The position numbers and the translations under genes are program-made. From positions 22,456,070-22,520,069 of the forward strand of contig NC_092671.1 of the NCBI RefSeq assembly GCF_964355755.1: a stretch of 64,000 nt of DNA, written 5' to 3'. Shown piece after piece: positions 1-64,000 of this stretch (within the stretch, counting starts at the first letter, position 1; the number at the start of each line of letters is the position of its first letter). The DNA is from Antedon mediterranea. Its lineage: Eukaryota > Animalia > Echinodermata. The notes under the pieces are model-generated. The model was not told the origin of the DNA, ran no database searches, and saw only the letters and a list, made by a program, of their open reading frames with translations.

Positions 1-11
1 CCTAATTTAGG
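1..11 (+). pseudogene. PKHD1L1: 3' end of a PKHD1L1-like exon (PNLG), followed by a GTAAGT donor
   Basis: CCT AAT TTA GG|gtaagt joins in frame to T AAA GTT AAT CCT at 8628, giving PNLGKVNPSDC, which matches the fibrocystin-L motif KVNPSDCVDM. Confidence 0.6.
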
Positions 12-41
12 GTAAGTACTAATAGTATTTATCCTATATAC

Positions 42-638
42 TGTGATATAAAGATATACTTTTATATTTAAGAAATTGACCTTTGTATCGGAATTCAAAT
101 AGGTTCACAAACTTGACCCAGAAAGTCCAAAGGAGAGTTTGTCCAGATGTTTTAATGACCATTTAGTTTATAATAGAATCCCTAAAGAAAACACTTAGCT
201 TAATTTTGTGACTTTCCCATCGTTAAACCAGGAGTGATCGACACTATTTAAGTACAGATTTGACAGTGTCATCCATCACAGAAATACCTTATTATACCGT
301 TAATCACTCCCACTTAAACACCCCTGGATCAACTTAGGACCAATCGTTACCCTCACAGATTACGTAATTGACATATGCTAATGAACTGAGCCAATATACT
401 CCCAAGTTTCAGAAGGGCCCAGACACACCTTACAGCCACCTCACGGAGCACACACCTCACAGCAGACCTACACACTTCACACCTCACCGACAGCATCATT
501 GATCGTCCGTTCCTTATCTATACTTATAGTTGTATATTGTACTGAAGTATTATACTGAATAAATAATATATGTGTTACGACAGTCAAGCGAGTCAGAGTC
601 CTTCATTAGTACCTCAAGAACCGCAACATTATATTACA
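42..638 (+). repeat. 5' LTR of Gypsy-A
   Basis: TGTGATATAA...TTATATTACA; direct repeat of 7896-8492; two CCAAT boxes; AATAAA near 558. Confidence 0.97.
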
Positions 639-651
639 TGGTGGAAGACCC
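639..651 (+). promoter_or_regulatory. Putative primer binding site TGGTGGAAGACCC
   Basis: TGG directly after the LTR CA; identical in the derivative at 20594; primer tRNA not identified (TGGTGGA resembles tRNA-Ala). Confidence 0.65.
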
Positions 652-1314
652 AAATTTCATAAGGAACGGAGTGAGAAAACAAGAAATAAACACTTAACAA
701 GACACGAAGACGAAGACGAAGACAATAATAACCATATTTGTTTGAAAGGAGAGAAATTTACTTTGACTCAAAAGACAAGCTGAAATTATATTTGAATGAG
801 ATCGAGACAAGCAGAAATTTGATCAAATTATTACCATTGGATGAAGACAAAGAAGATAATCGAGGAAGACACAAAAGACAAGCTGAAATTATATTTGAAT
901 GAAATCGAGACAAGCAGAAATTTTATGAAATTATAACCATTGGATAAAGACAAAGAAGATAATCGAGGAAGACCCAAGAAGAATCAAAACAGAAGCAAGC
1001 GGACAAGAACTGTTTCGTTTAGAGACTTTCAACTTCACGCCGTTTTTTTTTTCGATCGTTTTTTTTAACATTTACTTTTTTGAACATTGATGAACACCTT
1101 TCGCATTTTTTTTTAATTCGTTGTTTGAACATTTAAACATTTTTGAACACTTTTGCATTCTTTTAATTCATTTTAATTGGATCCGAAGCATTTGGGGTAA
1201 GTCAAAACCATTTTGATTTTGATTTGTAACCTTGATTGAAAAAGTGAGAGTTTACATATATATATATACACTAAATTGTTTTTGATATTTGATTAATAAT
1301 TAATATTATAAAGT

Positions 1315-2280
1315 ATGGTCGACGTTGTTGATAACGAAGTAATTTTAAATGAGCCCGTCAATCCTCACCCCGTGCCCCACCTAAGACAAACCGATTTCCT
1401 TCCCAAAAGATATGACGGTTCCATAACCGATCACGACCAATGTAGTGCACATTACTTATCGTTTACCGACTACCTTGAGGCCCACACGTTAGAAAACCCT
1501 GTAAACAATGCCCAATTAATTAATGTAATAAGTATTTTTAAACGTAGCCTTCAGGGCCAAGCTAGACTCTGGATTGAGGGAAAGCAGTTCGATTCACTAG
1601 AATCCTTAAAAACCCAATTCATCAACAGGTTTAGTAAAAACAAATCAATCTATGCGCACATAAGAGAATACGATTCAATTACATACACCACTGGCGACAA
1701 CGCCGAAAAACACTTGACCAAAATCAAACAAGCTGCAGACAGAATTGGATACGCTGACCAGCAGATAAAGAATAAATTTATTTCGACCCTTCCACCAAAA
1801 TGTAGAGCAGCTGTAGCCATGTCCACCCCAATCGATGCCACTATTGAAAATATTGTAAATAGCACACAAAATTACCTTGACCTTTCCGTAGATGATGCCA
1901 CACGGGAAGTTTCATTCAATATCAATAAGGAAACAGATAGGCCTAATAGTCTCGAATCGCTCCAACATGAGATAAATTCTCTCAAGTTAGACATGGCCAC
2001 AACAAAACGATCCCTTAATGATGATACTCGACGCTCACGTTCCCCCACCCGAAATTATATCCCAAGACGAAACCGAAGCCCAAGCCCATACAAACCCCGA
2101 TTCCAGACCCCACCGACCCCAAGATATAGACAACCTCCCCCAACCTGTTATTACTGCGGGAAACCAGGCCACATAGCAAGGCACTGCCGACAACAAAACC
2201 GCTCTTACGGAAACTATCCCCCGCCATACCCATACCAACAGTCAAACAATTACTACCCTAGCCACCAGCAGGATTTTTAA
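1315..2280 (+). CDS. gag: Gag with CCHC zinc knuckle
   Basis: 321-aa ORF; retrotransposon Gag-like SLQGQARLW motif; CYYCGKPGHIARHC. Confidence 0.93.
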   Translation: MVDVVDNEVILNEPVNPHPVPHLRQTDFLPKRYDGSITDHDQCSAHYLSFTDYLEAHTLENPVNNAQLINVISIFKRSLQGQARLWIEGKQFDSLESLKTQFINRFSKNKSIYAHIREYDSITYTTGDNAEKHLTKIKQAADRIGYADQQIKNKFISTLPPKCRAAVAMSTPIDATIENIVNSTQNYLDLSVDDATREVSFNINKETDRPNSLESLQHEINSLKLDMATTKRSLNDDTRRSRSPTRNYIPRRNRSPSPYKPRFQTPPTPRYRQPPPTCYYCGKPGHIARHCRQQNRSYGNYPPPYPYQQSNNYYPSHQQDF

Positions 2281-2316
2281 AAAGGGGACTAGATGCCGCC
2301 TATAATCTGGCCCCCC
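2271..2316 (+). promoter_or_regulatory. -1 ribosomal frameshift signal (G GAT TTT plus downstream hairpin)
   Basis: The pol frame is -1 to gag and open from 2271; GGGGACTAGAT (2284-2294) can pair with ATCTGGCCCCC about 10 nt downstream. Confidence 0.7.
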
Positions 2317-5300
2317 ATACTAAATACGACAATTTTAAGGCAAAATACTTAGGGAATTCAGATAATATTGATTTGTTACTTAACGACAGAAATTACGTTA
2401 AAGGAAATTTACCAGATGGTAGAAATGTTTTAACTTTATTTGACAGTGGTTCAACTAGAACTATAATCTCACAATCGTACGTTAATTCCTCACTTTATTT
2501 ATCGCGTTTAAAGCCAGTTAAAGTGAACACAACTAAATTTCGATTAGGTAACGGTGACTTCTTATATGCCAACCACTTAGTGCAATTCGAATTATTTATC
2601 CAAGGACACAAATTTAAAATTTCAGCATTAATCGTTAAAAATTTGATAGGTATTGACCTGATACTTGGAACCGAAACATTGTCTGAACTCGACGGTACTT
2701 TAAATTTTAAGGAAAACACATTTCGCATTAGACCAAAGATTTTTAGCTTTCGTCCAGTACACAAGATTTTTCTTAAACCCGGTGATACTAAAACAGTTAA
2801 ATTAAAAGGAAGGGTTCCCGCCTTTGTACGCAATTCCGATGTTGTTCTACATGCAACCACCCATATTTCAAAACTTTGTCCATCAGACATGTTAGTAAAA
2901 TTACACAGAGGAGAAACCAACATTGATATCACTAACAACACAAACAGAAACGTATCTCTAAATACACATCAACCTATCGCGAGCCTTCATTTAACCAACC
3001 TTGTAACAGTTACTAACGACCTACCAATTGATAGAATAAAGTTGACCAATGACAACGCAAACAAGTACCCACATTTAGAACGTACAGACCCATTGCTAAC
3101 TTTAACCGAGGAAGAAATAATTAGAAAACAAGTTGATTTAACAGACAGCGTTTTAACACATAGAGAAAAAGAAGATTTGTATAAAACCTTACAACAAAAC
3201 AGAAACGCATTTTCACTTTATGGTGAACTATCTAGCTGCCCAAACTTCAAAGCTGACATACACCTCTCTAACGATGAACCATTTTTTATTCGACCATACT
3301 TCGCGACAGACAAAGATAAACATGTTATTGAGGCCGAATTGAACAAATTAGTCAAACTAGGAATCTTAGCAGTAGGACACCAATCGTATACTTCCCCTGT
3401 CCTTCTTGTTTCAAAGAAAAATTCAAAAGATAAAAGAGTTGTCACAGACTTCCGCTATCTAAATTCCAGGATAAAACGTATTAATCACCCATTCCCATTA
3501 TTAGCCGAAACTTTGAAAACAATAGGTAACGCTAATGCACAGATTCTTAGCGTAATTGATTTGAAATCAGCGTTTCACTGTGTACCATTAGCCGAACATG
3601 CCCAACAATACACAGGTATAGCTTCATATCATGGTGGAAAACATTATTATTATAAGAGATTAGCACAAGGATTAAACGTTTCGCCAGGTATATTTCAAGC
3701 AAAGATTGACGAAATTTTAAATGAAATCCCAAATTCTAGAGAATTCTGTATCGCCCATCATGATGACATTATTTTATTTAGCCAAGACAAATTTTCTCAT
3801 AAGCAGCACCTCGTTTCCGTTTTACAAACCCTACAATTAAATGGTTTTTGAATTTGTCCAAAGAAATGTAAGTTATTCAAGAATAAAGTGCAATATATGG
3901 GACACACCATCCTGATTAATTCTTCAGGACACGCATGTATCACACCATTAGGCGACAGGTGTGCAGCTATCCGAAATTTGCCAGTCCCACGAACCCATAA
4001 AGAAACTAAACGATTTATTGGTGCAGTAAATTATGTATCCCATTTTTTCCCTCAAATACAATCAATTTTACGTCCGTTACACACACTCGCAAGCAAACGC
4101 CGAAAATTTTGTTGGTCTACTGAACACCAGAAAGCATTTGACGAAATTAAACAATTAATGGTTAAACCACCAACTCTTCAAATGCCTAGAAAAGAAGGTA
4201 GATTTACGCTATATAGCGACACTTCAAGAACCGCAACAGGTTCATATTTAACACAAACAGTAAACGGTAAAGAACACATAATAGGTTATTATTCCAAAAT
4301 CTTACCACAAGCCTGTCAACGATATAGCGTCACAGAATTAGAGTTATTTGGACTTTACATTAACGTTTCAGCATTTCGACATTTACTAAAGGGTTGCGAA
4401 TTTGATGCATTCGTAGACCACTCAGCAATTGTACAAATTTGGAATTCAAAAGATCAGCCATGTACACCCCGTTTACAGAAACTAATATTACGATTGTCCG
4501 GATACATTTTCCAAATTGGTTATAAGAAAGGAACTGAATTAGTTTTAGCAGATTTCCTCTCCCGAGCCCCTCGTGATGACGATTCCGAAATTGATCAAGT
4601 TGTACCCATTGCATTTAATATTACAGAGACTGAATCTCTTAACCCGATTACAAACACATCTACTAGCAGACCAGTAACAAGGTCATACGCCAAGAAAATG
4701 GGAATAAATATACCTGACCTACATAAACCCAAACCAGTACAAACGCCCGTCATTAATCAAAACCCAGTGACAACAAACACGCGACCTACACCTCAACCTA
4801 CCGCTACACCACAAATAATCACGAGACAACAAACAAACGCACATCGATCACCGCCTATCATAACGCCACCTATCGTAACACCACCCCCAATACGTAATGT
4901 AAACATTCGACAACCTCCAGAGGAACGACTAGTAGACAAAAACAAGCAAAGCAAAGATACTACACATCGAAACGTACCAGTTGAATTGTATACATCGCCC
5001 AAACCACTAGTACCAAACATAACTGAATTTAAGTCAGCACACATCCCAAAACAACAAGACTTAGATAGATTAATGGATGTTATTCAAAGAAAGATAATTA
5101 GAGATTATAACCTCCCAGTAGACGTTAAACAATTACGTGTTGAGCAAGAAACTTCACCATTTTTTAAGCCAGTTTACGATTATTTAGTTCATGATATCCT
5201 TCCAGCTGATAAGAAAGCAGCTCGTGCAGTTCAGAATAAGTCAGAGCAGTACATATTGTGCAACGGTTTACTATTCCGTTTATTTTTCCAAGATAAAGGT

Positions 5301-6986
5301 GGAGAATTTGTATTGCAATTAGCTGTTCCTGAAAACTTAGCAGAGACTGTTATTTCTCAGTATCACGACAATTTGTTAAGTAGCCACCAAGGTACGATGC
5401 GTACTTACCTTACTATTAGGAAATTATTTTACATGCCCCTTATGTTTGAGAAAGTCAACAATTATACCCAAGCGTGTCTTAGATGTCAACAATTTCGTCC
5501 CAAAACCGATAAATTACGTCCTTTACACGATCGAGTACCAGCAACTTACCGTCCCTTTCATACACTCAGTCTAGATTTTAAGAGTATGCCAACATCACCT
5601 TCAGGTTTTAAACATATTATGGTAGTATGTGATGAGATAACTAGATTTTTGATTTGTGTACCTTTGAAATCCATTGATGCCGAAACAATTTGTGAAGCAC
5701 TAATTCAAAAGGTCATCAGTATTTTTGGACCCCCATCTCGTCTTATTTCAGATGCAGCAACCTCCCTTACAGGAAAATTATTAACACTATTATGTAACAC
5801 CCTTAATATTGATAGGAAAATCATCAGCGTCCACAATCACGGTAGTTTACAAGTTGAACGTCATATCCGCACCGTATCGGACCTGTTAAAGGTCAACCTT
5901 AACCAATTCGGAACAGATTGGGTTAGATTTGTATCAACAACATGTTATGCTTATAACTCGTTTTCATCCCCACATCTAGGAAACCACTCCCCTTACGAAT
6001 TAGTTTTTGGCCGCCAACCTCCAAGTTTGACCTCATTAGCATTTAACCCTATTTCAGGATTGTCTCATTCCTATGAAGAATACTTTGAACATCTCAAGAA
6101 GAAATTTCAAAACATTTCACAGACAATGCTACAATTACAGCGAACACAACAAAACGTCCAAAACTCAAAGATTTCCCAACGCTTAGAAAAAAGTCCAATT
6201 TACTCAGTAGGACAACTCGTATATTTATACAAGCCAACATCATCATCACTAACGGCAAATTCAAAGAAAATCGCCGCAGAATGGGTCGGACCATTAGTAA
6301 TTCATGAAGTACTAGACAGAACACACTACATCCTAGCGACGATTAAAGGAGAAATACTTCGCGACGTATTCAATTATAACAGACTGAAACCCTGTTTTAT
6401 GAGAACGCCTAAAGAACGCAAAAATTTTACACATCTCCAAAAACTTAAACAATTGTTGAATGAACCCACCGATGATAATAACGATAAAATCCAAAACACC
6501 ATTAATGTAGTAAATGACGAAATCAATGTTGAATTTGTAGACGAACATGATAGGACACCCACCCAATTGCAATCAGATACCCTTACACATCCAACTAAAG
6601 TAGAACCCCTTAACTTGCAACCTTACATTGACTGTGTAGAGAATAACATGGGATTAGCAGCCCCATTCCAAATGAAAGAAGAACAAATTAAGGAACAAAC
6701 TAATCTAATTATGACAGCACCTAATGATTCAAGTATGACATTAAACCGAGGTAGATTTAAAGCAGGACATTTCCAAGTTTTAGTTTCATATTCTAAACCG
6801 ACTTCAGCTAAACGCAACACCGATAAAACAAAACACGAATCTAATGATCGCAAATTTTGGTGGAATATTGACAGATATAACGATACAGATAAATTAATTA
6901 AAGAGATCATTAATGATAAACAGATACCGATAAGTGGATCGCCAAACCGATTCATAAAACGTTTGTATAATGCAACAAATTACTGA
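2271..6986 (+). pseudogene. pol: Pol (protease LFDSG, RT, RNase H, integrase, C-terminal extension) with one in-frame TGA at 3849-3851
   Basis: ORFs 2373-3851 and 3888-6986 share a frame (NGF*ICPKKCKLF...); RNase H YSDTS; integrase HH-CC (YHD..SHQG..CLRC) and D,D,E residues. Confidence 0.93.
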
Positions 6987-7870
6987 TTTCAATTTTTTTT
7001 GCAAGATTATTTTTAAAATTACGACATTTGCTAAATTAATGATAGCATAGTCTACGTATTTTTGATGAGATTTGTTTAGTAATGATGTGATTTCAGTTAA
7101 AAGAGAATTGAATTTATGTTTAAGTATTGATTTGTAACGAGTTTGATAAAGATTAATTTTGAATTTTGAATGATCGATATATTGAGATATTAAAAGGAAC
7201 GACAATCATTTTGTAACAAATATTTTGTTTAACCTTTGAGTCGTTAATCTCAAGCATTAATTAATTGATATACAATAACAGGAGATTTTCTTAGTACTTT
7301 TAATTGTAATTTTTTTTGACATTGAGTACAAAAGTCGAATTTGTCGACCGATTGAAATCGTAATTACCTGTGAATATAAATGCTTAAATCGATAAAGTTG
7401 TGACGATAATGATATATTGTGGATATTAGTTTGTGTCAACGGGACACACACATTTGTTTCTTTTAAAGTTTTAAGTGATTAAGTTTGATATTTTGATTTT
7501 AGGCTAATCAGCCACAGTTTCTTGAGTTTTATGTTTTAATTTGATGATTTATGTTTGAAGACCATTAGAACGCGATGAGTTGTCGCACGAATTTGATGTA
7601 TGTTCAATGTAACATACTATTTTTAAGTTTTGTAATTTTATTTTTAACTGATTTATGTTTGATTTACGCGAATTTTATACCAAATTCATTTTTAATTTTA
7701 ATTTTTTTTAAGAGAGAGAAGAGAGAGAGTGAAAGTGATAAGGTTACACTTCAGAGTCAATGGTTTTGGCTAACTCAATTTTTGCATATATGTATAATGT
7801 TTTTTTTCTTTTATATAACTTTAATTTTGCATGCCACTATTATAACCATTTTTATATGTTAAATAGATTA

Positions 7871-7895
7871 GAAAAAAAAAAGGGAAACAGAGGGA
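7871..7895 (+). promoter_or_regulatory. Polypurine tract of Gypsy-A
   Basis: GAAAAAAAAAAGGGAAACAGAGGGA abuts the 3' LTR. Confidence 0.9.
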
Positions 7896-8492
7896 TGTGA
7901 TATAAAGATATACTTTTATATTTAAGAAATTGACCTTTGTATCGGAATTCAAATAGGTTCACAAACTTGACCCAGAAAGTCCAAAGGAGAGTTTGTCCAG
8001 ATGTTTTAATGACCATTTAGTTTATAATAGAATCCCTAAAGAAAACACTTAGCTTAATTTTGTGACTTTCCCATCGTTAAACCAGGAGTGATCGACACTA
8101 TTTAAGTACAGATTTGACAGTGTCATCCATCACAGAAATACCTTATTATACCGTTAATCACTCCCACTTAAACACCCCTGGATCAACTTAGGACCAATCG
8201 TTACCCTCACAGATTACGTAATTGACATATGCTAATGAACTGAGCCAATATACTCCCAAGTTTCAGAAGGGCCCAGACACACCTTACAGCCACCTCACGG
8301 AGCACACACCTCACAGCAGACCTACACACTTCACACCTCACCGACAGCATCATTGATCGTCCGTTCCTTATCTATACTTATAGTTGTATATTGTACTGAA
8401 GTATTATACTGAATAAATAATATATGTGTTACGACAGTCAAGCGAGTCAGAGTCCTTCATTAGTACCTCAAGAACCGCAACATTATATTACA
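7896..8492 (+). repeat. 3' LTR of Gypsy-A
   Basis: Same length as the 5' LTR and no differences seen by eye. Confidence 0.97.
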
Positions 8493-8627
8493 ATACTGTA
8501 TCTATGGACCACTTGCATTTATCCTAGGTACGTAATTGTAAATCATTGTGTATCCTTACTTGCTAGTTGCATTATTTTCATCAACCTAGTACACTTACCT
8601 TCAATACTTTTCATTTAATCTTAACAG

Positions 8628-11185
8628 TAAAGTTAATCCTTCTGATTGCGTGGACATGGATTGTGATGCATTTAAGAAAGCAATGCAATCAGAGATGAAA
8701 ATGGTGGGATTCTAGGAGGATCACGGCCCGGTTATGTTATTCCAGATTCTCCAAGTGGGATAGAGATCCGAGACGGAGACTTGGTGATTATTGAATTCCC
8801 AACATGATGGTCATCGATGGTAGTAAAATTCCTTACGATGAAAAATGTCCACATAAAGGTTAGTTGTCTGCTTTAATGCTGAATTTTAGCTTTGTAAACT
8901 GCGATTCTTCCCTAAATCTTTCCTCCTGTTAAAGTTGCACTCTTGAAACAAGACCAGTCCACTCACCGAGACTGGCACGCAATTTTATTGTGGCATCCCG
9001 TTTTTGAGGAGTAGGAGAATCACTGTGTTGTAGCTGTGATCTTTTATATAACCTGCTCTTTTCTTTAAGGCATCATTGGTACAGAAGACTGCATATGGCA
9101 TGAATCTAGGCAGGCTTTTGAATGCTATGACTACGATTACGCTATGTTGATTATTGAAAGTCTTGATCCTGACACAGAAGTACAACGTCTTTCACAAATC
9201 GTCTACGGTTATGTTGATTTGATCGAATCGTCATTGGGTCTACGGTTATGTTGATTTGATCAATAGACCACAAGATCACGGCTGGTGAGTGGCCGAGCGG
9301 TTAAGACAGTGGAACCGTAATTAAGTAGCCATAACATCGGCAAGGGTTCGAGGCTCACTCGCTCCATGGTTCTGGTGGTAGAACAAGTCTTCTCGGATAA
9401 GGACTATAAACCGTAGGTCCAGTGTACACACAGCTCATGCGCACTTTAAAGAACCTAGTACATCTTTCGAAACGAGGAGGGGGTTACCCCGGTGTACTAG
9501 TACACACAATCACAGCCACTGTCACACACAGCCACTGTGCAAATTGGGACTGGACCGTTTTAGAGGTGTTTACCACCTGTTGGTCCAGATCCTTCACTAA
9601 CTGAGTTAGTGAGAAGTCGAATAAATAAATAAATAAATGGGTACACATGTCAAGAGCGCATCAGCACATTTATGTCTATCGTTGCAATTGGAGAGACTTA
9701 TGAGATGTATATGAGAGTTCAACAAATCCTCAAACATTATGACTTCATTTCTTGAACACAGCTCCAGATCAGAAAATAGTTGTCGGCATCTGGTATGCTA
9801 ATGTGTACCATCAAGGTCGCTACATCATGCCAAATAACGGGCAGCTGGATGGAGATATGTTCATATGTGTTCCAGAAGATCCAAACGATCAGTTCATGCC
9901 AACTCTTGAATCCAGCATTTATGGCAAGGACTATTTTGATCGCAATTGGCAGACTCTTTGGATACTAAGTTATATGTGATAGTGACCCAATTGATATCAT
10001 CACTACACCGCTTATAATGGTTGACGTTGGTGTGGCTCCTGTTGATGTTGATGACTTCTATGAAGAAGATCTTGTTAACAATCTTGCCAGTTTGTTATAA
10101 TAAGTAAATATCTTTCTTTAACCATATTAAAGTATCAAATAATCTATCCAGATTTCTTATTTTCAGTTTCGTATGTTTAGAAATGAGTTGAATTTTATTT
10201 CATTGCCTATTTTTTTAATATCTAAGCAATAATGAATATTTCTTCCTTACAGGCAATTCAACCCTTGAACATGATGAATTAGTTAACCTTCAAGCAGAAA
10301 TTGTTAATGCAGCACAAACCAGTACTTTGTCCGACAGTCTTGAAGTTGAGGTTATATCATTAGCAATGACCAATCCTTCTCCCCCAGCTGAAGACTCAAC
10401 AGGTAGTGTGAGAGCAACAAATAGAACAGGAGGTCCAAGTACAGGCAATAAAACGTAAGTCACATTTTAAGAAGTAATGCGTTTTCTGTAGAGTTACTGT
10501 TGTATAGAACTGGCTTGTATCGTCTTGTCCAAAGTCTTAAATTGTATTCTCATGTGTGACTTGCAACAAACATATTCCCTAATGCCTATATCATTACAAA
10601 AACAACATAACTAATTGGTTCACAGGTATTCTGAGAAGCAAGCAAGCGGCTGGTGCTACGGAAAATCATCCATTTGAGGTTCAGCCTTGCATCTCTATAT
10701 TGGATACCACTGTAGGTTTTTAACGCAATTCTTTCTAAACTCCAATATAGGATAGGAAGCTTTGGTAATACACCACAGGTTTGATACAAATATTCTATGA
10801 AAAAAAAAGGAATTATTCAATGATTTTTTGATTTTTTCAGGGTGAAATTGTGCAAAATCTTAGACATTCTTCACATCCATGGAAAATGCCCAGGAGTATC
10901 TGATGCAGAGCTCGTCAGCAACAACACTGTAGATATAATACATGGCTGGGCAAACTTCACTGATCTTGCCATTAATCTGTCGGGAAGTGGATACTTTGAA
11001 TTCAGCATTGTTTATTCCAACCCATCCACGCTAGAAGGTATCAACTCAACGGAGTTTTCTGTCATTGAGGGTGTTTTCCACATATCAATCTCAGATCAAC
11101 AGTAAAATTTTTGGAGAAATTTGATGTTCAGTTTAATCTAATTGAAGATTTTACAACGGATATTGCAGAACATCTGGATTCCAAG
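8628..11185 (+). pseudogene. PKHD1L1: Decayed multi-exon fibrocystin-L (PKHD1L1)-like gene segment
   Basis: Translated pieces KVNPSDCVDMDCDA, YAMLIIESLDPDTE, GYVDLINRPQDHGW, GYTCQERISTF, FMPTLES..G.DYFD and DDFYEEDLVNNLA are collinear with the PKHD1L1 C-terminal region as I recall it; AG/GT boundaries at about 8628, 9070, 10253, 10626 and 10841; frameshifts, stops and a SINE insertion. Confidence 0.85.
9285..9637 (+). mobile_element. tRNA-derived SINE with Nin/Deu-like core
   Basis: A box TGGCCGAGCGG, B box GGTTCGAGGC, core GGATAAGGACTATAAACCGTAGGTCC, (TAAA)n tail; second copy at 34449-34743. Confidence 0.8.
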
Positions 11186-12390
11186 GTTGGTGATTTTTTA
11201 ATTAATTAGTCATTAAAAGTCATTTTCAAATTTTCAATGCAGTTCTCTCTCTAATTAACCATCCATCTTCTATTTAATACTGCATTATAATTCTAAAATC
11301 ACCATCAATTGTAGACTAGTATATCCAATCTAAGAGCAACTTCTTTTGAAGACTACAGTCCATTTCAAATTGTCAATGCTGGTCTCCCTGTTTTTAACCC
11401 ACTACCTTCTATTTAATACTTCCCACTACCCCAATTTTAAAAGCATCTTCAATTGTAGACTATCGTATCCACTCTAAGAGCAACTTATGTTGAAGACTAG
11501 CCAAAAGTACAAGTCACTCCCATAAAAATCCAATTGCAGACTACTTTCAAATTTGATTTCATCAGCTGTATAAATCACCTCAAATTAAAGACAACCTCCA
11601 GAACAATTGGATAAATATTGGTCAAACATTGGTCAAACAAGGATAAATATAATATTCTAGGCTTTTCCTGAGGTTTTTGTCTGGCACTTATTCATTCGAT
11701 TGTGGCACTTATTTATTTTGGGTTCAGGCAGTCTATAATTTCACTATTTGGCAACTTAATAATAATTTGGTGTTATAATTAATTTATTAACATCTTATAC
11801 TCTCTTGTACTCAAGTTGTGTTAAAATACTTTTATAAGGGAACATATTAAGTGGATTGTTTTTAATAGCAGACAATGATCACAATTCAGGAGATCAGGAA
11901 GTGCTAGATATGCACAAGCATGTGATGCGGTATATGCCAAAAATAAAAAGCAGGCAGCAGAGACTTCGAAGGCCACAAGAACAGCCAATAGCCAAGGACA
12001 TCAACCTTGAAGAATTATAATGCAATTGCTGTAGTTGCGGGTGAAAACGTTTTAAACACGGCACATCTTTTTAAATAAAAATAGGCATTGTTGCTTGGTA
12101 CAATCTTCACTCTCACAAAGCATAAACACTTTAAAAACCAGAATCTCGCCAAAACCTAGATTATCCCAAAATATTTCCTGCCCTTTATATAGTCCGTACA
12201 GCTTATTACCAACACAGTACATATCTTTTACTTACCTGTTCTCTGGGCCTGTTCTGCCAGTAAGTAATTGAAAAATCAGCAAATTTTGTCAAATTAACAA
12301 GTGGCAACACTTGTAGTTGTACAGGTAAGAAGAATAAGAAAACTTAATTTAATTTTTTTTAATTTATTATTTTATTGTGTTTTTTTATAG

Positions 12391-13033
12391 GAGATAACCC
12401 AGAAGCCTAGAAGTAGAAATCATTTACAGGTAAGCTTTAATATAGTTTATAAACCAAGTATGTAAAATGAGAATACTTCTTTTGCTAATAGAAGAGACAA
12501 TTCCAGAGTGCCATAAAATCAAGACCATATATTTATTGGTTAAAACATGAAAAAAAATGTTATGGTATATCTTAAGTTCTTCAATGCAATCAAAGCACTT
12601 AATGTACAGATAGATATTAGGAATGTATTATATGGCATCATACCTCTAGACCACCGAGCTTGCGCTGATGGTTAGTGGTTAGATTCGGGCCCAAGTAAGC
12701 AGCAGGTAGTGGCCTCTAGGCTGTTCACAGACACACACACAAACATACAAGGGTGAAAACATAACCTCCTTGGCGGCTAGGTAATAGATTTTCGTAAACA
12801 TTACATTCTTAACATTTTATTGTTGTTGTTCATCAGCAGATGATGCTGATAATTATGGACAACTAGAAAATGCCACAACATCAGGTAAGTCTACTACAAT
12901 ATTAGCAGCAAAACATTGTAAAACACAAATGTACAATGTATCAAGATCGAAAATGTATAAAATATTAATGTTATAAATTGGTTTTTTTTCCTACTATAGG
13001 AGATGACCTATATACAATCATGACGATCTCAAG
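12391..13033 (+). pseudogene. Cluster of micro-exons (12391-12429, 12840-12884, 13000-13033) of an unidentified gene
   Basis: Each has pyrimidine-rich..AG and GTAAG boundaries; peptides DDADNYGQLENATTS and GDDLYTIM; the first contains an in-frame TAG. Confidence 0.55.
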
Positions 13034-13118
13034 GTAAGTTTATATTTAAAAAGGTTCGTTCTGCACATGCCAAAGAGCATTCAATTGGTTAAAGAGCAGT
13101 GCATACAGTATGTATGAT

Positions 13119-13312
13119 TAGACTGGGTTCCAGCCCATAAATAGTAAAGATAAATAATTTGGCACATATGGTATGATAACCTACGTTATTCTTGCAAATC
13201 GATTTCTTCACATATTTCCCCAGTGCGTAAATCTGAGTATTATATTATACGTATGAAACGCCATATGTGCCAAAATATTTATGTTTACTATTTACGAGCT
13301 GGAACCAGTCTA
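13119..13312. mobile_element. MITE with long TIRs starting TAGACTGG(G)TTCCAGC
   Basis: About 55-bp imperfect inverted ends; paralogous copy 35646-35858. Confidence 0.65.
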
Positions 13313-14176
13313 ATGTAGGATGGAAGTCTAAGGTTGTCATATGTACCTGTAGGCCTATACTTCTGTATTTAAGCATTTTAATTTGAATATTGTTGAACAT
13401 TAAAGGGAAAGAGATCAATATAGTGTTATTTTTGAACAAGTACAGTACTACAGTAGTTATAAAATATAGGCCGGTTGTTGGTCGCAAATATTCAATTTCT
13501 CGATTCTAAGTGGATAGCTGTTATGTGACATCAAAATAGAATTATTTTTTTAGGACAAATACATCTGTAAGAGATGATAGAATAATTGCATTTTTGTTTT
13601 TCTCATTTTGCAGGCAAGGAAGAGGTAGCGAAATTGTTGACATTCCCAATCCAAAATTGGATAATTATAAGGATGAAAGTTAAGAATGAAAAAATGATGA
13701 GTGATAAGACAGAGTTTTTGATTTTAAAAGGTTTGAAAATTGATATAACATTACAGTGTGTTACTATTAGAAGTTGGGGGAGGGGGGGTGACTATTTGTG
13801 TAGTGGGTTATTATTATTAATCTTAAATTAGGCACCTGAAAATAGTAACCCACCCCAACTTTTCCGGTCAGCAAATCATAGAAAAATAATAAAAAAGTAC
13901 AAATAAATACATTTGTTTGAACTCTAACTTTATTTTATAAACTCAAAAACTCTAAATCCTCCCGAGATCAACTTGCATTATCTCCTTATTTTCAAAATAC
14001 GACGACTGCATAATAAATGACCAGTCTTTATAATGTCATGTTGTCAATAGTTTTTGTGACTCTAATATTAACCTCCCCCATGGGTTTCTATCAGAGTAGT
14101 AGGTTATTATTATAGATTGACTTATAAGTTGGGTTACTACTAGAAGGGGTGTTTCTATTAGAATTGACGGTACATG

Positions 14177-14330
14177 CAGGGCCGTACGCAGGATTTGATT
14201 TGGGTGGGTGCGGATTTATATATTTTGGACCATTTTCATAATATTGAGTACTTATTTATTTTATGACCCTATAAAATGTGGACCTTTTGCAATTTGGGGG
14301 GTACGCACCCCTCCTGTGCATACGGCCCTG
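14177..14330. mobile_element. hAT-like MITE with 5-bp TSD
   Basis: TIR CAGGGCCGTA(C/T)GCA, TSD ACATG; empty site GGTACATGATT in the paralog near 37005. Confidence 0.85.
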
Positions 14331-16852
14331 ACATGATTATGGTATAAAGCTGATCAATTTGGAAATGTTCACAATATTGAAGTGTAATTTATTAAGTTAT
14401 TCAGTGATTAAATATTTCAAAGTTTAATGCTTATCAGCTAAAATGTCAATGTTTCTAATTTATTTTTCTTTACATTATGATCATTTATTTATACATAAAA
14501 ATCATCACATATAAGACAAGAACAATTGTCCTGTAATTGATCCTGCTGGAGATAGATTTCATACATGTTAATAACGTCAAATGTTTTTAAACAAAATTAC
14601 CGGTATGAATATGAAAATATGAAGCACAATTAGTGTAGTCTGTTCCTTAATAACATTCTTAAAATTAATACTTTAACAGACTGAAATTAGGAACTATCCA
14701 GTGTATGTTCGATTCAATTAATAGTATTCTTAACACAGTACATTACTGTAGCAGCTTTGAGCGAGTAGCCAGATTTCTAATTCTTACATGATTGTACAGT
14801 AGAACAAATCATCAATAAAATAATCCAATACTAATCTTCCCTGATTGTTAATTATTAAAAATGAGTTATTGTAGATGAATCTAAAGATGTTAAAAACCAC
14901 ATGGACAATTGTTATTTAAATATTTTTAACGTCATGACAATACAAATTACATATTTAGATTATGACATCAACTAAGAACAATATAGCCATAGAAAATGAG
15001 AAAAACTGCAACCAGCTGCCCAAGAACATTTACTCCATCAACACATCAGACACTATAGGCCTATATGAAAAGGAAAAATACATTGTTAATGTTAACACAA
15101 AGAGTACCAGACAACATAACTCTTTTGGGATCATTTGAGCCACCAGTTATTGCGTCAGTTATGCCAGTACATTTTTTATTTATTTATTTTACATGTGCCA
15201 AAAAGTATGTGTGATTTTGAAAATAAAGTTGTTTTCTTTTGGTCTTTGTTTTATTCTGCAAATTGTGTTTTTTAAATGTTGAAATTAGTTTTTTTTATAA
15301 TTAGTTACCATTACCAATATTAATAATTACCGTAATATTCATTTTATCGATAACAGAAATATTGGTTCTGTGCCGCGCCTATCAAGCTAATTGTTTTTGT
15401 CTGTCAAACATACATTTTAATACGTTTGGGATCACATATTGTTATAAACTCCCAAGTGCATAAGAAATGGAAAAGTACAATTAAAAAACGGGAAATATTG
15501 TGTTTATGAGATGAGCCTTGTTGTTTGGGGTATGTATAATAATGATATGCAGAAATAAGAAAAGACGTAAAAAGAAAAGAAATATAGGCCTACGATTAAT
15601 TTTATAGTGAACAAAACATTAAAACTAGATGTTAGATTAGTAAAATTTTGTTTTGTATTTACGACACATTGAATAGTATTTATCGGCTGTTAATAATTAA
15701 TATTTACTAGGCCTAGGCCCTATATTCATAAAACAATATGCATTTTTATGCATGCGCATCTTTTTTTTTGGGACTAACATAATAAAAAATTTAATACATT
15801 TTCATTTTGACCACAGTATTTGGTAAATAAATAATATAATTTTAAATCTATACAAACGGCAAAAAATGTATTTGGCACATTGCGCGGCTGATACCTCTAC
15901 TAGGCCTAGGCCTAGTTTAATGGCCATTTAGTTCTGTGTTTATTTATGGCTATTTGGAGGCCTCCTTTTGTTTGGTGCGCATACAAAAGTGGGCCCGATC
16001 ATCTGTTTAACTTTAACACCATACGCGAATCCTGGGCGAAAATCTACTATTCTAGGCCTACCTAGGCCTAGGCTAGCTAGCTAGAGGCCTAGGCCTAGTT
16101 AGGCTTTAGGCTAGGGCCATAGCCTAAGATAAGCTAAATATAAGCCTAGCTAGGCCCCTAGACTAGGCCTAGGCTAGTTATTTAATCTTGGCCCTAATTA
16201 ATAGCGATATACCGTACTATGCGGCGACTATAATAGTCCAGCTAGGCCTAACTTTTAGCTTAGCTGACTAGGCCTATGCAACATTTTGTTTAAAATTGGT
16301 ACCAACTCACCTCACGCCCAGCCAGGCGGCAAAAGCCGCATCACTTAGTTAGACGTACCTAGGCTAGGCCTAGAATAGAAGACACTGACCGAAAATTAAA
16401 ATACATGTCTCTAGGACCTAGAATTATTATAAATTTGGTGAAACAGAATTTAAACATTTAATTATTTGTTCTATATAAATTGTAGCCTTAAGGATTGACA
16501 CTCAAAATAAACATAGATAGGGTCAGTCGGTTGATTTTACTTCCCCCTTTTTAGTGTAAAATGGCTTTAAGGGTAATATAATAAATTCCCCTTAAGGCAT
16601 CGATTGTGGTATGAAAACCTTAAGGGGAAAGGCCAAAAAGGTTATATCTGCCATTTTACCTACAAAATGAAAACAAACGATTGTATCGTAATTAGAATCA
16701 TTAAAATATATGTTAAAACGCAAAAAAGATTATATTTAGCCGATATTTTGGTTTAAAACGGTTGTTTTCCTTATTTTCCCCTTAAGGTCAACATTTACAC
16801 ACTTTCCCCTTAAGGCGCCTACTAATGTACGTGTTATTATTATTATTATATT

Positions 16853-17380
16853 ATCTGATGCAGAGCTCGTCGGCAACAACACTGTAGATATAATCCATAA
16901 CTCGGCCAACTTCACTGATCTTGCCATTAATCTGTCGGGAAGTGGATACTTCTTGGAATTCAGCATTGTTTATTCTAACACATCCACGCTAGAAGGTATC
17001 AACTCAACGGAGTTTTCTGTCATTGAGGGTGTTTTCCACATATCAATCGCAGATCAACAGTATCAATCAATGAAAAGTTTTTGAGAAATTTGATGTTCAG
17101 TTTAATCTAATTGAAGATTTTATAATGGATATTGCAGAACATCTGGATTCCAAGGTTGGTGATTTTTTAATTAATTATAAGTCATTTTCAAATTGTCAAT
17201 GCAGTTCTCTCTCTAATTAACCATCGATCTTATATTTAATACTGCATTATAATTCTAAAATCACCATCAATTGCAGACTATAGTGACGTATCCAATCTAA
17301 GAGCAACTTCTTTTTGAAGACTACAGTCCACACCAAATTTTCAATGCAGGTCTCCTTCTATTTAACCCACTACCTTCTAA
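16853..17380 (+). pseudogene. PKHD1L1: Partial duplicate of the last PKHD1L1-like exon and its following intron
   Basis: Near-identical to about 10897-11410. Confidence 0.8.
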
Positions 17381-17459
17381 GATGAGGAGTGCCATAATCT
17401 CTATTCGTATACAAAATAAAGTTTGTAATTGTTAAATACATACTGTATATTGACATATT

Positions 17460-17553
17460 GTGGACACCTACTTCGTCTAGACTCTGATATCCCAGCTCGA
17501 GGAACAATGAGAAAAGTTAAGAGACCAAAGGGACGACCCAAAATCATATCAAA
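17460..17553 (+). mobile_element. RTE-like LINE C-terminal remnant (target of the BEL insertion)
   Basis: GHLLRL...RPKGRPK motif typical of RTE ORF ends. Confidence 0.5.
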
Positions 17554-17558
17554 ATTAT

Positions 17559-19760
17559 TGGTACGTCAGGGAAACTCAATACGTAAGAAAACAACAACTC
17601 CTGCTAATTGTATATAAAGCCTTTTATAAGCTTTGTGTATTTATTCAATCTGTAAGTAAACAGAAATAAGCCATACAAAATGTATTCAGAACAACAATAA
17701 TAACAATTTTAACGTACGCCCTCAACTCTAGCGAATCATGCAACAAACAAACTATCGTCAATCAAACAATTAACTTGCATAATTGTCGCTCCATAATACC
17801 AAAGATAGTGTAGTAGGAAGATATTACACTTCGCTCAAAAATTAGAGAACAGCTCGAGATAGGGCGCCTCTCACGACGAGTAGGGATAGACGAATCTGAA
17901 AGATGAGGAGCGCAATGGCAAATCCCAACGAAAATGGTGTTTTCGGCAATAAATTGTAAAAATAAGCCACAAAAAACATCAAACTTTTTTTTTTCTTTAT
18001 TATACAAAGTTAAAAATTAATATGATGTTTTCATACTGTTTTTGGATCTTTTTAATTGTTAATACATTTATTTGGAGTGAGTTTTGGAATGACATGACTG
18101 TAAACACTGAGCTAGGATCAGGAGGAGGCTCACGCGCGCCTGTAGACGCAATCATGAATGGATGCTGGTCATCTCATACCCAAACCAACCCGTACCCATA
18201 AAAACTCTTACTCATCTTGGTAAACCCCAGTCAAGTCTGAAGTCATAATGCAAATTTTACAGTATACAGTATTGTTGTTGGCAAACAATATATGATTTAT
18301 GAATAAATGATAGCAATTCTTCTGCAATTTCAATATTTTCTATACAGCAATTTCTAAAAACTCTAGGGGTAGGTAGAAATTATCTGTTTCTATAGATTGA
18401 TATAGAATTCTAAAACTTCTATATATAGATTCTATAGAACATTTTTTGTAAGGGTAGTATAATAAAAGGGGGTAAAGTAGGCCTTCCCACGGATATTTTT
18501 TTCTTTGATATACCTTACCAATATTAATGAACTCATCGGCTTATAATTAATAATTATCGATAATGTTAGGCATTACATAATCATGGCAAATTACGATGAA
18601 TGCACGAAAGTTTGGAGTGTTACAAGTATAATATAATAATTATTGGTTATTATTAAATTATTTAAATTAATAGATAATTAACAATAATTGTTTTTTTTTA
18701 AAGTAAAAAAAACATACCCGTAGTCCTAAATTCCTATCTATTGGATGTTGCGGTCTACTGGTACCGTATTCATTGTATATGTTTCCTCTTATAGACGACT
18801 ATTTGTATAATATTATTGATTACAATAGAGATTGATTGATTGATTACACATATTACCATACTACCTTCTCTTTTATTACCCATTTAGAAATAAACCATAC
18901 GTAATCGATTATTATATAGGGCCAGGCACACATTGTAGGCCTATTATTATTACTAATAGGCCCCTAATATATTTATTCACTCTGATAAAAAAGTGTTTCT
19001 AAAGCTAGGTATTACATTCTTTATCTCTGTCCAATGTTAACAATTAAATGTAAATAATAATATTTAAAAAGTTAAGTTGATTTGCAAATAAAAACATTAA
19101 AATATAAAAGAAATAAAATATGGTAGATATTCCAGGTACCTAAACAATTCCAGGTAATTGAAACACAAATTTGTATTCCAAAAATATGATTCATTTGCCC
19201 TTTCTATAAAGATAACAGTACATTTTATAATTATATGTTAATTCGTATTAAATCCTAATTTTACAGTCATATTATTCTTCTGTTATAATAGCCTATTTCC
19301 TATACAATAACCTTCCGTATCCCTACTCGACGTGCGAGGCGCCCTTTAAATTTAGCTCCATGTTGTCTCGCTTTTATTTGCATTGAACGAATAGGAAGTG
19401 TAACATCTTCCTACTACACTATCTTTGATAATACATGCGACGCCGTCAACGCACAACAGCGTTAATCACAGTATGAGCCTACTCGCGCTGTAGCTTATGA
19501 AGTATGATCGAGGCTAGCCTACTAGCTCGGCTTAATAAAATCACACTTAAGATTCTACTAACTAACATAATTAGACTCACTTCTTTGGCAGGATAGCTAA
19601 AATTACTATACATTATGGCTGTCTATCACCCTTCTAGTGACAACCTTATTGCCTATCATATGACTTGCTGCAACTAAAAACTTAAATCATCTTTTAATTA
19701 TACAAATGTTTCTTCCTTTCTACGCATGCGTGATACAAGCGATCGTTCTATAACGATCCA
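17559..19760 (-). repeat. 3' LTR of the BEL element (interrupted 17800-19434)
   Basis: Matches 28675-29158 plus 34200-34343. Confidence 0.9.
17800..19427. mobile_element. Non-autonomous P-element-like DNA transposon
   Basis: 33-bp TIR CAAAGATAGTGTAGTAGGAAGAT(A/G)TTACACTTC, subterminal inverted repeat AGGGCGCCTC..GAGTAGGGATA, 7-bp TSD ATAATAC; the other LTR has the empty site. Confidence 0.85.
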
Positions 19761-20212
19761 TCCTCCCCCCTCACAGAAAAAGGAGTTATTACATATAACC
19801 TTCTGTAGGGTAAATGACTACTATCTTATTGTAATATAACGATATACTTTTATATTTAAGAAATTGACCTTTGTATCGGAATTCAAATAGGTTCACAAAC
19901 TTGACCCAGAAAGTCCAGAGGAGAGTTTGTCCAGATGTTTTAATGACCATTTAGTTTATAATAGAATCCCTAAAGAAAACACTTAGCTTAATTTTGTGAC
20001 TTTTCCCATCGTTAAACCAGGAGTGATTGACACTATTTAAGTACAGATTTGACAGTGTCATCCATCACAGAAATACCTTATTATACCGTTAATCATTCCC
20101 ACTTAAACACCCCTGGATCAACTTAGGACCAATCATTAGCTCCATAAATGATGTAATGACATTATGCAAATGAACTGAGCCAATATACTCCCAAGTTTCA
20201 GAAGGGCCCAGA

Positions 20213-20420
20213 CACACCTTACAGCCACCTCACGGAGCACACACCTTACAGCCACCTCACGGAGCACACACCTTACAGCCACCTCACGGAGCAAACACCT
20301 CACAGCCACTTCTTCAGAAGAACATCTACACCTCACAGCCACTTCTTCAGAAGAACATCTACACCTCACAGCCACTTCTTCAGAAGAACATCTACACCTC
20401 ACAGCCACTTCTTCAGAAGC
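20213..20420 (+). repeat. LTR-internal tandem array of 27-bp and 33-bp CACCTYACAGCCAC units
   Basis: The 5' LTR has one more 27-bp unit than the 3' LTR (764 vs 737 bp); Gypsy-A has only about 1.5 units. Confidence 0.9.
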
Positions 20421-21507
20421 AGACCTACACACTTCACACCTCACTGACAGCATCATTGATCGTCCGTTCCTTATCTATATTTATAGTTGTATATTGTACT
20501 GAAGTATTATACTGAATAAATAATATATGTGTTACGACACACAAGCGAGTAAGAGTCTTTCATTAGTACCTCAACAACTCACATTATATTACATGGTGGA
20601 AGACCCAAATTTCATAAGGAACAGAGTGAGAAAACAAGAAATAAACACTTAACAAGACACGAAGACGAAGACAAAAATAACCATATTTGTTTGAAAGGAG
20701 AAAACCAGAAATTTACTTTGACTCAAAAGACAAGCTGAAATTATATTTGAATGAGATCGAGACAAGCAGAAATTTTATCAAATTATTACCATTGGATGAA
20801 GACAAAGAAGATAATCGAGGAAGACACAAAAGACAAGCTGAAATTATATTTGAATGAGATCGAGACAAGCAGAAATTTTATCAAATTATAACCATTGGAT
20901 TAAGACAAAGAAGATAATCGAGGAAGACCCAAGAAGAATCAAAACAGAAGTAAGCAGACAAGAACCGTTTCGTTTGGACACTTTCAACTTCACGCCGTTT
21001 TTTTTTTATCGTTTTTTTTAAACATTTACTTTTTTGACCATTTTGAACATTGAACACCTTTCGCATTTTTTTTAATTCGTTGTTTGAAAAGTTGAACATT
21101 GATGAGCACTTTAACATTTCTTTAATTCGTTGTTTGAACATTTAAACATTTTTGAACACTTTTTGCATTCCTTTAATTCATTTTTAATTGGATCCGAAGC
21201 ATTTGGGGTAAGTCAAAACCATTTTGATTTTTGATTTGTAACCTTGATTGAAAAAGTGAGAGTTTACATATATATACACTAAAATGGTTTTTTTTAAATT
21301 GTTAAAATAATTGTTTAATAAACCCACCGATAATAATGAGAAAATTCAGAACACCGTTAACGTAGTAAATGACGAAAACAATGTTTAATTTGTCAACGAA
21401 CATGATAGGACACCAACCCAATTGCAATCAGATACCCTGGCCTTACACATCCAACTAAAGTAGAACCCCTTAACGTACAACCTTACATTGACTGTGTAGA
21501 GAATAAC

Positions 21508-21846
21508 ATGGGATTAGCAGCCCCATTCCAAATGAAAGAGGAAGAAATTAAGGAACAAACTAATCTAATTATGACAGCACCTAATGATTCAAATATGACA
21601 TTAAACCGAGGTAGATTTAAAGCAGGACATTTCCAAGTTTTAGTTTCATATTCTAAACCGACTTCAGCCAAACGCAACACTGATAAAACAAAACACGAAT
21701 CTAATGATCGCAAATTTTGGTGGAATATTGACAGATATAACGATACAGATAAATTAATTAAAGAGATCATTAATGATAAACAGATACCGATAAGTGGATC
21801 GCCAAAACGATTCATAAAACGTTTGTATAATGCAACGAATTACTGA
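21508..21846 (+). CDS. Retained C-terminal 112 aa of Gypsy-A pol
   Basis: Differs from the Gypsy-A pol C-terminus at 3 residues; expression unknown. Confidence 0.4.
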   Translation: MGLAAPFQMKEEEIKEQTNLIMTAPNDSNMTLNRGRFKAGHFQVLVSYSKPTSAKRNTDKTKHESNDRKFWWNIDRYNDTDKLIKEIINDKQIPISGSPKRFIKRLYNATNY

Positions 21847-24800
21847 TTTAAATTTTTTTTTGCAAGATTATTTTTAAATTACGACATTTGCTAAATTAAT
21901 GATAGCATAGTCTACGTATTTGATGAGATTTGTTCAATAATAATGTGATTTCAGTTAAAAGAGAATTAAAATTGATTAAGTATTGATTTTGTAACGAGTT
22001 TTTTTGATAAAGATTAAATTTGAATTTTGATGATCGATATATTGAGATATTGAAAAGAACGACAAGCATTTTGTAACAAATATTTTGTTTAACCTTTGAG
22101 TCGTTAATCTCAAGCATTAATTAATTGATATACAATAACAGAAGATTTTCTTAGTACTTTTAATTGTAATTTTTTTTTACATTAAGTACAAAAGTCGAAT
22201 TTGTCGATTGATTGAAATCGTAATTACCTGTGAATATAAATGCTTAAATCGATAAAGTTGTGATGATAACGATATATTGTGGATAAGTTTGTGTCAACGG
22301 GACACACACATTTGTTTCTTTAAAGTTTTAAGTGATTAAGTTTGATATTTTGATTTTAGGCTAATCAGCCACAGTTTTCATGAGTTTATGTTTTAATTTG
22401 ATGATTTATGTTTGAAGGCCATTAGAACGCGATGAGTTGTCGCACGAATTTGATGTATGTTCAATGTAACATTCTATTTTTAAGTTTTGTATTTTTATTT
22501 TTAACCGATTTTTGTTTGATTTACGCTAATTTTATACCAAATTCATTTTTAATTTTTTTTAAGAGAGAGAAGAGAGAGAGAGAGTGAAAGTGATAAGGTT
22601 ACACTTCAGAGTCAATGGTTTTGGCTAACTCAATTTTGCATATATGTATAATAATGTTTTTTTTCTTTTATATAACTTTAATTTTGCATGCCACTATTAT
22701 AACCATTTTTATATGTTAAATAGATTAGAAAAAAAAAGGGAAACAGAGGGATGTAATATAACGATATACTTTTCTATTTAAGAAATTGACCTTTGTATCG
22801 GAATTCAAATAGGTTCACAAACTTGACCCAGAAAGTCCAGAGGAGAGTTTGTCCAGATGTTTTAATGACCATTTAGTTTATAATAGAATCCCTAAAGAAA
22901 ACACTTAGCTTAATTTTGTGACTTTTCCCATCGTTAAACCAGGAGTGATTGACACTATTTAAGTACAGATTTGACAGTGTCATCCATCACAGAAATACCT
23001 TATTATACCGTTAATCATTCCCACTTAAACACCCCTGGATCAACTTAGGACCAATCATTAGCTCCATAAATGATGTAATGACATTATGCAAATAAACTGA
23101 GCCAATATACTCCCAAGTTTCAGAAGGGCCCAGACACACCTTACAGCCACCTCACGGAGCACACACCTTACAGCCACCTCACGGAGCAAACACCTCACAG
23201 CCACTTCTTCAGAAGAACATCTACACCTCACAGCCACTTCTTCAGAAGAACATCTACACCTCACAGCCACTTCTTCAGAAGAACATCTACACCTCACAGC
23301 CACTTCTTCAGAAGCAGACCTACACACTTCACACCTCACTGACAGCATCATTGATCGTCCGTTCCTTATCTATACTTATAGTTGTATATTGTACTGAAGT
23401 ATTATACTGAATAAATAATATATGTGTTACGACAGTCAAGCGAGTAAGAGTCTTTCATTAGTACCTCAACAACTCACATTATATTACATTATTAATTGGT
23501 CTTCGATATTTTCCCGTTTGAGTTTTGACTTGTACATTTCTAACTTTTCCATCTGCACCAGGATACACTTCTATGATCCTTCCCAATATCCATTTTCCTC
23601 TAATTGTATTGGGATCAGAAACTATTACGATATCATTAACTCTCACATTTCTCCTTTCAGTATTCCATTTTTTCCGAGGTACTAATAACGGGAACACGTC
23701 TCTTATCCAACATTTCCAGAAATTATCAACGATGCGTTGCACAAACTCGAATCGGTGTCGAAATGGTCCATTTGATATTCCACTTGATGCTCGTCCTAAC
23801 AAAATATCATTTGGACATAATAGCTACCGTCGTCCGGGTCATTTGGAATTCTTCCTATTGGTCTTTGATTCACTAAGTTACTAACTTCCATGAAACAAGT
23901 TTGCAACTCAAACGGCGTCAAGGTTTGTTGCCCAATGACTTTTCTTAAAGCAAGTTTACAGCTCTTGACTAGTGACTCGGCACATCCGTTTTGGTGCGGT
24001 GCCAACGGCGTTGTAAATTTCCATTGTACTCTTTTCTCGGCGCAAAACTCCTTTAACTCTTTTTCACTCCAACCCCTTACCATCTGTTTTAACTCCTTTT
24101 CCGCTCCCACAAATTGGGTACCATTGTCACTTAAAATTACAGATGGCCGTCCTTTTATGGCAAAGAATCTCCGTAATACTTGAAGAAATTCCATAGAAGA
24201 ACAATCGACCGCAACTTCTAGGTGCACCGCTCTCGTATTCAAACATGTAAATATCACCCCGTAGTGTTTTGTCGTTTTGTTTCTACAAACTTTAACTGTA
24301 TATGGCCCAAAATAATCGCAAGCAGTGTAAAGAAACGGTGGTGTGAATGGTGCCAAACGCTGAGTAGGTAGCTCAGCCATGAATTGATCTTCCGTTTTAT
24401 GATCCATTTTCCTGCATTTCACACATCTAAATTTAACAGTTTTCGCTAATTTAGCAACTCCTATAATCCAATATCTTGCTCTCACTTTGCCAGCCGTAAC
24501 TGCAACGCCATTATGTCCTTGTTCGTGCATTTTACAAGTTATAAGATATGATACACGATGTTCTTTTGGCAGAAGAACTGGATGTTTATTATCGTAGGCA
24601 ATTTTATTTTCTGCACCACCAGCTCTACCCCCAACGTAAATGATGCCATCTTCTTCGAATGGGCTTAACGTTTTGAATTCTCCCTTCTGTATTCGACTGC
24701 GCAGCGAATGCTGCGATTTGCGAATCCAAATCTTTCCGAGTCTTCCGTTTCTTGAGGTATAAGCGATCCTCCAGTGAACACTAGCTCATTTGTTTGTTTA

Positions 24801-27800
24801 GAACGCATGTTCCTCACGAATCGATGTACATATGCTGTTACTCTGATCAACTTATTCCATGAAGATATTCTACTTGGATCAATTACTTCTACACAAGCAT
24901 GAGTTAGAAAAACATTCCTTTCTGTCTTTTTCTCTCTGTCTAATTCCCTCTGATCAACAATCGATGTATTTACAGGCCAATCCTCCTCAGGCAAGTATAA
25001 GAACTCTGGTCCAATTCGCCATCTTCCGTTAAGCTGTTTAACTGGTATGCCACGTGATACATCGTCTGCTACATTATGTTCACCGGGGACGTGTCTCCAT
25101 TGCGACGGCTCTGACATGCTCTGTATTTCTCCAATTCTATTTGATACAAATGACTTAAAACCTCTCGCTTGCTTCTTATCCATGCCAAAACGATCATGCT
25201 GTCTGTTAAGAAGATTACTTTATTGAATTTGATTCTGGTTTTGTCTATTATAATCGTATGAAGTCTCGTAGCTACCAATGCTGCTTGCAATTCAAGCCTA
25301 GGAATGGTTAACTTCTTGAGCGGTGTTACTCGTGATTTTGCTGCTACAAATTTCACATCAAATTGATTATTATCTACTTTCCAGCGAATATACGCACATG
25401 ACCCAAATGCGTCTTCTAACGCATCTGCAAACATACATAGTATAAGCTCTTCTGTTGTTGTTGGTGGCGTTAGACACCTATCAAAACTGATAGTATTTAG
25501 TTCTTTCATTTCTTTGAATAACTTCACCCACCAATCTTGAACCGAAGTTGGTAAATCTTCATCCCAGTCATAACCCTTTTGCCATAAGTGTTGCATTCCA
25601 ATTTTTGCTCTAATCAAAAAGGCTGCTGCAAACCCGATCGGATCAAAAATCTTTGCAATTTGACTTAAGATTTTTCGCTTTGTTAAATTTGACATTGTTT
25701 CTGAATTATTTAATTCGATGTTTACTCTATACTTCAATTTGTCTGATATGGGCTCCCAAACAGTTCCCAGTACTTTCTCCTCTTCCAAATTTTGAAGCAG
25801 TTTAATCTTTACTTCTCGATCCGATTCCGTTGACGTCAGATTCCTGTTGGATAACCAACCCTTAACTTTAAATCCGCCCTTTTTCAAAACGTTATCAAGA
25901 TTCTTCGTTAAAACTTTCGCCTCATCAACAATTGTTACAGACTCACATAAATCATCCATGTAAGTATTCCTTTTGAGTACTTGTGCGGCCTTAGGAAACT
26001 GGTGACGTCCTTCTTCAGCTGTTTTTCTTAGTGCTGTTTGAGCCATGGCTGACGACGGCTTATCTCCAAATGTTAACACGGTTTTCAAATAGACGTCTAT
26101 TTTTGAATCAATATTTAAGTTTCTCCATAAGAATCGATGTACATGCTGGTCTCTTATTGGAATAAGTACTCGATGGTACATCTTGGATATGTCTCCAATT
26201 ATGGCTGTTTCGTTCTCACGGAATCTCAGAATCAATCCGAACAGATCATTCAACATGTCAGGGCCTTTCATCCAATATTCATTCAAGCAATGTCCCTGGT
26301 ATATGGCTGACGAGTTGAACACAATTCGAAGTGGCGTACTTTTCTTGTCTGGGCGCAACACTCCGTGATGAGAGATGTAATGTATCGGACCGTCGTATGA
26401 TGATAACTCTGTGTCTGATAACTTTCTAGCGAATTTCATGTCTACCATCTCTTTGATTTGGTTCTTATAAGCTTTTGCATGCTCAGGATTCTTAAGTAAG
26501 CGTCTTTCCATTGAAAACAATTTCTTTTCAGCTTGTGATCGGTTATTTGGTAGTTGGTTTGGATCCCTTTTCCATGGGTATGGTATTAACCACTGGTTAC
26601 CCAGTTTGGTACAGGAGTCTGCTATTATTTTGGCTTCTTCTGACTCTATCGGCCCAATTTTACTTGCTTCACAAGAACACGTTTTAACAGTAACGCCCAT
26701 AGCCTCTGTAGTCCAAAAATCGGTTAAGTCTACTGGTTGTGAAAACTTTACATGTAATACATTGTTTGACGGTCGATCTTCTGTCACTGCCCCAAAAATC
26801 ACCCAGCCTAATGGTGAGTGTCGAGCAATTAGGTTGCCTGCCTCTCTAGTTTCACCAATGTGTATGTTCGGGTGGTCAATTCCAATTAACAAATCTACAT
26901 CACCATGTCCTCGATAAATATCCTTGGTATCAATTTTGAAACGTCTCGCTTCCACGTCGTCACTTATAGACGGAATACCAATAGCCTTAATAATAAACTC
27001 TTGTTTGCTTCTCTTGGGCGAATACGGGTTTCATATATCTTCGTAAACAACTGTTCCTCTTCTCCGCCTACTTTCTTTATTGTAGTTACCACTTCCTTTC
27101 CTTTAAGATGTAATTGTTCTGCAAGTGGACTTCTTATTAAACTGATTTGAGCGCCTGAATCCAAAAGCACATTTGCTTGACAGCGTGTGTCTTTTCTACC
27201 CAATATTTCTACTACTAATACTGGCAATATTGATGAATTTCCTATAGAGGTTGTAGTTACTGCTTGGCTTCCTTCTGGTATGTGCAGTAGAGGGTGATGA
27301 AAATACTTGCATTGTGCCCCTTTCACTACTTGTGAACACTGTCTTCTTCTATTACAGACACTCATGCCATGACCTTTTTTTAGACATCCAAAGCATGCCT
27401 TGCCAGCCTTCATCTCATTTAATCTTTCTTGCGGTGTTTTCTCTTTAAGCTTGTTACATTTATCCGTCCAGTGACTGTCCGAACTGCAAATCCAGCATTT
27501 GTATCTTTTTGTTGCGGCTACTTGATTTACTTGAGATACTTTCGTATTACTGTTGGATCTAACTTGAGCAGCAGCCCTCATTCGTGATTTCATTTCTCCC
27601 ATCATCCAGTTGATCAGCTCGATTAAAGTTTCTTCCTTATCATCTAGATGACGAAACCAAACTTTTTTGTCTTCAATGCTTAATTTCTGCTCTATCATGG
27701 CTAACACTTGATTGTTGTCCATGTCATTCGGTCTGCCAGCTTCCTTTAATGTGTTATAACTTCTGTTTATTAAATGTGTTAATTCACAAAATCTGTTCTC

Positions 27801-30340
27801 TTCACCTTCCTTAAGTGGCTTGAATTTGTTTATATCTTGAGCAATTGCATCTGCTATAAACCTTGGGTCACCATATACATTATCCAGATAGCTCCAGGCT
27901 CCTCGGTAATCTTCACCCAAGCCTCTAATCAATTCCAGTGGTTTTCCTTGCAGACTGGATCTCAGAATTGTTACTGCCTCTCTATTACTATATCTTGACT
28001 CTATAAATTGTCGGAAGTCGGCACGAAAGATGTAGTAGTCTCTTACATCCCCTGAAAACTTAGGTAGCTTTGGCCTTTCAATTTTAAATAAATCATTTTT
28101 TCTTGAGGATGGGTTGCTTGGCATCATTTGAGTATCGGCTGCATCATTTTCATCTAATTTTATAACAATTTGACCTTGAGCAACATTTTCATTATTTCCA
28201 TCGATCGCTTGACCTCTATCAGCTTCGCCATCAACTATTAATTGATTTGCCTCTAGGTTTTCTTCGGCTCCTTGAGCTCCAACTTGTTGTTCTGGTATTT
28301 CCTGATCTGGTATATCGTTTTGCTCATCTTGTTGATCAGCTTCTTGTTCTTCGTCAACATCATCACCAATAGGATGGTAGTCCTTATTTCGAATGGAAAG
28401 TTCTAGGAAATTATCTTGGCATTCTAACATCCACTTCTCTTGCCTTTCACAGTCTATCTTCGATGACATTCATCAGCTGATCGTGTTCCGTTTGTGAAGA
28501 TTCGTATGCTTCACTTACTTTTAAGAAGGCTTCGTTTATTTCATTTTTGGGCGATTCCTTTCTATCAGGGTTCCCATTGCGTTTGATAACCTTGTGAATT
28601 TAGCTTTGGCATTGCGTCTTTGTCTTTTTAGTTGTCGTTCGTTTTCCTCGGCCATCCCGAAGAAATTGAATTGTTGGTACGTCAGGGAAACTCAATACGT
28701 AAGAAAACAACAACTCCTGCTAGTTGTATATAAAACCTTTTATAAGCTTTGTGTATTTATTCAATCTGTAAGTAAACAGAAATAACCCATACAAAATGTA
28801 TTCAAAACAACAATAATAACAATTTTAACGTACGCCCTCAACTCTAGCGAATCATGCAACAAACAAACTATAAACGCCCTCAGCGTCAATCAAACAATTA
28901 ACTTACATAATTGTCGCTCCCATAATACATGCGACGCCGCATGTCTAATCGTCAACGCACAACAGCGTTAATCACAGTATGAGCCTACTCGCGCTGTAGC
29001 TTATGAAGTATGATCGAGGCTAGCCTACTAGCTCGGCTTAATAAAATCACACTTAAGACTCTACTAACTAACATAATTAGACTCACTTCTTTGGCAGGAT
29101 ATTTAGCTTCCCTTATTCATATACATTTACTGCATTTTATAGCTAAAATTACTATACACTAGAGGGTGAGCTCGCTTCGCTCGCTCCCCCTCTAGGAAGT
29201 GTAGACGATGGTTCTCGGAATGATAATGTTCTCCTTATACATTTTCTGTCGGTTACCATTATTGAAAATGCTTGACATTCGTAAAACTAAACTACTTTGT
29301 TTCACAGTGTTTTAGATGATTAATAACATTTTAAAGTATAGTTTTTATTGTTTGGTAGGGCCCTTTGGGGAGGCGGAGGTCATTTGAGGGAGGTGCTTAT
29401 TCGAGGGATATATGTTAAATTTTTTAGTTCTAATAATATGGTAACATTTATAATCAAATGAAATCCTCTCATAGATATGAAAAGTGGTAAAAAAGAATAA
29501 CAAATGCTTGGTAAATTGCAGATAACAGTGCGGTGAATTCTACTACAAATAGTATAATTGTGTTATTATAAATATGTGGATGGACGTTTATTAGATAGTT
29601 GGGTTGTGGGGGAGGGGGGTGTTATTATTCAAAGTGATGTTTTATTGGAGAGGCGTTTATTCAAATGAATACCATCCTCTTAATTATTAATACATTATTT
29701 AATTTAATCATCTTTTGAAACTAACTGCCGTGACAGAGTGGGCCCAAGAAAGAAGACATTACGGCTTGCAACATGGGCAGACATCTCGGTCCTAACGGGA
29801 CACAGGAAGATAGCCTACAGTTATTCCTGCAAGCTTACTCAATAAAACTCAGCTATCGGGATTTCACTCGAAAAATGTAATTTTATAATACTATTCCCCA
29901 CAATATATTCTGATTCTTTATGGCGTATATTTAATTTGATATTTATTAATTTGCAGTATAATTCCTATTATTTAACTACTGTACCTTCACACACGTGTGG
30001 TATGTTTTAAAATAAACAAAAAACTGAAATGGCTATGATTAATGGCCAATTTTTTTTTTCGTCTTCCAAAGGGACACTGTATTGATTGATGGAAAGTGCC
30101 TGTTTCCAGTCACCTTTAGGGTCAAATCTATTATTTTAACTGCTCCCTTGTGTATAAAAGAGAGAAAATATTTGAAACTAAGGTGAACTTATCTTAAACC
30201 CGGAAATTACTTTGACCGGGAAGAATTGAAATTGAGAGGAAAATCTAATGTTGAAATCATAAATGTTGTTAAAAAACTCTTTATAATATCTTCCTAAGAT
30301 ATAAATATGGAACAATAGCGTCGGCGTGCACACTAATGTT

Positions 30341-33300
30341 AAAAAAATATCCAATGATCAACATCAAGAAAAAAGAGGTCCAGGAGTATGGAAAATCAAC
30401 AATAGTATCCTAAACGATAAAGAATACGTCCGAAAAATAAAAGGAATAATTGAAAATACAAAAAAAAAATGAAAACAATCTGAGACCAGACGTGCTCTGG
30501 GAATTACTTAAAGTAAAAATAAAAGAATGTTCTGTAAAATTTTGTAAAAAAAAGAAAATGGAAAGAAATTTGGATAAAGTAAGCTTAATAAAAGAAGTCA
30601 ACGAGCTTACACAAAAGCTTAATCAAGTATACGATGAAAGAATCGAAAAACAATTAATTACAAAAAGGGATAACTTAGAGAGCATATATTTAGTTGAAGC
30701 AAAAGGTGCAATTGTCAGATCCAGAATTGATTGGTTTGAAAAAGGAGAAAAAAATAATAAATTCTTCTTAGGGTTAGAAAAGAATAATGCTAAAAGAAAA
30801 CACATTAAATCTGTTTTAAAAAGTAATGGAAAATATACATCTAACAATGATGAAATTCTGAAAGAAGAAGTTCTATTTTATAAAAACATATACTCTAATA
30901 AAGAAATACCTCTAAACGATATGAACAAATATCTAAAGCACACAAAATTAAAAACGTTGTTAGAGGAAGATGTAATAAAATGTGAAGGTCTTGTAACAGT
31001 CGAAGAATGCACAAAAACGATTTTTAAAATGAAAATAAATAAGAGTCCTGGTATTGATGGATTAAGTGTAGAATTTTATCGTACATTTTGGGAGAATGTA
31101 AAATATTTATTGTGTGATTCATTGAATTATAGCTTTGTTAAAGGCATGTTATCAACAACACAAAGAAGAGGTATTATTAATCTTTTATACAAAAATGGAC
31201 AGAGGGAAAACCTAAACAATTGGAGACCAATAACACTACTTAATGTGGATTATAAAATATTGGCTCACATTCTAGCTAATAGGTTACACAACGTTATAGG
31301 TTCCATTATAAATGAAGATCAAAAAGGTTATATTAAGAAAAGGTTTGGAGGAGAAAATGTAAGACTGGTAAACGACATACTAGACTACACAAAAGCAAAA
31401 AGTATTACAGGTGCTATTGTTTTTCTTGATTATGCGAAAGCTTTCGACTCAATAGACAGAATACTGCTGTTTAAGGTTTTAAAACTCTTTGGTTTTGGAA
31501 ATTCATTTATCAAATGGATAAAGGTTATGTATAAAGAAACAGAATGTGTCATAGTAAACAACGGATGGTTGTCAGAAAAGTTTAAAATGGAGTGTGGTGT
31601 GAGGCAAGGCTGCCCATTATCTGCTTTGCTATTTATTCTGGTATCAGAAATAATGGCAGTAAATATCAGAAATAATTCTAAATGTATAGGAATTACGTTA
31701 CCTAATAGCAATGACGATGATGATAATATCGTTAAAATTGCTCAATTAGCGGATGACACCGTAATTTTTTCACATGACGAAGGTAGTTTAAAATATTTCT
31801 TTAATGAGATTGAGTCTTTTTGTAGTGTTTCAGGGTTAACATTAAATAGAAAAAAGACAAATGGTATGTGGATTGGTGTAAACGAAAATAGTGTTTCAAA
31901 ACCATTAGATATTACATGGACTAGTGAACCTGTTAAATTTTTAGGAATCCATATAGGTTACAATAAGCATTTATGTGAAAAGAGAAACTGGGACAAAAAA
32001 ATTACCAACCTAGAAAACGTATTAAATTTATGGAAAAGAAGGAATCTTACCTTTTTTGGTAAAATAACTATTATTAAAACACTTGCATTGTCTAAGTTTA
32101 TATATAACGCAAGTATAATTGATGTTCCCAAAGATATAGTTAAACAAATAGAAAAACTATTATATACGTTCCTATGGGGAACCAGAAGGGAAAAGATAAA
32201 GAGAATAACCTTAATTAAAAATATTAAGGAAGGTGGTTTAAACATGCCAGATATTAGCTCTGTGGTTGAATCACTTAAACTGAATTGGGTCAAGCGACTG
32301 TTAAGTCCAGATCCAGGTAAATGGAAATGCATACCAAAATATTTCCTTCACCCAATTGAATATACAATAAAAAGTACTAAACTTAATGTACATGATCATG
32401 CTAACTTGAGAGATATGCCTACATTCTACAAGAACATGATTAATGCTGTTGTAAAATTTAATAATATTGTGTATTCAGAACCAACAACTTTAATAGAAAT
32501 AAAAAATCAACAACTATGGGAAAATAAGTTTATACTATCTAACAATAAATCATTGTACTTCAAATCATGGTTATATTCTGATTATAAAGTAATAGGTGAC
32601 ATATTTATAAATGATAGAGTATGTACCGCAGGTGAAATAATCTCAAATTTGTATAAAAAACATAATGGTTTAATCGAATATTTACAGCTTATGAATGCCA
32701 TACCAAATGGGTGGAAAGAAATTATTAGAAAAGACAATACAAATAATCAAGATGTAGGTAATAATGACTCATTGTTTCATAAGAACATTAAAGGATCTAT
32801 CTACTATAAATATTTTATAAACAAACGTTCCACTGAACCAGGTTCACAAAGAAAATGGGAATGTGAGCTAAATAACGTAGAAATAGATTGGAATAAAGTA
32901 TGGTATTATAAGGTATACAAGATGAAACATATAGTTAAAGTTGCTCAATTCAACTTTAAACTCTTACATCGAATATTACCGTGTAAAAAAAGATTAAAAT
33001 TATGGAATTTGGCAGAAAATAATTTATGTGACAATTGTATAAATCAGATAGAAAGTGAACAGCACATGCTGTTTGAATGCAATGCCATTCAATGGACATG
33101 GCACAAATTTAAAGGTGTGCTGGCTAATTGCTTTCCAGCTGAAGATAATATTACATGGTTTAAAATTGTTACAGGAACAAAAAACAATATTGTAAATGAA
33201 TTGATTTCTATGTTTTTATTCTGTATATACAAGGTACACATAATATCCAATGGTGGAAGAAAAGATAAAGATGATAAAAAAAAGATCTGGATTCTTTTCA

Positions 33301-34083
33301 CTGCTGAAGTTAAAAATCTAATAGAAAATGAACATATGTGTAACTTCATTAAGGCACAACGTAAATGGGGTGCAAAAAAGGAAACTCTGTTACAATTGAT
33401 AGCATGAATATAGTCTGTATGAAGTGTTTTTTTTTTCATGTTTTCTAAAATGCAATATGTTTTGTTTATTTCCCAATTACAAATTGTATACAGAAGTAGA
33501 AGTAGTATTATAATAAGATGTCATCGGGTATGAAGCGTCTCACATACACACAGAGCCAAAATGGCATCTTGGACTTGCACGGTGTATGGACTCTAACCTT
33601 ACGGTTTTCATTTTAATATTTCATTCCACTCTATCATCCTTATCTAGTTTTCAAACTTTTGCATTCCTCTTTTTTCATCTCATCCTTTTTGTCTTGGTGA
33701 AAAGGGAGGATATTTTATATTCCTCCTCTGAGTTTATAGCCTCTCTACCAGAACATGAACAAGATTTTATAAGTACGTTTTTAATGACAGTTCATAGACT
33801 TTTATTACCATCTTTTATCTTTATATTTTAATTAACATCTTTTTAAAATTGTAAATGAAAGCATGGTTATTATATTGAAATTAATCATCTTTTTATGTAA
33901 ATATGCCTACTTTTTAACTACTTGTTAACTTGTAACAATCTTAGTAATATACAACAGAAATAGAAATATTCATACAAATAATTAATTGCTACAATGTACC
34001 TTTATTTTATATATAATATATATACATATAAATCTGAGAATTATAATAAAAGTGGGAAGACCCCACACAAGACAAAAAAAAAA
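30341..34083 (+). mobile_element. 5'-truncated Tx1/L1-clade non-LTR retrotransposon
   Basis: Begins at the RGPGVWKINNSIL motif just after the endonuclease domain; AATAAA at 34045 and A10 at 34074-34083; left junction GTT|AAAAAAA; 3' boundary inferred. Confidence 0.8.
30450..33407 (+). CDS. Tx1/L1 ORF2 (RT and C-terminal zinc finger; endonuclease missing)
   Basis: KSPGIDG, WRPITLLNVDYKI, LDYAKAFD, GVRQGCPLS, QLADD, CDNC...H..FEC. Confidence 0.92.
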   Translation: MKIQKKNENNLRPDVLWELLKVKIKECSVKFCKKKKMERNLDKVSLIKEVNELTQKLNQVYDERIEKQLITKRDNLESIYLVEAKGAIVRSRIDWFEKGEKNNKFFLGLEKNNAKRKHIKSVLKSNGKYTSNNDEILKEEVLFYKNIYSNKEIPLNDMNKYLKHTKLKTLLEEDVIKCEGLVTVEECTKTIFKMKINKSPGIDGLSVEFYRTFWENVKYLLCDSLNYSFVKGMLSTTQRRGIINLLYKNGQRENLNNWRPITLLNVDYKILAHILANRLHNVIGSIINEDQKGYIKKRFGGENVRLVNDILDYTKAKSITGAIVFLDYAKAFDSIDRILLFKVLKLFGFGNSFIKWIKVMYKETECVIVNNGWLSEKFKMECGVRQGCPLSALLFILVSEIMAVNIRNNSKCIGITLPNSNDDDDNIVKIAQLADDTVIFSHDEGSLKYFFNEIESFCSVSGLTLNRKKTNGMWIGVNENSVSKPLDITWTSEPVKFLGIHIGYNKHLCEKRNWDKKITNLENVLNLWKRRNLTFFGKITIIKTLALSKFIYNASIIDVPKDIVKQIEKLLYTFLWGTRREKIKRITLIKNIKEGGLNMPDISSVVESLKLNWVKRLLSPDPGKWKCIPKYFLHPIEYTIKSTKLNVHDHANLRDMPTFYKNMINAVVKFNNIVYSEPTTLIEIKNQQLWENKFILSNNKSLYFKSWLYSDYKVIGDIFINDRVCTAGEIISNLYKKHNGLIEYLQLMNAIPNGWKEIIRKDNTNNQDVGNNDSLFHKNIKGSIYYKYFINKRSTEPGSQRKWECELNNVEIDWNKVWYYKVYKMKHIVKVAQFNFKLLHRILPCKKRLKLWNLAENNLCDNCINQIESEQHMLFECNAIQWTWHKFKGVLANCFPAEDNITWFKIVTGTKNNIVNELISMFLFCIYKVHIISNGGRKDKDDKKKIWILFTAEVKNLIENEHMCNFIKAQRKWGAKKETLLQLIA

Positions 34084-34448
34084 TCTACGTTTCGCGGTAC
34101 ATCTCGGATAGATAAGGTAGGTATCCAAGGCGGAGATTTGTAACGAAGTTTTTGCATTGTGCTCGCCTATGTCAGAATTAACCATAATTTATATATAGAT
34201 TATGGCTGTCACCCTTCTAGTGACGACCTTATTGCCTATCATATGACTTGCTGCAACTAAAAACTTAAATCATCTTTTAATTATACAAATGTTTCTTCCT
34301 TTCTACGCATGCGTGATACAAGCGATCGTTCTATAACGATCCAATTATAGAAAATGAAAAATACAAAAATAAACAAGTCTATGCACACTTTGGACAATAA
34401 TCGAAGTCTTTGTTAAGTGCGCTATGTCGCAAGACATTCAGCATTCGT

Positions 34449-34743
34449 GATTGATTAAAATGTATATTTATACTCGGGGTAACCTCTTCAGTCAAAGACT
34501 GGTCTCCCAGAGGGCCCAATTGGTGATCAGTGGCTGTGATGTACTAATACACCGGGGTAACCCCCTACTCGACTCGAAAGATGTACTAGGTTCTTTAAAG
34601 TGCACACGAGCTAGATGTGTACACTGGACCTACGGTTTATAGTCCTTATCCGAGAAGACTCGTTCTACCAACAGAACCATGGAGTGAGTGAGCCTCGAAC
34701 CTCTGCCGATGTTATGGCTACGTAATTACGTTTCCACTTTCTT
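34449..34743 (-). mobile_element. Second SINE copy (same head and core, different 3' tail)
   Basis: Reverse complement matches about 9300-9520, then diverges. Confidence 0.8.
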
Positions 34744-34774
34744 GTTTGCGGTACAGAACGATCACAGCATGTTG

Positions 34775-37700
34775 ATTATAATTTTTTTATTGTGTTTTTC
34801 TATGGGAGATAACCCAGAAGCCTAGAAGTAGAAATGAATAATTTTACAGGTAAGCTTTAATATAGTTTATAAACCTAGTATGTCAAATGAGAATACTTCT
34901 TTTTCTAATAGAAGAGACAATTCCAGAGTGCCATAAAATCAAGACCATATATTAATTGGTTCTAAACATGGAACAAAATGTTATGGTAGATCTTAAGTTC
35001 TTCAATGCAATCAGTGAAATCAAAGGACTTAATGTACAGATAGATATTAGGAATATATTAAATTGTTAACTTTTCATTTATTATTGATCAGCAGATGAAA
35101 CTTTTGAAGCAGAAGAAAACAATGACATCACAGGTAAGCTTATAAAAAATTTGTAATAAAAATCTATACCAGCTGGTGCTGAGGTGAGGTGAAATTAAGA
35201 TTGACTATTTCTATGAAGTTCTTTTTTAGTGTTAAAATTAATTAATCCATGTCCCATTTCCCATTCCAAGCATGTGTCATCAGAAATGTTTAAGAGTTGT
35301 GCAACTGTAGATGCCGGAAATGGCACTTATCAGACACAAATTAGATTTTTGTAAGCATTAAATTCCTAACATTTTATTGTTGTTGTTCATCAGCAGATGA
35401 TGCTGATAATTATGGACAACTAGAAATTGCCAGGTAAGTCTACTACAATATTAGCAGCAAAACATTTGAAAACACAAATCTACAATGTATCAAGAACGAA
35501 AATGTATAAAATGTTAATGTTATAAATTGTTTTTGTTTACTACTATAGGAGATGACCTATAGGCCTACAACCATGCCAATTTCCCAGGTAAGTTTATATT
35601 TAAAAAGGTTCGTTCTTCACATGCCAAAGAGCATAAAATAATGATTAGACTGGGTTCCAGCTAGTAAATAGTAAAGATAAATAATTGGGCACATATGGTA
35701 TGATAACCTACGTCGTTCTTATCGGATGTTTGCGGTCTGCAAATCGATTTCTTCACATATTTCCCCATTGCATAAATCTGAGTATTATATTATACATATG
35801 AAACGCCATATGTGCCAAAATATTTATCTTTACTATTTACGGGCTGGAACCCAGTCTAATATAGGATGGTAGTCTGAGGTTGTCATATGTACCTCTGTAT
35901 TTAAGCATTTTAATTGGAATATTGTTGAACATTAAATGGAATATAGTGTTATTTTTTAACAAGTACAGAACTACAGTAGTTATAAAATATGATTCCAAGT
36001 GAATAGCTGTTTTGTGACATCAAAATAGAATTATTTCTTTAGGAGGACAAATACATCTGTAAGAGATGATAGAATAACTGCATTTTTGTTTTTCTCATTT
36101 TGCAGGCAAGAAAGAGTTGGCGAAATTGTTGACATCGAATCCTGAATTCCCATTGATGGGGGGGGGGGTGTGGTGAGGGGGTGTGGGGCGAGGCGAGTTT
36201 TGATGTTAACGATTTTAAAAGGTTTGAAAATTGATATAACATTACAGTATGTACACGTTCTGATTGATATACTTGTTTTTAGTAGTGTTACCATATCAAT
36301 TTGTCAGGCTGTTGCACCTAAGAAAACAAATAAATATTTCTTAAAGTGTAGTTGGGTATTTGGGCTACAATAGTCTATAGATTATAGCATGAATTATTAG
36401 TTTAAACTAATTGATACATGGTTATAATACTACAAGCTTATCAATTTGGAAATGTTTGCAATATTAAAGTGTAATTTGGTATTTGGACTATAGTCTATAG
36501 CATGGATTTAATTAGTTTAAACTAATTGATACCGTAAATCTTCTTGTCTTGTAACCCTGGGTTATTATTTTTTTAGGGTGGGTGTTAGAAGAGTGGGGTG
36601 GGGGGGGGTTACTATTTGAGTAGTGGGTTATTATTACTAATCTTAAATTAGGCATCTGAAAATTGTAACCCACCCCAACTTTTCCAGTCAGAAAATCATA
36701 GAAAAAATAATAAAACAGTACGAATAAATAAATTTGTTTGAACTCTAACTTTATTTTATAAACTCAAAAACACTCAATCCTCCCGAGATCAACATGCATT
36801 ATCTTCTTATTTTCAATATACGGCTGCATAAAAAACGACCAGTCTTTATATTGTCATTTTGTCAATAGTTTTTGTGACTCTAGTATTAACCTCCCCCATG
36901 GGTCACTATTAGAGTAGTGGGTTATTATTATAGATTGACTTATAAGTTGTGTTACTACTAGAAGGTGGGTTATAATTGGAGTATGGGTTACTATTAGAAT
37001 TGACGGTACATGATTATGGTAAATTTGATCAATTTGGAAATATTAAAGTGTAATTTATTAAGTTATTCAGTGATTAAATATTTCAAAGTATCAGCTAGAA
37101 TGTAAATGTTTCTAATTTATTTTTCTTTACATTATGATCATTTAAGTATACATAAAAATCATCACATATAAGAGAAGAACAATTGTCCTGTAATTGGTCC
37201 TGCTGGAGATAGATTTCATACATGTTAAAAACGTCTTTTAATTAATACTGTAACAGACTGAAATTAGGAACTATATGTTCGATTCAATTAATAGTATTCT
37301 TAACACAGTACATTACTGTAGCAGCTTTGAGCGAGTAGCCAGATTTCCAATTCTTACATGATTGTACAGTAGAACAAATCATTAATAAAATAATCCAATA
37401 CTTTTACTAGACATCAGACAAGTGTCTTCCCTGATTAACAAATGATTAAAAATAAGTTATTGTAGATGAATCTAAAGATGTTAAAAACCACATGGACAAT
37501 TGTTATTTAAATATTTTTAACGTCATGACAATACAAATTACATATTTAGATTATGATATCAACTAAGAACAATATAGCTATAGAATATGAGAATTACTGC
37601 AACCAGCTGCCCAAGAACATTTACTCCATCAACACATCAGACACTAGGCATATATGAAAAGGAAAAATACATTGTTAATGTTAACACAACAAGTACCAGA

Positions 37701-39385
37701 CAACATAACTCTTTTAGGATCATTTCAGCCACCAGTTATTGCGGCCATCAGTTATGCCAGTACATTTTTTTTTAAATTTATTTTACATGTGCCAAAAAGT
37801 ATGTGTGATTTTCGAAAATAAAGTTGTTTTGATTCGGTTTTTTTTTATTCTGCAAATTGTGTTTTTTAAATGTTGGAAATTAGTTTTTTTATAATTAGTT
37901 ACAATTACCAATATTAATAATTAATATTCATTTTATCGATAACAGGAATATTGTTTCTGTGCCACGCCTATTAAGTTATGTTTTTTCTGTCAAACATACA
38001 TTTTAATACGTTTGGGATCACATATTGTTATAAACTCCAAGTACATAAGAAATGAAAAAGTACAATTAAAAAAAAAGGAAATATTGTGTTTATGAGCCTT
38101 CTTGTTTGGGGTATGTATAATAATGATATGCAGAAATAAGAAAAGATGTAAAAAAAGAAGAAATATACAATTAATTATTATGATATTATGAACAAAACAT
38201 TAAAACTAGATGTTTATAGATTGGTAGCAGCTTTGAGCGAGTAGCCAGATTTCCAAATCTTACATGATTGTACAGTAGAACAAATCATTAATAAAATAAT
38301 CCAATACTTTTACTAGACATCAGACAAGTGTCTTCCCTGATTAAAAAATGATTAAAAATGAGTTATTGTAGATGAATCTAAAGATGTTAAAAACCACATG
38401 GACAATTGTTATTTAAATATTTTTAACGTCATGACAATACAAATTACATATTTAGATTATGACATCAACTAAGAACAATATAGCCATAGAAAATGAGAAG
38501 TACTGCAACCAGTTGCCCAAGAACATTTACTCCATCAACACATCAGACACTAGGCATATATAAAAGTTAAAAAAAAAGAAATATACAATTAATTATTATG
38601 ATATTATGAACAAAACATTAAAACTAGATGTTTATAGATTGGTAAAATTTGTTTTGTATTTAAGACAGTACATTGAATAGTATTTATCGGCTGTTACTAA
38701 TTAATTAATATAATTATACAATATTCATAAAAACAACATACATTTTTATGCATGCGCATCATCTCTTTTGGGACCTGTAACATAATAAAAAATCATTTAA
38801 TACATTTTTAGTATAATGGCCATTTAGTTCTCAGCAGGCTATTTGGAGGCCTCCTTTTGTTTGGTGCGCATAAGTGGGCCCGATCATCTGTTTAACACCC
38901 ATATGGGAATCCTGGGCGTCAATCTACTAGGCCTACCTAGGCTAGGACTTACCTAAGATAAGCTAAATAGGCCTAGGCTAGTTATTTAATTTCAGCCCTA
39001 ATTATTAGCGACATACAGTACTGTGCGGCGACTATAATAGGCTAGGCCTAACCTTTTAGCTTAGCTGACTAGGCTTTTGTAACTAGTTTTTAAAATTGGT
39101 ACCAACTCACCTCACGCCCAGAGCCAGGCGGCAAAGGCCACATCACTTAGACCTACCTAGGCTAATTAAAAGACATGCCTCTAGGACCTAGAATTATTTA
39201 TAAATTTGGTGGTATGAAAACGTTAAGGGGAAAGACGAAAAGGGTTATATCTGCCATTTTAGCTACAAAAAAAAAAAGTTTGTGTCGTAATTGGAATCAT
39301 TAACATATATGTTGAAACGCGCAAAAAAAAGAATATATTTAGCCGATATTTTGGTTTAAGGTCAGCATTTACACACTTTCCCTTA
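34775..39385 (+). repeat. Segmental duplication, copy 2
   Basis: Collinear with 12360-16812; extra micro-exon near 35095-35132; internal re-duplication of about 37320-37660 at 38225-38565. Confidence 0.9.
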
Positions 39386-39677
39386 TAGTCTGGTAGTTGA
39401 AGGGTTGAACCGGGAAAAAATGGTACAAAGCAAATTTTTACATCGTTGGAAGCGCAATTTTATGGAGAATAACATATCCAAAATCGACAAAAATCCAACT
39501 TGGGGAAAATTTTTTTGACGCGTTTTACTTTTATTTTGTCAATTTACTTAAAAAAACCAATCTTACAGTCATTATAATCGTATATCTTGGAAACCGCTAA
39601 CTGTAGAGTCTTTAATTTGGTCTCTAATTGTTTGTTATGTACATATTTCTATTTGCTCTTACGAAATTCTTTGTCAA

Positions 39678-40435
39678 ACAAGGCCAACAGCCATTAAGTC
39701 GCGTGCTACAATGCATAGTGATACCGGACCGACAGACAGACCGACAGACAGACCGACCGACCGACATAGTGAACTATACTGACCGAAATTACTGAACATG
39801 TTTAAAAATGTTGAAATGTTTAAAAACATTTATATTTTTTTAATTTACACGTGCGTAGCCTGTCACTTTTGACGTGCTCGTATAACATAATTTCGAGTTG
39901 AAAAGTAAGTCAAGAAAACAGAAATCGGGCAAAAAGAGTGCGCAATAACATTTAACGCGCAGTGCGCGCGCAAAAACATGCGCACTCATGGCAATTTTGT
40001 AAACGCTTAAAATTGCCTGAAACGTACTTTTATTTCATCGAAAATAAATTTTGAAAATTCTAAGCGCACGTACGCATGCGTTACATGCGCTACGCACGTA
40101 ATTGTATTGCCATATGATGATTTATGCCCTGAAATTTATGAGTACCAAATTTTATTTAATTGTGATTCATGGTTGTGAAGATATTACAAACGTGATTTCG
40201 TTAAATCGTGCGTAGACCGCGTAATTTTTTATTGCGCACCGTGAAAACATAACCACATTGATTCCTGGCCATAAGGAATATACTGTGAAAAATTGACCTA
40301 GCTAGATTAAACTTATATCAAGATAAGGTCAGAAAGCGATAAAACGCATAGTGATACCGGACCGACAGACCGACAGACAGACAGACCGACCGACCGACAT
40401 AGTGAATTATAGAGTCGCTTCCACGCGACTAAAAA
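39678..40435 (-). mobile_element. Helentron-associated (HINE/DINE-1-like) element
   Basis: Minus 5' TTTTTAGTCGCGTGGAAGCGACT, GTCG/GTCT microsatellite, 3' subTIR CACGCGACT plus small hairpin, T-rich ends. Confidence 0.7.
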
Positions 40436-40705
40436 TGGCGGGAAAGTTTATTTCTTGACATCTTGACCTTTGACCTCATATTTCGATATCTCAATAAATA
40501 CTGAGTGTACAAATTTAAAATTGGTCTTAAATTGTTCGTAAAGTGAACATTTCTATTCATGCTAATGACAGGTTTTTAAAATAAACGACATTAAAGAGGT
40601 CATTTTGAAACCATAAACTTGTATAATAACAATATAGATGGAAGATGGAACATTTTGTAATAAAATCGACTTAATTATAAAATTAGGCCATACCATTCTA
40701 TTTCA

Positions 40706-42700
40706 CTATTCTTCATCTGATTCATCAACAACCAATTCCTCTGAATTTTGGCAACTGTCCCCTCTGCAATCTCCACATGATGTTACGCATTTCAGTCCAT
40801 TTTTACAACATGAACATAAATTTGTACCACATGGGTTGTTGGATGATAATTTGCACTTGCAGCGAACAAACTTTAGTAAAGTGTCTGGTGCTGCAGCAGA
40901 ATCTGTCATGATTGGAGTTAGATGGGTTCCTTCGCATTTCCAACCCCATTGTAAAGGGTCCAAGTCAGTATTTAGTTTTGACCACACAAGTATCTGTAAA
41001 TGTACCCGCAGACCGGGCCGCAGACTATGGAAATATGCTGCTCTCTCTCTGTAGGTGGAAGTTTTTGAGGCTCAGTAGATGATTTTGATGCTACCATATC
41101 CATAAATTTCACATACCGTAAGTTGTTTAAAGATTCACAATTTTTGCCACCGTAGATTATTTTGAATACTTCAAGTCCAGCTTTTCCAATATCTTCTGCT
41201 GTTGCACTCTCATCACTAATTGACTTGGATAACTGTTCCTTGGAACTACGAATTTTCTTCAGAAGATTAGTTTTTCCTTGGCCAATATATGGCAGATGTC
41301 GTATCGCAGCCACTCCAAGCATGAGCGAATGACAAATGTGATGTTACATCATTGCCAGTATTCTTGACAAGATCACAACTTTTCTACAACTTTAGCTCTT
41401 TATTATATGACTGTTTCGCTTCAGTATATATCTGCCATAGTTGGGTTAAAGTGGTACATCAGCAACACAAGCACGTCTGTGTCATCGGCTACCACATCAA
41501 CAGTTTGCCCTTGCCGTGCGTACTCTAGAGCAAATGAAACAATCATTGTATCAGCATCTCCGGTACTTGTATGAACTACATGCCCATCTTTTTTGAGGTA
41601 GCAGCTTAACAATTCAATTAATTGACATTTATTTTTCTCATTCGATAGAAATATGTGCTGATTACGATGTGCTTGCATTAATTCATTCAGTTGAATATCG
41701 GTGGATGTTCTTCCAACACGCCTTTGATGCTCATGGTCTTTTTATTGATGGTCCCTTTTCATAACACAATGCATGAATCTCCAAATTTTTTACGAACATA
41801 ACTCACATACTGCATGGCTATATCTTTATATGTTGCCCCTTTTGCCCATTTAACTCTGTGTAAGAGCTCCTCTATCTAAAACATACATTGTATGTTGGTT
41901 TCGTGTAAGTGATTGTGTTCTGCTTCAGTTCTGATGGAATCAAATATTTCAAAAAAGTTTGTAAATGACGTGGTATCCACATTTTGCCTCGTTCAATATT
42001 GCCGATGTCTTCGTTCATGGGATATGATTCAGCGTTGTACTTACTTTCTCTTATTTCTGCTCGTAAGATAGTTGCTGCAGTACATACAATTCGCTCTGAT
42101 TCATCTTCAATGTTTTGTTTTCTCTCCGAGTACCATTTCGCATTAAGTATGTACTTTGCCATGTTTTTTAAACAAACAATATTCCCACGTCCTTCAACCT
42201 CCGCAAAGAAAATAAATTGTTTGTAACGTTCTTCTAGCTTTTGTTTTAGTCTTTTAACTGAGTATATTATAGACTCTTCAGCTAACTCTCTCATCTTTGT
42301 GTGTAATTCTGTAAGACTGTAGAGTTCTGCATCAGCGTCTAATTCCAGCCACTGGCACAGTTTTTCAAAACATTGCAGCATTTCTTGGTGTTCATGCCTT
42401 CCTTGCTGCTTTTTTACACATGCAGACGTTTTTCAATTTCAGAAGCCCAAGAGTCTGCTTGTGCTGCGCATTTCTCCAAAAGTCTACCACGAATCGGTAA
42501 TGTTGTAACAATATGTACACGTGGTGTTCTATTTGGATGCCTAGTATCAACTGTAGTGGATTTCACGCACAAAAAAACAATCTCTCTTCCAGTTGAAAGG
42601 TAAATCATTAGATCGTAGCCGTTTCACACTTGAAACATCATCCTCACGTTCTTCATCACGCCCAACTGGGACTCTTTCATTGATAAATTTTCCACGACAT
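40706..42700 (-). pseudogene. Academ transposase fragments
   Basis: GDADTMIV/DDTDVLVLL (XPG/PIN-like), KLPPT, DPLQWGW...AP..LL..VRCKCK...C..NLCSC.KNGLKC...CGDC C-terminal Cys cluster; frameshifted. Confidence 0.8.
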
Positions 42701-44659
42701 TTCTTATGAACTAATACTTTACCAATTGGTGTGGACTTGGCACATTCAGTTAAATAATTTAATCTAAATGTCCACGGTTTTTACTGAACTCAATCATGGT
42801 GAGAATTCCCTTTCTTGTTACATTGACTGGCACAACATCATACTCATACCAAGTGTACATATCACACAACGGTCTTCATTAAAGTTGTTATAGACAATAA
42901 TATTTTCCATCTTTGACTTTTGTATTGATATCAAAAGTTATTCTCACTGTAGACCTATGATGTGTCTGATCTTTTAGGCTCTACCAATATTTAAATGTAG
43001 CTTAACTAGACATTTTACACAAATTATATATATAAAGTACATAACTTAAACAGCTAATTAGATATTAATAAATAATATTATTCATAAGATTTTGTTTAAT
43101 ACCTAACTTTCATAAAAAACCATGCTCAAAAAAGTTTTTCAGAAAATGAATAATTTAAAAAACCTAAATGTATATTAACTTTTTTGATTGGCCTAATAGA
43201 TGAAGTTTGCGTACAAAATACTAAATACACCAATCAGAATTAAGCTTACATTGCTAGCTAGGCAATGCCCTTAGGTTAAATCAATGTCACAGATTTACAC
43301 TGTGTGTGATGATTGTGTGGTAAATCAGATTTCTTATTTAACTTTGTAAGTAGGCTATAACTACAAACCTGAACACAAAATGTTTGAAGATTGGTAAACA
43401 AATAATCATGTTATTAATATTTGTAGACATTTTAGGCAATGTACAATATAGTAAATAATTTGAGTAAAACTAAGCTACTTGATACTCTACCTAGGCCTAG
43501 GCCTAGTCACTGACTGTGCTAGATAGGCCTGGCCTGGCAATGCATTTCAGGTCCCTGTGCTAATTACTAGGCCCGTAAAGGAGGCAGTAGGAAAACCTAT
43601 CTAAAATGTTTTCCCCAAGCTGGATTTTTGTCGATTTGTTGTTCTCCATAAAATTGCGCTTCTAATGATGTAAAAATTTGCTTTGTACCATTTTTTTCCG
43701 GGTAGAGTCTATATTTTTGGTTCAACTACCAGACTATTAAAGCGCCTACTAATGTACTTATTATTATAGTAAGTATAAGTGCAATTCTTGGCTATATTTT
43801 CATTATTAGCTCTGCTCTAAACATAATGGGCTAGTAGGCCTACTGGAGACTTAATATTTAATTTCATATTTCAATGAATAGGTGCACTTTCCGGGGACAA
43901 GTTCTATTGTCCTGGTGAGTCTTATAGTTTGTTTCATATAATTTCAAATCATGTAAAGTGTCATTTTTCGGGCGGGAAACTATGCAGCTCTATTTTTCAA
44001 AATTGTCTTTGCTCAGCCTCCAGCACGGTGAGGTGCTGAAGATTCTTATGCATGTTGTTTGAAAAAATAATATTTTCGGGGACCTTGCAGCTCTATTTTA
44101 AACAGTTGGTATGCCATCGTGGTTGTTATGCAAATAAGTTTGTGCACGTCTGTATTATGGGGGAGATGGTATGTTAGTCATTCGCGGTCAAGACGCCACA
44201 CTGTTAAATGTTGATGCTGTTAAATTTACATTAGAAGATAGTTCAAAGCATGTAAATAAAAGATTTTCCGGGCGGGAACCCAGCAACTCCCCTACTTTTA
44301 GTTTGCAAAAGTGATCTCGAAAAGAACTCCATGTGGAAAAGAAGCCCACCCAAGAGTACTAAAAATGAAGGAGTACATGGGTTCTTTTCGAGGTTTTATG
44401 ACAGTCTATTTAATGAAAAATAATGCCATGCAACTTTGTTTCTCATTTTAAAAAAGGTCCACTTGTTTAGGCCTGACATTTACAACCCTCAAAATATCTC
44501 ACTTTCAAAAACAATATTTATTTTCAATTTTAAAAAAAAATAAATAAAAAAAAAAATATCCGTAGAGGTTCGAACCCAATACTGAGAGCACTCAAACCTC
44601 AGCATTACGTCATATCATCATTACGTCATAAATATCATATTAACCTTGTTAAAACCAAA

Positions 44660-44900
44660 ATTAGCTCAGGCGACAGAGCGTCGTGTTGACAACACGTATG
44701 TCGTGGGTTTGATTCCCACGCTGGTCGGTGGAATAGAGTTAAAGGTATGCGACCAGCTGTGTTTGGGGTTCACAGAAATATACGTCCCCCTTTCCACCAC
44801 ACATCTTGAGAAGGCACTAGCAATCCATCTGGGGATGATGTGGTGGAAACGACCCCAAGGTTGTGGCAGGGCCTTAGTGCTGAGGCAGGGAGAGCACATT
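44660..44900 (+). mobile_element. Possible tRNA-derived SINE
   Basis: TAGCTCAGGCG..AGAGCG and GTGGGTTTGATTCCCAC resemble tRNA D and T arms. Confidence 0.45.
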
Positions 44901-45941
44901 TTTTGCTCTTTATTTTTTCTTTTGGCTTTCGCTAAATGTATTTTGAAATCGTAAATTTTATGTTTAGCGCCCTCAATTTCAATGTAAAAAAATTGTATTA
45001 TCTTCGTTACGTGTTTAGAAGAGAATGTATGTCTCACTGTAGTTTGGTATGCCGTTCGTTGTTATATGTAAATGAGTTTGTGCAGGTGAAGTGGGAAAGA
45101 TGGTATTGTTAGTAATTCGCGTTCAACACGCCACACTGTTGAATTTTGATTTTGTTACTAGTTAAAATTTAGTAATGCACTAATAATTACTTCTACGGGA
45201 AAATATTTATCGACGGAGCAAAAAACATCTCCATTCTTAAACAATAAGTTGACGAGTCAAAAGTGTAGGCCTCTTTTGCGGGGAAATTTGATTTAGGCCT
45301 ATAGTTAGTATAGGTCCTAGGCCTATGTTGTACGCCGTGGTTAGGGAATCCGACACGATATTGCGCATGCCCAGAGCTCTGGGAAGTGAATTATAGCTTG
45401 CACTAATAGTGCCACACACCACACCACCGAGAGTCGGAGTGTTATAGGGATTTACTGTAGCCTAGATAGTCGAGTCGTTGCGCAAGCGAGAGATGGATGA
45501 AACTTGGCCTATGCCATACATGAATTAATAATTAAAATACGACTACGCCACGCGTTAAAATAATTATAATGATATTAATAAGAATCAGTATCTATCTAAG
45601 AATCGTAATGCTGTTTTTAACGTTGCGACCCCGAATTCCCGAACAGTTTTTTCACATCCACGCGGTGGCTGCCGTCAACAAATCAACTTGTGATTGCATG
45701 TTATGTACAGTATATTAAATGCGTTATGAAAAATGATAAAACTAGTCATGTAATTATATAATTCATAATGATATGAAGTTTATATATGAATGAAGCAACC
45801 ACTTTTTAATTACAAAATAAATAGGCCCACTGGTCACGTCTAACTGGTAGCCCTAGCCTAGATGGTATCGGATCATCTCGGTCGCGTTTCATTTCGGTCG
45901 CGCTTCCGGGAAATCGAACTTCCGGCGATTTCTATGGAACG

Positions 45942-46546
45942 CCGCTCAATGCAGTACTGTACACTGTAAGCTCTAATTAAAGATCGAAGTGTAGTCTCTA
46001 TTATTTTTTAGGTGTTTATTTAAAATGATTTTATATAATAATCATTATATTTAAATAAATATTGTAAAAACAGTATGTTATTAATATTAGTTTAACTTTT
46101 TTTTAAATGTTTTTATAAGCATTATATTTTGATATATTTTGTAAATATTCTATTAATTTGTTTCTGACGGGAAAAATAACATACAAACTCACTTTACACT
46201 TTTGTCAATGATCATTCAATCTTTTTATTTTTAAAACAAAAACACCGCTCGATGCAGTACTGTACACTGTAAGCTCTAATTAAAGATCGAAGTGTAGTCT
46301 CTATTATTTTTTAGGTGTTTATTTAAAAATGATTTTATATAATAATCATTATATTTAAATAAATATTGTAAAAACAGTATGTTATTAATATTAGTTTAAC
46401 TTTTTTTTAAATGTTTTTATAAGCATTATATTTTGATATATTTTGTAAATATTCTGTTAATTTGTTTCTGACGGGAAAAATAACATACAAACTCACTTTA
46501 CACTTTTGTCAATGATCATTCAATCTTTTTATTTTTAAAACAAAAA
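45942..46546. repeat. Tandem duplication of about 303 bp
   Basis: CCGCTC(A/G)ATGCAGTACTGTACACTG at about 45942 and 46245. Confidence 0.9.
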
Positions 46547-47169
46547 CATATACACAAATATTTACAACTGTTTTTCAATTCAATCCTTTTATTTTTAAAA
46601 CAAAAACGCATATACAAATGTTTACATTCATCATTCAAATTGAAACCTTTTTATTTACATATAGGCCTACAAACGTTATTTAATTTATCTATGTTTTTAA
46701 TATTTTATTTATTAACAATGTTTACCTCTATTTACATCTACAGACGTTATTTAATTTATCCATTTATTTAATCTTTTATTTATTAGCAATATTTACATCT
46801 ATCTCATCTACAAATCGCGAACATCATTTGATATAACGCGCGATCCAGCGAAAGGAGCGATCTCTCTGATCGTTGGCCTGCGCGATACTCGTCCCAGAGG
46901 CGTAAGAGCGTTCTAGTTGCACGTCGGTAAGCTTGTCGCTGAAGCCGGTCAACATCTTCGTGATGAACTAATTCCATTGTGATGTGAACATTCTGACTCT
47001 CTTCATGCAGCAGCCCGATTAAGAGGTAGAGTTGAAGTTTTGCTGAAATAACAAAAATAACGATATACTATAATTATCATGAGCAAGTTAACAACATAAT
47101 ACATAATATTATAATTGAAAAGTAATTTTCTTACCACGTCGTCCTTTTCGATTCAGTCTGTTGTGATAC

Positions 47170-48009
47170 GAGACCTCGAAAACAGAGACCAGAGACCCGA
47201 GACCCAGGGTCTCTGTTTTCGAGAAAATCTCGAAAACAGAGACCCCCACTAAAACGTCTCAATATTACGTAATATAGGGGTTCTCTCTTTTCGAGATTTT
47301 CTCGAAAACAGAGACCCCCGCTAAAACGTCTAAATAATACGTTATATAGGGGGTCTCTGTTTAACAGAGACCCCCACTAAAGCGTCTCAATATTACATTA
47401 TATAGGGGGTCTCTATTTCGAGAAAAACTCGAAAACAGAGACCCCCTATATAACGTATTATTTAGACGTTTTAGTGGGGGTGGAGTCCCCACTAAAACGT
47501 CTCAAGAATGACGTATCAGTAATAAACGGTAACTGATATGCCGATCAAAGAACATGCCGCAACGATAAGAAGAGATTGATGAATTCTTGAACGCGTGTAA
47601 AAAGACTGTCATTTTGGAATACAAGGTCGACGTCCTAGAAGTAAGATGTATAAATGCATGCTGTGCCTTTTAGAAGCTAAAAAGCGGGAGATTATTTAAA
47701 AAGCTGACACTAAGTTTCGTAACATTTATTTACAAGCATAAAAGATAATAACGTACAATGCAATAAATTGATAAATAAATAAACATAAATTCACGGTTTT
47801 TGCGATAAAGGTTGGGTGTTAATAATTTATGACCAAGCTTGGTGGGTATTTGCAACACTCTTAATAAACAGGGATTATATTAGGGGGTCTCGGGAAATCT
47901 CGAAAAAAGAGACCCCCAATATAATGAGACGTTTTAGTGGGGGTCTCTGTTTTCGAGATTTTCTTGAAAACAGAGACCCTGGGTCTCGGGTCTCTGTTTT
48001 CGAGACACC
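47170..48009. mobile_element. Foldback-like MITE built from CTCGAAAACAGAGACC repeats
   Basis: Long inverted ends, 11-bp TSD TGTTGTGATAC (47159-47169, 48010-48020). Confidence 0.85.
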
Positions 48010-50869
48010 TGTTGTGATACCCCTCAAGGTCGCTGTTGGTCCTCGTTGTCAACAGACAATATGGTTTCATTCTAATTCAATAGCACGAGACATAATGCGA
48101 CACGTCAATGCATTATGCTTTTAAAAAATGTTACATTACATAGATAATCGTAATAATATCTTTCAGTGCAATATAGTGTATAAAAAAGCTCAGTAAAGTC
48201 TCTCACTGATTTTAACTGGCACCAAACAAATATTCCCAATTTACTCATTCATAATAATTAACATATTGGAGTCGTCTTCGTAAGCTACTTGTTGTGTCCT
48301 TAAAATATAGATAAAAATCGTTACAAATGCAAACAGGTTTATAAATTCGAACTGCTACACGTACCGAGTGCTGAAAGAGAGTTAAATCGGACAGTTAAGT
48401 CTCAATCCTACAATAGCATCCATTTTCGTATGCTTTATGCATAATTGACGCGCCATACACCACGATCGATATTGTTGAAAATTGACCTTAATTGACACGC
48501 GACCGAAATGAAACGCGACCGAGATGATCGTAATTCGCCTAGATTAGTGGATCCCGCATTAGTAGGCATCTAGGCTAGTTCACCGTGTGGCGCAGCTATG
48601 AAATGATCCATCGCTGTATAGTCAAAGAATTGGTATAGTATAGAGTCGCCGATTACCTCGCTCTGGGCATGCGCAATAGCGTGTCGGATTCCCTAAGGCT
48701 GGGCAGTTGGGTTCCGGTGCCGGAATCCTAACCACGGCGTATGTCGTATTGTACTGTATAGAATACATTAATACTTAGCTAGTAGTAGGAGCTAGTTTTT
48801 TCTTGGAATGTGGGAGGACGTATTCGTATCAAATTGAGGCTTAGCTAGGCTACATCGTTAGTCTAGTATAAGCGATCCCCACTGGCCTACTAGCTAGACC
48901 CTATTATTAGCCGAGGCCTATAGCAAATTGTTTTTCAGTTGACAGCGTTCACTCTAAAAAACTAGGAAATGTAATTTTGGTTTGAGGTTTAATTTGTTTA
49001 GGCCCTGCAGGCTAGCCTACATGCTGGGGCCTATCATCCTAAGCCTAGACTATATAGGCTTACCAATATACATAAATACAATACAACATATCTGCATGTC
49101 CTATTAGTATTAAACACCAAACAAGACTATTCAGGGTTATATGTAACAACTAGCAAACGGATGTAAATAGGCCTATATGCTTTTTAATTAATTATAAATC
49201 AACTTCAGTTCCAAAAAGTCAATATTTATATAATTAAAAACAAGGAATATTTAAATAACGCTAACTGTTACGCCGTACACATCTTATTTGATCTATTCAA
49301 TAAGCAATATTTATTAATTCGAGATCTTTGCTGACTTGTCTGTATTCTTGGTTGATTCTTCAGACAGACATAAAGACCATACTTTACTGGCTATTTGGTC
49401 TCTGCCATTATCTTCCCCATTGGATGGAATTGCATCTTCGTTGGGATCTCTCCGTAGTTTATAATACAAGATCTTAGTTTAGCTAAAGCCTCACTAAAGG
49501 CATCAATTTGTGTCTGCTGTCCACCACTTCTATAGGTGTGTATAGCTTTATAGTCTGGCTTCTTAAACTATTTAGGATACATACATAGCAACTACAGACC
49601 TTCCTTAATATTAACAATAACAAAATTATATAACAAACTATAACAATTAATATTCTACCACTCTGTAGTTGTAATAATTATAGTTAGTTATAATTGGTTA
49701 TGTGACTCGTTTTTGTTTATTCAGATTAAATTGGCAGAAAGTCTTAAGGCCCCAAAATATGTTGTGAAAATGTGAACAAGGGTAACTTACAAAAAATACA
49801 GTAGCTACCTATTTCTTTTCAAGGGAGCATATGGCATTCCTTGTTAATCTCACTCTGTCCGATGTTCACAAGATGAGGTAATTTCAAGGTATTTTTCATT
49901 TGATATACATTTCTCTTTTGTTAAACAAGATTTTTAAATGTCGCATGAATTCAGTTTGTTTTGGTTTTTTTTCTCTACAATATTACAATATTCAGGAGAA
50001 TGTTCAGAATGTTGTCACAACTGGAAAAATCAATCCTTAATTGTATTATAGACAAAGTGTTATGTTGTTATTATATTGTAAATCATATTAGCTGACCATA
50101 GTCAATATCAAATTAGTTATTATGCTATGTTAAAATGCTGCTATGTAACTTGGGTGTAGGTGTAGTAATGTGTCATTGTGTCTTGACACAGGAAACATTT
50201 TAATTGTCAAACTATGAACTTTGAAATATTTTTGTTCTCTATTGATTGATGATATGGATATAAAATCAGAAAATGTGGAGCTGAGCAGAGTTGATGAATG
50301 AAAAGCTTCTCAATCAAATTGACAAACTGAATGAAGTGGTTGCTGTATGGAGTGTAATTGTAAGTTTTATGTTTAATATTTATATTTAATAGTGAAACTA
50401 ATAAATTCCACTCATGTTTTGATATACAGTGTACTCCTATTTCATATTTATTATAAAAATTTGATATTACTGTCAGCAAATTACCTAATTCTGGGATTTG
50501 TCTGTTATTATAAATGTTGACTATTGTTGTGTACATATTCACATACATGTGTTTTTCTGTTTATTTTTTCGTTGTACTGTAGATCTGCCAGATGTTTTAC
50601 GTAAACATGGCAATTTTTTAGCAGCGATGTGTCCACCAAACCATCGTCCATGTTTTCCAGATCAATTGCGACAATCTATGGCAAAAAGAATCCTAGTTAA
50701 TTCATCAATTCATTTTATGATTTATCTTCTGTTACGATAGGTGTTCAAAATTAATCATTTTTACGCCTTGTATATTTGTCCGGAATTACATAGTGCAGTA
50801 AAAAAAAATGAGACTGAACTTAAGGTTAGTTGCTCTATGTAATGCTGAACGAAATGATGACAGCATTCA

Positions 50870-50950
50870 TTTGGAGTGGAGTTGGTGGTTATGATGCTTG
50901 GTTACCAATTCAAGGGTCCTGGGTTCAAATCCTGTCAGCTGTCAGGATTT
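50870..50950 (+). mobile_element. tRNA-like SINE head, degenerate
   Basis: TGGAGTTGGTGG A-box-like and GGGTTCAAATCC B box. Confidence 0.4.
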
Positions 50951-50972
50951 TTTCTTAATGATAATTACAACT

Positions 50973-51332
50973 CCACTCCCAAAGACTTGTAATAAGAATG
51001 TGTTTATGTAGAGCATCTTCTGTATGTTGGTCTTGTGAATAGGAGTGCCACCTTTTAGAAGGATAATGAATGAATTCGCTTATGGTTATCCTTAGAATAG
51101 TATAGAAGTAATTTAGAAGTTAGTCACAAGTTTAAATTGACTTTTATTAATACACTCCCAAAGACTTGTAATAAGAATGTGTTTATGTAGAGCATCTTCT
51201 GTATGTTGGTCTTGTGAATAGGAGTGCCACCTTTTAGAAGGATAATGAATGAATTCGCTTATGGTTATCCTTAGAATAGTATAGAAGTAATTTAGAAGTT
51301 AGTCACAAGTTTAAATTGACTTTTATTAATAC
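50973..51332. repeat. Tandem duplication of about 179 bp
   Basis: CACTCCCAAAGACTTGTAATAAG occurs twice with an identical continuation. Confidence 0.9.
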
Positions 51333-51419
51333 AACAAACTAAAGTATTGTGCTGTCAGTATTTCTTTAATTTATGGTGTTACAATTTCCATTATCAAAGA
51401 GTTTCTTTAGCAATATCTT

Positions 51420-51735
51420 AATCATCATCATAATCTTGTTTGTCCACTTATGGTGTCGGGCCTTCTTGTCCTCCACCTTTCTTTCGATCCCCATCTACAG
51501 TACTACACATAGGTCCACTTTTCTTCTATTATGCTTAATACAGTGTAACCATCTCTTTCTTGCCACCCCTTTTTGGTCTTCTACTAATTCCTACTCTTTC
51601 TGCTATCCTCATCTTCATATCCCATACTATCTTAGCCTGCATTCATGAATGTTATCCCTCATTTGTCTAACTTATATAGTTTCACTCCTTTGATAGCTCT
51701 CATGCATCTCATCTCAACAGCCTCCAGTTTCTTTA
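51420..51735 (-). mobile_element. RTE-like LINE 3' remnant
   Basis: Minus LEAVEMRCMRAIKGV-like peptide and (GAT)n tail. Confidence 0.5.
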
Positions 51736-51739
51736 TAAT

Positions 51740-51965
51740 TTCATTTCATTTCATTTATTTATTCACTTTACAAATATATAAATATAAAGTGGAGGAGCCT
51801 AAAAGAGAGCAAAGCTTGTGGTGAATAGGCTCCTCAAAACAAAACAAATAAAATATAAATAATATAACACAATTAGAAACTCCAAAAAAATAACAATTAA
51901 ACTAATATCTTTTCTCTAACACATAAGTTTAACATGTTTAAAACTAAAAAACAAGTAAAAAATAG
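51740..51965 (-). mobile_element. 3' tail of an L2/CR1-group LINE (continues at 63802-64000)
   Basis: (TTTCA)n tail and GAGGAGCCTA...TAGGCTCCTC stem-loop. Confidence 0.55.
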
Positions 51966-52071
51966 TGTTACCTGCACAGAAAAGTAGGCCCCTATTAAAT
52001 TTCAAGATCCAACGACCTGTGGAAAGTCACATGACCAGTTTGAGGTTGTTGCCTCTGGCATTGAGCTCATC

Positions 52072-52135
52072 ATTATTAAAGTGCTCGATCCAGAGTTAAC
52101 AACTTCTAACTGAGGTCTATGTAATTCTTTCGCAG
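52072..52135 (+). repeat. 64-bp intra-LTR direct repeat, copy R1 (R2 = 53526-53589)
   Basis: ATTATTAAAGTGCTCG...TTCTAAC...TTCTTTCGCAG identical in both copies; R1 is followed by GTAAGT. Confidence 0.97.
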
Positions 52136-53589
52136 GTAAGTTTATGATATTTTATATTCTTTTTAACTTATATATTATAATTATGACAATTTGTTATGTT
52201 ATGTTTCACAAGGATACTGAGTTATTTCTCCAGTACCCAGATTGAAATTATTAAGTAAGAAACTGAGAGGATAAACAGAGCGAATACTGTGATCAGATGA
52301 TTGTTGTTCATTTTAGAAAACAATCATTATATTTTAAGGTTAATGCTAGATGATTAAAGCCCCATTCCCTACGTTTTTTAGATCTATTTTAAGATCACAA
52401 ACTATATTTAATGTAAAAATAATACTATATGGTCCTATTGCGATAACTTTTTTCGTCTTTAAACGGTTAAAAATGTGAAAAATAAATCGATTCTAATAAT
52501 TATAGAGGCCCGCTATAAATCCCAAAATGCATTGCGCGCGGATTGATATTTTTGTTTTTCACCTGTAATTCGCCCACTTTTCGATCGATCGTGAAGCCAA
52601 AACAAATGGAAGACTCCTAACTTTTCAGCGAAAATACCGGGTTTTCCCCAATTTGTATCAACGGAGTCTGGCAAAAATAGAAAGACAATTAATGCAGCAA
52701 CTATACAACGTCAGGCTAGGTATATAGCTAGCGTACGATGTTCGTACGTTATCGATGTTTACTAGCTAGGCCTACAAAACTAAGCCTAGCTAGGCTAGGC
52801 CTAAGACCGTCCACGAGAGGTCGATCGCCGCGAGCTACTTAGGTAGTGCATTGTTTCTCACTTTTTATCATAATTTACCATAAAACGTACATTTAAGACA
52901 AGGAATGACATGGTTTAATGTTTTTAAAGTGATATATATGTATTATTTTCCAAAAAACGTCCAAAATTGCAGGGAAGGGGTCTTTAAGTTATGTATTTAG
53001 TACAGGATAGAGATAATAGCTAAATGTTTATACTTTCATTTTATGTCAATATAATGTAACGAATTATTAGGCTCAATAGCTATTAGAGGCCCTGTTAACA
53101 AAAAGAGTATATACAATGTATAAGGTTCATGACCTTGCCATTAATTGCTGTGGTATGTAAGGCTCTGCTAGTGGAACTGGCCGTTACTATGGTAACCAAG
53201 GTAGTGAGTCAATGTTGCACTGATAACTACACCCAGGGTACCAATTTAGAATTGGGTTTTATAACTATACTGGTTTCCTTATTTAGAAATCACATATGCT
53301 AGTGTAGAGTTGTATACACTGATAAGATGACCTTAAATTAATGTATCATGTTTTTGGTTTAATTCAGTCAGATAATTCAATCAATAATTAACGAGTTTAT
53401 GTAGAGATTATTTAGTTAGTTATTAAACATAATGTTGGGTAAAGGACCAATAGCTAGATTGATGTATTAGTTAAATTGTTTCATGTGTTAACACTCGTCA
53501 TTATAATTGTAATGTGTTAAGATTGATTATTAAAGTGCTCGATCCAGAGTTAACAACTTCTAACTGAGGTCTATGTAATTCTTTCGCAG
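52136..53589 (+). other. Predicted GT-AG intron inside the LTR (62949-63775 in the 3' LTR)
   Basis: CAG|GTAAGT donor; branch point TTCTAAC about 27 nt before TTCTTTCGCAG. Confidence 0.7.
52358..52983. mobile_element. Non-autonomous Kolobok-like element
   Basis: TTAA TSD, TIR AG(C/A)CCC(A/C)TTCCCT(A/G)C; absent from the 3' LTR (GATGATTAAGTTATG). Confidence 0.85.
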
Positions 53590-53613
53590 TCGAATATCCT
53601 GAACCGTAAAATC

Positions 53614-53630
53614 TGGCGATCCTGCCAGGA
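53614..53630 (+). promoter_or_regulatory. PBS complementary to tRNA-Arg(ACG)
   Basis: TGGCGATCCTGCCAGGA is the reverse complement of TCCTGGCAGGATCG-CCA, the invertebrate tRNA-Arg 3' end as I recall it. Confidence 0.8.
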
Positions 53631-53652
53631 CTATTCTGACAGAAGGATAAAC

Positions 53653-54816
53653 ATGGACCTCCAGACACTGGAGAGAGAAGTGAAGGATTGCTTGTATAAG
53701 CTAACCCTTCCTCAGCTAAAAGAGGTGGCTGGGGCAATCAAACAGGATGCAGGAATTGCAGACAAGCCAATCCGGGCAGTGTTAAAACATATTCTAAGGT
53801 ACCTCGAGAGCGAGGAGGTAGAGGCGCTTGAGGATGGAGGTGAGAGCGTCCTGTTGGTGGTAAGAACAAAAATGGAAGAGTTTAGAACATCCCCAACAAG
53901 CTCAACCGAAACCGAAACCACACCACCATTGCCGTCATCTATTGAGATGTTTAAAAGAGAATTAAAGATAAAGGGACAGATTGGGTCTACTGGACAAACT
54001 GACAAACTATCCTATTTAAGCGTGATGAGACAGATAGATGACAGTCTCACCCGTGGTTACAACCGTAGCGCCATTTTAAATGCTGTAACTATGGCTGTAA
54101 CAAGTGGAACTCCACTCCCAGGCTATCTAGAAAGTCAACCAGAAATGAGCCTAGCTCAACTCAGACGAGTCCTACGGTCCCATTTTAAGGAAGGAGATGC
54201 ATTGGACTCTTACCAACAACTATCTGCCGCTTACCAACAGCCAGGTGAATTGGCCCAAGAGTTCGTTGTCAGAGCTATGAATCTCCGTCAAAAGGTGAGG
54301 TTTTCATCCAATGAGGAAGGGGCACCACTGATGTATGATGATCAATTGTTGAGAAGCACGTTCCTCCAAACACTGCAGACAGGTCTTAGAAGAAACTTGC
54401 GCATTGAGATGAGAGAGCACCTTCAGGAACCCAATATCTCAGATGAAGACCTCCTTGAGAGACTAGTCAGAGTGGAAAACCTCGAAGATAAACGGAAACA
54501 GAAACAATGTACATCAAATACTGTAAAGGTTGCCAGTGCAACCGTTACCACATCTTCGCCCAGTGATGAAATCAAGATGCTGGTAGAAGGTTTGAAGACA
54601 CTACAGGCAAGTGTTTCAGCTTTACAGGGAGTTGTACAACACACAAACAAAGGTAGACGGAAGTCAAGAGGAAGAGGATGTAACAGTTGCAAGCAGGACG
54701 GTAAGGGAGATGATTGTAGGCATTGTTACAGGTGTGGAGGTGACAACCATTTCGCTAGGGCTTGCACCTCCAACCAGGGAAACGGACCCCGATCATCCCA
54801 ACGGGACTTGGAATGA
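53653..54816 (+). CDS. gag: Gag of Gypsy-B
   Basis: 387 aa; QQPGE..QEF..R motif; C-terminal CNSC...[17 protein letters not shown]. Confidence 0.92.
54777..54783 (+). promoter_or_regulatory. -1 frameshift slippery site G GGA AAC
   Basis: X XXY YYZ in the gag frame; the overlapping pol ORF is in the -1 frame. Confidence 0.85.
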
Positions 54817-57800
54817 TCGTAGAAAACCCCAACATGTCCCCTAACTCCAAGAAGCGTGAGATAGAGGTGGCCAAAGGTGATCACATGTATCAAGGCCAGT
54901 CTGGGATTGATCACTCGAAAGGAAGTCACAGTAACCAGTCGAAGTTTGATCCAGAAAAGAAGCACCAAATTAGCCACCTCACACCTGGGCAACACCTAAG
55001 ATTAGTCAACCTCATAGGTAGACGATGCACTGTCAAATGCAAATTAAACGGGAACATTGAAGAGGTTCTATGGGACACAGGTTCTCAAGTGTCGATTGTG
55101 TCTCAGACATGGTGGAAGACAAATTGCCAAGGTGAACCGCTGAGGAATTTAAGGGAGCTTTTGCAATCAGATCTCAAACTTACTGCTGCAAATGGTACTG
55201 ATATACCTTATATAGGATGGCTTTCTCTGAAACTTCAACTTTTATCTACTAATAATAATGATCCCTCAACATTTTCTACTTTAGTACCAGTCTTAGTAAC
55301 AGCTGATGAACTTCAACAACCAATCATTGGCTACAACGTAATCAAGGAAATTGTACAAATTGAGCAACCAGAACTTGTTAGGACAGTAAAAACATCATTT
55401 TCAAAATGTAATAACATCAAAGCTCAGAAGTTAATTTCAATGATGCGAAATTCCGATCCTAAAGATTTTTGTAATATATATTCAGGAAATTTGGTACATG
55501 AGGTCCCAGCGAAACAGACAACGTTCATACGAGTTAGAGCTATAACTGGTCCTATCCAGGAGGAGAAGATGATGGTGATAATTGAACCATTACTTGAACC
55601 ACATCTCCCCGATGGATTAGAAGTCAACGAAAATGTAGTAGAGCTAACATGCCGTCCCTGTAATGATATCAGAGTCTCAGTTACCAACAAAACGGACCAA
55701 AATTTGATAATTCCCAAGAAGACCTTATTGGGGAAGTTACAACTTGTGAGAGCTATCTATCGAGGTGTGTTCGAAGCTGGAAGCGATGAAGTTGTGCCAA
55801 CAGTAGGGGTACAGACGGCCAGAGTAGATGTGACGCCAGAAATCAATACTAGAAACTGGAAGTCTCAACTTGACTTGAGTCATCTAAGTTGCGATCAACA
55901 GCATATAGTAAATCAGATGCTTGACGAAGAATCCAATAGTTTCTCCCACGGTGAGCAAGACATGGGTTCGATACCAAGCCTACAAATGAAGATTAACTTA
56001 CTCGATAACATCCCAGTCCAGAAGACGTATCAGTCCATACCAAGACCTCTTTTTCAGGAAGTCAAAGACTACCTTACTGATTTAATTGATCGAGGATGGA
56101 TCGTCAAATCCGAATCTCCGTATGCATCACCCGTCGTGTGCGTTCGTAAGAAGGATGGAGGACTTCGGTTATGCATTGACTATCGGGAGTTAAACCGCAA
56201 GACGATCCCTGATTGCCAACCTATTCCCCGAATTCAAGACGTTCTCGACAGCCTTGGTGGAAACCGCTGGTTTAGTACCCTTGATCAAGGAAAGGCGTAC
56301 CATCAAGGATATATGACAACCGATAGCAGACCACTCACCGCTTTTGTAACACCTTGGGGTCTTCATGAATGGGTCCGAATACCTTTTGGACTCAAGAATG
56401 CCCCAGCTGCATACCAACGATGCATGGAAGACGCATTAGAAGGTCTAAACCACCAAATCTGTGAGGTCTACCTAGACGATATTATTGTTTATGGGAAGAC
56501 ATTCGAAGAACATCAAATCAACCTACAGAAAGTACTAAAACGTATACAAGAAAAAGGAATGAAATTGAAACCTGCCAAATGCAAACTGTTTCAATCTGAA
56601 GTGAAGTACTTGGGGAAAATCATTAGCCACGAAGGCTACCGGCCTGACCCTCGAGACACCGAAGCATTATACACCTTGAAGTCCAACATTCCTCGGACTG
56701 TAGGGGAAGTAAGAAAACTGCTAGGATTTACGGGATATTACCGTCGGTATCTTAGGGACTACTCCAAGCGAGCCAAACCATTATTTGTGCTGCTAACCCA
56801 AGCTGGTACTACTACAAAGAATAACCAATCAACCAATAAAAAGAACCAGAGAAAGAAACAGAAGAAACACAGTAATAGAAAGGACAACGGACAAGTTCCA
56901 TCTTCAACTCCAATAACATGGCTCCCAGAGTACCAACAAATAGTTGATTCATTCATTGACGAGTTAAGCCGAGCTCCGATTATGGCGTTTCCTGATTTTG
57001 AGAGACCGTTTGAGCTGCATACAGATGCCTCACAAGATGGACTTGGTGCGGTCTTATATCAACGCCAAGATGGAGTACTACGAGTCATAGGATACGGATC
57101 TCGTTCCCTTACACCAGCGGAAAAGAATTATCACCTTCACTCAGGCAAGCTGGAATTCCTAGCCCTGAAGTGGGCCATAACTAGTCACTTCAGAGATTAC
57201 CTATCCTTTGCAAAGTCATTTACCGTTTATACGGACAACAATCCTCTAACTTACATACTAACCACTGCCAAATTGAATGCCGTAGGTCATAGATGGGTTG
57301 CAGAACTTGCAGACTTTAATTTTACCATTAAATACAGGCCAGGTCGCAACAACGAAGATGCAGATGTACTATCAAGAATTCCGATGTCACCCAGTGAATT
57401 TGATCAATGTACTGAAGAAATTTCACCATTGGTAATGGATGCTGTTGTTCAAGGTATTGCAATACAACAAACAGCTGACTTTGCTTACATCAATCATATC
57501 GTTACTGATCATGTGCATATACAAGACCAACCATTTGGCATCACACCGAACCTATCTACATTATCAATTGCGGAAGTACGTTTGGCTCAAGAAGATGACC
57601 CTGCCCTTGCAAGATTCCGAGAATACAAAACCAAAAGTAGATGGCCCACTAGAGCCGAGCGCACCAATGAGATTCCTGAAACCAGGACCCTGATGCGGGA
57701 GTGGAGTAAAATCCATCTTGATAAAGATGGTATTCTTCGCCGGACGACGAAGACTAGGACACAACTATTGATCCCGAAAAGCCTTCGTCCGATGATACTC

Positions 57801-59121
57801 AAATCGCTACATAATGAGATGGGACATCTTGGCACTGAGAGGGTACTTATACTAATCCGAGAGAGGTTCTACTGGCCTCACATGGAAACTAACATCAACC
57901 ATTATATAAAACAAGAATGTAGTTGTGTGAAAGACAAGAAGCCATCCAGAATTACACGTGCACCTCTGGTAAACATCAAGACATCGGAACCATTTGAACT
58001 TGTCTCCATAGATTTCCTTCACCTTGACAAATGTAAAGGAGGATATGAGTACATCCTCGTAGTGATGGATCATTTTACAAGATTCGCTCAGGCTTATCCA
58101 ACCACCAACAAGTCGGGCAAGACAGTTGCTGACAGGATTTTCAACGACTTTGTTCTGAAGTTCGGTTATCCATGCAGACTACATCATGACCAGGGTCGTG
58201 AATTTGAAAACTCTCTATTTCGACGCCTTGAACAACTCAGTGAAGTCAGGGGTTCCCGAACTACACCATATCACCCTCAGGGGAATGGACAGGTCGAGAG
58301 GTTCAACCGAACCCTGTTGTCAATGCTCCGCACTTTAACTACAGAGCAGAAGCATGACTGGAAACAACATCTCAACAAGGTTGTTCATGCCTATAATGTT
58401 ACTCGACATGAAAGCACAGGTTATTCACCTCATTACTTATTGTATGGGCGGTCACCCCGACTGCCAATTGATCTTGCATTTGGATTATCCCCAGATGGTG
58501 ATGCCGCTGCAAGTGAACACCATGAATATGCCAAGAACTGGAAAATGAGGATGGAAGAGGCATACGCTTTAGCTAGATCGAATATGCAGAAATTAGCAGA
58601 AAGAAGTAAACACCGACATGACCAACAACGGCCAATCAGTACATCATTATAACCAGGTGATAGAGTCCTGATCAAGAACTGTGTTCCACCAGGTGGTCCT
58701 GGGAAACTTCAAAGCTTCTATGAGGACAGAATATACATAGTGGTCGCGCAAAAACAGGAGTTGCCAGTGTATGAAGTTCGCCCAGAAAACGGTAATGGTA
58801 GAGTACGGACTCTACATAGGAATTTACTTTGTCCCTGTGACGCTTTAGTACCAGATACTCAAAATGTTGCATCGAAAAAGAAGACAAAGATAACTCCAGA
58901 ACAACGATTACCTAGTGATTCGACGGAGAAGGTTACACCACAACCTGATACAGATTCAGTAGGTTCGGATGAAGAAGATGAAGTATATTTACAATATCCC
59001 CTATTAACCAATCCAGAACCACAATATGCATGTACCAGTAATGATTCATTGGTACAAGTTGAACCATATGCCACCCCACCAACAGCAGAGGATCCTACAG
59101 TGGATGAAAAGCACATGGAGG

Positions 59122-61915
59122 CAGCCGGTGTAAGATTGAATTGTGTCCAGCATTCAAAAGTGTCCGGGCGGACACTTTTCAGCATTGGATAGTGTCCAGT
59201 TGCATGTTTCAACTGGTTCGTGGGCGTTTTTCAACAATTTAATGCTGTCCGGCCCGTTTAATAATGTCTGACCCATGGATTGAAATGCGTCCACTATTAA
59301 ATACTGTATCATACGTTTTATGATAGGTGGTTGTTTTTATCACGCCTGCACTTGTCTTGTCTTCTTTAAATAACCAATAATACTTAATGATGCCAAACTA
59401 ATTTTTTTTTTCTAATTAAAGATCGCTTTGCCTAAACACCTCCAATTAGGAACCATTATATTATTTGGTATGTGAAAAGACAAGAAGAATAAATAATTGT
59501 TAAGTATGTGACAAAAACAAGTAAATGAAGTGGTCCTCTTCCAATTAAAAATCACTTTACCTAAAACACCTCTAATTAGCGACCATTATATTATTTAGTA
59601 TTAATAAAGCAAGAAGAATATATAGTTATTAATTATGTGACAAAAAACAAGTAATTGTACTGGTCCTCTTTCAATAAAGGACCACTTTACTTAAAACACC
59701 TCCAATTAGCGACCATTTTTATTAATTGGTATGAGTAAAGACAATAATAATTAATAGTTTTAATTATGTGACAAAATTAAGTAACTGTACTGACTGGTCC
59801 GCTTCCAATTAAAGATCACTTTACTTTAAGACACCTCTAATTAGTGACCATTTTTATTAATTGGTATGAGTAAAGGCAAGAATAATTAATAGTTTAATTA
59901 TGTGACAAAATTAAGTAATTGTACTGGTCCGCTTCCAATTAAAGGTCACTTTACTTTAAGACACCTAATTAGCGACCATTGTATTAATTGGTAGGAGTAA
60001 ATACAAGAAGAATACATAGTTTTAATTATGATAGTGACAAAATTAAGTAACTGTACTAGTCCTCTTCCAGTTATAGATCACTTTACACCTCCAATTAACG
60101 ACCATTTCATTAATTGGTATGAGTAAAGACAATAATAATTAATAGTTTTAATTATGTGACAAAATTAAGTAACTGTACTGGTCCGCTTCCAATTAAAGAT
60201 CACTTTACTTTAAGACACCTCTAATTAGTGACCATTTTTATTAATTGGTATGAGTAAAGGCAAGAATAATTAATAGTTTAATTATGTGACAAAATTAAGT
60301 AAATGTACTGGTCCTCTTCCAATTAAAGATCACTTCAATTTAAACACTTCCATTTAGCGACCGTTTTATTATTTTGTATGAGTACAGACAAGAGGAATAA
60401 ATAGTTTATAATCATGTGATAAAAAACAAGTAATTGTACTGGTCCTCTTCCAATTAAAGATCACTTTACTTTAAGACACTTCCAATTAGTGACCGTTTTA
60501 TTATTTTGTATGAGCACAGACAAGAGGAATAAATAGTTTATAATCATGTGATAAAAAAAAGTAATTGTACTGGTCCTCTTCCAATTAAAGATCACTTTAC
60601 TTTAAGACACTTCCAATTAGCGACGGTTTTATTATTTTGTATGAGTAAAGACAAGAAGTTTAAATAGTTTATAATCATGTGACAAAAAACAAGTAATTGT
60701 ACTGGTCCTCTTCCAATTAAAGATCACTTTACTGTAAGACAGACAGATGACAGTTAACAGACTAAAAGGTGAAATATCTCCCGAGAGCCGCTGTTTTGAG
60801 GTTGACCTGACAATTGTGGCCATTACCAATTGGGACATTACCCTTGCTGGACATCTGGTAACAATAAATACTGATTATGCTGCCACTTTAGTACACAAAA
60901 CGATAAATAAAAGAAAAATAATACAACTTGTAGCATTCCCTTAGGCCCTGTTCAAAACTGCTAGTGTAGAAAAATCAAATCCACCCATGTAATAAAACCT
61001 AGAACTAGCTAATGATGTAGAAACACCAACAGCTTATTTATTAAATAAAAATCAACATATACTAATGTATGTAACTCAACAGGTAATGTAGTAACGAAAA
61101 TTGCCTCACAGCTAATGTAGTTAATATCGCCAGCTAATAAAATATTATATATTTTACAAACCTAAATGTCTAAATCATGTGCAAATGTATTATTAATATT
61201 ATTAAATTAGTAACAGTATTATGAATATTACAAAATAATATTTTGAGAACTAAAAAATATTTTGAGGGAACAATAGTTAGGGAGAACAAAATAAGATTTC
61301 AAGAACTGAACAATATAAAAAACGAATTACTACTTCGAGACAAGGAATGATCGAGAGAACGAAATAATTTCGAGGGAAATTATTTTGTTCTCTCGCGAAT
61401 TAGTAATTCGAATTCCAATGAAATAATATTTCGAGAGAACAAAAATAGGTAGGCCCTATGCCTATATGATTTAGTGATATTCATTCCCTAGAAATAATAA
61501 TACAGTACCGGTAGGCTATATATTTTTTCAAGTTGTCGATTTACTTCAAATTGACAACAGGTTGTATATACTCAATCAAAAACAAACAATTTAATTGGAT
61601 TAGACTATATGTCTCCAGATATAATAATAGTAATATTTATTTCAATCGACTTGATATTTTGCGATTCAAGTTGGTATTCTAAGGAATTATAATTACCCTA
61701 ACGGGAGTTGGTGATCGTCCAGTGCCCTAGTTTTTACGGGGTTAATATGATGTCGATGTCAATATGATGTCGATGTCGATGGTCCTACTTTTTTATCGAT
61801 GAAAGCTGCCCGGGTGGTTGCAGCCATTTTCAACAGCTGGTATTACACTATTCAATGCTGAAAATTGTCCAGTGGACACTTTCAAACACCGGACACATTT
61901 AAATCTTACACCGGC
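59122..61915. mobile_element. Non-autonomous TIR element (hAT-like CAG start) carrying a satellite-like array
   Basis: TIR GCCGGTGTAAGATT(G/T)AA(T/A)TGTGTCC extending about 75 bp imperfectly; TSD not recoverable. Confidence 0.75.
59410..60735. repeat. Tandem array of about 10 units of about 125-135 bp
   Basis: CTGGTCCTCTTCCAATTAAAGATCACTTTAC recurs at about 59531, 59660, 59795, 59924, 60056, 60178, 60308, 60439, 60570 and 60701. Confidence 0.93.
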
Positions 61916-62778
61916 GACACACAACATGCTGATATGGATGAACCAGTTAGTTCAAATGAACAGGTACCAGCAGCAGAGATTGGACGACCAGTTCGTCATC
62001 GCCAACCTCCTACTTTGTTTGGCTACCACAACTTGGGCACACCAGCACCAGGCTGTATGCAGATAAATGGTGCTAACACCAGACCACTACAAAATCCATA
62101 TTGGGACAACCACTACCGGAATGGACCTATCCAATTTTATCCACAACCAACTCAATATGCAACTCAACAACCAATCTGTACAGAATTTCATCCTACCAGA
62201 CAATGGATACCACCTACTGTACCAGGCCAATATCCAATGTTTCACAGAAAGTGTTAGGACCTGATGAAATTGAACATTGATTGTAAAAGAAAGTGGATTT
62301 ATTTGTTACCCAATTGGTTATTGACAGAACTTACAAGTGTTTGTGATTGAGTACTACAAAGAGATGGTTGATAATGTACCATGAGCAACAGGTAACTATT
62401 CAGGCTGTGCATAAACATTGAGATGGTATCTACGGGGAATCACAAACTGGAACCAACCTGGTAATGACAGTGCATTGTGTACAGTTGTCGACAGATAACA
62501 TGGACCAGCTAGTCTTCTATGGATGTATCGTTATTGGACGACGCATGGGTATGTCGCATGCATGCAACCCTTGCACATCCCTCTTAGACACCATGGAATG
62601 AGGTAGTATCTGGAGTTTAGCTATGGCTAACTGTAAGAAGCTGGATCCTACATTCTAATATTGTGACACAATGAACTGTAGCAATTATCACTTAGATAAA
62701 CTGTAAATAACTGAAATTTAATAAATATGTGTATTCGTTTGTGGATGTCGGGGACGACATCACATTTGTGGGGGAGTA

Positions 62779-63797
62779 TGTTACCTGCACAGAAAAGTAG
62801 GTCCCTATTAAATTTCGAGATCCAACGACCTGTGGAAAGTCACATGACCAGTTTGAGGTTGTTGCCTCTGGCATTGAGCTCATCATTATTAAAGTGCTCG
62901 ATCCAGAGTTAACAACTTCTAACTGAGGTCTATGTAATTCTTTCACAGGTAAGTTTATGATATTTTATATTCTTTTTAACTTATATATATTATAATTATG
63001 ACAATTTGTTATGTTATGTTTCACAAGGATACTGAGTTATTTCTCCAGTACCCAGATTGAAATTATTAAGTAAGAAACTGAGAGGATAAACAGAGCGAAT
63101 ACTGTGATCAGATGATTGTTGTTCATTTTAGAAAACAATCATTATATTTTAAGGTTAATGCTAGATGATTAAGTTATGTATTTAGTACAGGATAGAGATA
63201 ATAGCTAAATGTTTATACTTTCATTTTATGTCAATATAATGTAACGAATTATTAGGCTCAATAGCTATTAGAGGCCCTGTTAACAAAAAGAGTATATACA
63301 ATGTATAAGGTTCATGACCTTGCCATTAATTGCTGTGGTATGTAAGGCTCTGCTAGTGGAACTGGCCGTTACTATGGTAACCAAGGTAGTGAGTCAATAG
63401 TTGCACTGATAACTACACCCATGGTACCAATTTAGAATTGGGTTTTATAACTATACTGGTTTCCTTATTTAGAAATCACATATGCTAGTGTAGAGTTGTA
63501 TACACTGATAAGATGACCTTAAATTAATGTATCATGTTTTTGGTTTAATTCAGTCAGATAATTCAATCAATAATTAACGAGTTTATGTAGAGATTATTTA
63601 GTTAGTTATTAAACATAATGTTGGGTAAAGGACCAATAGCTAGATTGATGTATTAGTTAAATTGTTTCATGTGTTAACACTCGTCATTATAATTGTAATG
63701 TGTTAAGATTGATTATTAAAGTGCTCGATCCAGAGTTAACAACTTCTAACTGAGGTCTATGTAATTCTTTCGCAGTCGAATATCCTGAACCGTAAAA
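62779..63797 (+). repeat. 3' LTR of Gypsy-B (R1 62885-62948, R2 63712-63775)
   Basis: TGTTACC...CCGTAAAA followed by ATAG. Confidence 0.95.
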
Positions 63798-63801
63798 ATA
63801 G

Positions 63802-64000
63802 ATTATATAAATTATTTAAGAAATATCAAATATATCAATAATAAAAGAATTTACAAAGAACCTTCAACCAATAATAGTTTAAATTGACGTTTAAATAAAG
63901 CACAGTTATGAGATTTTTTAAGGGATAAAGGAAGAGAATTCCAGAGTTTAGGTCCAGTGTATACAAGGGTATTCATTTTAAGACTAGTTCGAGTAAATGA
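63802..64000 (-). mobile_element. L2/CR1-group LINE ORF2 C-terminus
   Basis: Minus NTLVYTGPKLWNSLPLSLKKS...FKRQFK motif. Confidence 0.7.

What the first reader, a model, noticed from the sequence alone, without database searches (positions are those of the whole stretch)
52070..53611. LTR with a duplicated R-like module bracketing an intron: a possible self-regenerating spliced LTR
Seen: each Gypsy-B LTR has two copies of a 64-bp sequence (52072-52135 and 53526-53589; 62885-62948 and 63712-63775). The identity begins exactly at the A of an Inr-like TCATT (52070-52074). The unit contains ATTAAA, a TTCTAAC branch point and TTCTTTCGCAG. R1 is followed by GTAAGT; R2 is followed by only 22 nt of LTR and then the PBS. 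Established: reverse transcription of spliced RNA normally deletes introns, strand transfer needs R homology, and a nearby 5' splice site can suppress poly(A) use. Inference: transcription starts at R1 and the cap-proximal intron is spliced, giving R1-U5-PBS. At the 3' LTR the RNA is cleaved inside R2, before its AG. Strong-stop cDNA of R1 then jumps onto R2 and rebuilds U3-R1-intron-R2-U5. The element would gain a spliced leader without ever losing the intron, and R1 would overwrite R2 each cycle, explaining their identity. I do not know a description of this mechanism but cannot check the literature.
Basis: partly seen in the sequence, partly recalled or inferred. Interest (0 to 1): 0.88.

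Follow-up and report, generated by a model that had tools for sequence, protein, structure and literature searches.

The report
Retrotransposon LTR that rebuilds its intron
This animal jumping gene and five related families carry, in their terminal repeats, two matching copies of a short sequence set exactly at the two ends of an intron-shaped stretch, a layout that likely lets the element be spliced as RNA yet rebuild the intron each time it is copied back to DNA; splicing itself is not yet shown.

Summary
Observation confirmed. Both LTRs of a Ty3/Gypsy element (51966-63797) hold two copies of a 64-nt unit: R1 starts at an initiator-like CATT and ends AG|GTAAGT; R2 ends at AG, 22 nt before the LTR end. 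Five further families among 83 related loci show the same layout (RT 59-82% identical). Their units are 45-84 nt and mostly unalignable between families, yet match within each family (one A-run indel in one); 6 of 6 end at AG|GT. In other sequencing runs the five bases before R2 take five forms while the U3/R1 border is constant, as expected of a strand-transfer scar. One run carries a change on both the donor side and the U5 side. Best reading (0.78): RNA starts at R1, the cap-proximal intron is spliced, and strong-stop cDNA lands on R2 of the unspliced 3' LTR, so R1 overwrites R2. No read shows splicing; the spliced leader equals genomic R2-U5 letter for letter, so plain RNA-seq or CAGE cannot test it. 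Six families in the same clade lack the duplicate. No description found in ten literature searches; this scan noted the layout before in fungal LTRs on other DNA (unchecked notes).

The parts
51962..51965 (+). Target-site duplication ATAG (second copy 63798-63801)
   Evidence: contigs of the empty site seen as loose ends in X8, X5, X9
51966..53611 (+). 5' LTR (TG...AA), 1646 nt including a 630-nt private insertion
51966..52071 (+). U3-like segment, 106 nt (inferred promoter region; no TATA box seen near -30)
52072..52135 (+). R1: 64-nt unit, inferred first exon; starts at the A of CATT, holds ATTAAA (52075-52080), branch-like CTAAC (52106-52110), pyrimidine tract and CAG
52136..53589 (+). Intron-shaped segment GTAAGT...TTCTTTCGCAG (827 nt in the 3' LTR, 29% GC before R2, 26 ATGs there); its last 64 nt are R2
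   Evidence: splicing inferred
52354..52983 (.). 630-nt insertion at a TTAA site, high-copy, absent from the 3' LTR and skipped by contigs of X8, X1, X3; ends resemble Kolobok DNA transposons (label recalled)
53521..53525 (+). Variable junction just 5' of R2, inferred minus-strand transfer scar
   Evidence: five forms among the window and five runs
53526..53589 (+). R2: identical copy of R1, ends at the candidate splice acceptor
53590..53611 (+). U5, 22 nt
53614..53631 (+). Primer-binding site (tRNA-Arg type; assignment recalled, not tested)
   Evidence: same first 17 letters in L001 and L048
53653..54816 (+). gag-like ORF; its ATG is the first after the acceptor; no Pfam hit
54759..58652 (+). 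pol ORF: RT, RNase H, integrase; broken by an in-frame stop in the integrase C-terminal part, frame continues to 59192
59124..61915 (.). Insertion with inverted ends inside the element, not part of the family (length of X8's 6435-nt internal contig fits the element without it)
62768..62778 (+). Polypurine tract
62779..63797 (+). 3' LTR, 1019 nt; R1' 62885-62948 (one G>A), intron-shaped 62949-63775, R2' 63712-63775

Best explanation
The LTR of this Gypsy retrotransposon has the layout U3-R1-intron-shaped segment ending in R2-U5 with R1 identical to R2, and it likely keeps a spliced intron through reverse transcription because cDNA of the spliced leader would land on R2 of the unspliced 3' LTR. 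Shown: the layout, its recurrence in six families, within-family identity against between-family divergence, and variable bases just before R2. Inferred: (1) transcription starts at R1; (2) the cap-proximal intron is spliced, giving R1-U5-PBS; (3) at the 3' LTR the intron stays and the RNA is cleaved inside R2, U1 at the donor silencing the R1 signal where R1 has one; (4) minus strong-stop cDNA (U5+R1) transfers to the R2 stub and copies intron, R1 and U3. Each cycle then overwrites R2 with R1 and puts the transfer errors at the 5' edge of R2, away from the promoter. The likely gain is a spliced leader free of 7-25 upstream ATGs. Transfer to R1 instead, or splicing in the 3' LTR, would give the intronless LTRs also seen in the clade.
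For: Same layout in 6 families: window 64 nt, L009 68, L059 61, L020 72, L011/L012 45 (all exact) and L083 about 84 (one A-run indel). RT-RNase H identity between them 59-82%; R units no more alike than the best of 100 shuffles in 13 of 15 pairs; L009 vs L059 63% between families, 100% within each. 6 of 6 R1 end at AG|GT with donors GTAAGT, GTCAGT, GTCTGT, GTATGT, GTAATC, GTAATA; AGGT frequency 0.002-0.007 per position, product over 5 lineages 1e-12; control: 1 of 30 interior repeats in 60 other LTR-element contigs ends so, and it is not in an LTR. R1 starts within 1 nt of a CA[GT]T core in 5 of 6 (4 of 5 lineages, P 9e-5), and a poly(A)-type hexamer lies within 18 nt of the R2 start in 6 of 6; in L009, L059 and L011 it exists only at R2. 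All 7 duplicate-bearing rows fall in one 29-row clade, SH-aLRT 97 (quick tree). 5 of 5 runs with a resolved contig across the R2 5' edge differ from the window within 5 nt of it (X8 and X1 4 nt left out; X5 and X3 different 1-nt gaps; X9 G>C); U3/R1 contigs of X8, X5, X11 have no gap and no listed change nearer than -8. In X8 the difference counts place one change in R 35-64 on both the donor side and the U5 side (records 15-17; records 26-27).
Against: No read shows a start, splice or 3' end; all runs were contigs. One X10 contig (depth 8, probable RNA) aligns from 53517 through R2 into gag, which could be an unspliced 5' LTR transcript or a graph merge. 6 of 12 clade families with a whole LTR in view have one R only (L018, L022, L027/L028, L033, L053, L066), and scaffold L083 also holds an intronless U3-R-U5-PBS copy. 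Why the 3' intron escapes splicing is unexplained: U3 lowered donor accessibility below all 12 shuffles in only 1 of 6 families. R1 in the 3' end offers longer homology than a cleaved R2, so loss should be frequent. L011 has no CA[GT]T start. The X8 change is deduced from counts; its letter was not displayed.
Confidence: 0.78

Rival explanations
1. No splicing: the genome RNA is unspliced, and RT jumps from R2 to R1 during strong-stop synthesis (direct-repeat template switch) and then transfers to R2, which also copies R1 onto R2.
For: Explains identity and the scar at the R2 edge; direct-repeat deletion by RT is common in retroviruses (recalled); the X10 contig from intron end to gag fits unspliced RNA.
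Against: Gives no reason for the repeat to stop at AG|GT in 6 of 6 families or for pyrimidine-rich acceptors (score at least 0.85 in 6 of 6, 0 of 13 outside); random switch points should let identity fade towards the 3' end of R, which is not seen.
Confidence: 0.08
2. Conventional LTR that starts at R2; R1 is an upstream second promoter and first exon whose spliced mRNA serves translation only, while the packaged RNA starts at R2. Identity comes from occasional copying of the R1-started RNA, which is identical in sequence.
For: Both RNAs would be letter-identical; the scar at R2 is what any normal U3/R border shows; in L020 and L083 the initiator core is inside the repeat and so also present at R2.
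Against: In the window family, L009 and L059 the initiator core exists only at R1, and the bases before R2 vary freely between runs; perfect identity needs frequent R1-to-R2 copying, which is the main model.
Confidence: 0.08
3. Recent local duplication or assembly artefact with no function.
For: The element is young (4 substitutions between LTRs); half of the clade families with a whole LTR in view have a single R.
Against: Six families with different unit sequences share boundaries at initiator and AG|GT; the units in L011/L012 (45 nt) are shorter than the 55-nt contig-end overlaps of those contigs and are assembled with distinct flanks; other runs branch exactly at the 64-nt unit.
Confidence: 0.03

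Closest known systems
Ty3/Gypsy (Metaviridae-type) LTR retrotransposons of fish and marine invertebrates; nearest named database proteins are fish 'Gypsy retrotransposon integrase-like' entries at 55-57% identity
   Same: gag, pol with RT-RNase H-integrase order, PBS, PPT, 4-nt target duplication; R-mediated first strand transfer assumed.
   Different: R occurs twice per LTR around an intron-shaped segment; the packaged RNA is inferred to be spliced, whereas the review PMC12789967 (passage) states that retroviral genomic RNA must remain unspliced.
Foamy virus LTR (PMC3694450, abstract only)
   Same: Splice donor inside the LTR, present at both ends; U1 binding suppresses a nearby poly(A) site.
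   Different: No acceptor or second R copy described in the abstract; the 3' LTR is switched by a U3-dependent RNA fold, which folding did not support here (1 of 6).
Penelope-like elements with retained introns (PMC2377424 and PMC3846280, passages)
   Same: Cap-proximal intron in a terminal repeat (75 nt, 46 nt after the start) that is spliced, needed for expression and retained on transposition.
   Different: Not LTR/integrase elements; retention is ascribed to unspliced or antisense templates, not to a duplicated exon rewritten at strand transfer.
Ty1/Copia EVD internal intron (PMC5580714, passages)
   Same: LTR retrotransposon using a spliceosomal intron and U1-dependent suppression of premature poly(A).
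   Different: Intron is internal and survives because the full-length RNA is unspliced.
HTLV-1 LTR intron in hybrid vector promoters (bioRxiv 10.1101/2023.01.28.526022, passages)
   Same: Donor and acceptor both inside LTR sequence, with splicing between them observed.
   Different: Seen in a vector promoter; no duplicated R and no regeneration described in the passages read.

Membership tests
Ty3/Gypsy LTR retrotransposon | pol domain order RT, RNase H, integrase | tested here: met
   Pfam RVT_1 462-620, RT_RNaseH 746-853, Integrase_H2C2 1005-1059, rve 1077-1173
Ty3/Gypsy LTR retrotransposon | Aspartic protease before RT | tested here: inconclusive
   No Pfam hit at E 0.001; a DTG motif lies in the expected place
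Ty3/Gypsy LTR retrotransposon | Direct LTRs, PBS, PPT and target-site duplication | tested here: met
Ty3/Gypsy LTR retrotransposon | LTR ends TG...CA | tested here: inconclusive
   Both LTRs and X9 contigs end TG...AA; close relative L001 ends in CA, so the family is a variant at this base
Ty3/Gypsy LTR retrotransposon | Single R per LTR, unspliced genomic RNA | tested here: inconclusive
   Two R-like units per LTR shown; which RNA is packaged is not testable here
Gmr1-type Gypsy | Integrase upstream of RT (feature recalled) | tested here: not met
Spliceosomal GT-AG intron | Donor, branch point, pyrimidine tract and YAG in order | tested here: met
   Window: GTAAGT, CTAAC at -30, TTCTTTCGCAG; donors 6 of 6, branch-like motif 5 of 6; consensus motifs recalled
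Spliceosomal GT-AG intron | Removal from RNA | not testable with these tools
   Only contigs were served, and the spliced leader equals genomic R2-U5
Foamy-virus-type LTR poly(A) switch | U3-dependent fold hides the donor at the 3' LTR | tested here: not met
   Below all 12 shuffles in 1 of 6 families (prediction only)
Penelope-like elements | GIY-YIG endonuclease and pseudo-LTRs | tested here: not met
   rve integrase, PBS and PPT instead

The most novel reading that the evidence does not exclude
A whole clade of animal Gypsy elements packages a spliced genomic RNA and regenerates its LTR intron at every cycle by split-R strand transfer. In some families the only poly(A) signal sits in the intron end, so that precise intron loss would be self-eliminating. 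With the fungal Copia and Gypsy cases noted elsewhere in this scan, this would be a recurrent, undescribed second LTR architecture that overturns the rule that retroelements cannot keep an intron spliced from their own template.
Probability: 0.68. Interest if true: 0.9.

Novelty: new variant of a known kind. Interest (0 to 1): 0.8.

Why it matters
Reverse transcription of spliced RNA erases introns, so LTR elements and retroviruses are thought to package unspliced RNA and need special export routes. This layout would give the genomic RNA the benefits of splicing without loss of the intron. It separates the transcription start from the error-prone transfer junction, yields a built-in record of strand-transfer errors and of concerted evolution, and means that R, U3 and start sites in such LTRs are being mis-annotated, because spliced reads map silently to R2.

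Tried and rejected
No whole genome held for the window, so no copy survey in the host. No relatives in viral contigs or in the first genome-contig scan. No RNA holder listed on record. X8 and X10 look like RNA (GT..AG joint 50359-50583, absent in X1 and X3; patchy cover), but contig depths (intron above U3 in X8) were not used as evidence, and X10's missing cover of the first part of the intron was not used either. Donor masking by U3: 1 of 6, rejected as general. Cap-derived G before R2: G in 4 of 6 families, absent in X3 and X9 forms; hint only, and papers on it were not found or not held. Vestigial acceptor in clade LTRs without a visible duplicate: ad hoc score higher than outside (13 vs 13, Mann-Whitney p 0.014; 4 of 13 vs 0 of 13 at a threshold chosen after viewing, Fisher p 0.096); 3 of the 13 outside rows (L041, L055, L079) were not in the tree and were placed by LTR and PBS likeness. 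Second copies of the L080 and L081 units were not found in their bin (1 match each). The other Gypsy family of the window has no such LTR repeat. The careful tree search did not finish; the quick tree is reported; 13 of 83 loci lacked enough RT cover and were left out. L054's 71-nt repeat touches the contig end and was set aside. Look-ups of earlier scan notes by place, by sequence and by animal terms gave nothing.

Full report
Observation. The window holds a Gypsy element from 51966 to 63797 with a 4-nt target duplication, PBS, PPT, gag-like ORF and pol in RT-RNase H-integrase order. Its LTRs differ by 4 substitutions, 2 small indels and a 630-nt insertion at a TTAA site that contigs of X8, X1 and X3 skip. 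Each LTR carries the 64-nt unit twice. R1 follows 106 nt of U3, begins at the A of CATT and is followed by GTAAGT. R2 ends in TTCTTTCGCAG, 22 nt before the LTR end. This copy is damaged: pol has an in-frame stop and a 2.8-kb insertion lies downstream.

A caution on testing. Joining the donor to the acceptor gives R1-U5, which is letter-identical to genomic R2-U5. Junction reads and CAGE tags therefore map silently to R2.

Relatives. A pol alignment fetched 79 metagenome loci and 4 loci from one contaminated genome bin. A blind self-comparison and inspection found the same layout in L009, L059, L020, L011/L012 and L083. Units are 68, 61, 72, 45 and about 84 nt; intervening segments are 260-691 nt where both ends lie on one strand of contig; U5 is 10-56 nt. 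The two copies are exact within each family, bar one A-run indel in L083. Between families RT-RNase H identity is 59-82%, and 13 of 15 pairs of R units are no more alike than the best of 100 shuffles; the related pair L009/L059 is 63% identical between and 100% within. All six R1 end at AG|GT (chance product over five lineages about 1e-12), against 1 of 30 interior repeats in 60 other LTR-element contigs (many of those contigs lack whole LTRs, so this controls repeats, not other clades). Five of six R1 start within 1 nt of a CA[GT]T core. A poly(A)-type hexamer lies within 18 nt of the R2 start in all six; in L009, L059 and L011 it is upstream of R2 and absent at R1. Identity from an initiator to a donor is what copying of a first exon predicts.

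Tree. A quick IQ-TREE of 70 loci, the window and an outgroup places all 7 duplicate-bearing rows in one 29-row clade (SH-aLRT 97; careful search unfinished). The clade also has six families whose whole LTR shows one R (L018, L022, L027/L028, L033, L053, L066), interleaved with the duplicate-bearing ones, and scaffold L083 holds an intronless copy after an N gap. Some may be assembler collapses; L066 runs into flank and looks real. Acceptor-like ends are somewhat enriched in clade LTRs without a visible duplicate (p 0.014, ad hoc score). Ancestral duplication with repeated loss is my reading; repeated gain is not excluded.

Same family in other samples. Contigs of X8 and X5 break into U3, intron, a 64-nt R piece and downstream pieces, branching 30 nt into R, so the duplicated form is the one assembled there. 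Five of five runs with a resolved contig across the 5' edge of R2, from four studies, differ from the window within 5 nt of it: 4 nt left out (X8, X1), two different 1-nt gaps (X5, X3) and G>C (X9). X10 covers the edge with unresolved gaps; X11 does not cover it. The rest of the 760-nt segment shows five listed indel sites, and some rows were not shown. U3/R1 contigs of X8, X5 and X11 have no gaps and no listed change nearer than -8. Errors cluster at minus-strand transfer junctions in Ty1 (recalled; the papers were not held), so the junction appears to be at R2. In X8 the R contig, the R-U5 contig and the intron contig each have one unlisted difference, and elimination (records 26 and 27) puts it in R 35-64 on both the donor side and the U5 side. 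Either R1 and R2 changed together, or the U5-linked form is spliced R1, since X8 looks like RNA (host-type GT..AG joint 50359-50583). Both fit the model; independent copies do not. The letter itself was not displayed, and contigs drop rare variants.

Against or open. No start, splice or 3' end was seen. An X10 contig runs from the intron end through R2 into gag, possibly unspliced RNA. Folding gave no general U3-dependent masking of the 3' donor (1 of 6); cap-dependent recognition of a first intron is the default explanation (recalled, untested). R1 in the 3' end offers longer homology than a cleaved R2, so the intron should often be lost. Selection may keep it: it removes 7-25 upstream ATGs, Penelope's cap-proximal intron is needed for expression, and precise loss would delete the only hexamer near R in three families.

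Literature. Ten searches (novelty-directed: 11, 26, 29, 57) found no description of an LTR with a duplicated first exon around an intron. Seen as passages: PMC5542766, PMC2377424, PMC3846280, PMC8672886, PMC3601003 (no hit for 'splice'), bioRxiv 2023.01.28.526022 (58), PMC12789967, PMC5580714. Abstract only: PMC3694450. Listing only: the Tto1 redundancy paper PMC3061985. No supplements were read; Repbase and most subscription journals were not searchable, and LTR entries there may mention the internal repeat. Four unchecked notes of this scan report the same layout in fungal Copia and Gypsy LTRs; they are leads, not support.

Verdict. An ordinary Gypsy element by its proteins, with an LTR architecture shared by a clade and best explained by splice-and-rebuild replication (0.78). 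New variant of a known kind; interest 0.8.

Noticed in passing
L080-L083, genome handle G001: A genome bin titled Sedimenticola is full of animal LTR-retrotransposon contigs (276 pol matches): host repeats binned as a bacterial genome.
   Followed up: partly
window 42-8492 and 19830-23489: A second Gypsy family: 597-nt identical LTRs, pol interrupted by an in-frame stop at 3849-3851, and a shorter second copy; no internal R duplicate.
   Followed up: partly
window 23796-28469 (-) and 30450-33407 (+): BEL/Pao element in several frames (Peptidase_A17, DUF1759) and a LINE-type RT ORF.
   Followed up: no
window 50360-50582: GT..AG intron skipped in contigs of X8 and X10; an X10 contig also joins 50583-50694 ahead of 49723-49850, out of genomic order (host gene paralogue, repeat or rearrangement).
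   Followed up: no
window 59124-61915: 2.8-kb insertion with about 70-nt inverted ends and an internal array of about 130-nt units, inside the Gypsy element.
   Followed up: no
window 45341-48696: Nested inverted repeats (45341/48696, 45871/48529, 47185/48001) around palindromic arrays; probably nested DNA transposons.
   Followed up: no
L009:7297-7305, L059:2915-2923: The last A of AATAAA is the first base of R2, so the poly(A) signal straddles the inferred transfer junction.
   Followed up: partly
L001-L083 primer-binding sites: Closely related elements use clearly different PBS sequences, suggesting frequent primer switching in this clade.
   Followed up: no
proteins: Many fish-type homologues carry a zf-MYND (PF01753) hit in the polyprotein; not seen in the window's element.
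   Followed up: no
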